Shown here: one piece after another, positions 1 through 64,000 of the stretch
How the letters are laid out: each line of letters starts with the position of its first letter
Numbering within the stretch: position 1 is the stretch's first letter
Assembly: GCA_000002445.1 (NCBI GenBank)
Contig: CP000068.1
Span: 1,280,001 to 1,344,000 of the forward strand
Direction: 5' to 3'
Origin: Trypanosoma brucei
Lineage: Eukaryota
DNA length: 64,000 bases
Notes under the pieces: generated by a model
The model's input: only the letters and a program-made list of their open reading frames with translations
What the model was told of the DNA's origin: nothing
The model's database searches: none
Translations under genes and position numbers: made by a program

Positions 1-579
1 ACGACCCGGAGTCCCAACGATGATACTTATGGCGGAAACACGCTTCCGCTCCTCATTCACATCGCGACCACCGGTCAAAAGCGCGGCGGACATTACGTGC
101 TTATAACCTACAAGTTGTAGCACCTTAAATATTTGCAATGCCAGTTCACGCGTTGGACTAAGCACAAGGGCACCAATACCCATCTCCGCCTCCCATTGTT
201 CCACATACAGGAGTTCTAACAGAGGAACTATAAAACATAATGTCTTACCAGAACCTGTGCGGGCGGCCCCAAGGACGTCATAGCCTGCAAGCGCTAAGTG
301 TAATGCATCACTCTGAATTGGCGTCAGGAGCTTATATCCGCCACGCTCCAAGCCAAGTTGTGTCCGCTGCGACAGAGGCAATTGATCAAAACGCGTGTAC
401 GATATTTGTTCCGCCAGTTCTTGTTTCCCTTCATCCACAGCATCCAGCGCCGCACGCAACTCCTGGCGCTGTTTACGTAATGCCTCACCCTCAGATCGAT
501 TTAACCGAGACCGTTCCTGTCTCTCCGCCCACCGCCGCTTCCGCGCGGTGCGCTTATCCTCCATCTGCCTTTCATCCAT
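1..579 (-). CDS. ATP-dependent DEAD-box RNA helicase, Dbp4/DDX10-like (N-terminal part only; CDS continues past left edge of window)
   Basis: My own reverse-strand translation from ATG at 579..577: MDERQMEDKRTARKRRWAERQERSRLNRSEGEALRKQRQEL...FDQLPLSQRTQLGLERGGYKLLTPIQSDALHLALAGYDVLGAARTGSGKTLCFIVPLLELLYVEQWEAEMGIGALVLSPTRELALQIF...IIVGTPGR. This gives the Q-motif, motif I (GSGKT), Ia (PTRELA) and the start of TPGR. No stop occurs before position 1. First in-frame upstream stop is at 745-747. It is missing from the ORF track because it has no stop inside the window. Minus-strand polypyrimidine tract at ~650-720. Confidence 0.8.
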   Translation of the reverse strand, partial: MDERQMEDKRTARKRRWAERQERSRLNRSEGEALRKQRQELRAALDAVDEGKQELAEQISYTRFDQLPLSQRTQLGLERGGYKLLTPIQSDALHLALAGYDVLGAARTGSGKTLCFIVPLLELLYVEQWEAEMGIGALVLSPTRELALQIFKVLQLVGYKHVMSAALLTGGRDVNEERKRVSAISIIVGTPGR

Positions 580-962
580 TAACGTTCCTTTTTGTGTGCG
601 TGTGCTTTTCTTTCTTGCTTCCCTCACCCGCGCAGTCGGTTGGATGAAAGGGATGCAAAACAAAAAAAACGCTACAACAAAAATGCACCACGACGTATGG
701 GGTTTAAAAAAATAACGGGAAAAGGGGAAAATATACTCAGCGAACTATTCCCAACCACAAATAGACGCGAAACGGACACAAACAAATTCGGAGCGAGCAC
801 TCATAAACCCAAATCGATGGACACAACAAATCAAGCAGCAAAAAAAGAAAGACAATAAAAATTGTTGAATGCGGTGTCGGTATTGGGATAACTGGATAAT
901 GAAAACATAGAGAGAAATGATGCCATGCCACAAACACGGAACAAGATGTGACGACGACACGC

Positions 963-984
963 ATATATATATATATATATATAT
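963..984. repeat. (AT)11 microsatellite in intergenic region
   Basis: atatatatatatatatatatat read directly. Confidence 0.85.
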
Positions 985-1172
985 CAGTCGCTTTTTCCAA
1001 CACATGTATCGGCGGTTCAGTCACACCTTCTGGTGGAGCTAAGAGAGAATAGTGAATGAAGAAAAGATGATAAAAGATCATAGAAACCAGTAGAACTCAC
1101 AAAGCATGGCACCCGAGATCACAGCACATGCAGCATGTTCACGCAACACCACCACACGTCCATAGACATTGT

Positions 1173-2432
1173 TTAGTATGCACGATACACAATATCCATG
1201 TCGTCTAATGTATCTGATGCCAGTTCCCGTCCACGCTCAGCCGTTAACCGCTCCTCCAACTGCTCCATACGGGAAGATATGATGTTCCTTCGAAACTTCG
1301 AGAGGTGAAGACGGACAAGACTAAGCGCTCCGTGCACGTCTGCGTAGCAAGCATCCTTAAACATCCATTTTGCCACAGATTCGGAGAGTAGCAAATTGTG
1401 CACATATCCCTCACTTCCCATACTGCCACATAAGGGGCAGCGGAACAAACTGGGGGCGACACTGAGAGAATCAAAGCACTGGAGACAAAAGGAATGGCCG
1501 CATGGCCAGAAGACCACAGGATCCTCAAACAGCAAGTTACACACACGGCATGTGAGCACCTCCTCTAAGGCATCATTCATGTCGGTGAACTCCTCCACGA
1601 AGCGCTCTAACTGTCGAACCCGACCGCAGAAGACCTCCTCCTTTTCCAAAAAGCGTTGCAACCACTCAAGTTGCCGTTCTAGTGTGTCGGAAAGTATTCT
1701 GTTCTGTATAGCGATGCTACGGTAGCGAGGACCACGCGCCAGTTCCTCAGCAAACGTGCGTCCAACAGTCATATCCCCCAGTTCCTGAAGAGTACGCCAT
1801 ACCCAGTAGCGGTGGAGTAAGCTAATGCGATTGATGTAGCAAGAACGTATCTCCTCATCATTCTTCTCCACACGCTTCGTCAGTTCCTCCACTTCCGCCT
1901 CCATTGCAGTACGCTCGGTGTCAAAAACGGATGTTCGCAGTTCGAATATACGATCCAAGACACGTCCTAACAGGATCAAATGACGCGTCATCTTTTCGGT
2001 TTTACGAACCTCATGCTCCAACTTATCCTTTTGGTCCCGCGCACGGCAGGCGTATGTTGACCCGACCGCAGAGCTCTCAAAGCCTAACCACTCCATCTCC
2101 AGCTGCGCTAACCGTTGGCGGAGTGATGAAAGAGACCTCGTAAGGTCAGCCGCTATCTGTTGGGGGTGTCGCATGGATAACAGACGGTTGAGTGCCTCGG
2201 CGCCAAATGTTACAATATCCTCCTCAGGCGACTCCTCAACGGCTAAAGCGGCTTCTACTACCGAAATTGGGAGCGATGTAATTGATTGTTGGCTCGTGGG
2301 AGGGTCGGAGACAGGCTCCTTCGAAATTTGCTCCTCATATTGGGGTGGTACCTGAAGCTTAACCTTCTTCTTCAACTTTTTACCCTTTTTGGGGGGCATC
2401 TTCAATAAAAGCGCAACTCTACAAAACACCAA
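1173..2432 (-). CDS. RING-type (C3HC4) zinc-finger protein with central coiled coil; true start may be the internal Met at 2399 (MPPKKGKKL...)
   Basis: ORF-track protein contains CRVCNLLFEDPVVFWPCGHSFCLQCFDSLSVAPSLFRCPLC (RING signature) near the C-terminus and a basic KK-rich N-terminus. Same strand as neighbouring genes. Plus-strand purine tract (minus-strand polyY) at ~2640-2712 upstream. Confidence 0.7.
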   Translation of the reverse strand: MVFCRVALLLKMPPKKGKKLKKKVKLQVPPQYEEQISKEPVSDPPTSQQSITSLPISVVEAALAVEESPEEDIVTFGAEALNRLLSMRHPQQIAADLTRSLSSLRQRLAQLEMEWLGFESSAVGSTYACRARDQKDKLEHEVRKTEKMTRHLILLGRVLDRIFELRTSVFDTERTAMEAEVEELTKRVEKNDEEIRSCYINRISLLHRYWVWRTLQELGDMTVGRTFAEELARGPRYRSIAIQNRILSDTLERQLEWLQRFLEKEEVFCGRVRQLERFVEEFTDMNDALEEVLTCRVCNLLFEDPVVFWPCGHSFCLQCFDSLSVAPSLFRCPLCGSMGSEGYVHNLLLSESVAKWMFKDACYADVHGALSLVRLHLSKFRRNIISSRMEQLEERLTAERGRELASDTLDDMDIVYRAY

Positions 2433-2781
2433 GTGCCCCCCACGACTTGCAACACAGTCTGCGAGCTCCCGCGAAATATATATATATATTTATTTATTTA
2501 TTTCCCCCCTCCGTGGGCTTCTGCGGTTACGCCGCACAGGGTATGCTATAGGAATAGAGAACGGTGTTTCCTTCTGCTACAGAGATAGGAAGGACGGAAA
2601 GACGACAATTTGTATACTTCCTTTTTGATTATATCACTTGTCGAAGGCAACAGAAGTGAAAAAGGCATCCTCGGCCGTAAAGGGTCGGCCAAAAAAAAAA
2701 AGGAAATGATAATCATTGAACTGTTGGCTCTGAGCCGCACCGCAGCTCGAACATTGCAAAACCAAATACAAGACATGTGAG

Positions 2782-4065
2782 TCACATGTATTCTGCCTCA
2801 GGTGTCCACGCACCATCCAGCAAGCCAACACGACGCCTCTTGAGGCTGTAAATGCGCTCCCGCTGAATAATCGGCTCAAAACAATTGCGGCAATGGAATT
2901 CAATGGCTTTCTGCGATACGACATCACCCGCTGAATCAGCGACATCGGTATTGATAGACAGCTCCCGCAGGTGTGTAAAAACACGCGGGAAGTCGCAGTC
3001 CCCACGCATTGCGATGATGCCCAGTGATGACTTTGCAGCCCGCGACTCCTCAGCGTCTGCAGTTGCGCCCGAAGGATCACCAATAACACACGTGTCCAAA
3101 TGAGTGCGGACAAACAACTCAATAGTTGGTGGCAGCGGTGTGGGTGGTGCAATAATGGTAAACTCCAGCAGACTAACAGGATGTACGGAGTAATACGCAT
3201 TTCTCTTCACCTGATAGGTACAAACACAGGAAGACGAAAGCGCCGATGACGAACAGCCGTCGGATGTAGTCTGCCCTGTCGTGTCGTGAAGTACCGCACT
3301 TCCCTCAGCAGCACACACGGGGGGGAAAAGGCGTTCAGTGGCCACTGCACGGGGCTCCGTTAACGGCAAATGGCCCGCAACAAGGACATCGTAACGCATA
3401 GTAAAGCCCTTGAGAGTGCGCGTGAAGCTGTGCCTGTCAGCAACCGTAACCACAACAGGTCCCGAAGAAAACACATTTATATCGTTAACCACACGGACCT
3501 TCACCTCATCCGGTCGTATTTCACGTTGTATGGACGGGTAGACATCACGAGATCGGACTGCTGCCTCAACAAATGACTCCACCGACACGTGGTGGTAGTT
3601 CGACGAAGCTTCCGCCCGCCGCATGGGACAAAAGGGTGGCTTATACACGGCAAACGCACACCACCGCGAGAAGATGGTCGCATCATATAGGAGACGCAAG
3701 GACTTGGGACTAATCAAGTGCTGATTCCGCATAAAGCGTGTTTGTATCCCCTCAGGTGAAAGCGAGGCCGATACACGGGCAAGTTCGGCCGCATTGCGAA
3801 GCAGTGTCTCCTTACTGTTACTGCGCAACACATCAGTCAAACGCCGCGAAGGGGTCTTCGATGTCATGGATGGTGGAAACTTAGCCTTTTTCTTCCCTGA
3901 GCTGCTGTCAAAGACTACCGCGTTTGTGTGAATTGGGACAGTTATCCCACCCTTCGGGCTAGATAAACTACCTTTGTGAAAAGAAGAACAGAAACTAATC
4001 GAAGAACATTTATCACAGTTGTTGCAATGAGGGCAGGCGGGAGAGGATCGATTAGATGTGCACAA
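2782..4065 (-). CDS. hypothetical protein (427 aa), Cys-rich N-terminus; no confident domain call
   Basis: Long uninterrupted ORF on the unit's coding strand with non-repetitive composition. N-terminal CPHCNNCDKC motif. The C-terminal block (LDTCVIGDPSG...GIIAMRGDCDF...) could be a nuclease-like fold, but I cannot assign it reliably. Confidence 0.5.
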   Translation of the reverse strand: MCTSNRSSPACPHCNNCDKCSSISFCSSFHKGSLSSPKGGITVPIHTNAVVFDSSSGKKKAKFPPSMTSKTPSRRLTDVLRSNSKETLLRNAAELARVSASLSPEGIQTRFMRNQHLISPKSLRLLYDATIFSRWCAFAVYKPPFCPMRRAEASSNYHHVSVESFVEAAVRSRDVYPSIQREIRPDEVKVRVVNDINVFSSGPVVVTVADRHSFTRTLKGFTMRYDVLVAGHLPLTEPRAVATERLFPPVCAAEGSAVLHDTTGQTTSDGCSSSALSSSCVCTYQVKRNAYYSVHPVSLLEFTIIAPPTPLPPTIELFVRTHLDTCVIGDPSGATADAEESRAAKSSLGIIAMRGDCDFPRVFTHLRELSINTDVADSAGDVVSQKAIEFHCRNCFEPIIQRERIYSLKRRRVGLLDGAWTPEAEYM

Positions 4066-4277
4066 GCAGGTCTCCTATGCGAGCGCCTGACGGTGGACTA
4101 ACATCCAACATTGAATAATTACAACAAACGGTTAACAACAACTTTAACTTCCGCTTGTCTTTCTTCGGATATGTGGAATCACGAGAAAGATCAACTACAA
4201 ACGGAGAATGAACGGCAAAGCGCCCAGTTGACCGGCAGGAGGGTTGTGTACAACTAGCCTTCAAACCTGGGCTGCAA

Positions 4278-7200
4278 CTATGTGCTAGACTGCTCAGCAG
4301 CCTCTTGAACGAGTACGACAAAAGCATACTCGCGCGCAACTTCCTTCAGCCGCTGATATCGACCTGTCGCCCCGCCGTGGCCGACAGCAAAGTCGCAATA
4401 ATGCAAAATTGCCCTTTCAGCACAGGGTTTACCATCACACATACTTGTATTACCTCGACTGGCTCTTTCCTTCTCTCGACGCTCGCGCAAACGCGCTACG
4501 AATGCAAGGGACTCCCAATACCCAACACGGGTGTCATGCCAAGCAGTCAGCATCATGATATGTGGGAGCGCCACTCCCGGGGGAGGTATATTATCCATGG
4601 GCGAAAGCGCACGAATGATACTGTATGCCTCAGCATCTTCAAGGGGATTCCCAAATTCCTCCCACTCACTGACCGTTAGGGGAAGCGTGGGGTCAAGAAG
4701 CGTCGTGAGACAATCAACGAAAGGAACGGATGCAACGACCGCCAAGAACAAATGAGGGGCGATATTCATAGCGGCCGTCACAACAAAGCCACCAGCAGAG
4801 GCACCAGAAACCACCAATCGGCCGTCGGCACACCATCCCGTCTTTTGCATGAACGAAGCTACGCTAACGAAGTCATTCACAGTCGTTCCCCGCTGTAACT
4901 TGCGGCCCGCAACTCGCCACCCGGTCCCCAATTCCCCACCACCCCGTACGGCAGCGGCCCCCCATACAAATCCCCGGTCGAGTAGCGCCAGTCGCTCGGA
5001 CTCGAAGTCAACATCACAACATTCGCCGTAGCTACCGTAGACAGTAAGGAACATAGGATTCCCACCCCTCTCTAGAAGTGATTTCTTCCAGCAGAGATAA
5101 ACCGGGATACCTACAACATCGGAAGGCTCCTTCGTGGGCAACATTTGTAACAACAAGTCGGATCGAAAACCATAGTCCGATGGAACCCAAACAATCGTCG
5201 CGTCATAATCATCAGCACAGAAGGGCGTCCCACCAACAGGAACCTGATACAACTTCTTGACAGAAAGGGACATCTCGCCCTCCTCAACACCACCTAACGT
5301 GCAAGAAAACGTTACACTCGGGATTGTGGGATGAGCGACGACGAGGCGCCACGTTCGTGTGTCAAAAACATCATCGCCCGCGCAACTCCGCACAAAGTGG
5401 ACGCAGTCTGATTCCCCGAGTCCCCCTTCAAACTCTTGTCGCTCTTGCTCTCGCCACTGCATCTGGTAAAACTTCTCAATAGAAAAGCACACATTGCTCA
5501 CACTTACAAGCGGGTAGCAAACCACAGCCCGGAGATCGAGTGCATCGTGGCGCACCGATAGAGGCGGGAGGCAGCTGCTTCCGGAATCCCTATTGTCTAA
5601 CCAATGACTCCACAACTTTCGCACAGGAAGCAACAGTACTGTGGAAGATGCTGCTTGGCGAACACTGAGAAGCAAGTAATCTCGCCAGCACTCCACACCC
5701 TCGACAAAAATCTGAGGGTCGTATGTGAAGAGAGTTTGCCACATGGTGGATTCGCAAAGTGAAAGGTTCTGGCTTTCATCCCACAACATTTTATCATCAA
5801 GCACGTAAGCCACACGCCAATGACCGCTACCCCGCTTTAAACTGGTTATAACAATCACCCATGCACCGATGGCTTCCCCAAAAAGTGAACTGTGGTGATC
5901 AAGATCAAGGTCAACATCCTCGGCTCGATCAGTGAATCGATGTACTGCGGCACTGGCATGCCCCCCTCCAACAAAATCAGCGTTGCTGCGGGTGGTATGA
6001 ATAGAAGCGGTACGAGAAGTACTGCATGTGGGACCACCGTTACTCCGAATGTCGTCACTGTCTCCACCACTTGCAAAGCCACAGTGAACAACAGGAACAC
6101 CGCTCACCCACCGCTTCTTTCCCTCATCACACGGCATAACGTATACCTGTGTGCTACCAGAGCTGGAGGTAGTGAACATTGCAAATCTATCATCCGCAGA
6201 ATAGCACAACGAACTGACCCAAAAAGCTTCGTTGGGCTCCTCATAACAAATAACGTCTGAATGTGGGGAATCTTCATCCGCAGCGAGGTCATGAAAGATA
6301 ACTCGGTGGGAACGCATCCTACTATCAAGACCCAAGTACAGTAGCGTCGTGGAGGAAAGCCACAGCACCTCATCGGTAGCGTCGAAAACGTCAATGCGCC
6401 GTTTCACCTTGTGTGACGGAGCTGGTTTTCGACTGAATGCACTAGCCGCAAAGAAAGCGTCAGCAGAAGTTACAAAAGCGTTAGTCGACCCCCTCTCCGA
6501 ACCACCGACGCTCACATCCCCGGCACCTGAGGTAAACTGAGATGATGATGGGGCGGATTGAAACGCATCCACAATATCTCCGGTAGAAACACTTTTCCTC
6601 GAAGTCCGGGAGGTATAATCATCCGCCGCCGAAAATGATTTTGAGCTGGAATACCTTGGGAGGGCGCTCGTGGGTGAGTTGTATATGGACAGCTTTGACT
6701 GCGCCATGGCAACCGCCCAAGCGCGGCCTAACTCTGAGTGTTGGTGGAGCCACTGCTCATAATTAACATTTGTTATTTCTACAATGAATATTGTGAACAC
6801 CTCGCGGCCACTGGAACAGTCAACGGTAACCGCCAGCTGCTGCTCGTCCGGCGACACTTCCATGTCACCCAACTCAACGTAGTCGAGTCTGAGCTCGCGG
6901 GCAAAAAGATTCAAGTCGAAAAACACAACCTCATCTTCGTAAGCAGGAAGCGGTGCATGGGGGTCTTGGGCCCACAGGTGCGCAACCTCCTCCACAAATG
7001 TCCCCGAGTCCACCGAGACGGGACGACGGCAGAACAATGGATGATCGGCATTCGGCACGGTACGTGAATAGTACCAATAACTGCGGTCACGGTAAGGAAG
7101 GGATGCTTCATCTTCTTTCCATCGAGCCCGCATTTGATTATACAGCGTACGACTCAGACGCTTTCCACCATATGCGGCGAAGGCAGACTCCATATGTGCA

Positions 7201-7442
7201 TTCTCGCGCCTAAGTAGTTTCCGCACCTCCGAACTCCGTCCATCCCGCAACCAATGGTACGGATCAGTGCGGACATCGCCAAAATGCTCCATTCGGTATT
7301 CTACACGCCCATACTTGGGGGGTTGAACGATGTCGGGTTCACTATGCTCTGAGGAGGCTGACATGAAAGGGGTGAGAGACTCTCTGCCAATTCCCTGCTT
7401 CCAGTGAGTAAGAAGATATGAGATACGAGATATTTGTATCAC
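4278..7442 (-). CDS. S9A prolyl-oligopeptidase family serine peptidase, oligopeptidase B-like, with expanded N-terminal beta-propeller region (alternative start Met at 7364)
   Basis: C-terminal catalytic domain has the GxSxGG nucleophile elbow (VVSGASAGGFVV), downstream D (PHIMMLTAWHDTRV) and H (FAVGHGG) regions typical of S9 peptidases. N-terminal DPYHWLRD motif is typical of the OPB/POP propeller start. 1054 aa, which is much longer than canonical OPB. Confidence 0.8.
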   Translation of the reverse strand: MIQISRISYLLTHWKQGIGRESLTPFMSASSEHSEPDIVQPPKYGRVEYRMEHFGDVRTDPYHWLRDGRSSEVRKLLRRENAHMESAFAAYGGKRLSRTLYNQMRARWKEDEASLPYRDRSYWYYSRTVPNADHPLFCRRPVSVDSGTFVEEVAHLWAQDPHAPLPAYEDEVVFFDLNLFARELRLDYVELGDMEVSPDEQQLAVTVDCSSGREVFTIFIVEITNVNYEQWLHQHSELGRAWAVAMAQSKLSIYNSPTSALPRYSSSKSFSAADDYTSRTSRKSVSTGDIVDAFQSAPSSSQFTSGAGDVSVGGSERGSTNAFVTSADAFFAASAFSRKPAPSHKVKRRIDVFDATDEVLWLSSTTLLYLGLDSRMRSHRVIFHDLAADEDSPHSDVICYEEPNEAFWVSSLCYSADDRFAMFTTSSSGSTQVYVMPCDEGKKRWVSGVPVVHCGFASGGDSDDIRSNGGPTCSTSRTASIHTTRSNADFVGGGHASAAVHRFTDRAEDVDLDLDHHSSLFGEAIGAWVIVITSLKRGSGHWRVAYVLDDKMLWDESQNLSLCESTMWQTLFTYDPQIFVEGVECWRDYLLLSVRQAASSTVLLLPVRKLWSHWLDNRDSGSSCLPPLSVRHDALDLRAVVCYPLVSVSNVCFSIEKFYQMQWREQERQEFEGGLGESDCVHFVRSCAGDDVFDTRTWRLVVAHPTIPSVTFSCTLGGVEEGEMSLSVKKLYQVPVGGTPFCADDYDATIVWVPSDYGFRSDLLLQMLPTKEPSDVVGIPVYLCWKKSLLERGGNPMFLTVYGSYGECCDVDFESERLALLDRGFVWGAAAVRGGGELGTGWRVAGRKLQRGTTVNDFVSVASFMQKTGWCADGRLVVSGASAGGFVVTAAMNIAPHLFLAVVASVPFVDCLTTLLDPTLPLTVSEWEEFGNPLEDAEAYSIIRALSPMDNIPPPGVALPHIMMLTAWHDTRVGYWESLAFVARLRERREKERASRGNTSMCDGKPCAERAILHYCDFAVGHGGATGRYQRLKEVAREYAFVVLVQEAAEQSST

Positions 7443-7691
7443 TAGGGAAGCAAGTGAGGGGTGCCCACTTGATGGGCGGACCTACGTAAGAAATGACTTT
7501 ACAAAAATATAGACAAAAGTAGGAGTATAAAGGGGAGTGTACACCTTTTTTTTTTTTCAAAATACTGATTTTTCTCACACTGAGCATTAGGTAGAGAAGC
7601 ACATGCATTCCCGCACACCAATACCGGAACAAGCCAATAACTATAAAATTAATCGCATAAAATTTAAAAAACTTTCACACTTTATCGCTAC

Positions 7692-10160
7692 TTAGTAACC
7701 TTGAACAACCTGCCTGCGGGTGGTGGGGTTAACAGGACCAGCACCGGACCGCTTCAACTCACGACGCATTTGTCGCTTAGACATTTTCTTCGTATTCTCC
7801 ACGGCTTGCACCGCGCGAGGCGAACTCCCTCCTTTGCCACAAGGCGACGCACCTCCGATCTCAACGATCCCGTCGTCATCATCAATGATGAGTTCTACTT
7901 CACCCTCAGCATTGATGAAAACATCATCCGCAGGATCAAGCTGATGATTGGTGCGTCGCCGCCTCCGAGCTGCATTTTTCATCCCCATTAGAATACGTTT
8001 CACGTTGGCTTCAGCGTTGAGGGCTTCCTGTCGTGTAAGGGTCCCACATGCCCCTTTTGGTCGGACGTAGAACTTCGGCACCGCCATATCCGCTACGCCA
8101 TTATCACCTTCCAGGTCGCGACTTCCAACGCTGTCAGCATCGCTAAGAGCACGGTCGGCCGCCGCACGGTCAAGTGCCTCCCATGCTTCCGCGTCATAAT
8201 CATCCAGATCACTTGCGCAGCTGCTTGCGTCTTCCCACTCGTCCCCATCACCTTCTGACGCGCCATCCAAATCCGCCTCCGTAACTGAGTGGTTAGAGTC
8301 CCTTTTGCTTTTGTCAACTATAACACCTTCTTTTCCTTTGTATTGGGACACATAAGCAGCTATGTCACTCACGCGAGGGTGGTAGCTGGGTGGTGGCTCC
8401 ACGTAAAGAAGAACACCGTCCACATATAACTTCAGTATATCACGTCCCGCACGGGACCTGTTTGGCCGATCGTGCGCCCCCAAATAACCGCGACGGCGGG
8501 CCACGGCATTCAGGAGCCGTTCCATCAACGAGTGGCTCTCATCCCTGTCATCACCCGCTCTCAATGACACGTTAAACTGCTGCTCAAGTACCTGTCGTGG
8601 GATCCGCTGGCACAAAATGGCAATGGCCGCTTCCACATCGGTTGCAGTATCTATGGGAAGTATCCCATCGCATACCATCTGAGCCCGGGTAGAGGCAAAC
8701 GAGGGAAACACAAGGCCAGGACAGTCACACAGCGCAACGCGCCGCTCATTGGGAATAACAAGCGTCTGGAAGTGCTTCGTTTTGCCTGGTGTGGCACTCA
8801 CAACAACCTTTTTGCAACCTAATATGGCATTAATTGTGGACGATTTCCCAACATTGGGGTAACCAACAAGACCAACCATCAATGGCGTCTCTGTATCGGT
8901 GATGCTACATGACTTGCGCCACATGGCGAGGCGGTCCAGAAGCTGCTCCGGATCCAACACTGCCCATGGATCAAGTGAGGAGAGTTTTGACACACGGTCA
9001 TCCCTCGCCTTCTCATCTGCTGTCAGTGGCTGAGGTGGGCGGTTCAGATTCTGGGGTTGCTGTTTCCGAAGGATTAACTGCTCCTTACAGACCTTCCGCT
9101 GATGAATAAGTTGATATGGATTTGCTACTACCACTGGGGCACGAAGGGACTTCTTGTTATGACGCCTTTTCTCCTTTTTGTTTCGCATAAGCTTGGAGAA
9201 GTCCTTTTCATTGTCAACGCTGAATAAATCTTCATCCTCATCATTTCCAAGCGTGGTCACTTCTCGCTCCGCCCCAATGCCAGCGCTGCCGGTCATGTGG
9301 TCACTCGCTACACCCTCCGAACCATCATGTTCACTTTCCCCATCGACACCAGCACAATGTACTGACTCCTTTTTCTTACTATCAGATGGTGTGGCGGAGA
9401 AAAAAATGAACGCCTCCCCACGCTCTGTGAAATAGTCCGCCCACACACGACGCTGTTCCTCGGTTAGAAGATCAGACTTGTTGAGAAGGAATACAACCTC
9501 CTTAGGTTTACCTGCCTTACCCATAGTTTCTCTAACACTTAATTCAAAGTCAGCGCAACGAAACACTAGGGGATTCCTTGCATCAAGAATCATTAGAACG
9601 ATATCCGCCCGCTCCGTTACGCGCCACAACTGCCGCCAGACCTCCAAGTTCTTTTCGTACGGTGTCATAACAACTTTGTGCTTTTCCTCCAACTTTGCAA
9701 GCCGCCGCCGCCACTCAAAAAAGGCGGAGGCCTCCAGGGATTGCACCTCCTGTGCGGTCATGTCATAACTCCACTGCGGCCTGCGGGGAATAGTCAGTAG
9801 TTCGCTTATTTTCAACCAATCCACTCTGTCATCACTCAGAGGCAACACTTTGTCATTTGTCACAACATGTGGTGTTCCGTCAACGACAAGATGAAGATCC
9901 CGCGCGGCTTCGTAGCCCTTTTCTTGTGCGTCAGCAATCAACAGGAACTCCTCAAGGTTATTTGTCTCCCATATGGACTTCAGGGGGGCACCCTTGCGTC
10001 GCTGGTGTTCTTGTTCTTCCATCTCACGAACCATAGCGGCGTTACGCTCAGCCTCCATCATTTGCCGGTATTTCGTGCGGCTGCTGCGCTTAGCCGCCTG
10101 CTTGGAGCGCTGAATGCTCCTCCCCAACGATTGCATCTTCTCTGTTCTCCTTAAATGCAA
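7692..10160 (-). CDS. LSG1: circularly permuted GTPase, large-subunit GTPase 1 (LSG1)-like ribosome biogenesis factor
   Basis: Motif order is G4 (LLNKSDLL), then G1 (GYPNVGKSSTIN), then G3 (DCPGLVFPS), i.e. a circularly permuted GTPase. N-terminal L.IPRRPQW motif. A long acidic/low-complexity insert lies between G4 and G1, as in LSG1 but not NOG2. Confidence 0.75.
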   Translation of the reverse strand: MHLRRTEKMQSLGRSIQRSKQAAKRSSRTKYRQMMEAERNAAMVREMEEQEHQRRKGAPLKSIWETNNLEEFLLIADAQEKGYEAARDLHLVVDGTPHVVTNDKVLPLSDDRVDWLKISELLTIPRRPQWSYDMTAQEVQSLEASAFFEWRRRLAKLEEKHKVVMTPYEKNLEVWRQLWRVTERADIVLMILDARNPLVFRCADFELSVRETMGKAGKPKEVVFLLNKSDLLTEEQRRVWADYFTERGEAFIFFSATPSDSKKKESVHCAGVDGESEHDGSEGVASDHMTGSAGIGAEREVTTLGNDEDEDLFSVDNEKDFSKLMRNKKEKRRHNKKSLRAPVVVANPYQLIHQRKVCKEQLILRKQQPQNLNRPPQPLTADEKARDDRVSKLSSLDPWAVLDPEQLLDRLAMWRKSCSITDTETPLMVGLVGYPNVGKSSTINAILGCKKVVVSATPGKTKHFQTLVIPNERRVALCDCPGLVFPSFASTRAQMVCDGILPIDTATDVEAAIAILCQRIPRQVLEQQFNVSLRAGDDRDESHSLMERLLNAVARRRGYLGAHDRPNRSRAGRDILKLYVDGVLLYVEPPPSYHPRVSDIAAYVSQYKGKEGVIVDKSKRDSNHSVTEADLDGASEGDGDEWEDASSCASDLDDYDAEAWEALDRAAADRALSDADSVGSRDLEGDNGVADMAVPKFYVRPKGACGTLTRQEALNAEANVKRILMGMKNAARRRRRTNHQLDPADDVFINAEGEVELIIDDDDGIVEIGGASPCGKGGSSPRAVQAVENTKKMSKRQMRRELKRSGAGPVNPTTRRQVVQGY

Positions 10161-10843
10161 CTGCTAAACCCGAGGTCCTTCTCGTTCGCTTTCCCCTTTT
10201 TCTTTCCCCTTTACACCACTTTGTTTATTTGTTTTTTTTTACTGTGGCTTTCTGCCACTAATATCCTACGCCTCCCCACACTTTTCTTCCTCGAGGAGCC
10301 CTGTTTTTGAAAAAAAAACAAAAAGACTGGTGCCAAGGCGTTTCCAAGAAGATAATACGAAAAGCAACAGGGCAGATCAACCAGGTAAAGGAGATAAACA
10401 GAAAACAAAAAGGTTTAAGAGTTTTCCCCGACGGTATGGCAAGGCCCCAGATATAAATGACGTGCAAGCACCCAAGGGAAAATTAAGGGACACAGAATGT
10501 GGCAAAGAAAACAGGGAACGAATCGGCATGAAGGTTACACAAAACAGCGCAACGCGGGTGATAACGAAACAACAGTTGCCCCAAACTTTTCTTCATTTTA
10601 TTATTTCCACTCCCTTTCACACCATAACAAGACGTACACTGAGCCTACAACTGCTTCTCATATCATGTCCACCGACTTCCACCATTCAGCCACGGTAATA
10701 AATGAAAGTAGTAATAAATGCACAAAAACAACCCTCGCCACAACAGTCAAGGCAGTTATTGGTTAGTGTTGCCACTGTGTGAGAACACAAATGTATATCC
10801 CCTCGCGTTTACACGAGTTCCTCTAACTCAAGTAAACTGGCGG

Positions 10844-11689
10844 TTACGTGTCCTCAGAGTGTTGTTGTTGTTGTTGTTGTTGTTGTGGTGGTGGTGGTGG
10901 TGGCACTGCTCCATAAGGAGGTGCTGGTGTATTCGGATCCAATACTCCAGTCACAGGCGTTCCCACATGCGGAAGCACGCCGGGGTCTCCTCCAAAGTTG
11001 GGTAAAACATACGGCGGCTGCCGGTGGTGGTGATGATGATGATGGTGATGATGATGATGATGATGGTGATGCATCGCAGGGGGTGCGCACATTCCGCCGT
11101 AAACATGAGAATAATTGCATTGATCTCCCTTCCCACAGCGACCCTCCAAGAAACGCTGACAGACGCCCCTTGAATTGTGAAAACCATCTCTCTGGCCACC
11201 ATAGTAAGTGTGGGAAGAGCCTTGTGGGTGTGTTGGTGGCATGTAATACGGAGTTGGCTCTCCACCCATCGCTTCGTCAGCACCGCCTTTCATCGCTGAT
11301 GTGTTCAACTTTCTCAGAAATGTGTTGGCCTTGGCCAGCAGAGAACTTTCGCCCTCAGCTTGCATAGAGCAGTACAACCTCCAACTGCTCTCGTTGAAAC
11401 CGTAGTTAAAATAATCCCTAAGGTTTGCCGTGGGTTCATCCCATGGGCGCTTCTGCATTTGTGCTATGTCATAACCGAAAACAGCGGTATTTATTTGCGG
11501 TCCTTCAGCGTGTCGTACGCACAGGGGGATGAGTCCAACAACATCATCCTTCACATTCTCGGGTTCAAATCCCTGCGGCTGACGCTCCATCTCCTGTCCA
11601 TCAGTCGCCTGAACCGTTACAAATGTGGGGTTTTCCACACCGTCTGCGTGCGTGATGACAAAAGGTCCTTCACCGCCCTCTTCCATCAC
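10844..11689 (-). CDS. FIP1: pre-mRNA 3'-end processing factor FIP1-like protein with one CCCH zinc finger and poly-His/poly-Gln/poly-Pro tail
   Basis: Conserved Fip1 motif KRPWDEPTANLRDYFNYGFNESSWRLYCSMQ. CCCH finger CQRFLEGRCGKGDQCNYSH. A run of ~16 His is encoded by (ATG/GTG)n at 11024-11068 on the plus strand, and 8 Gln plus 7 Pro by (GTT)n(GGT)n at 10861-10903. Confidence 0.7.
   Translation of the reverse strand: MMEEGGEGPFVITHADGVENPTFVTVQATDGQEMERQPQGFEPENVKDDVVGLIPLCVRHAEGPQINTAVFGYDIAQMQKRPWDEPTANLRDYFNYGFNESSWRLYCSMQAEGESSLLAKANTFLRKLNTSAMKGGADEAMGGEPTPYYMPPTHPQGSSHTYYGGQRDGFHNSRGVCQRFLEGRCGKGDQCNYSHVYGGMCAPPAMHHHHHHHHHHHHHHHHRQPPYVLPNFGGDPGVLPHVGTPVTGVLDPNTPAPPYGAVPPPPPPQQQQQQQQHSEDT
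10861..10903. repeat. pure trinucleotide repeats (GTT)8-9 followed by (GGT)6 inside the FIP1-like CDS (encode Gln and Pro runs on the minus strand)
   Basis: gttgttgttgttgttgttgttgttgtggtggtggtggtggtgg read directly. Confidence 0.9.
11024..11068. repeat. (ATG/GTG)n trinucleotide repeat inside the FIP1-like CDS (encodes ~16 consecutive His on the minus strand)
   Basis: ggtggtggtgatgatgatgatggtgatgatgatgatgatggtgatg read directly. Confidence 0.9.
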
Positions 11690-12320
11690 CTTTCTTTGTC
11701 ACTGAGCCGAAAGGTAACCTCTTTCCTTTTGTACGCCCTCCACAATGTAAATAATTTTAACAATAAATGCATGAATGCGTGTATACATGTGATCAAAACA
11801 AAGGAGCAGCACAGTGATGGCAACTGTTTAAAGTAGGTAAATTAAATGACGGAATGAAAGTGAACACCGTAACAGGCAAAGCGACATAGTAGTGACTGTT
11901 GTACTGAGAGAAAAAGGGCAGGTGTCGATATTCCGATATTCGTGCCACTCCATACAGGAGGCGTACGAATATCTTCACATAAACATACGACGCACAACGA
12001 GGACCGTGCATAACGTGTTTTGCAGCTAAATAGAGAGAGAATAAAAATAAAACAAAAACTCTCAAACAATGCAGTGAAACGTTAAGTCAAAACCCGAAAA
12101 AAAAAAAGGAAGAAACAAAAAGAAAACGGTGTAAAGATGATACAGAAACGATCACCAGTCCCACGTAAAGATTTTGGTCCCACGTAAAGATTTTGCCACA
12201 ATGCGACAATGTGAAACAAAAAAATAATAATAGTAATAATAAGTCTTTGGGTCTGAGATACAAAACACTTCCCTCCACTCCCCCTCCTCAGTAGTACCGT
12301 GTGCTTCCGATATGTTGGGT

Positions 12321-13640
12321 TCACGCCACCTCGCCCGCAATCAACAAACCGGGAGACTCGAGGCAACGCTTAAATGCATTACTGAATCGCACGAGTGTCG
12401 CCCCGTCAATAACACGGTGGTCAGCTGTCCATGACATTGCGAGGATATTTGCCCTTACAACATTTCCACTCGCGTCAAAGCGGGGTAACTGTTGTATTCG
12501 TCCAATGGCACCAATTGCAACTTGAGGTGGATTAAGCATCGGCGTGGCATATATTGCTCCAATGGGGCCGATGTTGCTCAACGTAAAAGTGCCGTCCTTC
12601 ATGCGGTCGGGAGGTATTTGACTCTTACGGCCCAATGTCACTAACTCATTCACTTCGTGCACAAGTTCAGCCACACTTTTCTGCTGAACATCTCGCACAA
12701 CGGGGACAACGAGACCTTTCGGTGTGTCCATCGCAAAACCAATATGATGCGCCTTCTTCACAAAAAGTTTATCGCACTCTGAAGAAACATGTGCATTTAA
12801 TTCTGGGTATTGCAATAGCGACTGTGAGGCAGCTTTGATGAAAAGAGGCATGAGCGACACCTTGCTCCCATCACGTACACCTTCACTTGATGAATTCAAT
12901 GCATCGCGTAGAATATGCTGAAAGTTTAAAAGCTGCGACACCTCTACCTCATCACAAGCCGTAAAACTGGGAACACTTCCCGCCTTCGTCATGCTTGAAA
13001 CCATGGCCTTCCTAAGACCGGTATCAAGTCTCACCACAACATCGTCATTATAGCAAGACTTTCCAGCATATGAAAGAACATCCTCCCGAAGCACACGTCC
13101 ATCTTTACCTGTGCCCTTCACATCTGTAATATTCACTCCGCGGCTGCGAGCGAATTCCCTCACCGCCGGTGTGGCCAAAACTTTTGTAAAATCCTTGGAA
13201 ATTTCTGTAGTACAATCAGCTGCACACGAATCGCCTTCTTCCGCCACAGGCACTCCTCCATTGTTAAATTGGTCACTTACATTGCAATCAACAGTACCAC
13301 ACGAAGGCTTTTGAGTTTCATCCGTATCATTAACCTCAATATCAACAATGGGCTCACCAACGTGTGCCTTTTCTCCAGCTTCGATGTGGACGGTAGTAAT
13401 CACACCAGCATACCTGGAGGTAATCTCCACTGTTGCCTTGTCACTTTGCACCTCACATATTTTCTCAAATTCCCCAATCCTGTCACCGGGTTTCACGTAG
13501 AGAGTCACAACTTCAACCTCTTTGATGCCTTCACCAATATCAGCCAATTTGTATGGAATCGTGCGCCCGCATCGTGAGCGAGTGATTTGAATGAAGCGCG
13601 CACCCTGAACCTGACGGCACATGTACATAAACGATCTCAT
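12321..13640 (-). CDS. dihydrolipoamide acyltransferase E2 component, most like branched-chain 2-oxoacid dehydrogenase E2 (lipoyl domain + E3-binding domain + catalytic domain); mitochondrial
   Basis: Lipoyl domain LADIGEGIKEVEVVTLYVKPGDRIGEFEKICEVQSDKATVEITSRYAGVITT...VGEPIVDIEV, which closely matches the DBT lipoyl domain. E3-binding region ATPAVREFARSRGVNITDVKGTGKDGRVLREDV. Catalytic C-terminus with DHRVIDGA. Basic N-terminal presequence. Confidence 0.85.
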   Translation of the reverse strand: MRSFMYMCRQVQGARFIQITRSRCGRTIPYKLADIGEGIKEVEVVTLYVKPGDRIGEFEKICEVQSDKATVEITSRYAGVITTVHIEAGEKAHVGEPIVDIEVNDTDETQKPSCGTVDCNVSDQFNNGGVPVAEEGDSCAADCTTEISKDFTKVLATPAVREFARSRGVNITDVKGTGKDGRVLREDVLSYAGKSCYNDDVVVRLDTGLRKAMVSSMTKAGSVPSFTACDEVEVSQLLNFQHILRDALNSSSEGVRDGSKVSLMPLFIKAASQSLLQYPELNAHVSSECDKLFVKKAHHIGFAMDTPKGLVVPVVRDVQQKSVAELVHEVNELVTLGRKSQIPPDRMKDGTFTLSNIGPIGAIYATPMLNPPQVAIGAIGRIQQLPRFDASGNVVRANILAMSWTADHRVIDGATLVRFSNAFKRCLESPGLLIAGEVA

Positions 13641-14152
13641 CTGAAGTCTTCAAAAACTTGCTATCAAAACAGTGCAGCCATACGGAAAATAACACATCCG
13701 CACACCAGCGTTAATAATATGAAAAAAGGTAGAAAAAAAAAAAGAAAAGAGAAACATACAAAAAAAAAAATGTGACACATAATGATAGATTCATATGAGT
13801 CAGGATATAACAACAAAACACAAACTGAACACAGAGTCATCGACCTACTTTTAGAGTGACAGCGGTCCATGATGGCGCACATCCTCATCAAAAAAAAAAA
13901 GAAGGAGAAGTGAAGAGAAAATAGAAAAGAAAAAAAAAGAAACATTTCGAATAAACAAAACGACTGCACCGATGATCGACTCCTCCCCCTATCATTAGTG
14001 ACATCTACGTTTGGATATATCGTCTACACAATATGTAATTGCATGTAATATGGTGACCTAATTCTATGCGAGAAAAATACTAAGAAATAACATGTGCATG
14101 GAAAGTATTTGTACGGCCTGGATAATGGTAGGAAAATACCTTATCCAATATG

Positions 14153-14188
14153 CACACACACACACACACATACACAGAGAGAGAGAGG
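14153..14188. repeat. compound microsatellite (CA)n(GA)n in intergenic region
   Basis: cacacacacacacacacacatacacagagagagagag read directly. Confidence 0.85.
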
Positions 14189-14272
14189 GAGAACAAATTA
14201 TCCGTCGTCAACTAACAGAAACTTTCGACGCCTCCCAACTCCACCTCCTTGTGTATTTTTTTCTGTTTTTTT

Positions 14273-16030
14273 CTATAACTCTGAGTGCAGTCGCAACTTC
14301 ATTCTTAAAAGTGCTGCCTTCAGCTGCTCTGCAGTCATGGTCGGGTGAGTTCGTGTGTAGGCGGAAGACGCGGAACTGAAACCGGCGTCACGACTCTTGA
14401 AACTCACATCACTGGTGCCTTCGCTAGACATATTTTTGTAGTCCTCGCTGGGGAAATCACCGCCGCCTCCCTCGCGTCGTGGTGGAGTGCTGATAGAACT
14501 CATGGAACTAACAGTTACATTAGTTTGAGATGGAGGGCCTTGAGGATTGTTTGATGGGGGCACTTCACCCATCGCTCGTTCCAACCTCGCTTGCAGTAAC
14601 TTGAGGTTAGTGAGAAATTGCTCACGCCGCTCACTTCTCTCCTCTATTTTGTTTGTGCTATCGGTGGAACCCGTGTGAGTGCTGCTGTTGTCATCATCAC
14701 ATGCGCTGTGATCACAAATGGATGTTGGATGGGGTGGAACTTCTTCTGACGCCTTTAAGGGATGAAGTAACGGTGGTTCCCCTCCGCTTGTTGGAGTCAC
14801 GGCATGCGACTCAACTTCCACATCATCAGTAGCTGCAGCTGCCCTTAAAACATGGTCCCCGCTATCTCTCTTTGTTGCATGAAAACCGGAGGAAAGTTCA
14901 CCACTTTGCTCAGGATCCTCATCAGCAAATACGCACAGAGATGTTGTCGGCAACTGCGCAACAATATCCGCATCCGTGGGAAGGAGAGAGGATATCGTTG
15001 AAAGCTGCAGCAACCGCTCGAATGTATTGAAGGAGACTGAGTCTTCAAGTTGTCTCGGCTTAGCCTCAGTGCCTAGCGTATCACGAAGGAATATTGCCTC
15101 AAATTCCGCTTCCCCTTTTGATTTAAGTGCAACCGATCGCCGAGTGTCTTGCATCCGAGTACACACCTCTTCTGTCCTGGGCCCCTCAGTAGCATGCTGC
15201 TTTAAAGCTAACAAGTTTTTCTCTCGACGCCGCATTTCCTCCTCCGCATGTTTGGACTCCTCCTCCTGTTTTCGCTTCAACGACGCCGCTCGCTCCGCTG
15301 CCTCCCGCCGCTTTCGTTCCACCGACTCATGATTCGACTCAATCGCGCGCTGTCGTTCCTCAAGGTAGTGAGCGGCAGCAGCAGCGGCGTCTTCAACAAT
15401 ATCCTCGCGTGCTGGCCACTCAACAGTATTTGTTGGCTGTTCCATACGCGTTTTCCCCTTACGCAAACGTGTTGGCATGGTTTGAGGGTATGCTCCCGCA
15501 AGAGGTGACGGGCGAGCAACATCATCACCAGTGAAACCAGGCACGGAGCGTTTCTCCCGCTTTGAAACGATAACTTTTGCACGAGCCTCTTCAGCTGCAC
15601 GCACAGCTTTTTTGCGCTCTATAATGCGTCGCTGTGGTTCCTGTTGGAGGGCCCGGGTAACAGATGCCTTTTCCAGTGCTAATTTGTGTCTTTCCCTCTC
15701 CAGTGCATATTCAGCTCCCCATGCACTAAGTTCATTAATTGCCTGTTCGTGCTGGTGTGCCTCCAAGTTAGCAGCCCCTTTCATGCCTTCACCCTGCCGC
15801 GCATGTGCTTCATAAAGCATACGATCAATAAGATCAGACTCACGTTGCCGCTCTAACAGCCATTGCGTGCGCAGGTCCTTCATAATGCAACGGGCCTGTT
15901 CACGCTTCTGAGCGGCGTACGTCCGGGCCCGCTGCACGCCAATTTGATTGGCAATACGACGCGCCTCTTCTAAGCGCGCACGTCGCGCCTCTGCTTCTTC
16001 TTTACTGCGTAAATAGCGCAGCGTCACCAT
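14273..16030 (-). CDS. hypothetical coiled-coil protein, Arg/Glu-rich (ORF-track N-terminal extension 16031-16123 trimmed to Met MVTLRYL...)
   Basis: Long ORF on the unit's coding strand with heptad-like charged sequence (EEAEARRARLEEARRIANQ...). The upstream 31 codons of the track ORF translate a polypyrimidine tract. 'cat' at 16028-16030 gives the internal Met. Confidence 0.55.
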   Translation of the reverse strand: MVTLRYLRSKEEAEARRARLEEARRIANQIGVQRARTYAAQKREQARCIMKDLRTQWLLERQRESDLIDRMLYEAHARQGEGMKGAANLEAHQHEQAINELSAWGAEYALERERHKLALEKASVTRALQQEPQRRIIERKKAVRAAEEARAKVIVSKREKRSVPGFTGDDVARPSPLAGAYPQTMPTRLRKGKTRMEQPTNTVEWPAREDIVEDAAAAAAHYLEERQRAIESNHESVERKRREAAERAASLKRKQEEESKHAEEEMRRREKNLLALKQHATEGPRTEEVCTRMQDTRRSVALKSKGEAEFEAIFLRDTLGTEAKPRQLEDSVSFNTFERLLQLSTISSLLPTDADIVAQLPTTSLCVFADEDPEQSGELSSGFHATKRDSGDHVLRAAAATDDVEVESHAVTPTSGGEPPLLHPLKASEEVPPHPTSICDHSACDDDNSSTHTGSTDSTNKIEERSERREQFLTNLKLLQARLERAMGEVPPSNNPQGPPSQTNVTVSSMSSISTPPRREGGGGDFPSEDYKNMSSEGTSDVSFKSRDAGFSSASSAYTRTHPTMTAEQLKAALLRMKLRLHSEL

Positions 16031-17354
16031 TTTTTCTTCTTTTTTTTTTTGGTCCCTATAACTAAAGGTGAGAACGCAACACACCAAAGGAATTAGTAAG
16101 AACCCGTGACAAGGGCAAAACATACATTTAAGAACATGTGAATATGCATAACAAGGCGGGAACGAACAACAACATGATTAGGAGAAGGAAAAAAGAAGAA
16201 AAAAAAACACCGAAACCGCACACCAGAAACTTAAACAACGAGAGTCATAAGAATCATATCAAAAAGAACCCTATGAACAAACGCTGTGCCTCTGGAAGGG
16301 AAAGACACGTCGACGGGTCCAACCGCAAACATTCAAAACATCAGCAACACAAAACCAGAGGAAGAAAAAAATTGAAGTGCAACAAAAATAAACACTTGAG
16401 GAATCAAACAATCATAAAAACAAACAAATTGCAAAGACACCCCTAAATTGTCTTATGCAATGGAGGCCGCCAGTGCAAGTAGAGACAAATGCACTAAAAA
16501 GTCATCTTTACTGAGTCATGATTGAAACAAGAAAAAGAGAAAAAAAAAAAGAAAGTAATAAGAAAAAAAACAGATTAGTTCGTGCGTCCAAACACCGAAG
16601 CAGCCTCAAATGGGCAACTCACGATGAGTCAGCACTTGTGCCCCTCTTATTGGAGTGTGCGCCATGCATCTTTAAGGTAAACCTCACACAAAAAATTTTC
16701 ATGATCCCAAAGTTTCCCCCACACATCGAACACCCACACGCAAACTTTCTCTTTTCTTCCTTTCCAACATGCGACAATTTATCAACAACAATCCAATCAT
16801 GTTACGGTTCCCAGTCGACAAAAATGCAGAAAATACAAATTTTCCTCTCCATATATCGCAACGCTTCGCATTATTTCCCAACTTACGACAAGAATAAATA
16901 ATTTCACACACACACTCATTCCGTAAATGAGCACTAACCGGATCCAATACTTTCTCCCCCCCCCCTTCTTAATAAAGTCACTCCACTGCACGAGCCTGTA
17001 TTACACGACCGCATCTATGGGACGGGCATCGTCACCAACATTCACTTACAAAAACAACACACACAAAAAAAAAATTAAAAAAAGAGTCGTGCCTCAATAA
17101 TCTTCCAACACCTCTTCCCCCCTTCAGTCACTGCCGTACGAAATGTATTATAGAACACCTGAAAGAACAGAGCAGAAACCCTCAACATCAACTCTGCATG
17201 TATATACATGTATGTATATGAATACGTACATTTGCGTATGTGTATGTGTTTATGCGTATCTCTCTCCTCTCTCCTTCCCCCTTCCCTCACCTTCCTTCTC
17301 CCTTTCCGTATAAAATTCAAGTAACAGCATGGACAGTTTGAAGAGAGAGAGAAA

Positions 17355-17867
17355 TTATATGGAAGACCTTGTTTTCAAAAATGCCTTAGCCATGGGGATC
17401 GCCACCTTCGATACCGCAACAAAAATATGTTGCTTTTCTTTCGGGCAACGTTCGATTATCTCATCAATCGGCAGCCATTCCACATGGGAGAACTCCTGCT
17501 TTGCAACACTTCCCTTTGGTGGCACTAAACGGACCCTTTGAATAGTGCTGGAGGGCGTGTAAAATAAAAAAAGTCGTTGCTGTTGGCCCACGTATCCAAA
17601 ATGACGCAAATTTGCACCTTCATGGAGTATGTAACGAAACTCGTGTGGATCCCCACTTGGCGGCATAATTTCACCAATAAGTCGTAAATCCTCTGGAAAA
17701 AGTCCGACCTCCTCATGCACTTCACGATATGCTGCTCGAATAATATCGGCATCCCCTTCCTCAACACCGCCCTGTACAAATTGGAACTTATCCTCATGAA
17801 TTCGCTGGCAGGCGAGAAAGTTAAGATCTTCGTTGAATATTACCACACATACATTTTTTCGGTACAT
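17355..17867 (-). CDS. Nudix hydrolase
   Basis: Nudix box GGVEEGDADIIRAAYREVHEEVG (Gx5Ex7REUxEExGU). Start trimmed to MYRKNVCVVIF ('cat' at 17865-17867). The track ORF's upstream 71 aa translate low-complexity pyrimidine-rich DNA. Confidence 0.8.
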   Translation of the reverse strand: MYRKNVCVVIFNEDLNFLACQRIHEDKFQFVQGGVEEGDADIIRAAYREVHEEVGLFPEDLRLIGEIMPPSGDPHEFRYILHEGANLRHFGYVGQQQRLFLFYTPSSTIQRVRLVPPKGSVAKQEFSHVEWLPIDEIIERCPKEKQHIFVAVSKVAIPMAKAFLKTRSSI

Positions 17868-18270
17868 CAGCACGCCCTTTAAAAAACAATCTGAAGAAGC
17901 GCGAATGTGCGCATCAAACGGAGGAAGGGGATACGGAGGGCGAAAAAAAAAAAAATAACCGCAATCATAATTATTATACAAGTAAAAGAAATAACAAATA
18001 ATATTGATGGTAATAATAAATTGCAGACAAATGAATGGAAAAGGATAGAAGTAAAAAATAGAAGGAGGTATAATACGCAAAAAAGTGAATCATTGGCAAG
18101 AATAGCCGGTGGAAAGACATGGTGCAACTGCACAAGTGGCACCGCCCGCAGCCGTAATGCAGCAATTACCTACATGCATACGAGCGTTAAGTGGGAATTT
18201 GTTTTGAGGATTGCGCACGTAAATCATCATGTAAAGAGGTACCGTTGCGCCGCATGTGTATTAATGTCAC

Positions 18271-19206
18271 TCACCCCTCCGCTGGAAATGAAAGCGCTCG
18301 ATAATAACGCCGCTTATATTCAAGTGACTGAATGACTGCATCGGCTTGGGGCGATGTCGGGCCACTTTTTGATGCTGCGAGCGCAGTTAAGCCCTCCAGT
18401 CGCCGTTGAGCGCTAAATTCATCGTTAACCCCTTCACTCACCAGCGGCAGCCACCGCCCATACGTCTCTGCAGGATTTTTACGCACCCACGGCACAATGA
18501 GCCGACTCTCCATTAATTGTTCCATCATAAACTCAGCAAGAGGAACGGCATCAGTAAATGTTACGAAACCACGCGGGTCCGTAGGCGACTCCCGCTCTTT
18601 CAGTATCCGATGAATAACACAAAAGAAATCACGCGTCACAAGCCGTTGATGGCTGCTCTGCTCCGACCAAAAGGGTACTGGCATGGGAACAACACATGTG
18701 TCCGCTACGGATGGTGGCAAAAGTTGTTGTAACAAAAAAAAGGCATCACTACGAACAAATTGCGTGCGTGGGCCAAACTCCGGCACTAATGACTCGGCAG
18801 CTGTTAATAACCTCGATAACATGCGGTCCATAATGAGAAAACTGTACTCATCCCCCATTGAGAGCAACCGCCGGAGGTAAGCAGTACTTTGGCAACCAAT
18901 AATAACAACTTGACGTGGTGCGGCTTGTGCCCATGAATTCACCACATGATGCCGAAAATCGTCTTTAACATGTTCCACAAGCAGCGCTCGCACATTTGAT
19001 CTGTGAATACCACTTGTGGGCGGTAAAACCGATAGGTGAAATGAGGGGAAATGTACCGGAGTCTCTGGTATTTGTGCAGTTGAAGCAACAATATCGCCCT
19101 CATTAATATCATTTGCAGTTCCGTTACGATGACATGCAGCTTCCGCCAGCTCCTCCTTCTGCTGATCGGGTGATGTGTGGCGCACCACAAATACTAATTT
19201 AGGCAT
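18271..19206 (-). CDS. hypothetical conserved protein (start at MPKLVFVV; alternative Met at 19239)
   Basis: Non-repetitive ORF on the coding strand. The track ORF's N-terminal ~120 aa translate the polypyrimidine/low-complexity tract at 19250-19590, so I trimmed it. No confident domain; possible Rossmann-like segment VVIIGCQSTAYLRRLL. Confidence 0.5.
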   Translation of the reverse strand: MPKLVFVVRHTSPDQQKEELAEAACHRNGTANDINEGDIVASTAQIPETPVHFPSFHLSVLPPTSGIHRSNVRALLVEHVKDDFRHHVVNSWAQAAPRQVVIIGCQSTAYLRRLLSMGDEYSFLIMDRMLSRLLTAAESLVPEFGPRTQFVRSDAFFLLQQLLPPSVADTCVVPMPVPFWSEQSSHQRLVTRDFFCVIHRILKERESPTDPRGFVTFTDAVPLAEFMMEQLMESRLIVPWVRKNPAETYGRWLPLVSEGVNDEFSAQRRLEGLTALAASKSGPTSPQADAVIQSLEYKRRYYRALSFPAEG

Positions 19207-19538
19207 TAGTAGCCGCGCCTTGAACGAATATGAAAACATCAGAAGTGGATCTATGCTAAATATAAAGTTGGGGTGTACAAAATAAAACAAAAAACAAGAA
19301 AACAATGAAGTAAAGTAGGTAGAGTAACAAAAGGAAAAAAAAAAAAGACATGCGTCAAACAACAGCAAGCGAATATACACATCAACGTGCCGGCAGTTGG
19401 AAGGCAGAAAAAAAAAGGGGGAGAGAGAGTCGTATCCTTCACGGTTCATACCGCCTGAAACTGTATGGGTTAAACTTATAAACCAGTATGTCTCAAGCAA
19501 TTGAGGAAAAAAGAAAGAAAGAAAACGGCTTTCATTAA

Positions 19539-19913
19539 TTAACATGGCTTCATCGGGTTGCGTACCGGACGTAATCGAGACCGCGCCCACATTTGCAGTT
19601 CCGCATCGGATAAGTTCAGCAGCTGCTGATATTGTCGCCTCCGCATTTCCAAACCTCTTCCGTAGCGGGTTCTGTAATATTTACTCGCCCTTTGCGCTTG
19701 AAGTAAATCCTGTTTTGCCTTATCACAACGTGCTGGCAGTTGCTGAAGAAAAACAGTTAATTCATTGTCCCGATCATTCACACGACCCTGCGGAAGAACT
19801 TCCCGCATGACTTGACGCGTGGGTTTCACATCCGGCACTGCAATACGCTGATGACAAAATGGTGTCAAAAGAAGAGCGCGTCCAGATGTTAAGGACGATA
19901 CGAGAGGCGACAT
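19539..19913 (-). CDS. hypothetical small basic protein (124 aa)
   Basis: Strand-consistent ORF with Arg-rich non-repetitive sequence. Minus-strand T/G-rich tract immediately upstream (19920-20040). No homology recognised. Confidence 0.35.
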   Translation of the reverse strand: MSPLVSSLTSGRALLLTPFCHQRIAVPDVKPTRQVMREVLPQGRVNDRDNELTVFLQQLPARCDKAKQDLLQAQRASKYYRTRYGRGLEMRRRQYQQLLNLSDAELQMWARSRLRPVRNPMKPC

Positions 19914-22900
19914 AACTAATTAAAATGAATTAGCAAACGAATACGAGGGGGAAAAAAATTAATGCAACACGAAAACAAACAAAAAAAAAAACACACACAC
20001 ACACACAGGCACACAAAAAAAAAAAAAGTACACCTAAACTGTCACACAATAACGTAAATAGTCAGGTGAGGAGATAGCTACAGTAACAACAATAACAAAA
20101 AAAAACAGTGTAAATAATAATTATTATTACTATTACTTACTATTACTACAAAACGATAAAAGCACTACTAATCCGCCTTTTCACTTTAATTTGTTTTTGA
20201 GCGGCACAACCTAAATGAGATAAAATATATTTTTAAAAAAAAATAAAAAAAGTAAAGGGAGAAAAAGGAAGGAAAGGGGCGAAGAATACAGCGAAGGATG
20301 AAGAATGAAACGCAAATAACATATAAGGAATCTGAAGGAGAATATTTGCAATGGAAATATTGAATAAAGGCAACCAGTGCATATGGAGCAACTTTGAATG
20401 GCCGCTACCCGAAAAAGGGGGACATCATCTCTCAAGTTTCATGTAAACAAGAGGGAAGAACAGACGGAGATACACCACAATAACAGAGAAAAGAAACGAA
20501 AAAAAAAAGAGCGAGGGAAACAGTAAATAAATAAGAAAAAGAAAAAGAAAGAGAAAGAAAGATGGAAGAAGATTGAGAAGCAGCAGTCACCACAGGTAAT
20601 ACTGTAAGCTCTCCAACGGGTAAGGAGAGGGGAAAAAAAAAGAAATGATATGATATGAAAAAGAAAAAGAAAAAGAAAAAACTACATCAAAAGCAAAAAT
20701 AATTTTTTCCTTTTCTTCGGTCAACATAGAATCGAAAGACTTGTAAACAATAGAGTGGGGAAAAAGGGGGGAAAAGGGCTCTTTCCTCAGTGGACACAAT
20801 AAGGGAGATGAAAAGAAGAAAAGGGGGAAATACAAAAAAAAAAGGAAAAAAGAGGGGGAAAGTACGAAGAAAGATGGAAACAAATATTTTTATTAAAAAA
20901 AAAAAGAGCGAAAGCAGGGACGGGAACAAGTTACTGAAATAATAGTGAAAGTGCTGATAAAGCAATAAAGAAAGAAAGTGACAATAATTGAAGGTTGTAG
21001 AGCCCGAAAAGGATGAAAAAGATAAACTTCCTATTTTACGCGGCGTTCGCCAAGGCTAAACACAAACAAAAAAAAGTAGTAATTTTTTTACATTTTCAGA
21101 AGGGGGGAAAATAAAAAGAAAAAAACAACTAAAAGAAAAAGATGAAGGCAGCGTCACCACCCCAAACGAAACATACGACGGTTTATTTGATTTAGTGACA
21201 GAACTCAAACTTACCTTTCGTTTTCGTATCCTTCTCCCTAAGCCGACAGCGCCGTATAATTTCTTCAATAAATATTTTGCATTTGTTTGCATTGGATTTA
21301 ATTTTAGTTGGTGCTGTTGTTTTGATGTTGTTGTTGTTGTTGTTTTTTTGTCTTTCGCTTTTAAATTCGTTTTGAACCTCCCTCCTTCCTTTTATGTACT
21401 TGTTTGCTCAATTCTCTGATGCCTTTTTTTTTTCTTCCTTTTTCGCTGTCTCTACCAATTGCCTCTTTTTTTTTGTTTATCTTTCATTGCATTCATTCAC
21501 ATGTCTGTCCCTTCTTTCAGCATTAACTTTATCCCTCTCTCGTGTTTTTCCTTCTCTTTCTTTTTTTTAAAAAAAGGGGGAAAAAATATTTGTTTCGTCC
21601 CCTTTTTATAATAAAAATATTCTCCAGCACAAACCCAACTTTCTTCTGCCTTCTGCCTTCCGTCTTTCCTGATCTGATCTGATCTGAATGTGATTTGTAT
21701 AATGTTTTGCAGTTTGTTTGTTTTTTGTTTGTTTGTTTGCTTGTTTTTTTATTCTATTTTATTTTATCTGTTTTATTTATTGTGCTCGATTTGTTTGCTC
21801 ACACATTCACTCGTCAAAATATACATATCAATGTGAATATATGAATACGTTACGTATGTTTATATATAAATAAATATAAATATAAACAGATGTATGCTTG
21901 TTTGTGTTTGTGCTACACAACATAATGCGTTAATATGTGCCCCTCCCCCTCTTTCTCTCTCCTTCTCTTTCCCATCCCCACGCCTTTTTTATTTATTATT
22001 TATTTTTTTATTTGGGGGGGGAGGGCTTCTTTTTATATTTATTTTTTTAACTTTTGCATCTACTTTCCTCATGTTTAACATCCTCCTTCTTTCCCCAACC
22101 TCTTCTACTTGACTCATTATCTTATTGACTTCGTTTCTTTGTTGTTGTTTTTTCTTCTTTCGTTTTTCCTGTTTTTTACAAACTTTCCTTCTTCTCCTTT
22201 TTTAAAGAAAAAAAAGGAAATTGTTTTTGCTTTTGCTTCCGGGTTCTTTCTTATTGGTCTTTTTTTTTCTTTTAGTTCTCTCTTTATATACACCCCGAGT
22301 AGACAACACAATTAAAACCATACGCGGAAGGAAATCGCTGGAATATTTCAGGTATATCTAACTCGGAGGGAAAAAAAAAAAACAAAACAGAGACAGCGCG
22401 AGAGGTGGACGCTCTCACAAAATAAATAAATTATTTAAAAAAAAAATATATATATATATATAGGATATGCCTCACAAATTTAAAAAAAAGAAAGGAGAAA
22501 CGAAAACAAACTGAACACGACCACATGTGGACGCCAGCTCACTGAGGGAAATAACAATAATAATAATAATAAGATAAAAAGAAAAAAAAGAAAAAAAAGA
22601 AAAAAAGAAAAAAAAGAAAACCATAAAACGAAGGCCACACATGTAAAACATCCCCTGCACAACACCGTCTGCTTCCTGTCACATCTTCCTCCTTTTCTTT
22701 TCTTTTCTTTTTCTTTAAAAAAGGAATTTCTTCATCATGTCTATTTATTGCTCTGTTTAAATGCATGATGCGTCACAAACACACACAAATACGCACGCAT
22801 TTAAAGTCACCAAAAGCTCAACACAACAGAGAAAAAATGCAGAATGGGCGTCCAACAGAAAAACGGTAGCAAACACACAAGGAATAAGTACCCTCATTTC

Positions 22901-23262
22901 TTTTTTTTTTAATTTATTTTCCTCCTCCCTCCCTCCCTTTTCTGTTTCCTCTCTCGACCCTATTCAAACATTTACCATTATAGACACTCCTGACACTTTG
23001 CAAACAATTTCTTTCCTGAATCCCTTCTTCCCTTCCGCATCGTCCCTTCTTTTCTCTTCTCTCCTTTTCTTTCCTTTTCTCTCCTTTTCTTTCCCTTGCC
23101 TACACAAGTTCGTTGTTTGTTCTTTTTCACTAAAACCGACATTTCCTTAACATTTTTTCCCCCTCCCCACACCCCATACCCCACAAGCATCATCACACTT
23201 CCATTTTTTTTTATTTCAATTCCTTTCATTTCATTTCATTTCATTTCCCTTACATCTACACG
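19914..23262. other. 3.3 kb gene-free low-complexity interval (homopurine/homopyrimidine blocks); presumably long 3'UTR of the phosphatase gene plus processing signals
   Basis: No ORF >100 aa of non-degenerate composition. Plus-strand purine-rich blocks (~20200-21190, ~22340-22660) alternate with pyrimidine-rich blocks (~21200-22330, ~22680-23250). Contains (TA)n at 22446-22462 and (AAT)n at 22553-22575. Confidence 0.5.
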
Positions 23263-25173
23263 TTAAATGCGCTTAAGACGCGGTATCATACCTGGAACGC
23301 TTTTCGACAGCGTGCGAGGTGATACCGGTCCTTTCGTTTCCTTCATCTCGTGCCGGTGGGGCTTTTTAATCGCCATGCGCATTTTACCATTGGCCACTAA
23401 TATACAACCTGCACCATTCTGGTGGCCGGCATAGTCAGACGTGGAAAATATCGTCACAACGCGAGCATTATCTGACAGCCGAACACCATCCGCCTTTTCT
23501 TGATGCGCACGAAATATGTATTGGTAGTTGTAGCGCTCACAAAACATATCAACTGCACGAGAACCGAAGGTTTTGATATCAGGTCCGCGTGGGTTTGGCC
23601 CGAAGCCATATTTATCAAGTTGATGGTTTGGCGGTGCGGGATCGGACCACAACAAGTCATTCACCATCATACGCTGTGCCACATTTGTGGGATCAGTACA
23701 TTGAACCACCGGAATACGAGGGAAAGAAGGATCAGAAAGAATCTCAAGTCGTTTGTCCTCACCCCCGGAATACTGCGGCAAGCCGCCGTGAACGCAGAAT
23801 ATCTTCTTATCAATATCAGCTATAACGGGGAGGAACTGAAATACCTCATTCACTGCAACCCACACATCAATACCACGATCCCTTCCAAACTTGTCGAGGC
23901 ATTGATATTTGAATGAGCTGTAACCATACACATCCATATCACCATTTACCTCAGGGGATTCATGGTTACCACGCAGTAGAGTAACCTTAGATGGGCTAAT
24001 AACTTTGAGTGCAAAGAGGTACATGACACACTCAACCGAGAAGGCACCACGATCTACATAGTCGCCAAGGAACAAAAGATGCGAAGTGGTATACTTGAGC
24101 ATAATATCATCAAAAGCCACCACTTTATCCAAGAAATAGGCCATATCAGCGAAGTTGCCATGGATGTCACCGAACACTGTTACGGGCGACTTGAGACGGA
24201 TGAATAAAGGTTCCTTCGCCACCACCTCGCGACATTGGCTACAAACGGAAATAACAAGTTTGCAGAACTCCGTGAGATTATCGTAGGAAAATGAAGTGTT
24301 TTGCGCATTGGATGAGCGCCGTATCATCTCGATAAGTCGGGCCGCATCCACTGGTGGTTGTGTTGGCGAATTTATGTAATTCCGTACATCCTGAAGCTGC
24401 AGCATCGTGCTATGACTCGCTACCGCCTCATCAAACGCGCGAGACTTCGGTCCGGTTATCGCGGAAATCCCTGCCCGCGGGGTGTCAGGTTCCGTCATTC
24501 CCTTTTGACCGACCGCATTCTGTAGCAAATCAACAATTGTAACAGTCATTGGAAAGGTTGAAAACTCATCATCACACAAAAGCACATTTTGTGAGAAGAC
24601 ATATTTATCAGGTAGGCCCGTGACAGCCTGAGCGGGTTGTGCTTCCTGTTGCCTCCGGTCGTCACGGCGTCTGCCGTGGAAAGCCGGCTCCGTTAAGATG
24701 ATGGTCTCCATCATGCGCAGCCGCTCCTCCATTTTATGCACTGTGTTAGAAATATTAGACAGCAACTCTGGTGGTACCTTCGATATAAAAGCGCTAAACT
24801 CTCCTGCAGTCAGTTTTGCGTTGCTGATGCAGTCGTAGTTTGTATTGCTACGTCCCGAAAGAATCTCATCTGTTGTTAGCAAATCAAGCTCTACAGACCA
24901 ATCTGTTTTAAGAGTTTTAATGCGTCCCACTTTATATAAAGCTCTGCCATCCGTTGAATCCTCCACGCGGCACCGCACAAAGAAACCAGTGACAAGTGGA
25001 AACAACCTCGAGCGGATTTTGTGATGCCATTCAGACAACTTTTCACGGTTTATGGTTACAGCCTGAACCATTTCTAACGTGACGAGGTTGTCAGCGCGGA
25101 ACGAAAGGCTTCCGGAGGGCGGCGAAAGGTCCGGCGGGGCCTGAGGAGAGGGAGGTACATTAGGTGGATCCAT
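23263..25173 (-). CDS. serine/threonine protein phosphatase, PPP family catalytic domain with ~330-aa N-terminal extension
   Basis: PPP signature motifs GDIHGNF, GDYVDRG and LLRGNHE in the C-terminal half, plus downstream conserved segments (CVHGGL, SDP, RAHQ). The N-terminal extension has no recognisable domain. Confidence 0.85.
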   Translation of the reverse strand: MDPPNVPPSPQAPPDLSPPSGSLSFRADNLVTLEMVQAVTINREKLSEWHHKIRSRLFPLVTGFFVRCRVEDSTDGRALYKVGRIKTLKTDWSVELDLLTTDEILSGRSNTNYDCISNAKLTAGEFSAFISKVPPELLSNISNTVHKMEERLRMMETIILTEPAFHGRRRDDRRQQEAQPAQAVTGLPDKYVFSQNVLLCDDEFSTFPMTVTIVDLLQNAVGQKGMTEPDTPRAGISAITGPKSRAFDEAVASHSTMLQLQDVRNYINSPTQPPVDAARLIEMIRRSSNAQNTSFSYDNLTEFCKLVISVCSQCREVVAKEPLFIRLKSPVTVFGDIHGNFADMAYFLDKVVAFDDIMLKYTTSHLLFLGDYVDRGAFSVECVMYLFALKVISPSKVTLLRGNHESPEVNGDMDVYGYSSFKYQCLDKFGRDRGIDVWVAVNEVFQFLPVIADIDKKIFCVHGGLPQYSGGEDKRLEILSDPSFPRIPVVQCTDPTNVAQRMMVNDLLWSDPAPPNHQLDKYGFGPNPRGPDIKTFGSRAVDMFCERYNYQYIFRAHQEKADGVRLSDNARVVTIFSTSDYAGHQNGAGCILVANGKMRMAIKKPHRHEMKETKGPVSPRTLSKSVPGMIPRLKRI

Positions 25174-26332
25174 AGGTCAGTGTTTTCCAACACGTAATTT
25201 GCTACAAAAAGAAAAAAGAAAAAAGTCAGAACGCTTCCCCTTTGATGGTGCTTTGCTTTACCCTATACACCTGCTCTTTGTGTGTCTGCGTGTGTGCGTC
25301 TGTATTATTTTGTTCTTTGCCACTCTATCCTTCTTCCTTTTTTTAAGAAAAAATTTTCTTTTCCTCCCCTTCCTCCCCTCTCTTCTATGTACACCTCGCT
25401 CTTAGTTCTCTCAAAAATGTTTCAGTGTATACGTTGTGCGATTCAACACCGCACACAAGTCTCTGACGGAAAGGTGACTGATAAGGTGAAATATTAAAGT
25501 ATAGGAGAAAAAGAAAAGAGGATAACAAAGGGCGAAGGTTTTTTTTCAAAAAAAAAAAACATTCAAACATGAAACACACACGTGTTACTAAGAAAGTTCT
25601 GAGTTTCACCTAACATATCGTTTTCAGCTGAGGATATTCCACACCACCTTAAAAAGTGGCACGATCAAATTTGCATGGAGGTAAGACGGAAAAGCAGAGA
25701 AGACGAAGAGGAAGGCATTTTAAATCCTCTCCTCCTTAACAACAAGTGGGATAATGGTCACAGCAAAAATACCAGCATCACCCGTGGCTACGCCTCTAAC
25801 AAAGTGTGCCGAATCGGAAGGGAGAAAATAAAAAGAAGAGTAAAACACATTTCTCTCCCGTTCGCACTGTACGTTTCACCCGCTTTTTAGTTCTTACGCC
25901 CCTCCTTTCCTTCTCCCATGTAGCGCGAGAGAACTCACTTGTTGCCGCCTCACTGCACGAGCCCCAAATGTGGGAATGTCATAACCGTCCACTTAATAAA
26001 AGCATGCACACATATGCAGGGTAGAAACCCCATGGCGCTAACCTCATCCTCCGCCCACAGATACATAAATGGAACACGAGGTAGTTTCCGTCATATCATC
26101 TACATTCACATCAGAGAGAAGGAGAGAATAAAATGCAACTCCGCTCGGCCATGTTTTGATTCATGCCACCGCCTTTTTTTTTGTTTTGCCGCCCTCACAC
26201 TTCTTCTGGATGCATCATCTTTATTCAGGCACATAAAGCGATCCCCACCAAATGAACATAGGGCGCTACAAGGCATAAATTACGCCCCATACGCTAACGC
26301 CCTTGTTATTCTCCAATGCAGATATGTATATT

Positions 26333-26761
26333 CTACTCTCTGGAGGTAATCATTCGGTTGGAGAGGTCCTCGCCCATAACCGTAAGCCTAGCAAGCGACT
26401 CACGTGCCAATTCAGTGAGTTCACCATCATTCTGTGCTGCTTTATCAAGAACCCTGCATGTCAGCGCAAGTGTCTTCTCCACCTCAAGGCAGATACGCGC
26501 CCTTTCATTCATAATGTCTGCCATCAGTTGCTTCCCACCATCGGCTTCATGATTGGGCTCCGGTTCCTGTTCAACCGCCATAAGAGTGCCGCGAATATGA
26601 TATGGGTTGGATAAATATGGAAGTGGCGATCCAAGGTATTCAGGAATCGGATGCACAGGTGGCTGGAATGACGCAAGTTCTTCTCTCTGCCCCGCCAGCA
26701 AGCGCTTCAGGTTGGGCTTCTTTATAACAACTCCAGACATTCTCGAAACACTGCGCTTCAA
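26333..26761 (-). CDS. hypothetical small protein (142 aa)
   Basis: Strand-consistent ORF of non-repetitive composition. No homology recognised. Confidence 0.35.
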   Translation of the reverse strand: MKRSVSRMSGVVIKKPNLKRLLAGQREELASFQPPVHPIPEYLGSPLPYLSNPYHIRGTLMAVEQEPEPNHEADGGKQLMADIMNERARICLEVEKTLALTCRVLDKAAQNDGELTELARESLARLTVMGEDLSNRMITSRE

Positions 26762-27195
26762 CGCTGGTAAATGAGGTGATGGAACACCGCTAGAGGTAAC
26801 AGGAGAAAGGGAAGGGGAAAGTTGGTAGGAAGCTCATGCGTATTCGTAAACGACAAAGCAAGAAAGGAGAATGACGACAAGGTAAAACTATGCTGTTGTT
26901 GTTACGGTTGTAGTTTTTGAATTGTTCACATCTTTAGCATATACAAACGGACGGCTCTGAATACTTGTGCTTTGTCTCGCAAGTATGCTACGTTCGATGT
27001 CTACACGGCAACACATGCAACCGTATACATCCAACCCTTGCGAAGGGTGCTTCCTCGTTTCTTTCACACATCATGCGAATATAAAACACCTATCTCCCAC
27101 CTATCTACATGAATATTTTGGCGAATGTACACTTACCGTTGTGATACCGCATGTCAACTGAGATCGGGCTCGACTACGCAAGCGCAACCAAACAT

Positions 27196-28494
27196 CTAAG
27201 TGCTTGCAGCCTTCTTTCCCCTTTTCTTGCCTTTTCTGCTTTTTGCTCTCTCAGCCTCGGCGTCGAGGGTAAGCTGCATGTGCTCAGTAATGCGTTGCAC
27301 AGTACCCTCATAAGTATCCTCTTGCATTTCGCCCACATCGATACTGAGGCCATCAGCATCGCTTGCAGCAAATGCAAGAGTCCGACGCATATCACTAGAT
27401 TCAATTGAGTTGGTGAAGTCCAGCTGTTTGAGCACCTTTGCCTTCTCAACCAGCTTCATTGTTAGTTCTACAGTTTCGGCACCAAAGGAGTTGCCTGAAC
27501 AGTTTACGGCAACCAACGAATTATTGGTCATAAGCGCCTTGACAATGGCAACACCCCCAATATCAGTTAGGTCATTATCAGAAGCGCTAAGCCGCTCTAA
27601 AGTTGGTAAATCGGCATCAATCAGTAAAGCAAGTTCTTCAGCTCCGCTGTCACCAAGCATGCAATTTGAGAGATTAAGCGACCTCAGGCGATTTGGCGCG
27701 CTGGTCAAGTGATGACGGATCTCCTGCATGCCTCGCAACCCAAGAGTGTTGCTATGCAAACTTACGTCGAGAATATATTCATTATTTTCGATTAAGCGCC
27801 CAACGGCTTTGGCACCTCTATAACGAACGTCATTTCGTAACAGATTGAGGGAAGAAGTGCCCTTTCCGGAGTATCTTTTTAGGGCTTCGCAGAGGTGCTC
27901 TGTCCCCTCATCCCCGATCTGATTCCCTATCAAAATGTACGTACAGTTCGGGTTTCGTTGCATCGATCGCCCGAGGCACTTTGTTCCCAGCGGCCCAATT
28001 TTGTTCCAACTGAGATCAACACGCATGAGGTCCCGGTGACATGCCGCTGCTTTGCTGATTGCAAGTAAAGTGGCATCACCCATCTCATTCCCACTCAAAA
28101 CAAGTGTAAACAGCGTGCGGTTCCACAAACCCGCCTGCCCGTTAGGACTTACATTGGGAATGAAAGCACTCGCCAGAGCGATACCACCCACATCTGTTAC
28201 TTTATTTTGTGCTAAGTTCAGGTGTTGAATGGTATCGTTGCGTCGCAGAAGTTCCGCCAGTGTAATTGCGCCCGCGTCACCAATATCGTTATGCGCTAAC
28301 TCCAACTTCACAACGTGTCTGTTCTTCATGAGCGCATTACCAATGATTTGCATACCCCGAGGTATGAGCTTCTTTCCCTGTAGCTCCAAAACATTGGAAA
28401 GGAAAACCATACGCCACTTCTTCCTCGAGTAAAAATTTGTTGTCGGGTCTTTGTTCGTCCCGGGTGGTGGGATCTTCTCCTTCCTCCGTCCCAT
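27196..28494 (-). CDS. leucine-rich repeat protein, ribonuclease-inhibitor-like (RNI-type LRR)
   Basis: Repeated ~28-residue units with the LxLxxNxIGDxGAxxLAxAL consensus (e.g. LELAHNDIGDAGAITLAELL, LNLAQNKVTDVGGIALASAF, LSASDNDLTDIGGVAIVKAL). Basic KKRGKK C-terminal tail. Confidence 0.75.
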   Translation of the reverse strand: MGRRKEKIPPPGTNKDPTTNFYSRKKWRMVFLSNVLELQGKKLIPRGMQIIGNALMKNRHVVKLELAHNDIGDAGAITLAELLRRNDTIQHLNLAQNKVTDVGGIALASAFIPNVSPNGQAGLWNRTLFTLVLSGNEMGDATLLAISKAAACHRDLMRVDLSWNKIGPLGTKCLGRSMQRNPNCTYILIGNQIGDEGTEHLCEALKRYSGKGTSSLNLLRNDVRYRGAKAVGRLIENNEYILDVSLHSNTLGLRGMQEIRHHLTSAPNRLRSLNLSNCMLGDSGAEELALLIDADLPTLERLSASDNDLTDIGGVAIVKALMTNNSLVAVNCSGNSFGAETVELTMKLVEKAKVLKQLDFTNSIESSDMRRTLAFAASDADGLSIDVGEMQEDTYEGTVQRITEHMQLTLDAEAERAKSRKGKKRGKKAAST

Positions 28495-28832
28495 GGCTTC
28501 AGCACCTCAATCAATCGTGAAAAGTTCACCAGTATACACTAGCTGGAGGAGGAGCCGAATACCAAATATATATGGCTAAATGTTTTGTGCTTATATATCT
28601 ATTACCTTTTTTTTTGTTTACAAGCCAGAGGTGCAGAAGCAAAAAAGGAGCAATCAATGATAATACGCGATTTCTAAAAAAAAAAAACGGTAGCCGATGC
28701 AGTAATGTCCAACAGCGAAGACTTTAAAACCTTAAGAGTAGTAGAAAGGGAAACAACAACAGAAATGCACCACACCGAACGAGACTGCAACAGCGGCTTT
28801 AAAAAAAAAAATTGAAATCCACCAATGAGGCA

Positions 28833-29489
28833 CTACCAGTACCTATCCACTTTCTTTGGTTGGCGGAGGGCTGCTAAAAAGGCTTCTTTGCTCGCCATTT
28901 GCTTCTTTTCTTGCGCCTTTTCGGCCGTCGTGTGACGCTCCCCCTCCTCCACATCCTTCCCTGCCTTGCGCGACTGCGAAAGGGAATTAAACAGACAAAC
29001 AACACCGGCCGTGGCAACCGAGCGCAGGCGGTATTCGTAATCATGTGCGCTCTGATGCGGCAGCAAACGATTGTGGTTCTGGTTTTTTACAGCTCGACGA
29101 AGTAATTTAAGCCCCATCGCCTCCGTAGAAGTCCGTCCCCCCGATACCTCCGTCGTTGGTACAACTTTCTCAGTCGTCTTCCCTACAATCTCAATGGCAC
29201 CTTTGCCAATTGGTTTCTTCAGTGTCTGAGCACGAAGCGATGGCGAACAAGAGGGTGCTTTCGGTTTGTTTGGCTTCAAATTCGCTGCCACTGTGCCCTG
29301 GTCAGCGGCTGTCAAAGAGGATGATGCCGCACCAGTCAACTCAGCTACGCGTTGCACCAACGCTTCCTCTGAAAGTTTGGGTGCCCGCTTCACCAAAGCA
29401 ACCGTGCGCTTGCCTTTCGCTTTTTTGGAGGCCCTATTTTTTTTGGGCTTAGACACCTTACCAACTGCACCACGGAAACGGCCTGCCAT
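28833..29489 (-). CDS. hypothetical Lys-rich basic protein (218 aa), possibly nucleolar
   Basis: Strand-consistent ORF. Highly basic N-terminus (KPKKNRASKKAKGKR) and C-terminus. No domain recognised. Confidence 0.45.
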   Translation of the reverse strand: MAGRFRGAVGKVSKPKKNRASKKAKGKRTVALVKRAPKLSEEALVQRVAELTGAASSSLTAADQGTVAANLKPNKPKAPSCSPSLRAQTLKKPIGKGAIEIVGKTTEKVVPTTEVSGGRTSTEAMGLKLLRRAVKNQNHNRLLPHQSAHDYEYRLRSVATAGVVCLFNSLSQSRKAGKDVEEGERHTTAEKAQEKKQMASKEAFLAALRQPKKVDRYW

Positions 29490-29992
29490 GATTTGCCGCT
29501 AAATGCTAACTTTTTGCTGGGATGCAGCCACAGGGACATACATCAGACAGTCCACCAGAAGAGAGAAAGAGAAGCATTATGGGAGAAATGAATAGGAGCC
29601 GCACGGCACAGCAAAAGAAGCGCATTTCGCACACTTATAGAGTTAAGAGTGCAACTTCACTGGGCATCGTGGATAAGCTTAACAGTGGTAACAGACGTAA
29701 AATAGTGCCCCTATCCAAAAATAAAAGAAAGAACTTAATTACTCTTAACGAACAACAGTTAATAAACTGCAGTAGCCCAGTCGTTTAAACAAAGAAACAG
29801 AAACAGTGTCAGAAGGGGGGTCCTTATACCTGTCATAATGGTTTTCCCCTTTTTCCTTTCCTTCACTTTGTCCCTGAGTATCACACGCTTATTTGCGTCA
29901 GATATAACCCCTGGTATGCATACTGCCGCTGGTCGATGATAAGTTCACACAACGACACATTTCCCACACACACTCGGTGGTAGGTTAGGCTC

Positions 29993-31891
29993 CTAATAAC
30001 GCCTTTGAGTCGACCGGTAGCCGGAACCCCAACTCCTTCCACCGCCACCACCGCCGCCGCCACCATTACGGTTGTATTGATTATATCCGCCGCCCCGTGG
30101 CCCGCCACGGTACCCGCCACCACCACCACCTCCACCACGGTTTCCGCGACTACCGCTGTTCAGCTCTCGGGCAATAATTGGAGGAAGCGTTTCGATGACG
30201 CTCAATTCCATGCCTTGCACTGGAGTGTTTAGTATGCGGTCCACTACATCCTCAGGCACGTCAAATACACAACCCGGAGCGTCCTGCAGGAGTGTTATAT
30301 CGCGGCAACGCATAAACAATTCGTCCCCGAGGTTGTTGCGCAATATGCTGCAAAACACATGCGTAGGTAAACTCCGCTGACCCAACATCTGCACTGTTGC
30401 GGAGCCCCTTGCCCCGCTGATGAGGCCACGCTTTGTGATACTGCTGGTATATCCACTCATGACGGCAATAGCTGAAGCAAGAATCTCGGTTGGGTCAGCA
30501 TCCTTAAGAAGTTCTGCAGCCTGATCCATAAAAAGATTTGTCGCGCTTCGCTCCACGCGTGCCATGTCTTCCGCAGCATCGCGCGCCACTGCCTTAAGAA
30601 TCTCCTCCCGCGTCGGCGCGGGTAAAACCTCGAACTTAATTTTGGCGTGGCGCTCAATGCGCTCCACAACATATTCATCCTTCGGCTGGTGAAGGAGCAC
30701 ACAGACACCTTTGCGGCCAGCACGTCCTGTCCTGCCAGCGCGGTGAATAAAGGCATCAATGTCTGTAGGCGGTGCGCACTGAATGACAAGGTCCACCATG
30801 GGGAGATCCAAGCCACGGGCAGCCACATCAGTGGCTATCAGAACGCTAAACTTGTTGTCACGGAAGCTTTTCATCGTGCTCTCCCGCTGCTCTTGTTGCA
30901 TATCACCGTGAAGGCACTGAGAATCCAACTTTGTATTGTTGATGGAAAGGTCATGGCAGTCCTTCTTGGTGTTGGTAAAAATGAGTGTCCGGCCATGCCG
31001 CCCACTGTACACCTTCACTAAGTCTGCCAACATGCTGGAAACCTCAGCAAAGCCACACTTACGGCGATAGAATCGGATGGTGTTTGCCGCACGCATTGCG
31101 CCTTGCCCGACCATATCAATAAACTTTTTGTTCTTGGAAATGAATGAGCACGTGTGGACCCAGTCTGGGACCGTGGCCGAAAAGAGCAACGTCTGGTGTT
31201 TTGGTTCATCAGGAGTCGAACCGTTCTGTTCTGCGACTCGCTGTAGTAACAGTTCAATATCCTCCTTGAAGCCAATATCCAGCATGTGGTCAGCCTCGTC
31301 CAAACAAACCATCTTCACACGCTCAAAGTGCAGCGTACCTTTCTCGAGGAAATCCTTTGCACGACCGGGTGTGGCCACAACAATGTCAACGCCGCTGAAC
31401 AGCACACGCTCCTGGGTACTGTAGGCAACACCACCATAAAGTGCAGCAACCACGAGGTCCCCGCTAACACCTGCGAGCACGTCACGCACTTGAATGGCAA
31501 GTTCACGAGTCGGGCAAAATATTACCGCCGCAGGACCGCGCCCACGCGCCAGCGGTCCCTCCTTCTTGTTCAGTTTCTCAACGATGGGAATACCGAAAGC
31601 AAGTGTTTTGCCACTTCCTGTACGCGCCTGCACAAGGACATCTTCACCACGCATAATAGCTTCGAATGTTAGTGCCTGCACGGGAAACAGCGAAACAATA
31701 CCTTGAGCCTCCAGTGCCTTCACCATCCCGCTGGAAAGATTAAACTCAGAGAACGGCCGACCCACCGCGGCAGAGCCGTTGTTGGGCTCCTGATCAGTCT
31801 CTTCATTCCCAGTCATCTCTTCGCGGGAGCGTTTCGTTTTGGTGACGTGCCCTTCATGCCTGTGAGTCCCTTCCTCAGCTCTGGAAGACAT
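29993..31891 (-). CDS. ATP-dependent DEAD-box RNA helicase, DDX21/Gu-like, with C-terminal Gly/Arg-rich (GAR/RGG) tail
   Basis: Q-motif (FSEF...FPVQ), motif I ARTGSGKTLAF, Ia PTRELA, II DEAD (VCLDEADHML), III SAT, and HRAGRTGRAGRKG. C-terminus is GGGGGGGGYRGGPRGGGYNQYNRNGGGGGGGGGRSWGSGYR. Confidence 0.9.
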   Translation of the reverse strand: MSSRAEEGTHRHEGHVTKTKRSREEMTGNEETDQEPNNGSAAVGRPFSEFNLSSGMVKALEAQGIVSLFPVQALTFEAIMRGEDVLVQARTGSGKTLAFGIPIVEKLNKKEGPLARGRGPAAVIFCPTRELAIQVRDVLAGVSGDLVVAALYGGVAYSTQERVLFSGVDIVVATPGRAKDFLEKGTLHFERVKMVCLDEADHMLDIGFKEDIELLLQRVAEQNGSTPDEPKHQTLLFSATVPDWVHTCSFISKNKKFIDMVGQGAMRAANTIRFYRRKCGFAEVSSMLADLVKVYSGRHGRTLIFTNTKKDCHDLSINNTKLDSQCLHGDMQQEQRESTMKSFRDNKFSVLIATDVAARGLDLPMVDLVIQCAPPTDIDAFIHRAGRTGRAGRKGVCVLLHQPKDEYVVERIERHAKIKFEVLPAPTREEILKAVARDAAEDMARVERSATNLFMDQAAELLKDADPTEILASAIAVMSGYTSSITKRGLISGARGSATVQMLGQRSLPTHVFCSILRNNLGDELFMRCRDITLLQDAPGCVFDVPEDVVDRILNTPVQGMELSVIETLPPIIARELNSGSRGNRGGGGGGGGYRGGPRGGGYNQYNRNGGGGGGGGGRSWGSGYRSTQRRY

Positions 31892-32500
31892 GCTTGTCAG
31901 TGCCTTTTATACCTTAGTTTAGTGTTACTGTTGTTTTGTTTTGTTTTTTAAACCAACTCCTTTTACCACTTTATTCCTAATTCGTCTCCGACGCACCCTC
32001 TTTACGTCCGACTCTTTATGTCACTCCTCACCACTTCTTTCTGATTAACTTGACCGCTGTAACAAATACAGGGTAGTCGCGTGGCACCGGGAACCTCAGC
32101 CTACAGACCTAACAAAAAAATTTTTAAAATCCACACGTAGAGTAAGTACACTTCAGGGAGCAATCAGTCAAAACAGTAAAATAAGCGACGAGTAAAAGAA
32201 CGAAGGTATGTATGTGATTCAACTCCAAAAACGTTTCCAAGCAAAATAACAAAAACAAAAAACAGATGTTGCACTAGCAAGCAACGAACCTGCCCTTCCT
32301 GCGCACCGACTGTGGCACGCTCACTTTTTGAAAACACTTGGACCCTCCGCCTGGTCCTACTCTCTCCGTAACTGCATGCTATTTTTGTTGTTTCATACGA
32401 GCACAACCACGAACTGCTTGCAGTTAGGCACAAGTAGATGAGTCAGTTGGCAAAACCATATCACAAACCAAGTACACATATGCAACCATGCACGCATAAG

Positions 32501-32534
<34 letters not shown>
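32501..32534. repeat. compound microsatellite (TA)8(TG)9 in intergenic/UTR region between kinase and DEAD-box helicase genes
   Basis: tatatatatatatatatgtgtgtgtgtgtgtgtg read directly. Confidence 0.9.
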
Positions 32535-32844
32535 GTAGAGAAGAGCGTAGCTATACCACACACCCATGTAGCAAACGGGCAAAAGCAGCTAAAAAAAAAT
32601 CAAAAGGCCGCCTCGTGCAGGCCCTAAGACTCCCTTCCTCCTCCTCCACTTCTCTCATAACCGCCTTCGTATTCCTTCCCTCTCACTCACCTTGTGCGAC
32701 CACTGCGCCACGTCTTCATCTTCCACGAGTCTCCCGGCCTGCCGTCGTCACACAATGCGCTTTTTTGGCACGCAAAGATACTTCACTCCGCTTCTCATGA
32801 AATTGCTCTGACCCACAAGTCCGGGGGAAAGCGAGGGAGCTGCG

Positions 32845-33915
32845 CTATCCCTCTTCACATTGGCTCGTCATTGGTAAGAAATCAGCCACTCCACCCGACT
32901 CATTTTTTTTTAGGAACCACGCAGATTGCAGCACATCACTTGCTTTAGGCCGCTGACCTGGGTCAAAACTCAACAATAGCCGAATGATATCTACAGCCTC
33001 AGGTGGCACATTCCTCCATTCCGGTTCCTCAAATAACGGCCCGACCTCCATCACTTTCACCAATTGTACCTTATTTCCCCTGTTTTGAAAAGGCAGCTTC
33101 CTGCAGAACATCACGTACAATATGGTCCCCACGGCAAACATATCCATTCGTGGCATTAACTCAGCGGTGGTTGCCAGATGGCCGCTTTGCACGAGGCTGC
33201 GCACCGTCTCGGGGGCCGCATAGTTAATGGTCCCGCACGGTGTGGCGATAAGAGGACTGTCGGTGTACGACGACTCAAGCGAGTCCGCTGGCGCAGCCGA
33301 GGGAGCTGGGGACAACTGCCACACGTTCCCGCCCAAAAGACGATCACCAACACAACGCCGCCCCTTCGACAGCGTGCGTGCGAGACCAAAGTCAACAAGA
33401 GTCAAGTGGAATCCACCATCTTCTGTGGATGTTACAAGTACGTTCTCAGGTTTGATATCGCGGTGTACAACGCGAACCTGGCTATGCAAATAGTTAACGA
33501 CCTCCAACAACTGTCGTGCAACTGACCGCACCTGCGCCTCCGTCATGATGCCGTCACGCAGTGTCTTGTAGAGTTCCTTTCCATCAACGAAGTTTGTCAC
33601 GATCACAATATGATATTCGGTTTGAAAGCAATCAATAAATTGCAAGCAATTAGGGTGGTTCAGATGACGCAGAATCTCCACCTCTCTAACAATATCTTGG
33701 CACATTCTGTCCAACGAGAGACCTCGCTTTTCAAACACCTTGAGGGCAACAGGGCTCCCCTTGCTCACTTTATCACCATCTACGAGGCTCACACCCTTGA
33801 ACACCGACGCATACGTTCCTCGCCCCACAAAGTCTAAAATTTCGTCCGTCGCATACAGGCGGTCCATAAGACGTTCCATGCGAAAGGGAACGTGCGACAT
33901 ACCTGCACAAAACAC
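32845..33915 (-). CDS. serine/threonine protein kinase (CAMK-like)
   Basis: Gly-loop GRGTYASV, VAIK-like ALKVF, HRDIKPENVL catalytic loop, DFG, and APE (YAAPE). Confidence 0.85.
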   Translation of the reverse strand: MFCAGMSHVPFRMERLMDRLYATDEILDFVGRGTYASVFKGVSLVDGDKVSKGSPVALKVFEKRGLSLDRMCQDIVREVEILRHLNHPNCLQFIDCFQTEYHIVIVTNFVDGKELYKTLRDGIMTEAQVRSVARQLLEVVNYLHSQVRVVHRDIKPENVLVTSTEDGGFHLTLVDFGLARTLSKGRRCVGDRLLGGNVWQLSPAPSAAPADSLESSYTDSPLIATPCGTINYAAPETVRSLVQSGHLATTAELMPRMDMFAVGTILYVMFCRKLPFQNRGNKVQLVKVMEVGPLFEEPEWRNVPPEAVDIIRLLLSFDPGQRPKASDVLQSAWFLKKNESGGVADFLPMTSQCEEG

Positions 33916-34267
33916 TGATAAAGGTGGGGAAAGAAATATGTTTCAACCTCCACTTCTTTCCTTCCTCTCACCAAAAGGAAAAACGGGATAAAGAAGCGAA
34001 TAACGCCAGCAATTGAATACGCACATCAACACAATTAGCACGAAAAGGGATACACGCGGTACTTTCACAGGTGAGTGGTTAGCTTCTCCATCACCCGTGT
34101 TGACATATATATACGAATATGTATATTTACACAAAAGGTGCATAAAGAGTCATTGTGCACCCTTTCATCATCTCTATACATTCTAGTAACCACAACGAAA
34201 ATGAGAGGAAACGTACCTGAACAGGTGCCAGGGTTGCACCGCCACCAAAATAACCGCACGACGAAGG

Positions 34268-34540
34268 TTACGTCACTGTCTTCCACAAAAGGATGGACAA
34301 CGGGCCCCAGGTCATGTATATGTACCCCTTCATCTCATGAGTCACAAAGGACCCAAAGTTCTTGCCAACGACACAATGCCAAATACCCTTGTATTTCTTT
34401 TGGAATTCCCGCTTCACGAAAGAAGCCACGCCATTCTCCAGCGATTCCGTTTCAAAGGCCTGAATGACAAGGTTACGCGCCTCCTCCTGCATCTCTTTCG
34501 TCATATCAGCGTTAATGTTGAATTCATGGTGCTTAGACAT
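34268..34540 (-). CDS. DYNLL: dynein light chain LC8-type
   Basis: C-terminal GKNFGSFVTHEMKGYIYMTWGPLSILLWKT matches the LC8 signature. Start trimmed to MSKHHEF ('cat' 34538-34540) to give the canonical ~90 aa length. Confidence 0.85.
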   Translation of the reverse strand: MSKHHEFNINADMTKEMQEEARNLVIQAFETESLENGVASFVKREFQKKYKGIWHCVVGKNFGSFVTHEMKGYIYMTWGPLSILLWKTVT

Positions 34541-35374
34541 GTTGTGTGGCTTTAATAATACTACACACCCCTTAACTTGGTTAAACCCGTGACGATTAAC
34601 TGTTGCTCGTGGCACGATCCCAAACAATTACGGACAGATGCCTTGCGAGGGAACAACGGTGGAGTGCTGCTCACGGCTACACGGCTGTAGGCGCAATGAA
34701 AAAGGGGGGAAAACGTATGGGCAAAGAACGTCGTCAGATGATGAAATAGAGAAAGAAGGAAAGTGATTGATCCGAGCATGGAATAATCGGATTAAGGTAA
34801 CGAAGAAAAGAGGCGGAAGTGCTTGAAAGGGTCTCGTGCAACCTCACAAACGGGAGTCAAAAAAGAAAAAAGAGGGAAACGCGAGAAGAGGGAAACTAAG
34901 TTGAAAAGAAAAAAAGGAAGGGGATGAACAAAGACAGGGGAAATAATATAAAATTAAACGGTTGTGGACAGACAAAACTTGAACAAACGAGAGAGAACAA
35001 AACTGAAAATGTTCTGTCAGTTTGGTTTCCTGTATATCAACATATACGAATGTGTGTATGTTTCTGTTCCCGCTTACTGCCGACGTAAATCTCCCCCACC
35101 AACCAGCGCAGTGGCATCCGGACATTTTCGATTTTACCCAAGGCGTTTTCTGCGGTAACAAAGCACCATTAGCTTTACAAAGCGGCCTAATGAATTACAC
35201 CCAACACCACGGTCCCCTCCCTTTCTTATCGTGAGCCGTAAAACGCACATACAAACACATACATATTTCTTTACGTTAACTTCACATATTACCTGGCATC
35301 CTCACACATAACAGAAAAAAAACACCGCCTCCTCCACTCCTCTTTATTACACGTCACGTTTGGGCACAACGTTA

Positions 35375-35917
35375 TCACTTTACAGCAGTTTTTTCATACA
35401 GCATTTTGACAGTCACACCAATCTCCTGTGTTTGCGAGGCCAAACTCGTCACGGCAAACTGTGTCTGGTCGTGCTTCATCACAAGAGTCGTAACAGATGC
35501 AGCCAAACTGCTGTTATGCTCTGCAAGCAGACGGTTACATTCCAACAAAGATGTGTTCTCCCTTTTTAGACCGATAACCTCACCTTCCAACCGCCGCTTA
35601 TCCCGTAGCAAACGCTTTGTTTTCTTCCTCTCTCGGCACAAGGCAGACACAACACCCTCCACATCCACCGATAATTTTCCCCGCATCGGGCTAACATCCG
35701 ACATTTCGCTGCCAGTACTGCTACGAAGACTGTTACCGCTGCTGTGGTCCCTCGCCCCCTCGGCATTGAAATCCCTCTTTGAAACTGTCTTATCCACAAT
35801 CCACTGTGGCCGCGAGCCATCACGGTAATCAGCCTTCGGGCCGTGGTCAATAAAACTGCCACTACTTCCGTTGCTCATTGACATGTGACTACAGCGCTCA
35901 CAGCAGCCACACCACAA
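35375..35917 (-). CDS. hypothetical protein with C-terminal coiled coil (180 aa; start uncertain)
   Basis: Strand-consistent ORF. Ser-rich N-terminal half and heptad-like C-terminus (KRLLRDKRRLEGEVIGLKRENTSLLECNRLLAEHN). Confidence 0.4.
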   Translation of the reverse strand: MWCGCCERCSHMSMSNGSSGSFIDHGPKADYRDGSRPQWIVDKTVSKRDFNAEGARDHSSGNSLRSSTGSEMSDVSPMRGKLSVDVEGVVSALCRERKKTKRLLRDKRRLEGEVIGLKRENTSLLECNRLLAEHNSSLAASVTTLVMKHDQTQFAVTSLASQTQEIGVTVKMLYEKTAVK

Positions 35918-36710
35918 ACACCAGTCACCTTATCCCCTTGCTCTCAGATGAAACAACAGGTCGGGATGCCTTCAAATTATACAGAATGTCGAACAAGGGG
36001 GAAAAAAAAACTAGCTTCAAAGTAACAGACGAGATCAGAATAAACGAGCGGCAATTGCTGTTACAAAGAGAGGTAAATATTTCTGGAAAAGCAGGAATAC
36101 TCGAGAATTGTAAAATAATAATAATAATAGAGTAGATGAAAAGCAAACAATTGAAACTATCGTCAAGGTGGGGCAAGTGATTTCGACTCAAAATACTTAT
36201 CCACAAATCGATACGCCCATGCGAGAGAAATGGCAGCAAGAATCTTGAGGCAATATAGCCTCCCTCAGTTGTACCATTTCCATCGCTACACGTATTCTCC
36301 GCTAGATCATAATACCTGCAGCTAGTGAATTTACTACGCAGGTATTGTCCAGGTAACAATAAAATCCATAAAGATTTATTATTCACCGTGCATACCAACA
36401 ATTTGAAACAAAAGCAAAAAAAAATGTGTGATTGATGGCGGCAGTAAGTATCCCTAAACAGATTGAAAATCCAATGAAACCCTGTTTCCTTACTCTTGAT
36501 CCCGTTTGTTTCAAAAAACAACGGAAACGGACATGCGCAAGCCCTTCTGATCCACTACTACGCATGCGGAAATAATCCATGGTGCCTTGTCCCTCACCTT
36601 TGGTAAATGCCATATGAAAATGAAAAGGTGGTGCTAACAGTGTCCAACCACGCCACGTTGCATGGGACTAACACATATAATTTGAAGGGGTGCACCCAAG
36701 AGCACAAAAA

Positions 36711-39227
36711 TTATGACTTTGTCTCGGTTGTTTGGCCCCCAAGCATCCCTTGCGCAGTGTTAAACAGGTTCACCGGCGTTTTTCCATCTGTGATCAAGTA
36801 GCCCTTCAACCCCAACCCACCGAGCAGTTTCGCTTGCATTTCGGGGCCGGCCTGTGCGATCGATACAAGCGTCTGTCTCCCAATGGCACTTACCATCCGT
36901 TGAATCCTCTCAACTTCCGTTTGGGCGAGCTCACGGGCCTTTACGATTTCCAGCTCGTTCTGACGCTTTGCAAACTCCAGCTCGAGATCTTGCTGTTGCT
37001 TTTGCTTTGCGAGGTCTGACGCCGCTGTGATACGGAGCGCTTTTGCCCTCATCTCCGCTTGCTTCAGCTCTGTGTCCGCCTCAATGAGAAGTGACTCCGC
37101 CTTCGCCTTCGCCTCCGCTACTGCCTGCCCACTCGCCTGAACAACCTCACTCTGCGCCTGCAGTTCAAGCCACTGTGTTTTGGTCCGCTCCACTTCAATT
37201 TTATCGACGAGTTTCTGTCGCTCAAGCCTTCCCCGAGCCTCCTGGTCCTTCCGCTCCTTCCCGTGCCGTGCCGCAGCCTCCTGGGATTTGGTCGTTATTT
37301 CTATGGCCAGCTGCACAGATTTCTGTAGACTGTCCCGCGTCTTCGCATCAGTGGGTTCCACTGATTGAATGTCAATGTTCGTTACGACGAGGTTGTTGGC
37401 AGAGAAGCGAAGTGAGTTCCTCACATGGCCATTGCCATCGCGACCAAACACAGCCTCACGAATTATCTTCGCAGAATTACGATGGAAAGAGTCAAAGTCC
37501 TCCGCAGCAACAGCCCCACGAACGCGAGACGCGATAGTTTTGCAGCAATCCCCAACAAAATCAGGCACGGAAAATATCTTGGCATCAGGATTCTCTCGAT
37601 TCACATCAAAATGCCAGTTATACGAAAGACTAAGTTGCAAACGTGCATGGTCAGAGGTTTCCACAACAATCGTGTCACTGGAGAAACGAGGACCCAAAAA
37701 GAGCTGTAGAGCGAGAAGCGAATTTAGTGCTTTTGGTTTTCCCCCACTGAGTGACAATACAGTAAACTCCTCATCGGGGGATAGCATAACAAGGTTCGGA
37801 CCGAGCACTACGCGAGGTTTCTTTTGCTTGTAATCATAAATCTGTACCGCCGCGTTGTGTTGAACGTTGAAGCGAATGATACGATGTTTCACACGCGAAC
37901 TGGTAAAGTTAGGATCCCGCTCACTGCAGCGGCAGCACCCCGTAGGGCATGCAAGAAGTTCTTCCACATCAGGAGAAAGATCCTTCTCCCATAGCACCTC
38001 GTGCTCCTTGAGCATGTAAGGCTCTCCGATAACAGTGCGGACTTCACCCGTAGTGGTGTTCATGACATAAATGCCTTCATTTTTGTCCAGTGCAATCACA
38101 CCTCGTCGCTCCAGCACGCAAACATCCACTCTAGGAATATACTCAGTGGCACCGCGGAGCAGCCATTTCTCACCCGGCATGCGAACAGTGCCGCCACAAT
38201 CCTCAAACTTTTCCAAAGCCTGCAAAAGTAGTGCCTCATTCTTCCCGATAGCGTTCATTGACTGAACCTCACCCACCAGACTCTCACCGGGCCTCAGGAA
38301 AAAGCTGCACTCCCCTTTGCGGACTTCTCTTTTACCGAACTGGTTGATGCCTTCATCTCCAACAGGGTCCTTAACGATACAGTACTGGTTCTTGCTTAAT
38401 ATAATGGCATTCACGGTGGCGGTGATTACCTCGTTTACATCAGGGATGTGCGTAGAGGACATTTTATGCGTAATCATCCACTGCTCTCCTGCTTTACGTG
38501 CTTTACCGTACACATCAGTAAAGTTGCGTAGAGCCCTTAGGTGGATTGCCTCCTTCTCAGTCAAAACAGCACCCCTAACGTAACTCACAAATTCCTCCTC
38601 GTATGCAGGAAGATAAGCACCACTGGTTCGATGCAGCCACTCTTCCCCAGCCACACGCGCAACGCCTTGTCGGTCAGTAAAGTTGAGCCGCGCCCGGAGC
38701 TTAATGGCAGTGTTTGATTCCACAGTAAGTGCCTCAACCTCCCCAAGCTCCTCCACTTCCACGCGGGGAATAAATGTCTGCGGGCCCTCCACAATCCATT
38801 GTTCACCCGCCCGCACTGACACCCGTGTACTATCGACAAAATCACGCGTACAACGAACATGGTAACCTTTGTTGGAGGGAATCACCTTTAACTTGAAGAG
38901 CCATTCCCCATCAACAGTTAAAAGCTCTTCCCCAGGCAATAGAGGGAACGGAGGTTGTTCAAATCGTATTTCTTTCTCGCCCATGCGTAACTGCACCTCC
39001 TCACTTTCCCCGACCTTTGGGATGTTGTCTTCGCCACGCACGCACGGGTTCTGCACAACACAATAGTGGCCTGGAGGCACCACGACACATTGCCGCGGTT
39101 CGAAAAGACATCGTTCGTGCTCCTTACGTGTGTACACCTGCGGCCCCAGCATACATTTAGTGACATTTGTGTTGTTGTTCAGCAAATGAACGTAAAAATG
39201 ACGTTTAATTCGTATGATATCACTCAT
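36711..39227 (-). CDS. MVP: major vault protein (MVP)
   Basis: ~838 aa with N-terminal vault repeat region and a characteristic C-terminal coiled-coil/cap-helix ending ...[43 protein letters not shown]. This closely parallels the MVP C-terminus ([38 protein letters not shown]). Confidence 0.9.
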
Positions 39228-40575
39228 CTTCGAAACAGTTGGACAAAAATGACAACACGAAAATTGACAACGCCTCTGAACTTGGATGTTACTGCTGAAA
39301 TATTAAGAGATATCTACTAAACGATGCTTTCTATTCAATTTGCGGTCAAAGAGAAAGCGCAGTGCAAGTGCACAAAAAGCAATTCCTGAGCGGACATTTA
39401 TGCACAAATCCGGTACTATGTTGCCCGCAGCAAAGCAACCATAAACACACAGCAACTTGAAACAGTAAGAACGACCATGCGGTCATATCACAACTGCAAC
39501 TTTCATAATCCTCGGCACACGATAAATATCCTTTATCTCACCTTTCACTTGAAAGTATCCGTCAAAACACGTCAGACAGAGAAACAGTCAAAAATCTTCT
39601 ACGACACGCATCGATCACGTATACGTCCATGCACGTGAATGGCGTTCTTGCAGCGTGTGAAGACTCGCTTACGAGTTGTGCACTGATCAGGCGATGCTTC
39701 ACAACATATGAAAAAAAAACACTTGCGAGTCAACTGCAGCAACCACGCACCGTAGCGCGTCGGGGCGCAATACTTAAATGTCAGAAGGAACACGTGAAGC
39801 ATTTTCCCTACACCTCATCAGATTCAAGTCGCTTTAATGGAGAAACGTAAGCACGAACTATCGCGTACGAGGAAGATTCTCGCCCTCTGTAGCTACTACC
39901 TCCAGTCGCATTATCTATACTCATTTGGTAATATATATATACATATATATATATTTGATAAACGAGCACAAAAACAAAAAAGGAGCAAAGGCAGAACGTG
40001 CATTCCCGTACATACGTTGGCTGCTCACCACACAAACCAATCAAACTTCGTGTAGTGCATTCACCGAGGTTGAAAGAGGAAATGAAGTTAAGAGAGGTCA
40101 CGCCCACTAAACACTAAGAGTACGCCTCCTCCCCGCCCCCCCCCCACACTAACAAAAAAAAAAAAGACCCTACACAACCAGGAAGTGTATGAACAGGTGG
40201 CATACTGCATCCACCTTTTCACACCCTATGCACGACATCTGTAACTTCCCGGAGATGTTGCCGTGACCGCAGTTTTCGAAGAAAACTTAATAAAACGTAT
40301 ACGTAATAACGACAAAACGTATAACCGCAATCGAGTTCAACGAAAAAAAAAATAGAGAAAAAGAGAAGAACGATCGCATTGTTCCTCTGGGTAGAACAAC
40401 GATGGTCAAGAAGAACATGGAGCACTATAATGGAGGGAAAGTTCTATCAAGCATATTCATCCACATGTACGTATGCGTGATGGTTGGTTTGTGTTTGTAA
40501 TAAAACATCCAAAATCTTTCAACGGTGCTTCTAACAATCTAATGTTGCCGTCATCCAACGGTAATATCTCTATCA

Positions 40576-43113
40576 TCAGTTGCCTCCACTCCCAACATGC
40601 CCAACGTTTCTACACAAGTCTCGAATTTTCTGGTCACGCTCTTGAAGTTCTCTATGCAGCTGCTCAACCTTCTCTCTATGTCCCGCTGTCATTCCGCGAA
40701 TCTGTTCCCTGTAGCTCGATTCAATCACATCTGCCTTGATCTGTATTTCCTTCAATCTTGCAGAAGACGAGATCATGTGGGAGCACTGGCTCCTCAGCCC
40801 CTTTGTTTGAGCCGAAAGATCTTCCTGGCGCCGTTCCAGGGTCACAATGGTGTCACGTAATTCGGAAGCGCGCAACGCAATCCTTTCCATTACGGTGTAC
40901 ATGTTGTTCAAGTGCATCACCATTTCAACCGGTGGGATTAACTGAAAGTGTGACTTAGCCTCCCGAACCTTGATGGTTAAAGAGCGAATAGAACCATCAA
41001 TTACCCCAAATTCCTCCTGTGCTGCCGAAATCGCTCTCTTCAGCGCCACACAACGACCCTCCATTCCTTTCAGCTCAGATTGAAATAAAAATTTGTTCAA
41101 ATCGCCTAAGGGGTCTGTCTCACAGACATCCGCATCCCCAGCATCGTTGAAAGACCTGTTCTTTAAGGTTTCCGCAAACACTTGGAAAAATTGGATGGGT
41201 TCCTTTTCATACGAGTTCTTTTCTGCATCAAAAAATGCAGTGGGGATCACACCCAGTTCTCGCACCACTAAAGCACCCAGTTCATGCTTCCGCGGACCAC
41301 ACCTCTCCCATACGGCTTGGGAAACCAGAATTTGCCCTCCGCGGGCCGTGGAGCACGCGTGTACAGTCTGAGATACCGCACGACCGTAATAGTGGCACCG
41401 GTAAGAATCGCCAACCGGTATAGACAGCGGCTCCACAAATGTATCACCTGTGTGAACCGCCATCGCCAGGCGCAGCCCACGAAATACCACTTCATTTGTC
41501 CCCTGACAACGCACCTCTGAGCCCCATGAGCTTTCGAGAAGGGACTGCGACCAAGGGAGCGTCATCAACCATTTTTGGGTCTCCGTGCAGAAACGACAGG
41601 CCGCTACCGGATCGTCGAAGGCGAGCAGCATTGATGTCCCATCACAGTAGCACTCATACGCACCGTACTGAGCCATTTTAGGGCGCAACACGCAGTTCAT
41701 CAAAGATACGGCAGCTTGTGCCTTTTCCGCATCCTCGACCCACATAAGGTCACCATTAAAGACGCGCAAGCATGCGAACACAACGTTCCTTTGGGGTGGG
41801 GGAACCGAACCGGAGTGCGATATGGCGTTCTCGAGATCATCACAGAAAAAATACAGTCGAGAAAGCGCACGATTTAAAGAAACTGATGCCTCAGAGCACT
41901 TCCCCTCAATCTCCACCAGCGCACGCGAAAGTCGCTCTTGCTTGGCATCGAGCTTCGCCAACAAACAGTCAAAATCTGATTCCTTCGAAACCGGCGCTTC
42001 ACAGTTGGTGTCTATGGTTTTCAGTTGTAGTAAGCGAGTAACAATTCGCTCAACCACCAGTTTTGCTTCTGGATCCTCGACAATACACCGTGGGGCGTAG
42101 AGGAGGGCGGCCTCCTGTACCTCCAAACTGTGAGGTTCAACAGCCTGCTCCGGGGCACAGCTAACAAACGCTGAGTAGATATCATCTAAGATGCGAAGAA
42201 TGTATATATCCCACTGCTTGAACCGCTGCTCTACTTCCTGAGAGGCCGCGTTTGCCAAAACGAGCCGCTCCGCGGCCGTCGCCGCCTCCTTCACAGCTTC
42301 TTCGCGCTCTTCAGATAGCTTCTTCTTTTCATCCTCCAGTCGCGCACGCATGTCACCGATGCGCCGCTCCGTTTCCGTAGACCTTTCCTTGTACTCAGAC
42401 TCAATGCGATGTACGAGGTTCTTCATAAGCGCCTGACCTTCGGTGTGACGCTCCTCCGCGACCCTGTTTGTAGCACGAACGGCCTCTAGCTCTTTTGTCA
42501 GCTCTTCTACACGAGCATTACAAAGGCTCTCCACATGGTCCAATTCTTGGGCGGCTGCTTTTTTAACATCATCCACCTGCTGTTGGTATATTTTTGTGAG
42601 GTTTTCAACGCGCTCATTGAGAACACGGCATTCGTTTTTCAACATCATCTGCTCCTTCTCGTGTTGCAACTTTTGCATGCGTAATTGATGCTCCATTGTT
42701 TCTTTGAGCTTGAGATGTTGCTCATTCTCACCCTTCAGCAGTCCCTCCAACCGCTTAACTTCGTCCCGTAGTTCGCCAATTTCCTCTTTAGATTTCTCAG
42801 TCATGGCGAACTCTATACACTTCGCCTCATGTTTCGCGTTCCCCAGTTTCGTCCGCAGTGACGAACACTTCCGCATCAGCGCCTCGATTTCCTTCTCTCT
42901 TAGTGCTATACTCATAACGTGACGCTGCTCAGCTGTTGTACGCCACGGTCGCTCCAATTCCGGTCGGTGAAAAAGTTCTTCACCCCGCTGTACCCCCGTG
43001 GCCGTTTTGAGGTATGTCCCGGGAGTACAACCGCCCCCATACACACCGACAGCTCGTGCAGCAGACGCTGACTCAGGGGTCTCCCACTTGTTGGGTGGTG
43101 CCTCGTCGGACAT
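40576..43113 (-). CDS. coiled-coil protein with a degenerate class III adenylyl/guanylyl cyclase homology domain (pseudo-cyclase); start trimmed to MSDEAPPNKWE
   Basis: The segment encoded at ~41295-41795 aligns with class III cyclase catalytic domains (e.g. the GRESAG4 catalytic core): VVFACLRV..., ...YGAYECYCDGTSMLLAF..., LRLAMAVHTGDTFVEP...GDSYRCHYYGRAVSQTVHACSTARGGQILVSQAVW. The first metal-binding Asp of the F(T)D(I) motif is replaced (FACLR) and the GDS Asp is displaced (DGTSM). Flanked by long heptad-rich regions. Confidence 0.6.
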   Translation of the reverse strand: MSDEAPPNKWETPESASAARAVGVYGGGCTPGTYLKTATGVQRGEELFHRPELERPWRTTAEQRHVMSIALREKEIEALMRKCSSLRTKLGNAKHEAKCIEFAMTEKSKEEIGELRDEVKRLEGLLKGENEQHLKLKETMEHQLRMQKLQHEKEQMMLKNECRVLNERVENLTKIYQQQVDDVKKAAAQELDHVESLCNARVEELTKELEAVRATNRVAEERHTEGQALMKNLVHRIESEYKERSTETERRIGDMRARLEDEKKKLSEEREEAVKEAATAAERLVLANAASQEVEQRFKQWDIYILRILDDIYSAFVSCAPEQAVEPHSLEVQEAALLYAPRCIVEDPEAKLVVERIVTRLLQLKTIDTNCEAPVSKESDFDCLLAKLDAKQERLSRALVEIEGKCSEASVSLNRALSRLYFFCDDLENAISHSGSVPPPQRNVVFACLRVFNGDLMWVEDAEKAQAAVSLMNCVLRPKMAQYGAYECYCDGTSMLLAFDDPVAACRFCTETQKWLMTLPWSQSLLESSWGSEVRCQGTNEVVFRGLRLAMAVHTGDTFVEPLSIPVGDSYRCHYYGRAVSQTVHACSTARGGQILVSQAVWERCGPRKHELGALVVRELGVIPTAFFDAEKNSYEKEPIQFFQVFAETLKNRSFNDAGDADVCETDPLGDLNKFLFQSELKGMEGRCVALKRAISAAQEEFGVIDGSIRSLTIKVREAKSHFQLIPPVEMVMHLNNMYTVMERIALRASELRDTIVTLERRQEDLSAQTKGLRSQCSHMISSSARLKEIQIKADVIESSYREQIRGMTAGHREKVEQLHRELQERDQKIRDLCRNVGHVGSGGN

Positions 43114-43593
43114 AAATTTAAAGTAACTGTCTAAACGGCAGAACTTTGTCCCAGCGTTAAATTGACAAAGACATGAAAAAGGAAGGATGCTACATGCACA
43201 CTGAATAAGCAGAAAAATTTGGCTCACTAACAACTGGTAGCGCACAGCATCTCCAACTCGGTAATCAAGAGCACTTCAAAGTACATTTGAACAAGGATAC
43301 ACATTAAAAATACGTACAGGGTCGGTGAGTGGTACCACAAATCGGAAAAAAAACAAAAAGTAAAGCATGAAAAAAAAAGACATTTACAGCAGCCGGCAAC
43401 GTAACTTGTCATGTAAAAATATCCTTTCCTTTATCACCTTGCCTTCGTCGCCTTCCTTCCAGCTGCTTCCTTTCTCTTTGCTCCTCTAGTTTCCCCGCAC
43501 ATTCTCCTCTACTTTTGCTCTTCTGTACATTCCGTGTGGGGGAAGGCTGGAACACATCCAAAAACAGCTTCCTTGAAAACTTCCCCATTCTGT

Positions 43594-45333
43594 CTACATC
43601 TCATATGGTATAAAGTGAACCTCGAGCGTCTTCTTCAGGCGGGAAACTTCATCTTCCGAAGAACGAAGCTCCTCTCGGCGCCGCGACTCACAAACACGCA
43701 AATCCTCCCGGAGTGCGTCAATTACCTCCTCTTGGTTGAAAATGCGGGCCTTCAGTTGTGTTTCAGTTTCAAGAGCCAGCTGCTCCCGCACCTCCATTTC
43801 GCGCGTCAGTTCAGAGATCTTCTCGGATAATATTGCTATCGTTCCCTCATGCGTCTCCACCTCCCCCTCGATCGTATTCCTGTGGGGGATGAAGTGCGCG
43901 TCAAGGAGGCGGCGCAGTCTCGCGATTTCCCCATCTTTCGCCGCCACTGCTGTATCGAGTGTGTTTTGGCTCCCTTGCAGTGTTGCTTGCAGCTGTAAGT
44001 GTTGTGATTTTAGCACTGCGATGTCTGAAAGAAGTTTCGCCTCCCGTTCTTTTGCCCCGTCCTTACTTTGTGCGACTAGCTGGCGCGCAGTGTCAAGTTC
44101 CCTTTCTTTCTCCTTTGCCTCTTCGGTCGTCCGCGATATTTCGATCTCATAAGCCCTTCGCTCGCTCAGAAGTTTTTGTTGAAGCTGGGAAGTGGCAGTC
44201 CGGTTATTGGCTATTTGGGCGTTAAGAAATGTTATTTTGTCGAAGTTTTCTCGTTCCTTCCGCCGCAACAAATGCTCAAGTTCCTCCATTCGTCTTTGAT
44301 TGCTCTCAAGCTCAACGAACGTGGCCTCCAACTCCTTTTCGAGTTTCTCCCTCTCGTTCTGCATCTCCTCGTTTTCCACAGCACGTTTTTCGTGGATGGT
44401 TTGTAGCTCTCCAGAGAGGTACTGCGAATCATGCTTGACTTGTTCCAATTGCTGCTTATAATCACGTAACACCACATCTGAGTTCATTTTTATGTCAGTG
44501 TTCTCTTTCTTCAATGCTTCTACCTCATCCTCGAACCGAGAGCACTTTGCCTCTAGCTGAAGGTACTTTTCCCTTTCGATGCTTGCCTGCCGCTGTTCCT
44601 CCTCAAGTTGCTCTTCGTAACGGCGTTTGTTTTCTTCAATTTGCGCATTGAGCATCTGCATCAAGGCGACATTTTTCCTGTCATCTGCCTCCCGTGTTTC
44701 TACAACCTCCTGCATCGAACGGTTCATCGATATTGCCTTTTCGAGTTCCCGTTGCAAACCAGCAATCGTCAACGCATGACTGCGTATCTCCCCCTCCTTC
44801 TCGTCCATACGCGCCTCCATTTTTATTCGGTACTCCGAATGATCCTCCTTCGCAACGCGCAGTTCTACACGGAGATTCTCATTATCGCACTCGATTGAAC
44901 TGATTGTTTTTTCAGTTTCTGCACGAAGATTGTTCAATTGCAACTCCGCTGTGTGCTTTTCCTGTACGAGAAGTTTCTGTTTCTCCTCCACCTCCAATCG
45001 CAACAGACCCACCTCATTCAGCAATGTGTCACGCATGAGCACTAATTGCTCAACCTGGACCTCGGATGCCATACGCTCCTCCCTTAACGTAGCAGTCAGT
45101 TGCTCCACCTTGGCCATGAGCTCCTTCACTTTTCCTTCCTTCTCACGGAGAATTCGAACCTGTTCCTCCTTCCACAGAGTTATGCGTTCCTCCTGCTCCT
45201 CTCGGTCACGGCGCTCATTCTCACGCTTCTGGATTTCCTCCCCCTCGGCTTCTTGTGCGCGGAGCTGTTGCATGCGGAGAATCTCCGCACTCACCTCCTT
45301 GTTACCCTTCTTCCTTCCCCTCTTCGGAGCCAT
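43594..45333 (-). CDS. hypothetical coiled-coil protein (579 aa) with duplicated C-terminal HFIP motif
   Basis: Almost entirely heptad/charged sequence. Two related C-terminal segments: IARLRRLLDAHFIPHRNTIEGE and VSRLKKTLEVHFIPYEM. Basic N-terminus MAPKRGRKKGNK. Confidence 0.6.
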   Translation of the reverse strand: MAPKRGRKKGNKEVSAEILRMQQLRAQEAEGEEIQKRENERRDREEQEERITLWKEEQVRILREKEGKVKELMAKVEQLTATLREERMASEVQVEQLVLMRDTLLNEVGLLRLEVEEKQKLLVQEKHTAELQLNNLRAETEKTISSIECDNENLRVELRVAKEDHSEYRIKMEARMDEKEGEIRSHALTIAGLQRELEKAISMNRSMQEVVETREADDRKNVALMQMLNAQIEENKRRYEEQLEEEQRQASIEREKYLQLEAKCSRFEDEVEALKKENTDIKMNSDVVLRDYKQQLEQVKHDSQYLSGELQTIHEKRAVENEEMQNEREKLEKELEATFVELESNQRRMEELEHLLRRKERENFDKITFLNAQIANNRTATSQLQQKLLSERRAYEIEISRTTEEAKEKERELDTARQLVAQSKDGAKEREAKLLSDIAVLKSQHLQLQATLQGSQNTLDTAVAAKDGEIARLRRLLDAHFIPHRNTIEGEVETHEGTIAILSEKISELTREMEVREQLALETETQLKARIFNQEEVIDALREDLRVCESRRREELRSSEDEVSRLKKTLEVHFIPYEM

Positions 45334-45641
45334 GTTTTCTCACCTTTGATCACTCTACTGAACCTAATAAATCCCGTAAGTAGCGGTAAAACTAACATGT
45401 TAGTGGGGTTAACGCAACAGCAGAACAGAGACGTGGCTATATGCCAGGATCAGGCAACGGCAACGTGTGGCGCCGCACCATACCGAATAGGTTTGTAATA
45501 AACGAAAACAAAAACGCAACCCATTTATCTCTGGAAACGGGCCGTCAACCAGAGAGTGCAAGGGTTAGAAAGGGCATCCCCAAAATATATCTATGGAAAA
45601 AGTTTGCATCGGTTTCGGAGTCACATAGCAACGGGTACACA

Positions 45642-46067
45642 CTAACCAAATACCCTTTGCGCAGACAATTCGGTTGGAAGTGAAGGGGTTTGAATTCCAT
45701 GAGGCCGACGGGCGCCAAACACGCACTGAAACATATCACCAACGTCTTGTTTTCGAACCTGTGTCACGACAAGCCGAAGTCGAGCGAGTGTCTCAAGTAA
45801 ACTAATGTACGTAAAGGAAGAGCAGTGTACACCAGTCACCTCTATGTAATCAACTAATCTATTTATATCCGTGCACAACCTACGCACATCAGCCTCGAAG
45901 GCACCAACACTACAGTATCCCTCTATCCCATCAACTATAGCCTCTATTTTGCTGTTAACTGTCGAAACGCGCTCTGTTGTGGAAATACCAGCGATCGACG
46001 AAGGCCACGAGAAACAGCTTTTGCCGAAACTCCAAGTGGCATCTCGTTTTGACATCAGTACCATCAC
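45642..46067 (-). CDS. hypothetical small protein (141 aa)
   Basis: Strand-consistent non-repetitive ORF. No homology recognised. Confidence 0.35.
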   Translation of the reverse strand: MMVLMSKRDATWSFGKSCFSWPSSIAGISTTERVSTVNSKIEAIVDGIEGYCSVGAFEADVRRLCTDINRLVDYIEVTGVHCSSFTYISLLETLARLRLVVTQVRKQDVGDMFQCVFGARRPHGIQTPSLPTELSAQRVFG

Positions 46068-46343
46068 CTCGCAAAAACGAAAAAGAGAGAAACTGGTGGG
46101 CAGTACAAGCGAAAACGTAGTTAGTTATAGGGAGCTTGTGTAAAGGGTAATGGGGAAAGTCCAATAGGGGAAGCACAACAAACCACAGCGCGCCCCCACC
46201 TGACCAGCAACACTTGACACACTGTATAGGAAAAGTGAAATAGCTCCACGCACCCCATAGTTGTGACGACATTTAAAAACGCCAACAAAAATATCATTGA
46301 TAATAATGAAAAAGTTAGCCAGTGAACAGCGACCTGAATATAA

Positions 46344-46928
46344 CTAAGAATTTTGAAGGTACTGTGATATCCATCTGAAGGCATCACCATAACCAACTTT
46401 CTTGACAACACTGCACATAAACACTTCAAGGGGTCTCACAGCAGGGTCAGTCACCTTGTTTTGCTTACCGGTGGAAAGTCCTGTTAACCCCATGGCTGTA
46501 ATAAGGTGATCCTCTGATACAGCACGTGGTAAATCGATTTTGTTTCCAAGAATAATAAACGGCGTCTTGGCAAGCTCTTCTGTTTGCAAAAGCATGTCAA
46601 GTTCTTGCTTCGCCTCTTGGAAGCGCTCAGGGTTGGCAGCATCCACAATGAAAACGACACCGTCCACTTTAGTGAAGTAATCCTTCCATAGGCGACGCGC
46701 TTCCAGATGGCCACCCATATCAATAGTCTTGAGCTTAATTCCACCGAGGGTAAGTTCCTCGACGTTTGGGTGGAAGGTGGGCCTGTGAACATGCACCTGG
46801 TCAGTAGCAAGCTTTCCAAGTAGTGTCGTCTTCCCGGCATTATCAAGCCCAAGAAACAAAATTTTGCCTGTCTTATTTGTGAAGCCAAGGAAGGACAGCA
46901 TGTCCCAAAACCACGAAAACAGCCCCAT
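46344..46928 (-). CDS. SAR1: small GTPase SAR1 (COPII coat assembly)
   Basis: MGLFSWFWDMLSFLGFTNKTGKILFLGLDNAGKTTLLGKL...TIDMGGHLEARRLWKDYF...IILGNKIDLPRAVSE...RPLEVFMCSVVKKVGYGDAFRWISQYL. There is near motif-by-motif correspondence with SAR1 (N-terminal amphipathic helix; G1 GLDNAGKTT; DxGGH; NKID). Start trimmed to 'cat' at 46926-46928. Confidence 0.9.
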   Translation of the reverse strand: MGLFSWFWDMLSFLGFTNKTGKILFLGLDNAGKTTLLGKLATDQVHVHRPTFHPNVEELTLGGIKLKTIDMGGHLEARRLWKDYFTKVDGVVFIVDAANPERFQEAKQELDMLLQTEELAKTPFIILGNKIDLPRAVSEDHLITAMGLTGLSTGKQNKVTDPAVRPLEVFMCSVVKKVGYGDAFRWISQYLQNS

Positions 46929-47156
46929 AGCCCCTACAACTCTGATAATAAGATGTGCAGTCGAAAGAAACACTAAAGGATACAACGAGATAGGGGAGAG
47001 AAAGTCTGTGTGGAAAGAATGCAGGAAGAGGCAACAGTGAGTAACAAGAGAGCCGGTAGGATCTGCAACCACTAAAGGGGTACACGCTGCCTATAAGGCG
47101 AGGCAAGCACTGTAGCAGAAAAAAGATTAAAATGCAGACGAATTTATATATAAAGA

Positions 47157-47576
47157 TCACTTTTTAAACTTCGATCGACCCTTAGGTCGCGGTCTATGTG
47201 GGCTGCACCAAGGCCGTTCGTTTTCGCTATCCCACTGCCGAGACAGTGTCAGTAGTTTGTGCTCCGAATTCATTACCGATTCCATATTCGCAAATTCTTT
47301 CATACGCACACCCTCGCAACATGTATGAAAGTGGTCCCTTTGGGAACGGGGAACAAACAGCGTTCGATTGCATAAGTGACATCGCTTTAGCAAAACATGT
47401 TTCGCCTTCAAAAGACGAGTTGGATCGTCTGGGTTCTCCTTTCTATATTTCCCCCTAAAATATCTCGGGTTGACCATCTGCGGTCGGCCGTTCAGAGCTA
47501 ATCCTGAGGGTCTGTTTTTCCACGGATTAAAGGCGGTGACATTAGCATGAGAAAAAAATTTATTTAACCTGAGCAT
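47157..47576 (-). CDS. hypothetical small basic protein with Cys/His cluster (139 aa)
   Basis: Strand-consistent ORF. CHLCNRTLFVPRSQRDHFHTCC cluster suggests metal binding. Basic C-terminus. No family assigned. Confidence 0.35.
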   Translation of the reverse strand: MLRLNKFFSHANVTAFNPWKNRPSGLALNGRPQMVNPRYFRGKYRKENPDDPTRLLKAKHVLLKRCHLCNRTLFVPRSQRDHFHTCCEGVRMKEFANMESVMNSEHKLLTLSRQWDSENERPWCSPHRPRPKGRSKFKK

Positions 47577-47860
47577 CTACCCTGGATCAAGCATTCGCAC
47601 TACATTATGCACAATACACATATGAGATGGAAAGAATTGTTATTAAAACTAATAATAACAGTAAAGTGGGTACAAGGAGGGAAGTGCGCACATAGAAAAA
47701 TACAACAATAAAGCTTCAAGAGAATAAAAAGATTAAACCAAAAACAAATAATCGGTGATGATATAAACTGGAAAAAACGTACACATCTATTTGACCTTTG
47801 CACCACTGCCGCTGTCATCTAATCTAAAAAATAAACGCGGTAACATTCAATAAAGTTTCA

Positions 47861-50641
47861 CTAATTCGATCTTTGCCTCTTTGCACCACAATTTCCCTCG
47901 TCACAGAGGTTTGAAATCAGGTTTGGTTCCCTCACACTTACTCTGCACAACGCAACTTCCATCTGTTGTATTTTCGCCTTGTCAACGGCTGTGATTTGTG
48001 CACCGGACTTTCTTGACATATCCTCTAGCATCCCCTTAAGTTGTTCAAAGCTCTTGATCCAGTAATTCACTTCTTCGTTGGCTCGATGTATCGCCTTCAT
48101 TGCCCAATCCTTTTCTTTAGCTCTGAAACATTCCGTTTCTTCGCGTTTAGCCTTTACTGCTTCCAGAGCCTTCTTATACTCTCCTTTGCGGGAAATTTCG
48201 TAGTCAAGCTTACTTCGGAGCTTCTGGGTTCTCTGCTCCAACTCGTCAACGTTACGCTTTTCAGTATCTAGTAAGCGGGAAAGCTCTCTCACCTGATCGT
48301 CTTTCTTCTGAATATCGGCAGCGTGCTGCCGCGATAGATCACTAATCTTCTCCATGAGGTTTTCACTGTTCTTTTCAGCTTTCTCCTTTTCATTCTCAGC
48401 GACGTTAATTTTCCTCGTAAGACCTTCCCTCTGCTCTACAAGAAGTTTCTCACTTCCCTCAACACGTGATTCGATTTCCCTCAACTTGAGCTCAAGGTGA
48501 GAACACATGTCCTCGGCGTTTCTTCGCACCTTTTCCAGGTGACTTAGTCTGCGCAGCAGTTCGTCGTTCTTGTTCGTGTATAACACACGATATTCCTCTG
48601 CCACAGCAAGCGTTTTCTCAACTGTCAGTGCGCTATATTGGTCAACAATATCTACAAAAAAACGTGAGAAGTGTTCTAACCAATTCGCCATCCACTGTGA
48701 CAATCTCATTCGGTCTTCAGAGTACAAAGTAGCCTCACGCAAAAGGTTTTCTGTTTCGATGAGTTTGTCAGAAAGAACCTTTTGGTTAGCGGTGCGGTCT
48801 TCATTATTGATATTCTCCCTTTCAATTTCTTTCCCCAGGAGAAAAAGTTGTTCTTTATCTCGTCGTGCACCCTCTTGGAGGTCTAGAATTTCTGCCTCCT
48901 TCGTCCTTAGTTCCTCAACCAATTCCTCTTTTCCCCGTATCAACGTACTTCTTTCAGCTTCCAAACGCAGCCGCGCCTCTGATAGACGTAATATCTCCGT
49001 ATCTTTTTGATGAGTCAACTCCTCAACTTTCTTTTTTAGTAAGTTTGTCTCCTCGTAGAAATGTGTCACTGCAGTATCGATATTGACGACAAGAATGCCG
49101 TGAATATCAAGGTTTTCATCAGCAGACTCTTTAGACAGACTCCACCTGGCAGCCTGTTCTTCGAGCTCAAGCACCTTTACCTGAAGCATGAAGTTATTCA
49201 GCTGCATTTCTTCAGTGGCAGAACGTAGCTGGGTAGAAAATTCAGAACTCTGCATAACCTTGCGATAGAGGTCCTCATTTCTTGCATTAGCTTCACCTAA
49301 CTGACCTGTCAACTTGTCAATTACCCCTCGTCTGGCGTCAATTTCAGACGTAAGATCTTTCGCCTCACGGCGCAGAGAATCAATTTTTTCTTCGTAATCC
49401 ACCCGCATGAGTACCAAATTTTCGTCCTTCGTATCCTGCATACTCTTCACTCGCTGGAATTCGGTCTCCAAGAAACTTTTTGCACTAACGACGCTCTCCA
49501 AATCCATCCTTGTTCGTTCGAGCGCACTTCGAAGCTCTTGAAGATTACTTTCCAATATTGCGGCTCTTCGGCTGCTATCGGTACGTTCTTGTTCAAGACG
49601 GTTCACATCAGCCTTCAGTTGACTGACAGACAGTTCATACTTCCGAGACTCAGCGCACTTCTCTATCACCTGATCGTTTAGCGCCGAAATCTTCGACCTC
49701 AATTCTACAATAACTTCTTGGTGTTTGGAAGAATTTTCAGAAGCATGCTCAAAATCACGACGCATTGTTTCCAGCTCCATCATAAGCAGCTTGTTTCCTT
49801 TTTCGGATTCTCGTAGGTCACAGTTTGCCTTTTCTACACGACCTTTTTCTTCAATGTTGATCAGTTTTGCCGCCTCGATTTGCTGGTTCAGTGTGGAGAC
49901 GGTGTTTTGCAGCTTCTCAATCGTGCTCTTCTGCATTCCTAACTGTACTTCGAGAGACTTTATCTCGTTGTCTTTCACATGACAAACCTCTTCCCACTTG
50001 GATTTTGCTTCCTCCAACTTGAAAACAGTTTCGTCGCGCGTATGCACATCGTTCTGCAATGCCTCGATACGGGAATGTAACAAAGTTATCTTCTTTTCCC
50101 CCTCGTGCGATAATGACTCCAATTTTGTTGTGTGGTCCTTCTCCCTCTGTAACTGCTTCTGAACTTCCTTCAGTGTGACGTTCAACTCCTTGAATTCATC
50201 CGCTAACTTCGAATAAGCAGTCCTTGATTCTTCAAGTTGTCTCTGAATGGTTTCGTTCTCGGTGATCCATTGTTTCTCTGCGTCGCACCACTTGGCTATA
50301 GAAGCATGAGCGTCACGACGAATTTGCTCCTTCTCACATTCAGCCCTAGCCGCGCGCTTCTGCTCAGCAACCAATGCAGATTGTTTTTCGGATAAGTCCT
50401 TTTGCAGGGTGTGACACCTCTCCTCTAATTTTCCCCGCTTCTTGTCGTCGTCCGTATGCATTAACTTTTCTCTACGTAGCTCAGCTTTGTCTTGTTCGAG
50501 AGTAGCTATCTGTGCTTGTTGTAACTTAACTTTTTCCTCAAGCTCACGAGTGTAAGCTTTCTCACGCTGCAGCTGAAACTCCAAATGTTTTTGGGTCCCT
50601 TTTAGCCCCTGTCTGGAATCACCTTTCGCAGGAGACTCCAT
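47861..50641 (-). CDS. hypothetical large coiled-coil protein (926 aa)
   Basis: Uninterrupted ORF dominated by heptad-like E/K/L/Q-rich sequence without motor or enzymatic motifs. Candidate cytoskeletal/flagellar structural protein. Confidence 0.6.
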   Translation of the reverse strand: MESPAKGDSRQGLKGTQKHLEFQLQREKAYTRELEEKVKLQQAQIATLEQDKAELRREKLMHTDDDKKRGKLEERCHTLQKDLSEKQSALVAEQKRAARAECEKEQIRRDAHASIAKWCDAEKQWITENETIQRQLEESRTAYSKLADEFKELNVTLKEVQKQLQREKDHTTKLESLSHEGEKKITLLHSRIEALQNDVHTRDETVFKLEEAKSKWEEVCHVKDNEIKSLEVQLGMQKSTIEKLQNTVSTLNQQIEAAKLINIEEKGRVEKANCDLRESEKGNKLLMMELETMRRDFEHASENSSKHQEVIVELRSKISALNDQVIEKCAESRKYELSVSQLKADVNRLEQERTDSSRRAAILESNLQELRSALERTRMDLESVVSAKSFLETEFQRVKSMQDTKDENLVLMRVDYEEKIDSLRREAKDLTSEIDARRGVIDKLTGQLGEANARNEDLYRKVMQSSEFSTQLRSATEEMQLNNFMLQVKVLELEEQAARWSLSKESADENLDIHGILVVNIDTAVTHFYEETNLLKKKVEELTHQKDTEILRLSEARLRLEAERSTLIRGKEELVEELRTKEAEILDLQEGARRDKEQLFLLGKEIERENINNEDRTANQKVLSDKLIETENLLREATLYSEDRMRLSQWMANWLEHFSRFFVDIVDQYSALTVEKTLAVAEEYRVLYTNKNDELLRRLSHLEKVRRNAEDMCSHLELKLREIESRVEGSEKLLVEQREGLTRKINVAENEKEKAEKNSENLMEKISDLSRQHAADIQKKDDQVRELSRLLDTEKRNVDELEQRTQKLRSKLDYEISRKGEYKKALEAVKAKREETECFRAKEKDWAMKAIHRANEEVNYWIKSFEQLKGMLEDMSRKSGAQITAVDKAKIQQMEVALCRVSVREPNLISNLCDEGNCGAKRQRSN

Positions 50642-50879
50642 CGACTGAAACAGAAACTACAGCCAGAAAGTAGAAATAATAATAATAATAATTTCGAAAA
50701 CAGCGAGAACGTCCAACGCAATGGGTAAATAATAGAAGGACGGCAAAAACAGTTGTGCATCCCTTCAACATAAAAAAGAGAAGAGAAACACATCACACAT
50801 ACTGAGTGTGATTTAATTAGGTGTTAATATTACGACGCACAAAAGAGGCCACTTCCACTTGGATTTTAGTCACAAAGTC

Positions 50880-51644
50880 TCATTGTGGTTTTTTTTCTAT
50901 AGCACAACCTTTTCCCCTCGAATTCATGTAAAAATTTAAAAACAAAACCAGAAGTGAGGCATTGTACAATAATTGCAGCAGGTTCCACCCTAAAGTAAAC
51001 TGAGTGTCAAGTAACGTGACCAAAATAGCATGAAGAATACAAAGAGAAAACTGCAACATTTGAATCTTGGTTAGCAGAAATTTAAACGGATTCCTATACC
51101 CCAAAGATGTCCAGAGGTAGTGTGAATACATCAAAAAATGAACGGAAGAATTTATCCAAGTCCCAAAAAACGCCGTCCCGTTTGCAAGTCCGTTTCTCAA
51201 CAAAATTCCCCAAATAAGACCAATCGTACAGTGATGATATACGTGCAAGAACGACAGTTGATCCTCTTTTTTCTTGCAAAGTATGAAAACGGTATCCAGC
51301 ATATCAATGTACTTGCTGCAGTAGTGAACGAACATCCAAAACTCTATATCCGGGCAAAATTTACCACTCAGGTTAAAGACGCCATTTTTCAAAGGCGGTG
51401 ACAGGTTAATCGCCATTGCGGCCGATAGGCATATCTGGAGCACGTTGTAAACGACCAACACCCTACTCATGTTTAAGGCGCGCCTGCCCCGCATAATACT
51501 TCTCATGACAAACACGACAAACAAATAAAGTAAATGTCCCAATACTAACGCGTGCCATGAAACCAAAGGATTAAGATATGGGAAAAAACAGAGAGAACCC
51601 ACTCCCTGACATGCCGAAGCATCTCTGCAGTCCATCATGATCAC
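50880..51644 (-). CDS. fatty acid elongase (ELO family); first gene of the minus-strand polycistronic unit
   Basis: ELO signature LHVYHH (HxxHH), KxxxxxDT box (SKYIDMLDTVF), and multiple predicted transmembrane segments. From memory, an ELO paralogue (ELO4) lies in this chromosome-5 neighbourhood in T. brucei; this is not verifiable here. Confidence 0.8.
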   Translation of the reverse strand: MIMMDCRDASACQGVGSLCFFPYLNPLVSWHALVLGHLLYLFVVFVMRSIMRGRRALNMSRVLVVYNVLQICLSAAMAINLSPPLKNGVFNLSGKFCPDIEFWMFVHYCSKYIDMLDTVFILCKKKEDQLSFLHVYHHCTIGLIWGILLRNGLANGTAFFGTWINSSVHFLMYSHYLWTSLGYRNPFKFLLTKIQMLQFSLCILHAILVTLLDTQFTLGWNLLQLLYNASLLVLFLNFYMNSRGKGCAIEKKPQ

Positions 51645-52680
51645 TCTTGCTTTTAATTACTATATGGAAAGATGAAGAAACACAATCAAGAAGTTTTATT
51701 CGAACGTTGCCACACGAAAAAAAAACAGGGTAATACATAAAGTAACTTGAACGATACAGCTACAGGCAATCATTAAGAAACTGAGGGAAGTCATTGTCAC
51801 AGCAATACTGTGGGACTTCCGTTCACTCGGAGCTCCAACCTAATGACGGAGACTCCAAGCTGAATCCGACTTCGATAAAATCATTACGACGGCTGCCCCT
51901 GCTACACAAAACAACTGCAAAATAAACTTTCACCATGCGTTGGATAGACACACCTGCATCCATCGATGTCCCCGACGGAAAGAGTCTAAATATCAGCATC
52001 ATGTATATTACCGCGAAAAAAGAAAAATGAGATCACCCCGGCCACATGAACAGAAGTAACCACAGATAACATATGCATCCCTCCGCCTCCTTGAAAACAG
52101 ACAAATCGTGAAACATACAGAAATTACACCAGGAAGCAGATGAACAGAACCACCAATAACGGTCCAGCTATTGTCAGAGTTGCACCACTTTGGTATGTAG
52201 GCATCATGGACCCTAACCCACTGAACGAATGCTACAATGAGTTTGTTATCACCTGCCGTCGACGACCCACTGAGGTTGCAGAATGTTTTAAGTGTCCACC
52301 TAAAGAAATGTTGAAGATTCAAACAAACACAGTGCTCTGATTCATATATTTGAACACGAAAAAAGATAGCGATATAATTAGAACGCCAACAATAGTCCAC
52401 TGTTACCACAATGAATTAGAAGACAACATAGTTTACACACGAGACAAATGCTTACAAACAAGCATATTTAATTAAAGGGCGTTGAGAAATGGGGAGCAGC
52501 AACAAACAATCACATACGAGCAAGCAACGACACTGTTTTGCTGTTTTTGTTTGGAAAAAATACCAACGTGAAGGTATTTCAAAAATGACAACGAAATGGG
52601 CACCAAACCACACGTATCCGCTACCGAAAGTCAAAAATAAGGTAAGGCGCACAATTTACAAGAAAATAAAATAAATAATT

Positions 52681-52716
52681 CACACACACATATATATATA
52701 TATATGTGTGTGTGTA
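52681..52716. repeat. perfectly palindromic compound microsatellite (CA)5(TA)7(TG)5 in the strand-switch region
   Basis: cacacacacatatatatatatatatgtgtgtgtgt. It is self-complementary over its full length. Confidence 0.9.
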
Positions 52717-54521
52717 TATTGAACTGTGACTCAATTAAAGGGAAATATATACTTTGAAAGACGAAAACACCGACTACTTGTAGCCATTAGCAATAACATA
52801 AATAACAGCGCCCATGACGCTACGCCCTACATCCAAAAGAGCAAGCAAAAAAAACAGTCACAAAAGACTAGTCACATCCAAGAAAGCCGAGTGGTTGTAA
52901 GAAACAACCGAAAATACACAAGCAGGCCTTTGAAGCTCCTCTTTTCAAAAAAAAAAAGGATTAAAGACGACAAGAATCACCAGGGCACACACAAATTGTT
53001 GTGGGGACGCAACCCGCAACCATCCCCCACCGCCACCTTGTGGTAGGAGTTCGCGCCAAAGCCCATCTCACAATATTTGGGAAGTCCAGCAGCTCTCAGG
53101 CGGTCGCTCCTCGACGCAAGACCCACTAACTCCGGTGGAGGCACCGCAGGAAGCCAGAGCGACCACACACACAAACACACAACCCACCACCTTTGGGACG
53201 CATGCCTCACAAGCCGAGGCGGGAGCTACACTAGCATCTCTAGCCTTTGACGCGCCAAACTTCTCCGTCGCACACCCGAGAGCATGTCACCTACACACGA
53301 TAAATAGCGAGGGACCCGCCAAGCAAACCCGCAAGGCCACCACCCAATGAAGAGTTTCAGCGGGCACACGCAGAAGGTCAAAATACCAAGCATGTTGGGA
53401 GGACCCCCGGCCGCGACGGCGTATGCCAACCCCCGCCACTGCGTCCAGACCAATACGCCTCGCGGAATAACGGAACCCAAGCAACTGGGACAAGAGCATA
53501 TATGATGGGGTGCGACTCGCTAGTGCGGGGTCGATTGCGTGGAATGAAAGGACTTCAAGGCGGGACCGAACCTAGACACCACTTCCCCAGATGCCGAACC
53601 TCGAGGATGCACAAGCAATCGTAAACAGGACGGCGACCACTGCTGAAGAACACTTGACTCCAACACTTGGTTATGGACGGATGGAATAACAACAAGTGTA
53701 TGCCCAATACTCCCAATCTTTCGGACAGTGCAGAACGGTGATGAATCACCCAATGGAAATAGAAAAAAAATGGAGAGAAGACTCCGCAAGTCAGCGAAGG
53801 CTATAAGCAGCATGGACGATAGTATAATCCCGACCCCCGGCCACTCCACGAGAACCATTCCTGGGGGAAAAAGCGACGCCGGTCGACGCGAGGCATCAAG
53901 TTCTCAGAATTTAGGATGAGGATAAAGAGGCATTGGGGAAGAAGGAGAAGCAATATCATCGTCATATCGGGGAAAAAACACAATATACGGAACCACCTCA
54001 ACAATCCAAAAGAGACTCATCCGAACATCTAGTGACGGAAGAAGGTTGCTGGGAATAATCGGCCTTAATGCTTGTCATGGGTTTATTGTCAATTCTGTGC
54101 TGCTCGCAAACGGCAAGATGCTGATAGAAGGAGCAGGGGTAGCGACCAACGGCAAATATGCGCCACCAACGACAGACAAAACTCTCAGATGCCCCGGTAA
54201 AGAACGTGCCAGAGGTTGAGAGGACGCGAAACTCAAACCGTTTCACACGCCGGAGCCGATTGTTGCCACAGGAAGATCGAAATTTCCTCCTTCTGCTGAA
54301 GAAAATGGCGTTTGTGGTGTACCAACTAAAGAACATGGAGGTAAACGGGCTAAACCACATGTAAAAACTACTCAACGGGAATCGAAAATACTGGGGAGCG
54401 TTGGGAAAGTGGAAGTGTGAAGCTGTTGAACTGGCGTTAAGGGAAAGCAAGGGGACTGCTGTCATGGCATCGTCAAAAACTAACAGCGCCCACCTGCGCC
54501 AATTACAAAGCAATGCAGTAG

Positions 54522-55378
54522 TTGGTCCAAAGGAGATTTGTGGATTCTGTTGACCGTTGGTTGCGTATACAAAAGGAAAAGGTTTCTGCGCCAACGTTCG
54601 GCAGCAGAATCCATAACTCAGTTGATTGGAGACGCAACTTCGTACGAACCGAATGTACTCAGCACGGTCAAGCTAACTCTACACTCGTGAGTTTGGACCC
54701 ATGGAGAGTGGTGACGCAATTCGAGTGCCTGAGAAGTTATCTCCTAACCTCCAAATTATGTGGTGGGTAAGAAACTTTCCACCAAACAAGATAGCGAGAG
54801 TCAGTACAAACCAACGAGTTTTGGGGAAATCTCACATGACCGTGCCGTGTGGCAAAAAGAACGGTGTCGGGCTCCATTTTATTCAAAATTATGACGAAGG
54901 GGCTGAGGGATCAACCGGACGGAATACTGGACATACAACGTTGTTTCTTTGTGGACTATATGATACTCGTACGCAGGAACCTGAACGGGTGAAACCTGGA
55001 GGTGCGCTACAACAACCGGTAGGCTACACCACCTCGTGGTTTCAAAGCCGTTTAAAGAGAGATCTGTGCAGAAAACTAAATACATTCCGCCTCTACTGGT
55101 GTTACGAAACCTACTAGGTACTATAGTGGTCAGTGAAAAAGATAGACAAGGCGGAGGCGCCGCATCTGCTGTGTCTCACCCTGCAATCTATCGGAAGAAC
55201 ACCAAAACGAACACAAAGGGTATCTGAGGAGTTAGGTGGGGGTGATGAAACCGTGCGCGGTATCCTCACCCTAGTGGAGCCAAGCGAAAAATTATTAGGG
55301 ACACTCAATTTGGGATTGATGCCAGCACTGCGAAAGCGCTTGAGAAAGACATGGTCAGTCTCCACGACCTCCAAATGA
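54522..55378 (+). pseudogene. degenerate ORF remnant inside the strand-switch region (one frameshift near 54701-54770 and two closely spaced in-frame stops at 55115-55126)
   Basis: Track ORFs 54522..54770 (frame 0), 54701..55117 and 55133..55378 (same frame; separated only by TAG at 55115-55117 and TAG at 55124-55126) together form ~860 bp of interrupted coding-like sequence. The surrounding block is GC-rich and lacks the polypyrimidine tracts typical of local intergenic DNA. No protein family recognised. Confidence 0.25.
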
Positions 55379-58300
55379 TGAAAACACTGAAGGGAGGTCG
55401 CAGGGACGAGTGATGTCAAATGCGTCATGAAGGATGGTGAGGTTCTCCAACTTACGTAGGTTCTTTACCAAACATTACTGTAACGAGGATGAGAGAACCC
55501 TCAAATGTTCGTACAAATGTTTGGGGTGAAGAAACGAGGAAAAAGAGAATACACAAAGACGAATCCATACCGGAAACGGGAGAAAATGAGTATAGAACAT
55601 ATGTTGATAGATCCGCGCACCTCATTCATTGTTTCTTTTTTTGATAAACATGCTTGGGGAAACGGTTCTCGGGCCTAGAATGTGGAAAATTGCACCCCGC
55701 TGATGAGCACTGCCATGCTCACCGAACCCACATTATTTCTAACATTTGATGCCTTATTTTTTTTTTTTTGGCTTGACAGATCTCGAAACATCTCTATAAT
55801 TTATCTTCTTATTGAAAGCATCCAACATTAGCCCCCTAAACAGACTGAGGGGTCCTTGCCCCATAGAAACAAGTCCTGAATTTTAAAGGGTGAGTTCCTT
55901 GGATACTGTCCCCCATCAGTTTTGGGAATGCCTCACTTGCCTTTACCCGAATGCACCGCGTAAAAATTAGTGGACGTTGTGCATGATGATGACCGTTCTC
56001 TTTTTACACGCGATTGGGTTTTCAATGTACCCAATCACTATGTATGAAGCGTGCCACAACCATGTTTTGGTATCCGCGAATTTTTAACGCACAGCACTCT
56101 TCCGCTGCCAAGTAAGTCTCCTAAAATAGGCAGAAGACTACCATATCCTGGTGAAGCTTCTTCTCTAAGGCGATCCGCTTCGGCTCGGAGAGACCCCCAG
56201 TGTTCCATTGAGCTCCATGAATGACAGGACGAGGATTCCGTTCTACACCTCCCCTAAGTAGTAGTAGAAGCCTATGTATCCCAATCGAAGCGCGCTCGCA
56301 CGTGCGGAGGAGCAGTCTAATATATTTCTTCCCCCCTAAGTGCCGATACTGCTGCTTGCTCCTTCTCTGATCGCCGTCAGCTTCTTGCCCACCAAAATTA
56401 TCTCTGACAGGGTAGAATGCGGGCTATTGGCTTCCTTCTGGACGGAGCACTAGACGCTGGCACCATGATGAGATGGGCGGTGTAGGCAGGGACGTTACTG
56501 TATCAGTTTCCGCGGCTACCCTTCACCCGTGTGCTTTGCGCGGGCGGTCGCTACACCGGCCCTTTTTATGTTATGCATTGACGGCCGGCCTCGGTAGCGC
56601 TCGTTCACTTGCTGCAGTGGAGCCCCGATGTGTTCCGCCGGCGCTGCCTCCAGCTGTGCTGTTACGGTGAAGTGGAGGGGCGCGTGGTTGGGTCGGCTTG
56701 GAGTTTTCGGGGGGTGCGCGCAGCACTTTCTTGTTCTCCGGCTGTGAGTGACTGGTTGGAGTCGGGGTTTTGCGGTGTAGGTATTTGCATAGTTCATCGG
56801 AGGCCCCGCGTGGCTATGGTGACGCGAACCTCTGGGCCCCCTGTCGGTTAGAGCGGTACCGTCTGGGAGGAGCCGCCCGCATTGTCTCGGTGGGGGCAAG
56901 GGCCCCTTCTTAACCACGTCTAAGGAGACGCAGTGGTTACTCGGCCGTCGCAGGTCGTGTGCCGCTATTGCATTGCTTGTTACTTTGTCCTTTCATGCGG
57001 TGAGAGGTGGATAATGCTACGCCTTACGGTGGGGTGTCGCTGCTTCGGAAGTCTATTCTGTTGATTGTTGTCGACGACTCAGCGAGTGGGCGTTTATTGT
57101 CGAAACATAAAGTGACTCTGCTGTCAGTGCTTCTGCTCGTGTATTTGCCGTTTCAGGTATGGTAACAGATGGAACTGACTGTCATATTCCCGCGTCAGGG
57201 GAACAAGCTGTAACTTCGCGTTCGGGCGCTGTATTCCATGTTTTAGTTGTCGTAACATGTTTGTATATGCTTGTATGTGTTACGTGTTCATCATTCAGGT
57301 TTCGCCTCGAACCATCGGTTGCTGTCTAGGGGTCGCATCTCCGCTTTACTCGACAACTCTCTATTGTTCGGTAGCAAAGAGTGGACTGGGATGGTCTTCG
57401 TGATCGGGCTGTTAATTGCTTAGGCACGCCTCGAAGTTACAGCAGACGAGATAGTGAGATGAGGTGTGTGTGCTGTGTCTTACTGATGTGTGCAAGGGAT
57501 TTGTGCTAAACAAAAAAATATATGTACTAATTCAGGTAATATTACCTACTCGAGCATTGCGATTTGGGTGAGATTGCTGCGGATGAATTTGTTGTCGCAC
57601 TTTACTTGGAGGAGTTTCCGGAAACTGTCTGTTCCAAAGTTGTTTTCTCTGCAGTAAAAGGTGGAGGATCCTTGTACCTACAGGTCCGATGCGGCTGTTC
57701 AGAACGTTTGTAGCCCAATGGGCTTCGTCCAGCAACACAGTGTAGAAACGAATAGCATGTTGTCCCTCCATCTGGTCAACACGAAAGCCATACCCCGCGT
57801 TTCTGCCTCGGTGCTGAGATAGTGCGGTCATGCGTTACGCAATATGAGATATGCCCGTTTTTAAAATTATGAATGTCCTCGATAAGATAATCACTCGATT
57901 GTATCGCTCGTGTGGCCGCTGGCGATGGATGCCAAGATTCCCTACTGGACCTTCAAATAGTAATATAAGAAGCTCACTGGACCGTATTGGGGGCAACGAA
58001 GATATCTTGTATCAGGGAGGATATGGGTTTGTTAACACGCGCGATTTCACAATCCTTCTACCAAACCGAAGCGTCGTGAAGCTGATTTCCCCAAACAACA
58101 GTGGATGATGTTCAACTTAAAGCTCTCTCTGTCTCATTACCGCTATCTGTGTTCAATGAGCGGTGTCATCTGTGCTGTGGCTATGTTACCTGTGTAATCA
58201 TACCACCTGATGGTACGGAGTTCGTACGCACATCCTCATGCTGGATGTACCTGTTGGTATTGGAACGTTTTTGTGACAAATGCAGGGGGGGGCTTGCTAA

Positions 58301-61032
58301 ACCTCTATATGATCTCCCTCTCCATGTTACGGGATATTTTTAGATTAATGGTACATGAAAAGTGAGGTAAGAGCCTTTGGAGTTCACAACAAATCGTTTC
58401 TTTCAAAGTTCCAATACTACTTAATTGCATTCCGTAAAAATAAAAATTCGTTTTTCGTATAAACTATTAGGTTTTAGTGTGTGGGTGTGTATGGGGAGAG
58501 CGAAGCATTTTGTGTAGCGACTTTAAGAAAAACTTCAGGTAAATGGGCATACAGTATGTTGGAAAGAGAATATCGGCCTTCGAAAAGGCTCTTCAATAGT
58601 GTTAGTTCTTTCACTCACCTTTTCCTTTGTTGGTAGAACTGGTGATTCCAAGTTGAATAGTTGTAGACGGATGTTTGAAGTGTATTTACATATTCCCTTT
58701 GGAGTTTCTGTGGGTGTGTGAGGTTTCTGGCATTCTGAAACCACACATTAGGTGGTTAATTACGTTAAAGCAGCATCCGGCCGATGCGATTGTCCACCAC
58801 AGAAATTCTAAGGCGTAATGTGGTGGTGGAGTGTTGGCTGCTAGACGGCGTTTCGGCCTTTGTTTGATGTTTGCAACCTCGTTGGTGTGGGAAAGGGCGT
58901 GTGAGTGACACATATCCCTTGAATTATATATTTTTTGCCGTCCGCATTATCTCCGCTACGCGTTGCATGCACACCCGTGTGGTGTTTATTTTTTTTTATG
59001 TTGTGTTATATAATAATGGTGGTTTCTGACGAGTTTGTTGTTTGTAGTGTGACCCTTAATTTTTCTTAGATCACGATTTTTTGACAACATTCCGAAGAAC
59101 AATTACTCCCTTACCGCACATACTTCATTACTGATTGAATCCACTCCAAGCTATCAAAACGATACGCAAATATGTGTGTGGAATTTGTTTTGTGTGTTGT
59201 GGCTTTCTGCGGTGTCAGGTTCACAGGTTTCTAAAACTTCGTTCGTGGGAGCGTTGCGTCGTCAGAAAGTTCGCATTGATCCAAGTGAAGTGTGGGGTTT
59301 TGTTGATGATATGTAGGTTGTATTTTTGGCTCTAACAAATACTACCTTTCATTTTTGTTAGGTATTTGTTCGGCCAATTAAACGACGATGCTATTGCAGT
59401 CTGTACCTCACACCCACTTCTTTACCCCTAGTTGCATTTAAGAGCCCAGTGCTTGTAGACCAGACAACAGGTCCCATTTTGACGAGAAACAAGTCGTTAG
59501 TGATTTTTTTTTGTGTGGGACTACCCGTGAATTTTGGAAGAGAGGATAGTTAATGCCTCACTGTTAGAGTTGGTTCTGTTGCATTCTGGAGCAGCCCTGT
59601 TTTGTCAATTCTTCCATTTCCTTCCTGCAGTTATCGTTTTTGTCTGTTCAATTATCCGACGCAGCTGTTCGTTCACGGTCCTTCAATATATAAATATATA
59701 TATATGAAGTAACATACTTTTGAGGATGTACTTTGCTGCTTCGAATCATCTGCATGTTAGGCATGCTTTTTCACATGTTCTCTATTTCGTTCGTGGAGGA
59801 ACGAAGCTACCTTTTCCTCTTTAGCAGCACAGTTCAAAGCCAAGTGAGAAAATACGCATTAAAATACAAAACCCATTAGAAAGCAGCTGAAAACGAAAAG
59901 TACACCTTTGTGCCTCTGCTGATGGTCACATTATTCTTCACATTTACTGATAGTTCAATTTTATTATTGTGGTGTGATTGCAGGTGAAGCACCCCTTCAA
60001 GCCATTTTATGAGTGATTACACGGAAAAAAACATTATTAACACCAAATTGAGGGAAAAACCTGTGTGTGCCGTACCCTTCAGTGGCTGTACCATCCACTC
60101 TTGATTTGGTAGTGTAGTGGGTATAAAAAGAGTATTTATGACTAATTTCCACTCAACGTATTTCTTGGGTGGTTAAATTTATTTATTTTTCTTTGGACTG
60201 TATTTGTGGCTTCACGTCAATCTTTATTTTTAGCAGAGGACGCAACGAGAACTTGGTCTGGTTCGGAAGAAGATGTTTTTCTCCTACTTGTGGCTGTGCT
60301 TTTTGAGATATTGAAGTTTTTTCTTTTCAAAGATTGAGATGAGGAAATTTATTGCAAACAATGTTTAACATTCTGAAAGGTTATTTTGTTCATCTTTCCG
60401 GAAAGGGGAAGAGTGATTTTGGCCCTTAATCGACCGTGCTTGTGCTCCCAATGGGCGGATGATAGCAAAAATAAGAGACTTATGTTAAGAAATCATGAGA
60501 GGTGGTTCGAAGAAGAAGTTGAAAGTGACTAACTCATTTAAACGATGGAGCTGCTACACATCCTCTCATATCATGTTTTGTAGATGTCAGAGGGTGCATG
60601 TTACTTGATAGAACGTGAATACACTGAAACCTTTAAGCTTCTGTTTGAGGCATCGGAGAACGGCGTGGTTATAGGATCCTCTGTAATTCGCGGGGTACCA
60701 GTAACAAAAACGTTCGGTTCCATTGCCTCAAGCTTGTTACATACAATACTCGAATACCATTTCAAGGAAGTAAATGCCTCACTTGTCAAAATATACTTCG
60801 TGTTGAACCTTTTCCCTTTCCCCTTGGTGGATGCTTGTTCTTCAAAAGGGATATCGCGGGACGTATGCTTGGTTTTATGTTAGTTTGTGCGGTGTACGGA
60901 AATATCTAATATGGAATATGTCGCCCTCTTTGGCATTGTTCCCATTGTTATTTTGTTTACGCGGTTGCGCATTTTGTCTGATTCCTTGTCAACCTTAGTA
61001 CTGTATTTTCCTTTAGTTCCTGCAGCAACATT

Positions 61033-61052
61033 TGTGTGTGTGTGTGTGTGTG
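61033..61052. repeat. (TG)10 microsatellite ~200 bp upstream of the GRESAG4 start codon
   Basis: tttgtgtgtgtgtgtgtgtgtgtggc read directly. Confidence 0.85.
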
Positions 61053-61255
61053 GCATTGATTCATTATGGTACACTGTGTGTTGGTTGAGCATTCTTCGTT
61101 TTAGTTGGTGTCTGCGTTTTGTTTGGGATTGTTTACTTTGTTCTTTGTAGGACGTTTAGTTTACCTGTTTCACTAGCAGTACCGGCCAAAGTTTCCAAAT
61201 TATGATTTCCATTCATCAGTCGATTCTCTTCGGTCGCGATGTTTCACGGGTCCGC

Positions 61256-64000
61256 ATGGAGAATAGTCCCGTGCCGTGTATCAACCAGTTTCGCTGCCGC
61301 CTTACCATGTCATCGTTGTCGCTACTTTTGGTGTTTCTTGTGGTGGTTATGCCGCCGGTGGAAGCTTTGGATAATATAACGGTAAAGGTTTACTCACTTC
61401 TGTATCACCCTTTTGTTGGGAGGAGACTAATCGATTCTATGAATGCCGGTTTCAACGCGTCAATGGCAGCCCGTCAATGGACCGTTGCCCCAGGCATCAA
61501 TGTTGAAGTTATCCACCCTGCATCGTATAGAATTCCGGGTCCGAGGTTCTTGCAGAGGGCAATAAATGATAACAAGGATGAATTCTTTGTTGTGGTGGGA
61601 CCGATGGGTGACGGTCAGTTGGCTGCCTCTCGTTCATTCTTGCAGAAGGAAAATTTGGTTGCATTTGCTCCATCCACTGGGGCAAGCTCTGTGCGCGGTT
61701 GGAGTCCCAACATCTACTTCCTGCGTGTGTCACCCACTGTCGAGCTTATTGCATTGATGCGTTTTGCTGTAACTCACCTGCGTTTACTACGGATCGGCTT
61801 CATGTACCTGCAGGGTCTCACCTTTGGGGATAGTGAATATGAGGTGGCCATAAAACTAATGTCTCATTTGGGACGCGAGTTATGTGGTGTTTTCACAGTG
61901 GCAAGCTCGCATGGCAAAGGTGCAGCTGACTCCGATTTTGATGCCGTGTGGGACAAGTTCGTGGTGACCCGTCCACAGGGTGTGATCATGTTTGCTCCAC
62001 CAGCAAAAGATGTGGTAAGATTTGTAGTAAAGATGCTGAATGACAGTCGTACCCAAGACGCCTACTTTCTTGCTTCTTCGGTACTCGAATTGACAATTGC
62101 CTCTTGGAGCGGCAATATTGAGGCAGCCAATACAGCACTTGATCTCGGGCAGATTGTGCTCTCGCGCACGAATCCGCTGGCGACGGACACACAATACCAA
62201 GCAATCAGGCGTTTTCAGGACGATGCGAGATCATACCTGAGTGCTAATCCGGGCGTAACTCTCTTCAGCGGCGCAGACGACTTCGAGCATCATTATGTGG
62301 ATGGGAAGCTTATGGTGTATGGGTGGATCGTTGGTGAGGTGCTGTCACAGGCCCTGAGGAGTCGTGCCTGGATTAAGGACAGGGAGACCTTCAAGAAGTC
62401 TCTGTATAGTCAACGTCGGTACGTCGTCGATGAGCTTGTGTTTGGTGACTTTGGTGGTGAGTGTGAGGGTACAGCAGGTAAGCGCGGTGCTGTGTGTAAC
62501 TGTAATCAGGGAGGAAACGTAGTGTACATCAACGTTGCTAGGAGGGATAATGTCTTGGAGGTGATACATGATGGACAGGTAGTTGTCGATTCATCACTCT
62601 GTTACCACGACGAGGTTCGGTTGCATTCCCCTGTGAATGGTTTATTGGTATTCATGCAGGATGATCCGGTTGCGCAAAATGCGGCTGAGGAAATATATGA
62701 TGGCGCCATTCCTCTCACTGGTGATGGCCGTCTGGGGCGAACTGATCGTTTTTTCTTACATATGCTGACATCAGAAACGGCTGAAGCATCCTCAGAGTTA
62801 GAGTCAGAATTGGGCACCAGGGCAGTGACGGCTGTGTTTGGAGTTGCCGATGATGCTATGCTATCCCTACAAACTACTGCTTTCATTGACCCCATCTCTC
62901 TCCTCCCGGGGTTACCTCATAGAGGGAGGAAAGTTATTTACCTATCTCCGACACTGGAGCAGCAGCTATTCGCGCTGGTAAAATATTTTGTCGGGTCAGG
63001 TTCTACGGTAGTGCACGCTGTCGTCTGCCGTGGTGATGTGGTTTCGATTGAAAGATTGCTTTATCTGATGTTGATGACTTTTGGCGGGCACATGGGAACA
63101 GTGGTAGGGCCTGATAGCAGTACAGATCTGGAAGGTTCGATGCCAGAAACCGGTGATGTGCTTGTCATAGGCCTGTCCAAGGACGACGTTGCCGTGGTAG
63201 CGTCTCACCTGGATCGTAACCCGGATGTTCGTGTCGCTGTCCTGTTCTTTGACGTAGCCCTACTATACATTGAGTTTGTCAAAGCTTTCAAGAGCAGTTC
63301 AAGCGGTGGTCGGCTTCTTTTTGCAACGAGTCTGCCTCACTGGGCAGAGGCTAACTCGACTTCGGCTACTGTACAGAAGTTTCACGCGGCAGTGCCTGAT
63401 TCGCCACGGTGGACACCTTTGTCACTGCTTGGTTTCGCGACCGGAAGATTCATTCAAACGCTGCTCTTTCATATGGACAAAGTGACACCGGATTCTATAA
63501 TCAATGCAATATATACTCTCTCGGTCGTAAACAGCGACGACATGCGGTATGGTCCGTTCGTGGAGGAGCGATGCCCTTCAACCAAAGATGCGCCGGAGGG
63601 CGGCGACCACTTCTGTGGTAAGAATTATGGTGCGAGGCGACTTTCTGTGTGGTCGATGGACCGTGCGCTGAACGCTTCGGTGGCACCGCTGACATCGGGC
63701 GCAACGCCGTCTTTGGTGTACATAGACCCGTATTCGAAGGTGTTGTCAGGCGGCCGACTTGCCGGTGTCATCGTTGGAGTTCTTTTCATTTTACTGTTGC
63801 TTGTTGCTCTTTTGCTAGTGCTTCTTTGTCTGCGCCGCAGCGCACGCGACAATGACAGCGCGCCCAAGGAGCCAGCGGACCCTGTGACGCTAATTTTTAC
63901 AGATGTAGAAAGCAGTACTGCACAATGGGCAGCACATCCCGAGCTGATGCCCGATGCTGTGGCCGCGCATCACCGTTTGATTCGCTCGCTAATCACCCAC
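61256..64000 (+). CDS. GRESAG4: receptor-type adenylate cyclase GRESAG4 (N-terminal extracellular domain, TM helix and start of catalytic domain; CDS continues past right edge). An alternative start at 61307 gives an N-terminal signal peptide MSSLSLLLVFLVVVMPPVEA.
   Basis: My own plus-strand translation is open from 61202/61256 to position 64000 without a stop, so it is absent from the ORF track. It has a hydrophobic signal peptide, a large extracellular domain, a single TM segment (GRLAGVIVGVLFILLLLVALLLVLLCL, ~63760-63830) and then TLIFTDVESSTAQWAAHPELMPDAVAAHHRLIRSLITH. This last stretch is the conserved start of the trypanosome class III cyclase catalytic domain. Confidence 0.9.
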   Translation, partial: MENSPVPCINQFRCRLTMSSLSLLLVFLVVVMPPVEALDNITVKVYSLLYHPFVGRRLIDSMNAGFNASMAARQWTVAPGINVEVIHPASYRIPGPRFLQRAINDNKDEFFVVVGPMGDGQLAASRSFLQKENLVAFAPSTGASSVRGWSPNIYFLRVSPTVELIALMRFAVTHLRLLRIGFMYLQGLTFGDSEYEVAIKLMSHLGRELCGVFTVASSHGKGAADSDFDAVWDKFVVTRPQGVIMFAPPAKDVVRFVVKMLNDSRTQDAYFLASSVLELTIASWSGNIEAANTALDLGQIVLSRTNPLATDTQYQAIRRFQDDARSYLSANPGVTLFSGADDFEHHYVDGKLMVYGWIVGEVLSQALRSRAWIKDRETFKKSLYSQRRYVVDELVFGDFGGECEGTAGKRGAVCNCNQGGNVVYINVARRDNVLEVIHDGQVVVDSSLCYHDEVRLHSPVNGLLVFMQDDPVAQNAAEEIYDGAIPLTGDGRLGRTDRFFLHMLTSETAEASSELESELGTRAVTAVFGVADDAMLSLQTTAFIDPISLLPGLPHRGRKVIYLSPTLEQQLFALVKYFVGSGSTVVHAVVCRGDVVSIERLLYLMLMTFGGHMGTVVGPDSSTDLEGSMPETGDVLVIGLSKDDVAVVASHLDRNPDVRVAVLFFDVALLYIEFVKAFKSSSSGGRLLFATSLPHWAEANSTSATVQKFHAAVPDSPRWTPLSLLGFATGRFIQTLLFHMDKVTPDSIINAIYTLSVVNSDDMRYGPFVEERCPSTKDAPEGGDHFCGKNYGARRLSVWSMDRALNASVAPLTSGATPSLVYIDPYSKVLSGGRLAGVIVGVLFILLLLVALLLVLLCLRRSARDNDSAPKEPADPVTLIFTDVESSTAQWAAHPELMPDAVAAHHRLIRSLITH

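What the first reader, a model, noticed from the sequence alone, without database searches (positions are those of the whole stretch)
40576..43113. Soluble coiled-coil protein carrying a catalytically degenerate class III cyclase domain (pseudo-cyclase), 18 kb from a genuine receptor adenylate cyclase
Residues encoded at ~41295-41795 align block-by-block with the trypanosome adenylate cyclase catalytic core. Examples: LIFTDIES / VVFACLRV; YEVKTVGDSFMIA / YECYCDGTSMLLA; LRVRVGIHTG...YYGR...ANGGQVL / LRLAMAVHTG...YYGR...ARGGQIL. The first metal-coordinating Asp is lost and the second is displaced, so cyclase activity is unlikely. The domain is embedded between ~480 and ~240 residues of heptad-rich sequence and has no TM segment or receptor domain. 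A retained but dead cyclase fold fused to coiled coils suggests a scaffold or regulator, possibly one that heterodimerises with true ACs or acts as a nucleotide sensor in a flagellar or cytoskeletal assembly. I am not aware of a characterised function for it.
Basis: partly seen in the sequence, partly recalled or inferred. Interest (0 to 1): 0.6.

Follow-up and report, generated by a model that had tools for sequence, protein, structure and literature searches.

The report
Dead cyclase at the flagellum base
This trypanosome gene (Tb927.5.4470) encodes a coiled-coil protein of the flagellum base whose cyclase-type domain has lost every residue needed to make cAMP; the loss is shared by all its relatives in kinetoplastids and diplonemids, and nobody has yet studied what the protein does.

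Summary
ORF 40576-43113 (-) encodes 845 aa and is Trypanosoma brucei Tb927.5.4470: the TrypTag tagging primers match both ends exactly. Residues 445-647 form a class III cyclase-homology domain (CHD). Pfam alone misses it (E=0.16). A profile of the orthologues hits the GRESAG4 crystal structures at E~1e-12, and the AlphaFold model matches 1fx2 (Foldseek E=6e-12, TM 0.72). All six canonical catalytic positions are replaced (D,K,D,D,N,R become R450,Y489,T493,H574,S581,H585), and the β7-β8 Lys is lost to an insertion. Twenty-nine sequences sharing the N-terminal motif (about 22 distinct orthologues: Trypanosoma, Leishmania, Bodo, the prokinetoplastid Papus, the diplonemid Sulcionema) all lack the first metal Asp. 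There is no TM segment, and heptad-rich helices flank the domain. The "displaced" second Asp is better read as the acidic residue of the KTEGD motif. The closest active relatives are non-receptor eukaryotic CHDs, not the trypanosome receptor cyclases. The cyclase 18 kb away lies across a strand switch, so its proximity probably means nothing. Published screens place the protein in the transition zone / proximal flagellum ("Inversin-like" class). No functional study was found. Most likely it is a structural or docking pseudo-enzyme of the flagellar base. Moderately interesting: a new variant of a known kind.

The parts
40576..43113 (-). Complete CDS of Tb927.5.4470 (845 aa, 95.8 kDa, pI 5.8; stop codon at 40576-40578)
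   Evidence: ORF and translation. TrypTag primers for Tb927.5.4470 match exactly at 40579-40657 and 43114-43192. 100% identical to T. equiperdum TEOVI_000208000. Mass and pI.
42940..43023 (-). N-terminal linear motif PGTYLKTATGVQRGEELFHRPELERPWR (residues 31-58), the most conserved part of the protein; proposed docking or targeting motif (inferred)
   Evidence: 68% invariant columns in 12 orthologues. Predicted disordered by AF2. A RG..LF.RP...RPWR core is kept in Bodo, Papus and Sulcionema orthologues.
42160..42936 (-). N-terminal long helices (residues 60-212 and 224-318), heptad-rich; predicted coiled-coil rod
   Evidence: AF2 secondary structure. Heptad scan above the 99th percentile of shuffles at 71-142, 156-192 and 239-300.
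41974..42159 (-). Short-helix linker region (residues 319-380) with the conserved LYAPR..EDP.AKV..ERIV.RLLQL block
   Evidence: Alignment A1; AF2 helices 329-366.
41845..41973 (-). Heptad-rich helix directly preceding the cyclase-homology domain (residues 381-423), followed by a conserved PP-containing linker. This is the same arrangement as the helix that precedes the catalytic domain in soluble/receptor guanylate cyclases and in coiled-coil cyclases with intact residues.
   Evidence: AF2; heptad scan 387-437. Foldseek alignments of >300 columns to sGC beta and GC-A chains. Shared PP motif before beta1.
41173..41781 (-). Degenerate class III cyclase-homology domain (residues 445-647). Catalytic-position codons: R450 (41764-41766), Y489 (41647-41649), T493 (41635-41637), H574 (41392-41394), S581 (41371-41373), H585 (41359-41361).
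40918..40953 (-). Conserved SHF(H/Q)L(L/I)PP.EMV motif (residues 721-732) between the two C-terminal helices
   Evidence: F723, P727, P728 and E730 are invariant. Region 721-760 is 28% invariant, against 2-8% for the neighbouring coiled coils.
40591..41109 (-). C-terminal helices (residues 669-720 and 728-841), heptad-rich; predicted coiled coil
   Evidence: AF2; heptad scan 675-778 and 782-843.

Best explanation
The gene is Tb927.5.4470. It encodes a non-enzymatic ('pseudo') member of the class III nucleotidyl-cyclase fold, built into a long coiled-coil protein of the flagellar base.

Shown here:
(a) The central domain has the cyclase fold.
(b) Both metal-binding Asp, the purine-specifying Lys/Asp pair, the transition-state Asn/Arg pair and the beta7-beta8 Lys are all replaced.
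(c) The first metal Asp is missing in every orthologue, from trypanosomes to a diplonemid. The domain and an N-terminal linear motif nevertheless remain the best-conserved parts of the protein.
(d) There is no signal peptide, ectodomain or TM segment.

Taken from the literature: tagged protein sits at the transition zone / extreme proximal flagellum, and the protein is cited as part of the transition-zone proteome.

Inferred mechanism: the flanking heptad helices form a parallel homodimer. This brings the two cyclase-like domains together in the usual head-to-tail pair, using the strongly conserved beta4-beta5 'arm'. The result is a rigid globular node in a rod, with two vestigial clefts that cannot bind the two catalytic metals and so cannot make cAMP or cGMP. 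The disordered, near-invariant N-terminal motif anchors the rod to a transition-zone or proximal-axoneme partner. The protein therefore acts as a structural or docking element of the compartment just distal to the ciliary gate. The purine-pair positions have been re-fixed as Tyr/Phe and His across trypanosomatids and Bodo, whereas the metal positions drift. This leaves open that the cleft still binds a ligand or a partner peptide.
For: Identity: the primers match exactly.

Fold:
- Family profile against PDB gives E=9.5e-13 and 5.5e-12 to GRESAG4.3 and GRESAG4.1.
- AF2 plus Foldseek give E=6e-12 and TM 0.72 to 1fx2, with more than 150 cyclase-type matches at E<=1e-3.
- In the reverse direction, the family profile hits Pfam-positive CHDs at up to 131 bits per domain.

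Loss of catalytic residues: the hexad is R-Y-T-H-S-H against the canonical D-K-D-D-N-R. Ninety-six of the other domains recovered keep K-D-D-N-R.

Ancient and constrained:
- Twenty-nine sequences carry the N-terminal motif (about 22 distinct orthologues after removing near-identical cluster members). They include Leishmania, Bodo saltans, Papus and Sulcionema, and all lack the first metal Asp.
- The CHD is 29% invariant and the beta4-beta5 arm 45% invariant. The N-motif is 68% invariant, against 2-12% for most coiled-coil segments.

Architecture: long helices and heptads flank the CHD, with no TM segment. A helix-plus-CHD arrangement like sGC and GC-A is seen in the Foldseek alignments.

Localisation:
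- TrypTag reports 'transition zone[75%]' for the C-terminal tag and 'flagellum[proximal,end]' for the N-terminal tag, and places the protein in its 'Inversin-like' class (PMC9981465 supplements).
- It is listed as a transition-zone protein, citing Dean et al. 2016 (PMC8141408 Table S3).
Against: - No experiment on activity, oligomeric state or partners exists or could be run here.
- Homodimerisation and the docking role of the N-terminal motif are inferences.
- The localisation comes from high-throughput tagging. The two termini gave slightly different annotations, and the C-terminal signal was seen in only 75% of cells.
- The AF2 model is a monomer with modest global confidence (mean pLDDT 69.6, pTM 0.35).
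- UniProt-derived names call the protein 'adenylate cyclase'. This seems to be automatic naming but was not checked against the rule used.
- Distant orthologues (P0042, P0043, P0071, P0072) keep the second metal Asp (GD), so the degeneration was stepwise. Residual nucleotide binding cannot be excluded.
Confidence: 0.7

Rival explanations
1. Negative regulator or chaperone of receptor adenylate cyclases. The dead domain would pair with the catalytic domain of GRESAG4/ESAG4-type cyclases as they pass the transition zone, holding them as inactive heterodimers or gating their entry into the flagellum.
For: - The fold and the dimerisation arm are conserved.
- Trypanosome receptor cyclases need dimerisation for activity (review PMC6027212).
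- The protein sits at the flagellar gate, through which flagellar-membrane cyclases must pass.
- Because it lacks both halves of the active site, any heterodimer would be catalytically silent. This is a coherent inhibitory mechanism.
Against: - The pseudo-domain resembles non-receptor CHDs much more than the receptor cyclase (131 against 49.6 bits).
- Its own coiled coils favour self-pairing.
- It is absent from the held supplementary files of the CARP3 / multi-cyclase regulator study.
- The family exists in Bodo, Papus and a diplonemid, so it is much more widely distributed than the lineage-specific expansions of receptor cyclases in trypanosomes.
- The genomic proximity to a cyclase gene is across a strand switch and is not seen in the related locus L001.
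Confidence: 0.1
2. Non-catalytic ligand sensor. The remodelled cleft would bind a nucleotide (ATP, cAMP or another purine) or another small molecule and transmit this to the coiled coils, in the way degenerate GGDEF domains act as receptors.
For: - The two purine-specifying positions are not decayed. They are re-fixed as Tyr/Phe489 and His574 (H574 is invariant across the 12 aligned trypanosomatid-type orthologues and is also His in Leishmania and Bodo). By contrast the metal positions vary freely.
- Other pocket-lining blocks (YEC.SDG, HYYG, GGQ) are invariant.
- Some distant orthologues keep the second metal Asp.
Against: - Without either metal Asp, the Asn/Arg pair or the beta7-beta8 Lys, the triphosphate-binding machinery is gone.
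- The Y/F-H pair is not kept in Papus, Sulcionema or the environmental orthologues.
- No binding data exist, and conservation could equally reflect a protein-protein interface.
Confidence: 0.12
3. An unconventional but active cyclase, as the database name 'adenylate cyclase' implies, using non-canonical residues.
For: UniRef names the T. brucei, T. congolense, T. vivax and some Leishmania proteins 'adenylate cyclase', and others 'Guanylate cyclase domain-containing protein'. The fold is intact.
Against: - All seven canonical catalytic positions are lost.
- The first metal position is unconstrained, with at least seven different residues.
- Established knowledge of class III cyclases is that two-metal catalysis depends on both Asp residues.
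- Single-sequence Pfam scoring falls below the gathering threshold.
Confidence: 0.03

Closest known systems
Catalytic domain of T. brucei receptor adenylate cyclases GRESAG4.1 / GRESAG4.3 (PDB 1fx2, 1fx4)
   Same: Same class III cyclase fold. These are the best PDB matches by sequence profile (E~1e-12) and by structure (TM 0.72). Both share an insertion between alpha3 and beta4 at the position of the trypanosome 'delta-subdomain', and a P..R.F motif after the domain.
   Different: - No signal peptide, ectodomain or TM helix.
- All catalytic residues are replaced.
- The insertion is much shorter.
- Sequence similarity is lower than to non-receptor eukaryotic CHDs (49.6 against up to 131 bits).
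Soluble coiled-coil cyclases with intact catalytic residues (e.g. Phalansterium solitarium EP01116_P007479 = P0089; environmental P0105, P0112) and multi-CHD proteins of diplonemids (Hemistasia P0020, Diplonema japonicum P0023)
   Same: - They carry the closest active-looking CHDs (100-130 bits per domain).
- P0089, P0105 and P0112 share the coiled coil - PP linker - CHD - L.P..L..R.F - coiled coil layout.
   Different: - They keep the D/K/D/D/N/R set and score strongly on Pfam Guanylate_cyc.
- They lack the N-terminal RGEELF.RP...RPWR motif.
- None is characterised, and their localisation is unknown.
Helix-plus-catalytic-domain module of soluble guanylate cyclase and receptor guanylate cyclase GC-A (e.g. 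PDB 6jt2, 9bcs)
   Same: A parallel coiled-coil helix leads directly into a dimeric CHD. Foldseek aligns more than 300 columns, spanning helix plus domain. sGC also carries one degenerate pseudo-site.
   Different: sGC and GC-A retain one or two functional active sites and have sensor domains. Here both potential sites are dead and there is no recognisable sensor domain.
Degenerate GGDEF domains and the pseudo-symmetric (forskolin) site of mammalian membrane adenylate cyclases (own knowledge, not tested here)
   Same: They set a precedent: nucleotidyl-cyclase-type folds that have lost catalysis are kept as ligand-binding or regulatory modules.
   Different: Those examples either keep a nucleotide or ligand site with known residues, or are paired with an active half-site. 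Neither is shown here.
Inversin compartment of vertebrate primary cilia (INVS, NPHP3, NEK8, ANKS6; PMC7202064)
   Same: A short compartment immediately distal to the transition zone. TrypTag labels Tb927.5.4470 and five other proteins 'Inversin-like' on the basis of position. One class-mate, Tb927.10.4720, is an ankyrin-repeat protein.
   Different: There is no sequence relationship to any inversin-compartment protein. The label describes position only, and the trypanosome flagellum is motile.

Membership tests
Class III nucleotidyl cyclase homology domain (fold level; Pfam PF00211) | Significant profile similarity to known CHDs | tested here: met
   The single sequence is below the Pfam cut-off (11.9 against 21.9 bits). 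However, phmmer against PDB gives E=1.3e-7 and the orthologue profile gives E=9.5e-13. The family profile also retrieves Pfam-positive CHDs at E down to 1e-40 per domain.
Class III nucleotidyl cyclase homology domain (fold level; Pfam PF00211) | Beta-alpha-beta-beta-alpha-beta core fold with a beta4-beta5 dimerisation arm | tested here: met
   In the AF2 model residues 445-647 have block pLDDT mostly ~74-91, with a dip in the 561-570 loop. Foldseek gives TM 0.72-0.82 (target-normalised) to many cyclase crystal structures.
Catalytically competent class III cyclase | Two metal-binding Asp residues (beta1 and the beta2-beta3 turn) | tested here: not met
   These are R450 and T493 in T. brucei. 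The first Asp is absent in all 29 sequences carrying the N-terminal motif. The second is absent in trypanosomatids and Bodo.
Catalytically competent class III cyclase | Substrate-specifying pair (Lys/Asp for ATP, Glu/Cys for GTP) | tested here: not met
   The pair is Y489 (Y/F) and H574.
Catalytically competent class III cyclase | Transition-state Asn and Arg, and the phosphate-binding Lys/Arg of beta7-beta8 | tested here: not met
   These are S581 and H585. The Lys/Arg position is replaced by a 6-10 residue insertion.
Catalytically competent class III cyclase | Measured cyclase activity and dimeric state | not testable with these tools
   This needs recombinant protein. Only monomer prediction was available.
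Trypanosomatid receptor-type adenylate cyclase (ESAG4/GRESAG4) | Signal peptide, large periplasmic-binding-protein-like ectodomain and a single TM helix upstream of the CHD | tested here: not met
   The N-terminal 444 residues are a disordered tail plus long helices with no Pfam domain. Maximum hydropathy is 1.31. By contrast, the true receptor cyclase at 61307-64000 shows all three features.
T. brucei transition-zone / 'Inversin-like' proximal flagellum proteins | Being the gene product Tb927.5.4470 that those data sets localised | tested here: met
   Both TrypTag primer pairs match the window exactly, at the ends of this CDS.
T. brucei transition-zone / 'Inversin-like' proximal flagellum proteins | Localisation at the transition zone or just distal to it | not testable with these tools
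   Taken from PMC9981465 supplements and PMC8141408 Table S3, which cites Dean et al. 2016. The Dean et al. paper itself is not held.
Pseudo-enzyme (conserved, catalytically dead homologue) | Loss of catalytic residues shared across orthologues, together with purifying selection on the domain | tested here: met
   The first metal Asp is lost in all 29 motif-bearing sequences, spanning Kinetoplastea and a diplonemid. The CHD is 29% invariant among 12 orthologues (trypanosomatids plus two unnamed assemblies), against 2-12% for most coiled-coil segments. dN/dS was not computed because no orthologue DNA was aligned.

The most novel reading that the evidence does not exclude
An ancient dead cyclase is a built-in component of the ciliary gate, predating the split of kinetoplastids and diplonemids. 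It uses its remodelled purine cleft (Tyr/Phe489 and His574), or its dimerisation surface, for one of two jobs: to sense a nucleotide, or to capture the catalytic domains of receptor adenylate cyclases as they enter the flagellum. That would couple flagellar cAMP signalling to the transition zone. It would be a new type of cAMP-pathway component in organisms that lack the canonical effectors.
Probability: 0.12. Interest if true: 0.75.

Novelty: new variant of a known kind. Interest (0 to 1): 0.45.

Why it matters
Trypanosomes carry dozens of flagellar receptor cyclases. cAMP controls their social motility, tsetse transmission and host immune evasion, yet the downstream and regulatory components are largely unknown and unconventional.

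A conserved, fully degenerate cyclase domain sitting at the flagellar base is a concrete, testable candidate for a structural or regulatory element of that system. It also shows that the database name 'adenylate cyclase' for this gene family is almost certainly wrong.

The family additionally gives an evolutionary marker: a pseudo-enzyme fixed before kinetoplastids and diplonemids diverged. Its closest active relatives are coiled-coil or multi-domain cyclases of other protists, not the parasites' own receptor cyclases.

Tried and rejected
- **Pfam on the single protein and on all 12 orthologues.** Only sub-threshold Guanylate_cyc hits (best E=0.062), so Pfam alone would have wrongly 'refuted' the finding.
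- **Word-indexed homologue search, with the protein and with the alignment.** Only 14 hits and no Leishmania or Bodo. This was a limit of the index; the exhaustive profile search found them.
- **Search with the N-terminal 57 residues for other carriers of the motif.** The tool found no candidates, so this is uninformative.
- **Literature.** No main text mentions Tb927.5.4470, its old ids or the presumed Leishmania ids. No paper on a trypanosome pseudo-cyclase was found. No 'TZP9x' name was found. The Dean et al. 2016 paper is not held. The gene is absent from the supplements of the structure-based annotation paper, and from the final 51-protein list of the axoneme-asymmetry paper, although primers for LmxM.05.0050 are listed there.
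- **Functional link to the neighbouring receptor cyclase.** Rejected: opposite strand, across a strand switch, and not present within 8 kb in the syntenic locus L001.
- **Functional link to the adjacent PAR4 gene.** The gene order is conserved. Trypanosomatid synteny is generally conserved and transcription is polycistronic (own knowledge), so this is not evidence of shared function.
- **tRNA and Rfam scans of the window.** Nothing found.
Full report
**What is at the coordinates.** The minus-strand ORF 40576-43113 encodes 845 residues beginning MSDEAPP. The GTG-started extension to 43245 listed by the ORF finder is only mechanical. The protein is 100% identical to T. equiperdum TEOVI_000208000 and to a UniRef cluster of three T. 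brucei-group sequences named 'adenylate cyclase'.

The TrypTag tagging primers published for Tb927.5.4470 match the window without mismatch. One pair covers 40579-40657, ending at the last sense codon. The other covers 43114-43192, ending one base before the ATG. The gene is therefore Tb927.5.4470 with the annotated start.

Its neighbours fit chromosome 5:
- a major vault protein at 36711-39227 (Tb927.5.4460);
- the 579-aa coiled-coil PAR4 at 43594-45333 (Tb927.5.4480);
- an ELO-family elongase at 50880-51644.

**Is the cyclase resemblance real?** Yes.
- Pfam on the single sequence is below threshold (Guanylate_cyc 11.9 bits against a cut-off of 21.9, E=0.16). None of the 12 orthologues does better than E=0.062.
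- phmmer against PDB sequences hits the T. brucei GRESAG4.3 and GRESAG4.1 catalytic domains at 1.3e-7 and 1.7e-6.
- A profile of the 12 full-length orthologues raises these to 9.5e-13 and 5.5e-12.
- An AlphaFold2 model (mean pLDDT 69.6) shows a beta-alpha-beta domain at 445-647, with block pLDDT mostly ~74-91.
- Foldseek against the PDB returns 1fx2 and 1fx4 first (E=6e-12, target TM 0.72). Soluble and receptor guanylate cyclases, Rv1625c, Rv1264, CyaB, Cya2, Ma1120 and rhodopsin-cyclases follow, with 155 matches at E<=1e-3.
- In the reverse direction, a profile of residues 296-748 searched against 1.84 billion representative proteins finds 3162 proteins at E<=1e-3. The non-orthologous ones tested are Pfam-positive cyclases.

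**Catalytic residues.** I aligned all recovered domains to an HMM of the domain. I then read the six canonical positions using GRESAG4.1 as the ruler, taking the standard class III assignments (two metal Asp, Lys/Asp for adenine, Asn/Arg for the transition state) from established knowledge of the family.

| Position | Canonical | T. brucei | Orthologues |
|---|---|---|---|
| Metal 1 | D | R450 | R/S/G/F/C/T/A |
| Adenine | K | Y489 | Y/F |
| Metal 2 | D | T493 | T/V/L/A |
| Adenine | D | H574 | invariant in trypanosomatids and Bodo |
| Transition state | N | S581 | mostly S |
| Transition state | R | H585 | H/Y/S |

Ninety-six of the other domains retain K-D-D-N-R. A MAFFT alignment with active-looking relatives shows the same substitutions. 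It also shows that the beta7-beta8 Lys/Arg is replaced by an insertion.

It is a retained acidic residue, not a relocated metal ligand.

**Architecture.**
- AF2 predicts a disordered tail (1-59), then helices at 60-212, 224-318, several short ones, and 381-423.
- The domain follows, and then helices at 669-720 and 728-841.
- A simple heptad scan scores 71-142, 156-192, 239-300, 387-437, 675-778 and 782-843 above the 99th percentile of shuffles, with nothing inside the domain.
- There is no TM candidate: maximum Kyte-Doolittle(19) is 1.31.
- The flanks are about 444 and 198 residues.

**Distribution and constraint.**
- Full-length orthologues at 52-61% identity occur in T. congolense, T. vivax, T. 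grayi, T. theileri, T. melophagium, T. conorhini, T. cruzi and T. rangeli. Angomonas and Strigomonas orthologues are 40-44% identical.
- The exhaustive search adds Leishmania (Mundinia species cluster), Bodo saltans CUG92242, the prokinetoplastid Papus ankaliazontas, the diplonemid Sulcionema specki and several environmental sequences.
- All share an N-terminal motif, RG..LF.RP...RPWR. Twenty-nine sequences carry it (about 22 distinct orthologues after removing near-identical cluster members), and all lack the first metal Asp. The more distant ones still keep the second (GD), so the degeneration was stepwise.
- Among the 12 closest orthologues, the N-terminal motif (31-58) is 68% invariant, the domain 29% and its beta4-beta5 arm 45%. 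Most coiled-coil segments are 2-12% invariant.
- The order Arf-like GTPase, PAR4, this gene, vault protein is conserved in a distant orthologue's contig.

**Closest active relatives.** Per-domain scores against the pseudo-domain HMM reach 100-131 bits in two groups. The first is single-CHD proteins of other eukaryotes, including coiled coil-CHD-coiled coil proteins such as one from Phalansterium. The second is individual domains of four- to six-CHD proteins of diplonemids (Hemistasia, Diplonema japonicum). The trypanosome receptor cyclase GRESAG4.1 scores 49.6 bits. The domain is therefore not a recent derivative of the parasite's receptor cyclases.

**The neighbouring cyclase.** A receptor-type cyclase starts at 61307 on the plus strand and runs off the window. 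It has a signal peptide, a large ectodomain, a TM helix and the PVTLIFTDVESST catalytic start. It lies 18.2 kb away. However, GC skew changes sign near 54 kb and no long ORF lies between 51.6 and 61.3 kb, so it belongs to a different, divergent transcription unit. No cyclase lies within 8 kb of the orthologue in locus L001. I treat the proximity as coincidental.

**What is already known.**
- TrypTag records 'transition zone[75%]' for the C-terminal tag and 'flagellum[proximal,end]' for the N-terminal tag.
- It groups the protein with five others as 'Inversin-like' among flagellar sub-domains (PMC9981465 supplements).
- The APEX2 proximity-proteomics paper lists it as a transition-zone protein, citing the Dean et al. 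2016 transition-zone proteome. Its supplementary protein list names the gene 'hypothetical protein, conserved' (PMC8141408).
- Primers for C-terminal tagging of LmxM.05.0050 appear in a 2025 study of axoneme asymmetry. I infer from synteny that LmxM.05.0050 is the Leishmania orthologue. The protein is not in that study's final list.
- I found no text that discusses its cyclase domain, its degeneracy or any phenotype.

**Mechanism.** The shown facts are the fold, the dead active site, the ancient conservation, the soluble coiled-coil architecture and the identity with a protein localised to the flagellar base.

I infer that the heptad helices make a parallel homodimer, which pairs the two domains head-to-tail through the conserved arm. 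The helix-plus-domain module of guanylate cyclases works this way, and Foldseek aligns it over more than 300 columns. The dimer has two clefts that cannot hold the catalytic metals, so it cannot cyclise nucleotides. The near-invariant disordered N-terminal motif is the likeliest anchoring element. The protein is then a structural or docking node just distal to the ciliary gate.

Two further readings remain open:
- **Heterodimer with receptor cyclases.** A heterodimer could only be inhibitory, because the pseudo-domain lacks both halves of the active site.
- **Non-catalytic ligand binding.** The purine-pair positions are re-fixed as Tyr/Phe and His in trypanosomatids and Bodo, while the metal positions drift.

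Neither has direct support.

**Verdict.** The gene is a known but functionally uncharacterised transition-zone / proximal-flagellum protein. What appears to be new is the recognition that it is an ancient, fully degenerate cyclase-fold protein family, mis-named 'adenylate cyclase' in sequence databases. I rate it a new variant of a known kind, with interest about 0.45.

Noticed in passing
window 43594-45333 (-): The adjacent upstream gene is a 579-aa, entirely coiled-coil protein with no Pfam hit. It corresponds to PAR4 / Tb927.5.4480, a paraflagellar-rod component. The order Arf-like GTPase - PAR4 - pseudo-cyclase - major vault protein is conserved in a distant orthologue's contig (L001).
   Followed up: partly
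window 61307-64000 (+): A receptor-type adenylate cyclase (signal peptide, large ectodomain, TM helix, canonical PVTLIFTDVESST start of the catalytic domain) is cut off by the window end. It lies beyond a divergent strand-switch region (about 52-61 kb) that has no ORF of 250 aa or more and where GC skew changes sign.
   Followed up: partly
window 42940-43023 (-), residues 31-58: The motif PGTYLKTxTGVxRGEELFxRPxLERPWR is the most conserved stretch of the protein (68% invariant). It is predicted disordered and is kept from trypanosomes to a diplonemid. It has no known counterpart, and a search for other carriers failed for technical reasons.
   Followed up: partly
proteins P0019, P0020, P0022, P0023, P0026: Diplonemids (Hemistasia phaeocysticola, Diplonema japonicum) and environmental relatives encode 1400-2300-aa proteins. 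Each matched the query profile in four to six stretches. Pfam Guanylate_cyc confirmed two to four domains in the four that were scanned, and the tandem domains look canonical. They are among the closest active-looking relatives of the pseudo-domain.
   Followed up: partly
window 47861-50641 (-): A 926-aa ORF with no Pfam hit. A 915-aa gene is called at the edge of the related locus L001, on the far side of PAR4 from the pseudo-cyclase gene; it may be the counterpart of this ORF, and it carries a weak CCDC39 (axonemal ruler) Pfam hit.
   Followed up: no
window 20001-22000: A marked G+C trough (0.33, against about 0.47 for the rest of the window) lies between two minus-strand genes.
   Followed up: no
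window 36711-39227 (-): A complete major vault protein gene (Vault repeats plus shoulder domain), corresponding to Tb927.5.4460. It is one of the trypanosome MVP paralogues described in PMC12547018.
   Followed up: no

Follow-up and report, generated by a model that had tools for sequence, protein, structure and literature searches.

The locus and its flanking genes

The window that we have analysed is a 64,000-nucleotide stretch of T. brucei TREU927 chromosome 5 (1,280,001-1,344,000), and its positions, which are used throughout, differ from those of the chromosome by exactly 1,280,000, an offset that is anchored by the poly(A)-site coordinates of Tb927.5.4530 and Tb927.5.4480. The features of interest are the following:

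50880-51638, minus strand: coding sequence (open reading frame) of the fatty-acid elongase ELO4 (Tb927.5.4530), left flank
51639-61201, no strand assigned: divergent strand-switch region from ELO4 to GRESAG4, measured between the annotated coding sequences
52336-51749, minus strand: transcript Tb5.NT.87, 587 nt, 1.15 RNAs per cell in procyclic cells (Kolev et al. 2010, Table S7)
52678-52717, no strand assigned: palindromic compound microsatellite (CA)n(TA)n(TG)n, with inverted repeats
53001-53560, minus strand: GC-rich island 1, GC content 0.59
53162-53191, minus strand: longest GT-only run of the interval, GGTGGTGGGTTGTGTGTTTGTGTGTGTGGT, holding 11 overlapping 10-mers of Wedel et al. 2017
53561-56250, no strand assigned: central spacer, only slightly skewed in G+T (plus-strand fraction 0.465-0.495), plus strand purine-rich
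56251-56960, plus strand: GC-rich island 2, GC content 0.59, 500-bp maximum 0.618
56321-56415, no strand assigned: hypervariable patch within island 2, 24 substitutions between TREU927 and T. b. gambiense, mostly transversions
57640-59639, plus strand: transcript Tb5.NT.88, 1999 nt, 0.27 RNAs per cell (Kolev et al. 2010, Table S7)
59799-61029, plus strand: transcript Tb5.NT.89, 1230 nt, 0.43 RNAs per cell (Kolev et al. 2010, Tables S7 and S13)
61031-61053, plus strand: (TG)n run opening a T-rich tract, directly upstream of the cyclase start codon
61202-64000, plus strand, continuing past the window end: receptor-type adenylate cyclase GRESAG4 (Tb927.5.4540), right flank

ELO4, whose homologues include the Pfam ELO family (PF01151) and the trypanosome elongases, is the first gene of the minus-strand transcription unit, and its stop codon was placed at 50880 from the poly(A) site at chromosome position 1,330,766 and a 3'UTR of 114 nt. 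The protein of 926 amino acids encoded at 47861-50641 is XP_845122.1 of TREU927 (GenBank AAZ11563), and from the gene order and the identifier used in kinetochore papers we take it to be Tb927.5.4520 (KKIP1). The TREU927 cyclase copies are numbered AAZ11565 and AAZ11566, so that the single GenBank number lying between AAZ11563 and AAZ11565 is presumably that of ELO4. GRESAG4 is the first gene of the plus-strand unit; its annotated protein has 1243 residues, of which residues 1-18 map to 61202-61255, and the annotated start at 61202, rather than 61256, sets the gap between the coding sequences at 9563 bp. The T. b. gambiense counterpart measures 9603 bp. Just ahead of the cyclase, 61030-61255 differs from gambiense by only 0.9%, and the (TG)n run is probably a component of the splice-acceptor signal of the cyclase mRNA.

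All 23 of the open reading frames to the left of the interval lie on the minus strand and the cyclase to its right lies on the plus strand, bearing out the view of the first-pass annotation that transcription diverges from here, with which Kolev et al. 2010 concur. The same annotation had called the interval unusually large. It is indeed long against the spacing within gene arrays of the window, 0.2-3.7 kb, but its 9.56 kb is normal among T. brucei divergent strand-switch regions, six others of which, drawn from chromosomes 1 and 2 only, measure 4.4, 6.8, 8.1, 8.5, 9.4 and 15.3 kb.

Strand composition of the two arms

Computed in 200-bp blocks, the plus-strand G+T fraction is 0.408 in 51645-54500, 0.492 in 54501-56500 and 0.577 in 56501-61201, with a highly significant difference between left and right (Mann-Whitney p = 8.7e-7) and a minimum of the cumulative G+T skew at 56397. 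The reversal of skew that had been proposed, from 0.41 on the left to 0.58 on the right with p about 1e-6, is therefore real, and a GT-rich right arm does exist, although it begins at about 56250 and not at 55800. The sense-strand G+T of the two arms, 0.593 and 0.577, compares with 0.564 +/- 0.073 for intergenic sequence of the minus-strand array (p = 0.13 and 0.49). The skew of the arms is thus indistinguishable from the intergenic background of the neighbouring gene array and is nothing particular to the interval. A G+T-rich sense strand is a property of whole transcription units (McDonagh 2000 and Siegel 2009, as cited by Wedel et al.), and the mirror-image skew, as an expression of this general trypanosomatid sense-strand bias, must flip at any divergent junction. 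Over 57640-61029 the base composition of the right arm (A.24-.27, C.18-.19, G.21-.23, T.33-.34) agrees with that of transcribed intergenic sequence of the ordinary kind (A.25, C.19, G.22, T.34).

Two strand-skewed GC-rich islands

The first-pass annotation had divided the interval into three compositional zones with a single GC-rich island. GC-rich sequence is present, but as two islands, which take the top two places for GC content among 500-bp stretches of the window. Each is depleted of A on its own sense strand, in a mirror-image arrangement: island 1 reads G.33, T.27, C.26 and A.14 on the minus strand and contains the lowest plus-strand T content of the window (0.126), while island 2 reads G.32, T.26, C.27 and A.15 on the plus strand and contains the lowest A content (0.116). 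Their distances from the first acceptor sites are also alike, island 1 lying 665-1225 bp upstream of the first minus-strand site at 52336 and island 2 lying 680-1390 bp upstream of the first plus-strand site at 57640. On the strength of composition and of these distances, from which initiation at the islands is inferred, each island would form the inner (5') end of a start region, island 1 for the minus strand and island 2 for the plus strand, with the central spacer between them presumably separating the two. Neither island folds better than shuffled sequence (z = +1.57 for island 1 and +0.52 for island 2), and conservation between the subspecies TREU927 and gambiense is no higher within them than in their surroundings.

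Wedel et al. 2017 (EMBO J) reported 10-mers that show enrichment on start regions' coding strand. On the minus-strand side such 10-mers cluster at 52495-53337, upstream of the first minus-strand acceptor site, and 52001-54000 with 25 matches has the highest count in the window. They are few on the plus-strand side, 3 to 7 per 2 kb, with higher counts on both strands in the internal spacer at 20001-24000. The idea that GT-rich elements direct RNA polymerase II from this interval finds some support in the minus-side cluster but does not extend to the whole 5.5-kb right arm as a promoter, about 3.6 kb of which (57640-61029) lies downstream of mapped splice-acceptor sites. Judging from the sequence, only the inner parts of the arms, and chiefly the GT run at 53162-53191, are plausible as directional promoter elements of the GT-rich kind described by Wedel et al.

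A mapped divergent start region for RNA polymerase II, probably dispersed

The interval is already known, having been mapped as a divergent RNA polymerase II start in 2010. In their Table S14 Kolev et al. 2010 give the units Tb927.5.4530 to 4010 (minus) and Tb927.5.4540 to 4610 (plus), both classed as 'Divergent' Pol II units, and these units rest on RNA-seq enriched for 5'-triphosphate ends. In the published layout H2A.Z-marked start regions are about 10 kb wide, fragments from their 5' ends show the highest promoter activity, and divergent start regions are separated by a non-transcribed gap; the interval appears to fit this layout. We consider it very likely that this is a divergent strand-switch region of the ordinary kind, one already mapped, with back-to-back dispersed start regions. 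Under this explanation the polymerase would initiate across wide zones, each with its inner end close to one of the GC-rich islands that are poor in A on the sense strand (53.0-53.6 kb leftward and 56.25-56.96 kb rightward), and the nascent RNA would be trans-spliced at the first usable combination of pyrimidine tract and AG, at 52336 leftward and 57640 rightward. The RNA that lies upstream of each acceptor site would then be polyadenylated in a coupled step, and as the outcome rare processed RNAs without coding signs (Tb5.NT.87, 88 and 89) would precede the first real genes. Between the start regions, the 2.7-kb central spacer may be a weakly transcribed or untranscribed gap.

The best-surviving alternative is that the central spacer is chiefly an element of chromosome maintenance, either a site bound by ORC1/CDC6 or an early origin of replication, and that the layout serves replication equally. 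In the data of Tiengwe et al. 2012, ORC1/CDC6 sits in the middle of divergent regions, flanked by the twin peaks of H4K10ac, with binding at 62 of 88 such regions, and 19 of their 42 early origins fall at divergent regions. Their text, however, names no chromosome 5 origins, and no sequence feature in the interval marks an ORC1/CDC6 site or an origin. We regard a leading role in replication as possible but somewhat doubtful, and it would supplement the promoter reading, not replace it. Returning to dispersed initiation, we advance with comparable reserve the suggestion that the paired islands are discrete core initiation modules for both gene arrays, with the spacer between them a candidate landing site for ORC1/CDC6.

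Processed transcripts and the search for hidden genes

The description of the interval as gene-free holds for protein-coding genes and fails for transcripts, in that three trans-spliced, polyadenylated RNAs of low abundance have been recorded inside it. The maps of Kolev et al. 2010 cover a single life-cycle stage, procyclic cells, and further acceptor sites nearer the centre may therefore exist. Tb5.NT.87, which we placed by subtracting 1,280,000 from its chromosome coordinates (1,332,336 to 1,331,749), begins immediately 3' of an AG that is itself preceded by a pyrimidine tract. An AG directly precedes the 5' end in all three cases, for which the chance probability is about (1/16)^3. Tb5.NT.88 has the composition of in-array intergenic sequence, and the main poly(A) site of Tb5.NT.89 is at 61014 (Kolev et al. 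2010).

Splicing and polyadenylation at defined sites could be taken to mean that the three RNAs are functional genes, either long non-coding RNAs or messages for small proteins, and that the interval is not purely a promoter. An open reading frame of 99 codons in Tb5.NT.89 (60584-60883), unbroken in TREU927, gambiense and T. equiperdum and annotated in gambiense, points the same way. Against this, the transcripts amount to only 0.27-1.15 RNAs per cell versus 6.1 for the cyclase, and they are missing from Kolev's tables of transcripts that have homologues or matching peptides. Their divergence from gambiense, 2.1-2.8%, is similar to that of the remaining interval, and comparable transcripts occur in the arms of other divergent regions. 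Relative to gambiense the 99-codon frame carries 2 synonymous and 6 non-synonymous changes, an 85-codon frame carries 0 and 5, and an 80-codon frame is shifted. Among 1.84 billion representative proteins the 99-residue product has no homologue outside T. brucei, its single match being a 94%-identical protein of 99 residues that is presumably the gambiense frame itself. That these transcripts are genes in their own right is consequently very unlikely; 'gene-free' strand-switch regions of T. brucei usually have rare processed transcripts in their arms.

Comparison of open reading frames, Pfam and gambiense sequence establishes no conserved protein-coding gene between ELO4 and GRESAG4. There is no open reading frame of at least 200 amino acids between the flanking genes, six-frame translation of 52900-57300 gives no Pfam match, and frames of at least 70 amino acids in the interval give only sub-threshold ones. 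The frames are either broken in gambiense or carry mostly non-synonymous changes; that of 198 codons in the central spacer (53998-54594, minus strand), for example, has 5 stops and 4 indel columns there. Overall the interval diverges from gambiense by 2.66% with 48 indel columns, versus 0.74% for coding and 1.28% for in-array intergenic sequence, and the microsatellite at 52678-52717 differs in length between the subspecies (12-16 indel columns in 52500-52999).

No tRNAs were found in the interval and no Rfam match at gathering score, a permissive Rfam search giving only weak matches, low-complexity artefacts at the same microsatellite. With no family match, and with islands that fold like shuffled sequence, a structured non-coding RNA gene (tRNA, snRNA or snoRNA) was rejected. 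So was a T. brucei centromere, which would comprise arrays of an AT-rich repeat of about 147 bp with flanking retroelements, as only short microsatellites are present. A retroelement or pseudogene relic likewise found no footing, there being no protein-domain or paralogue similarity in any frame searched. The notion that the interval owes its length to genes now in decay or to a degenerate retroelement (for instance an ingi/DIRE relic or an ancient copy of the adenylate cyclase), with the zones as remains of the insertion, draws on the purine-rich strand and moderate GC of the central 2 kb, superficially coding-like, and on an orthologous T. cruzi junction of only about 1.45 kb, which implies either a gain of about 8 kb in the T. 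brucei lineage or a loss of that much in T. cruzi; yet Pfam domains are absent from the six frames of 52900-57300 and from the longer open reading frames, tblastn with 155 cyclase and elongase proteins and all window proteins is empty inside the interval, no segment is flanked by direct or inverted repeats and other T. brucei divergent regions are equally long, making such an origin most improbable.

Comparison with known systems

As a discovery the interval carries little weight, being a published start region since 2010 of typical size and skew, and its value is one of calibration: a G+T reversal needs to be set against the intergenic background before anyone takes it for a promoter signal. 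The paired, strand-skewed GC islands are the sole lead worth a quick genome-wide test. Should they be initiation modules and prove common to the majority of T. brucei divergent regions, base composition would serve to predict the points of focused initiation in the broad H2A.Z domains.

Like the T. brucei divergent strand-switch regions described previously (Siegel 2009; Kolev 2010; Wedel 2017), the interval has head-to-head arrays around a gap without protein-coding genes, is listed as a divergent Pol II start and falls, in size, inside the span of the regions sampled. The likeness is completed by processed transcripts of low abundance in the arms (several of the six regions compared also carry 'NT' transcripts there), a sense-strand G+T bias and a putative central gap, and in a comparison by sequence and published transcripts no feature tested departs from the class. 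The elements of Wedel 2017 are matched on the minus side by the coding-strand cluster of 10-mers and the 30-nt GT-only run. Unlike those elements, the interval lacks the top published 10-mer, ten G (its longest G run is 8 nt, at 58285), has few matches upstream of the first plus-strand acceptor site, and has a GT-rich right arm most of which is transcribed and of ordinary composition.

The T. cruzi junction between ELO and adenylate cyclase genes (two loci, L012 and L013) sets the identical two gene families head to head, and the junction must therefore predate the split of the two species. It shares with the T. brucei interval a sharp switch of G+T skew, a (CA)n(TA)n microsatellite and a GC-rich island (GC 0.60) that is G-rich on the cyclase-sense strand. 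It differs in length and in having one island versus two, and no nucleotide similarity was found between the T. cruzi junction and the T. brucei interval.

Kolev et al. likened T. brucei start sites to mammalian promoters of the CpG-island type, and GC-rich islands that would mark the inner end of each broad start zone do recall dispersed bidirectional promoters of that class. Unlike mammalian CpG islands, those of the interval have a CpG observed/expected ratio (0.87-0.94) much the same as that of the rest of the window (0.95), and in place of the one island that mammalian promoters share there are two, 3.2 kb apart, each skewed on one strand.

Location and Published Transcripts of the Strand-Switch Region

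Two gene arrays diverge at the interval between ELO4 and GRESAG4, which the literature lists as a Pol II start region and which gives rise to rare processed RNAs from both of its arms, the left of minus and the right of plus sense. The supplements of Kolev et al. 2010 (PMC2936537) list poly(A) sites at 1,330,766 for Tb927.5.4530 (3'UTR of 114 nt) and 1,323,277 for Tb927.5.4480 (317 nt), from which stop codons are obtained at window positions 50880 and 43594, so that the window corresponds to Tb927_05_v4:1,280,001-1,344,000. The first 18 residues of the 1243-aa cyclase, as annotated, are encoded at 61202-61255, and the coding-to-coding gap is therefore 51639-61201, or 9563 bp; the first-pass annotation had rightly taken the gap between the flanking genes as the interval but set its right end 54 nt too far.

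Genes and mapped transcripts (transcripts from Kolev et al. 2010, Table S7, PMC2936537)
43594-45333, minus strand: par4, paraflagellar rod component
50880-51638, minus strand: ELO-family elongase ELO4, Tb927.5.4530, left flank
52336 to 51749, minus strand: Tb5.NT.87, 587 nt, 1.15 RNAs per cell
57640-59639, plus strand: Tb5.NT.88, 1999 nt, 0.27 RNAs per cell
59799-61029, plus strand: Tb5.NT.89, 1230 nt, 0.43 RNAs per cell
from 61202, plus strand: receptor adenylate cyclase GRESAG4, Tb927.5.4540, right flank

By sequencing RNA enriched for 5'-triphosphate ends, Kolev et al. 2010 (PMC2936537) located the Pol II start sites and found enrichment at every divergent transcription unit; their Table S14 includes, as 'Divergent', the units Tb927.5.4530 to 4010 (minus) and Tb927.5.4540 to 4610 (plus), and their Table S7 places three novel procyclic transcripts inside the interval, at abundances to be compared with 6.1 RNAs per cell for the cyclase mRNA. 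An AG dinucleotide immediately precedes the 5' end of all three, consistent with acceptor sites for the spliced leader; it is also independent confirmation of the coordinate offset. In the right arm, transcribed and processed sequence therefore amounts to ∼3.6 kb, and in the left arm to 0.6 kb. The innermost mapped acceptor sites, 52336 and 57640, lie 5.3 kb apart.

Several details of the flanks are recorded here. The 926-aa coiled-coil protein encoded at 47861-50641 (minus) matches XP_845122.1 of T. brucei brucei TREU927 exactly and, judging from gene order and the identifier used in kinetochore papers, would be Tb927.5.4520 (KKIP1); its orthologue in one assembly of T. b. equiperdum (GCA_003543875.1) has 9 in-frame stops owing to an indel of one base that most likely arose in assembly. 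The protein collection has no exact match for ELO4 read as 252 aa or as 251 aa (the T. b. gambiense annotation is 252 aa), and the TREU927 record may use a different start codon or differ by one residue. TREU927 carries two near-identical cyclase copies at 61202-64000 and beyond (AAZ11565 and AAZ11566, Tb927.5.4540 and.4550). One copy followed by an amidohydrolase gene is seen in the assemblies of T. b. gambiense and T. equiperdum, whose loci were found via par4 and the cyclase; the difference is due either to a tandem duplication specific to the strain or to collapsed copies in the other two assemblies.

Coding and RNA-Gene Content

The interval had been described as gene-free, which is correct insofar as it contains no ORF of at least 200 aa and no domain or RNA-gene match, but not insofar as the three rare processed transcripts map inside it. 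Pfam searches of six frames of 52900-57300, with stops replaced by X, gave no matches, and those of ten longer ORFs of the interval only sub-threshold chance matches, while tblastn with 155 cyclase and elongase proteins and every protein of the window found nothing inside the interval. A tRNA or RNA-family gene can be dismissed, with no tRNAs and no Rfam match at gathering score; a permissive Rfam search matched solely the (CA)n(TA)n(TG)n palindrome at 52678-52717. The only repeats in the interval are short microsatellites.

Comparison with the gambiense counterpart (9603 bp) yields 2.66% substitutions and 48 indel columns, as against 0.74% in coding and 1.28% in intergenic sequence of the gene array. 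In gambiense the longest ORF (198 aa, 53998-54594, minus) is interrupted by 5 in-frame stops and has 4 indel columns, and its substitutions fall mainly at first codon positions. A 99-aa ORF within NT.89 is intact, with 2 synonymous and 6 non-synonymous changes; its single match among 1.84 billion protein representatives is a 99-aa protein, 94% identical, presumably the gambiense ORF. NT.87, NT.88 and NT.89 are absent from the tables of novel transcripts with homologues or matching peptides (Kolev et al. 2010, PMC2936537).

Strand Skew and Zone Structure

The mirror-image reversal of G+T skew proposed from the sequence is borne out in 200-bp blocks. The plus-strand G+T fraction is 0.408 ± 0.041 over 51645-54500, 0.492 ± 0.021 over 54501-56500 and 0.577 ± 0.051 over 56501-61201, falling below 0.5 in 13 of 14 left blocks and exceeding it in 20 of 23 right blocks (left versus right, Mann-Whitney p = 8.7e-7), and (G+T)-(A+C), accumulated along the whole window, is lowest at 56397, near the geometric centre of the interval. 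Six compositional zones are resolved rather than the three first described, the AT/CA-rich left, a GC-rich island and the GT-rich right being among them.

Compositional zones of the interval
51645-53000: zone 1, left arm, AT- and CA-rich, GC 0.39
53001-53560: zone 2, GC island 1, GC 0.59
53561-55700: zone 3, centre, little G+T skew, purine-rich on plus strand, GC 0.48
55701-56250: zone 4, short spacer
56251-56960: zone 5, GC island 2, GC 0.59
56961-61201: zone 6, right arm, GT-rich, GC 0.42

The centre is purine-rich because the GC skew flips at ∼53.5 kb and the AT skew only at ∼55.6 kb; over 53500-55600 the plus-strand A+G fraction is 0.57-0.59 alongside little G+T skew.

The G+T bias is not special to the interval but is shared with intergenic sequence of the array: sense-strand G+T is 0.593 and 0.577 in the two arms versus 0.564 ± 0.073 in 76 intergenic 200-bp blocks of the minus-strand array (p = 0.13 and 0.49), the coding sequence of that array having 0.524. 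NT.88 and NT.89 (A.24-.27, C.18-.19, G.21-.23, T.33-.34) match the array intergenic composition (A.25, C.19, G.22, T.34).

Candidate GT-Rich Promoter Elements

GT-rich 10-mers have been tied to the G-to-C and T-to-A skew reported earlier for L. major and T. brucei (Wedel et al. 2017), and we scanned the window with 157 of the 10-mers in Dataset EV1 of that work. The highest count in the window on the minus strand, 25, occurs in 52001-54000, with a concentration at 52495-53337 that includes a GT-only run of 30 nt in island 1 (53162-53191, minus). This cluster lies upstream of the first minus-strand acceptor site, the expected place for a promoter element. Plus-strand matches per 2 kb from 54001 to 62000 number 3, 3, 7 and 4, fewer than in an internal spacer at 20001-24000 (33 plus-strand and 32 minus-strand). 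The ten-G run that heads the published 10-mers is absent, the longest G run being 8 nt at 58285. Given this distribution, the earlier reading of the GT-rich sequence as promoter elements can reasonably be kept for the inner left arm; it is weak when applied to the right arm and mistaken for the outer parts, which are transcribed. The supplements of Wedel et al. 2017 hold no chromosome 5 start-region coordinates.

The internal spacer belongs to 3.7 kb of the minus-strand array that carry no coding sequence (19546-23262), where the 10-mers outnumber those of the strand-switch region on both strands. It contains a C-run quadruplex motif at 23159-23182 and the main poly(A) site of Tb927.5.4380, at the end of a 1.66-kb 3'UTR (window 21607; Kolev poly(A) table, PMC2936537), and Table S14 of the same work lists no internal start site there.

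Paired GC-Rich Islands

No other 500-bp stretch of the window is as GC-rich as the two islands (0.596 and 0.618, against a window mean of 0.466 with sd 0.056), and it is within them that plus-strand T (0.126) and A (0.116) reach their lowest values in the 64 kb. On its own sense strand each has nearly the composition of the other (islands 1/2: G.33/.32, T.27/.26, C.26/.27, A.14/.15), each precedes the first acceptor site of its direction by 0.7-1.4 kb, and both fall between the innermost acceptors. An inverted duplication of arms or islands is rejected, since blastn at word size 7, arm to arm and island to island, gave GT microsatellite matches only. The islands fold no better than shuffled sequence, and their CpG is neither in excess nor in deficit; the interval contains no three-tetrad canonical G-quadruplex motif, and two-tetrad motifs track G content. 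Within island 2, 56321-56415 differs from gambiense by 24 substitutions, mostly transversions, in 95 bp, T. equiperdum being the same as TREU927 over the aligned part (to about 56380); the rest of the island diverges by ∼2.4%, as does the rest of the interval.

We suggest that Pol II initiation is dispersed yet focused near the two islands, because Wedel et al. 2017 find that each start region has its strongest promoter activity, and the peak of its primary transcripts, at the 5' end. The spliced leader would then be captured at the first downstream pyrimidine tract and AG, and the RNA upstream of each acceptor would be polyadenylated in a coupled step, giving the rare NT RNAs before ELO4 and the cyclase are reached. 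The 2.7-kb centre would be the gap between divergent start regions. Of 88 divergent regions, 62 have ORC1/CDC6 bound at the centre (Tiengwe et al. 2012; no chromosome 5 origins are named in the text). The strand-skewed island pair is the sole lead from this site, a candidate feature known from this one T. brucei region; a GRESAG4 paralogue looked up as a second divergent region lies among tandem cyclase genes, where the strand does not switch.

Comparison with Other Divergent Regions

The interval had been called unusually large, and at 9.56 kb it does stand out locally, where spacers between coding sequences are 0.2-3.7 kb, but not against six other divergent regions, for which ATG-to-ATG distances were derived from the tables of Kolev et al. 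2010 (PMC2936537).

ATG-to-ATG distances of other T. brucei divergent regions
Tb927.1.890/1.990: 9.4 kb
Tb927.1.2880/1.2950: 4.4 kb
Tb927.1.3560/1.3670: 15.3 kb; 5.8 kb with Tb927.1.3640 counted
Tb927.2.1600/2.1680: 8.1 kb
Tb927.2.2590/2.2650: 8.5 kb
Tb927.2.5080/2.5120: about 6.8 kb

Several of these likewise have NT transcripts in their arms, and the inner acceptor-to-acceptor distance at Tb927.2.2590/2.2650 is 5.5 kb versus 5.3 kb here. Start regions are H2A.Z domains ∼10 kb wide, a single one of 9.2 kb having been cloned (Wedel et al. 2017). With these sizes and this domain width, the interval is of ordinary size for T. brucei. The first-pass annotation is partly confirmed in its observation and partly supported in its interpretation.

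Contigs end upstream of the ELO4 orthologue in T. melophagium (594 bp), T. conorhini (424 bp) and T. vivax (121 bp); the junction with the cyclase seems to break assemblies, perhaps on account of neighbouring cyclase family copies. The L. tarentolae ELO gene is not located at a strand switch. The cyclase at the T. cruzi junction is a 616-aa fragment, with an RHS fragment nearby in one of the two loci, L013.

In T. cruzi the ELO and cyclase genes likewise stand head to head (8550-10000 in both homologous loci, L012 and L013), but ∼1.45 kb apart, and among the T. brucei and T. cruzi comparisons made it is only beside this counterpart that the interval is large. The T. cruzi junction has a sharp skew switch, as in T. 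brucei, one GC-rich island (9501-9750) and a (CA)n(TA)n microsatellite resembling that at 52678-52717 of the T. brucei window. The interval is a known, ordinary member of the divergent strand-switch class.
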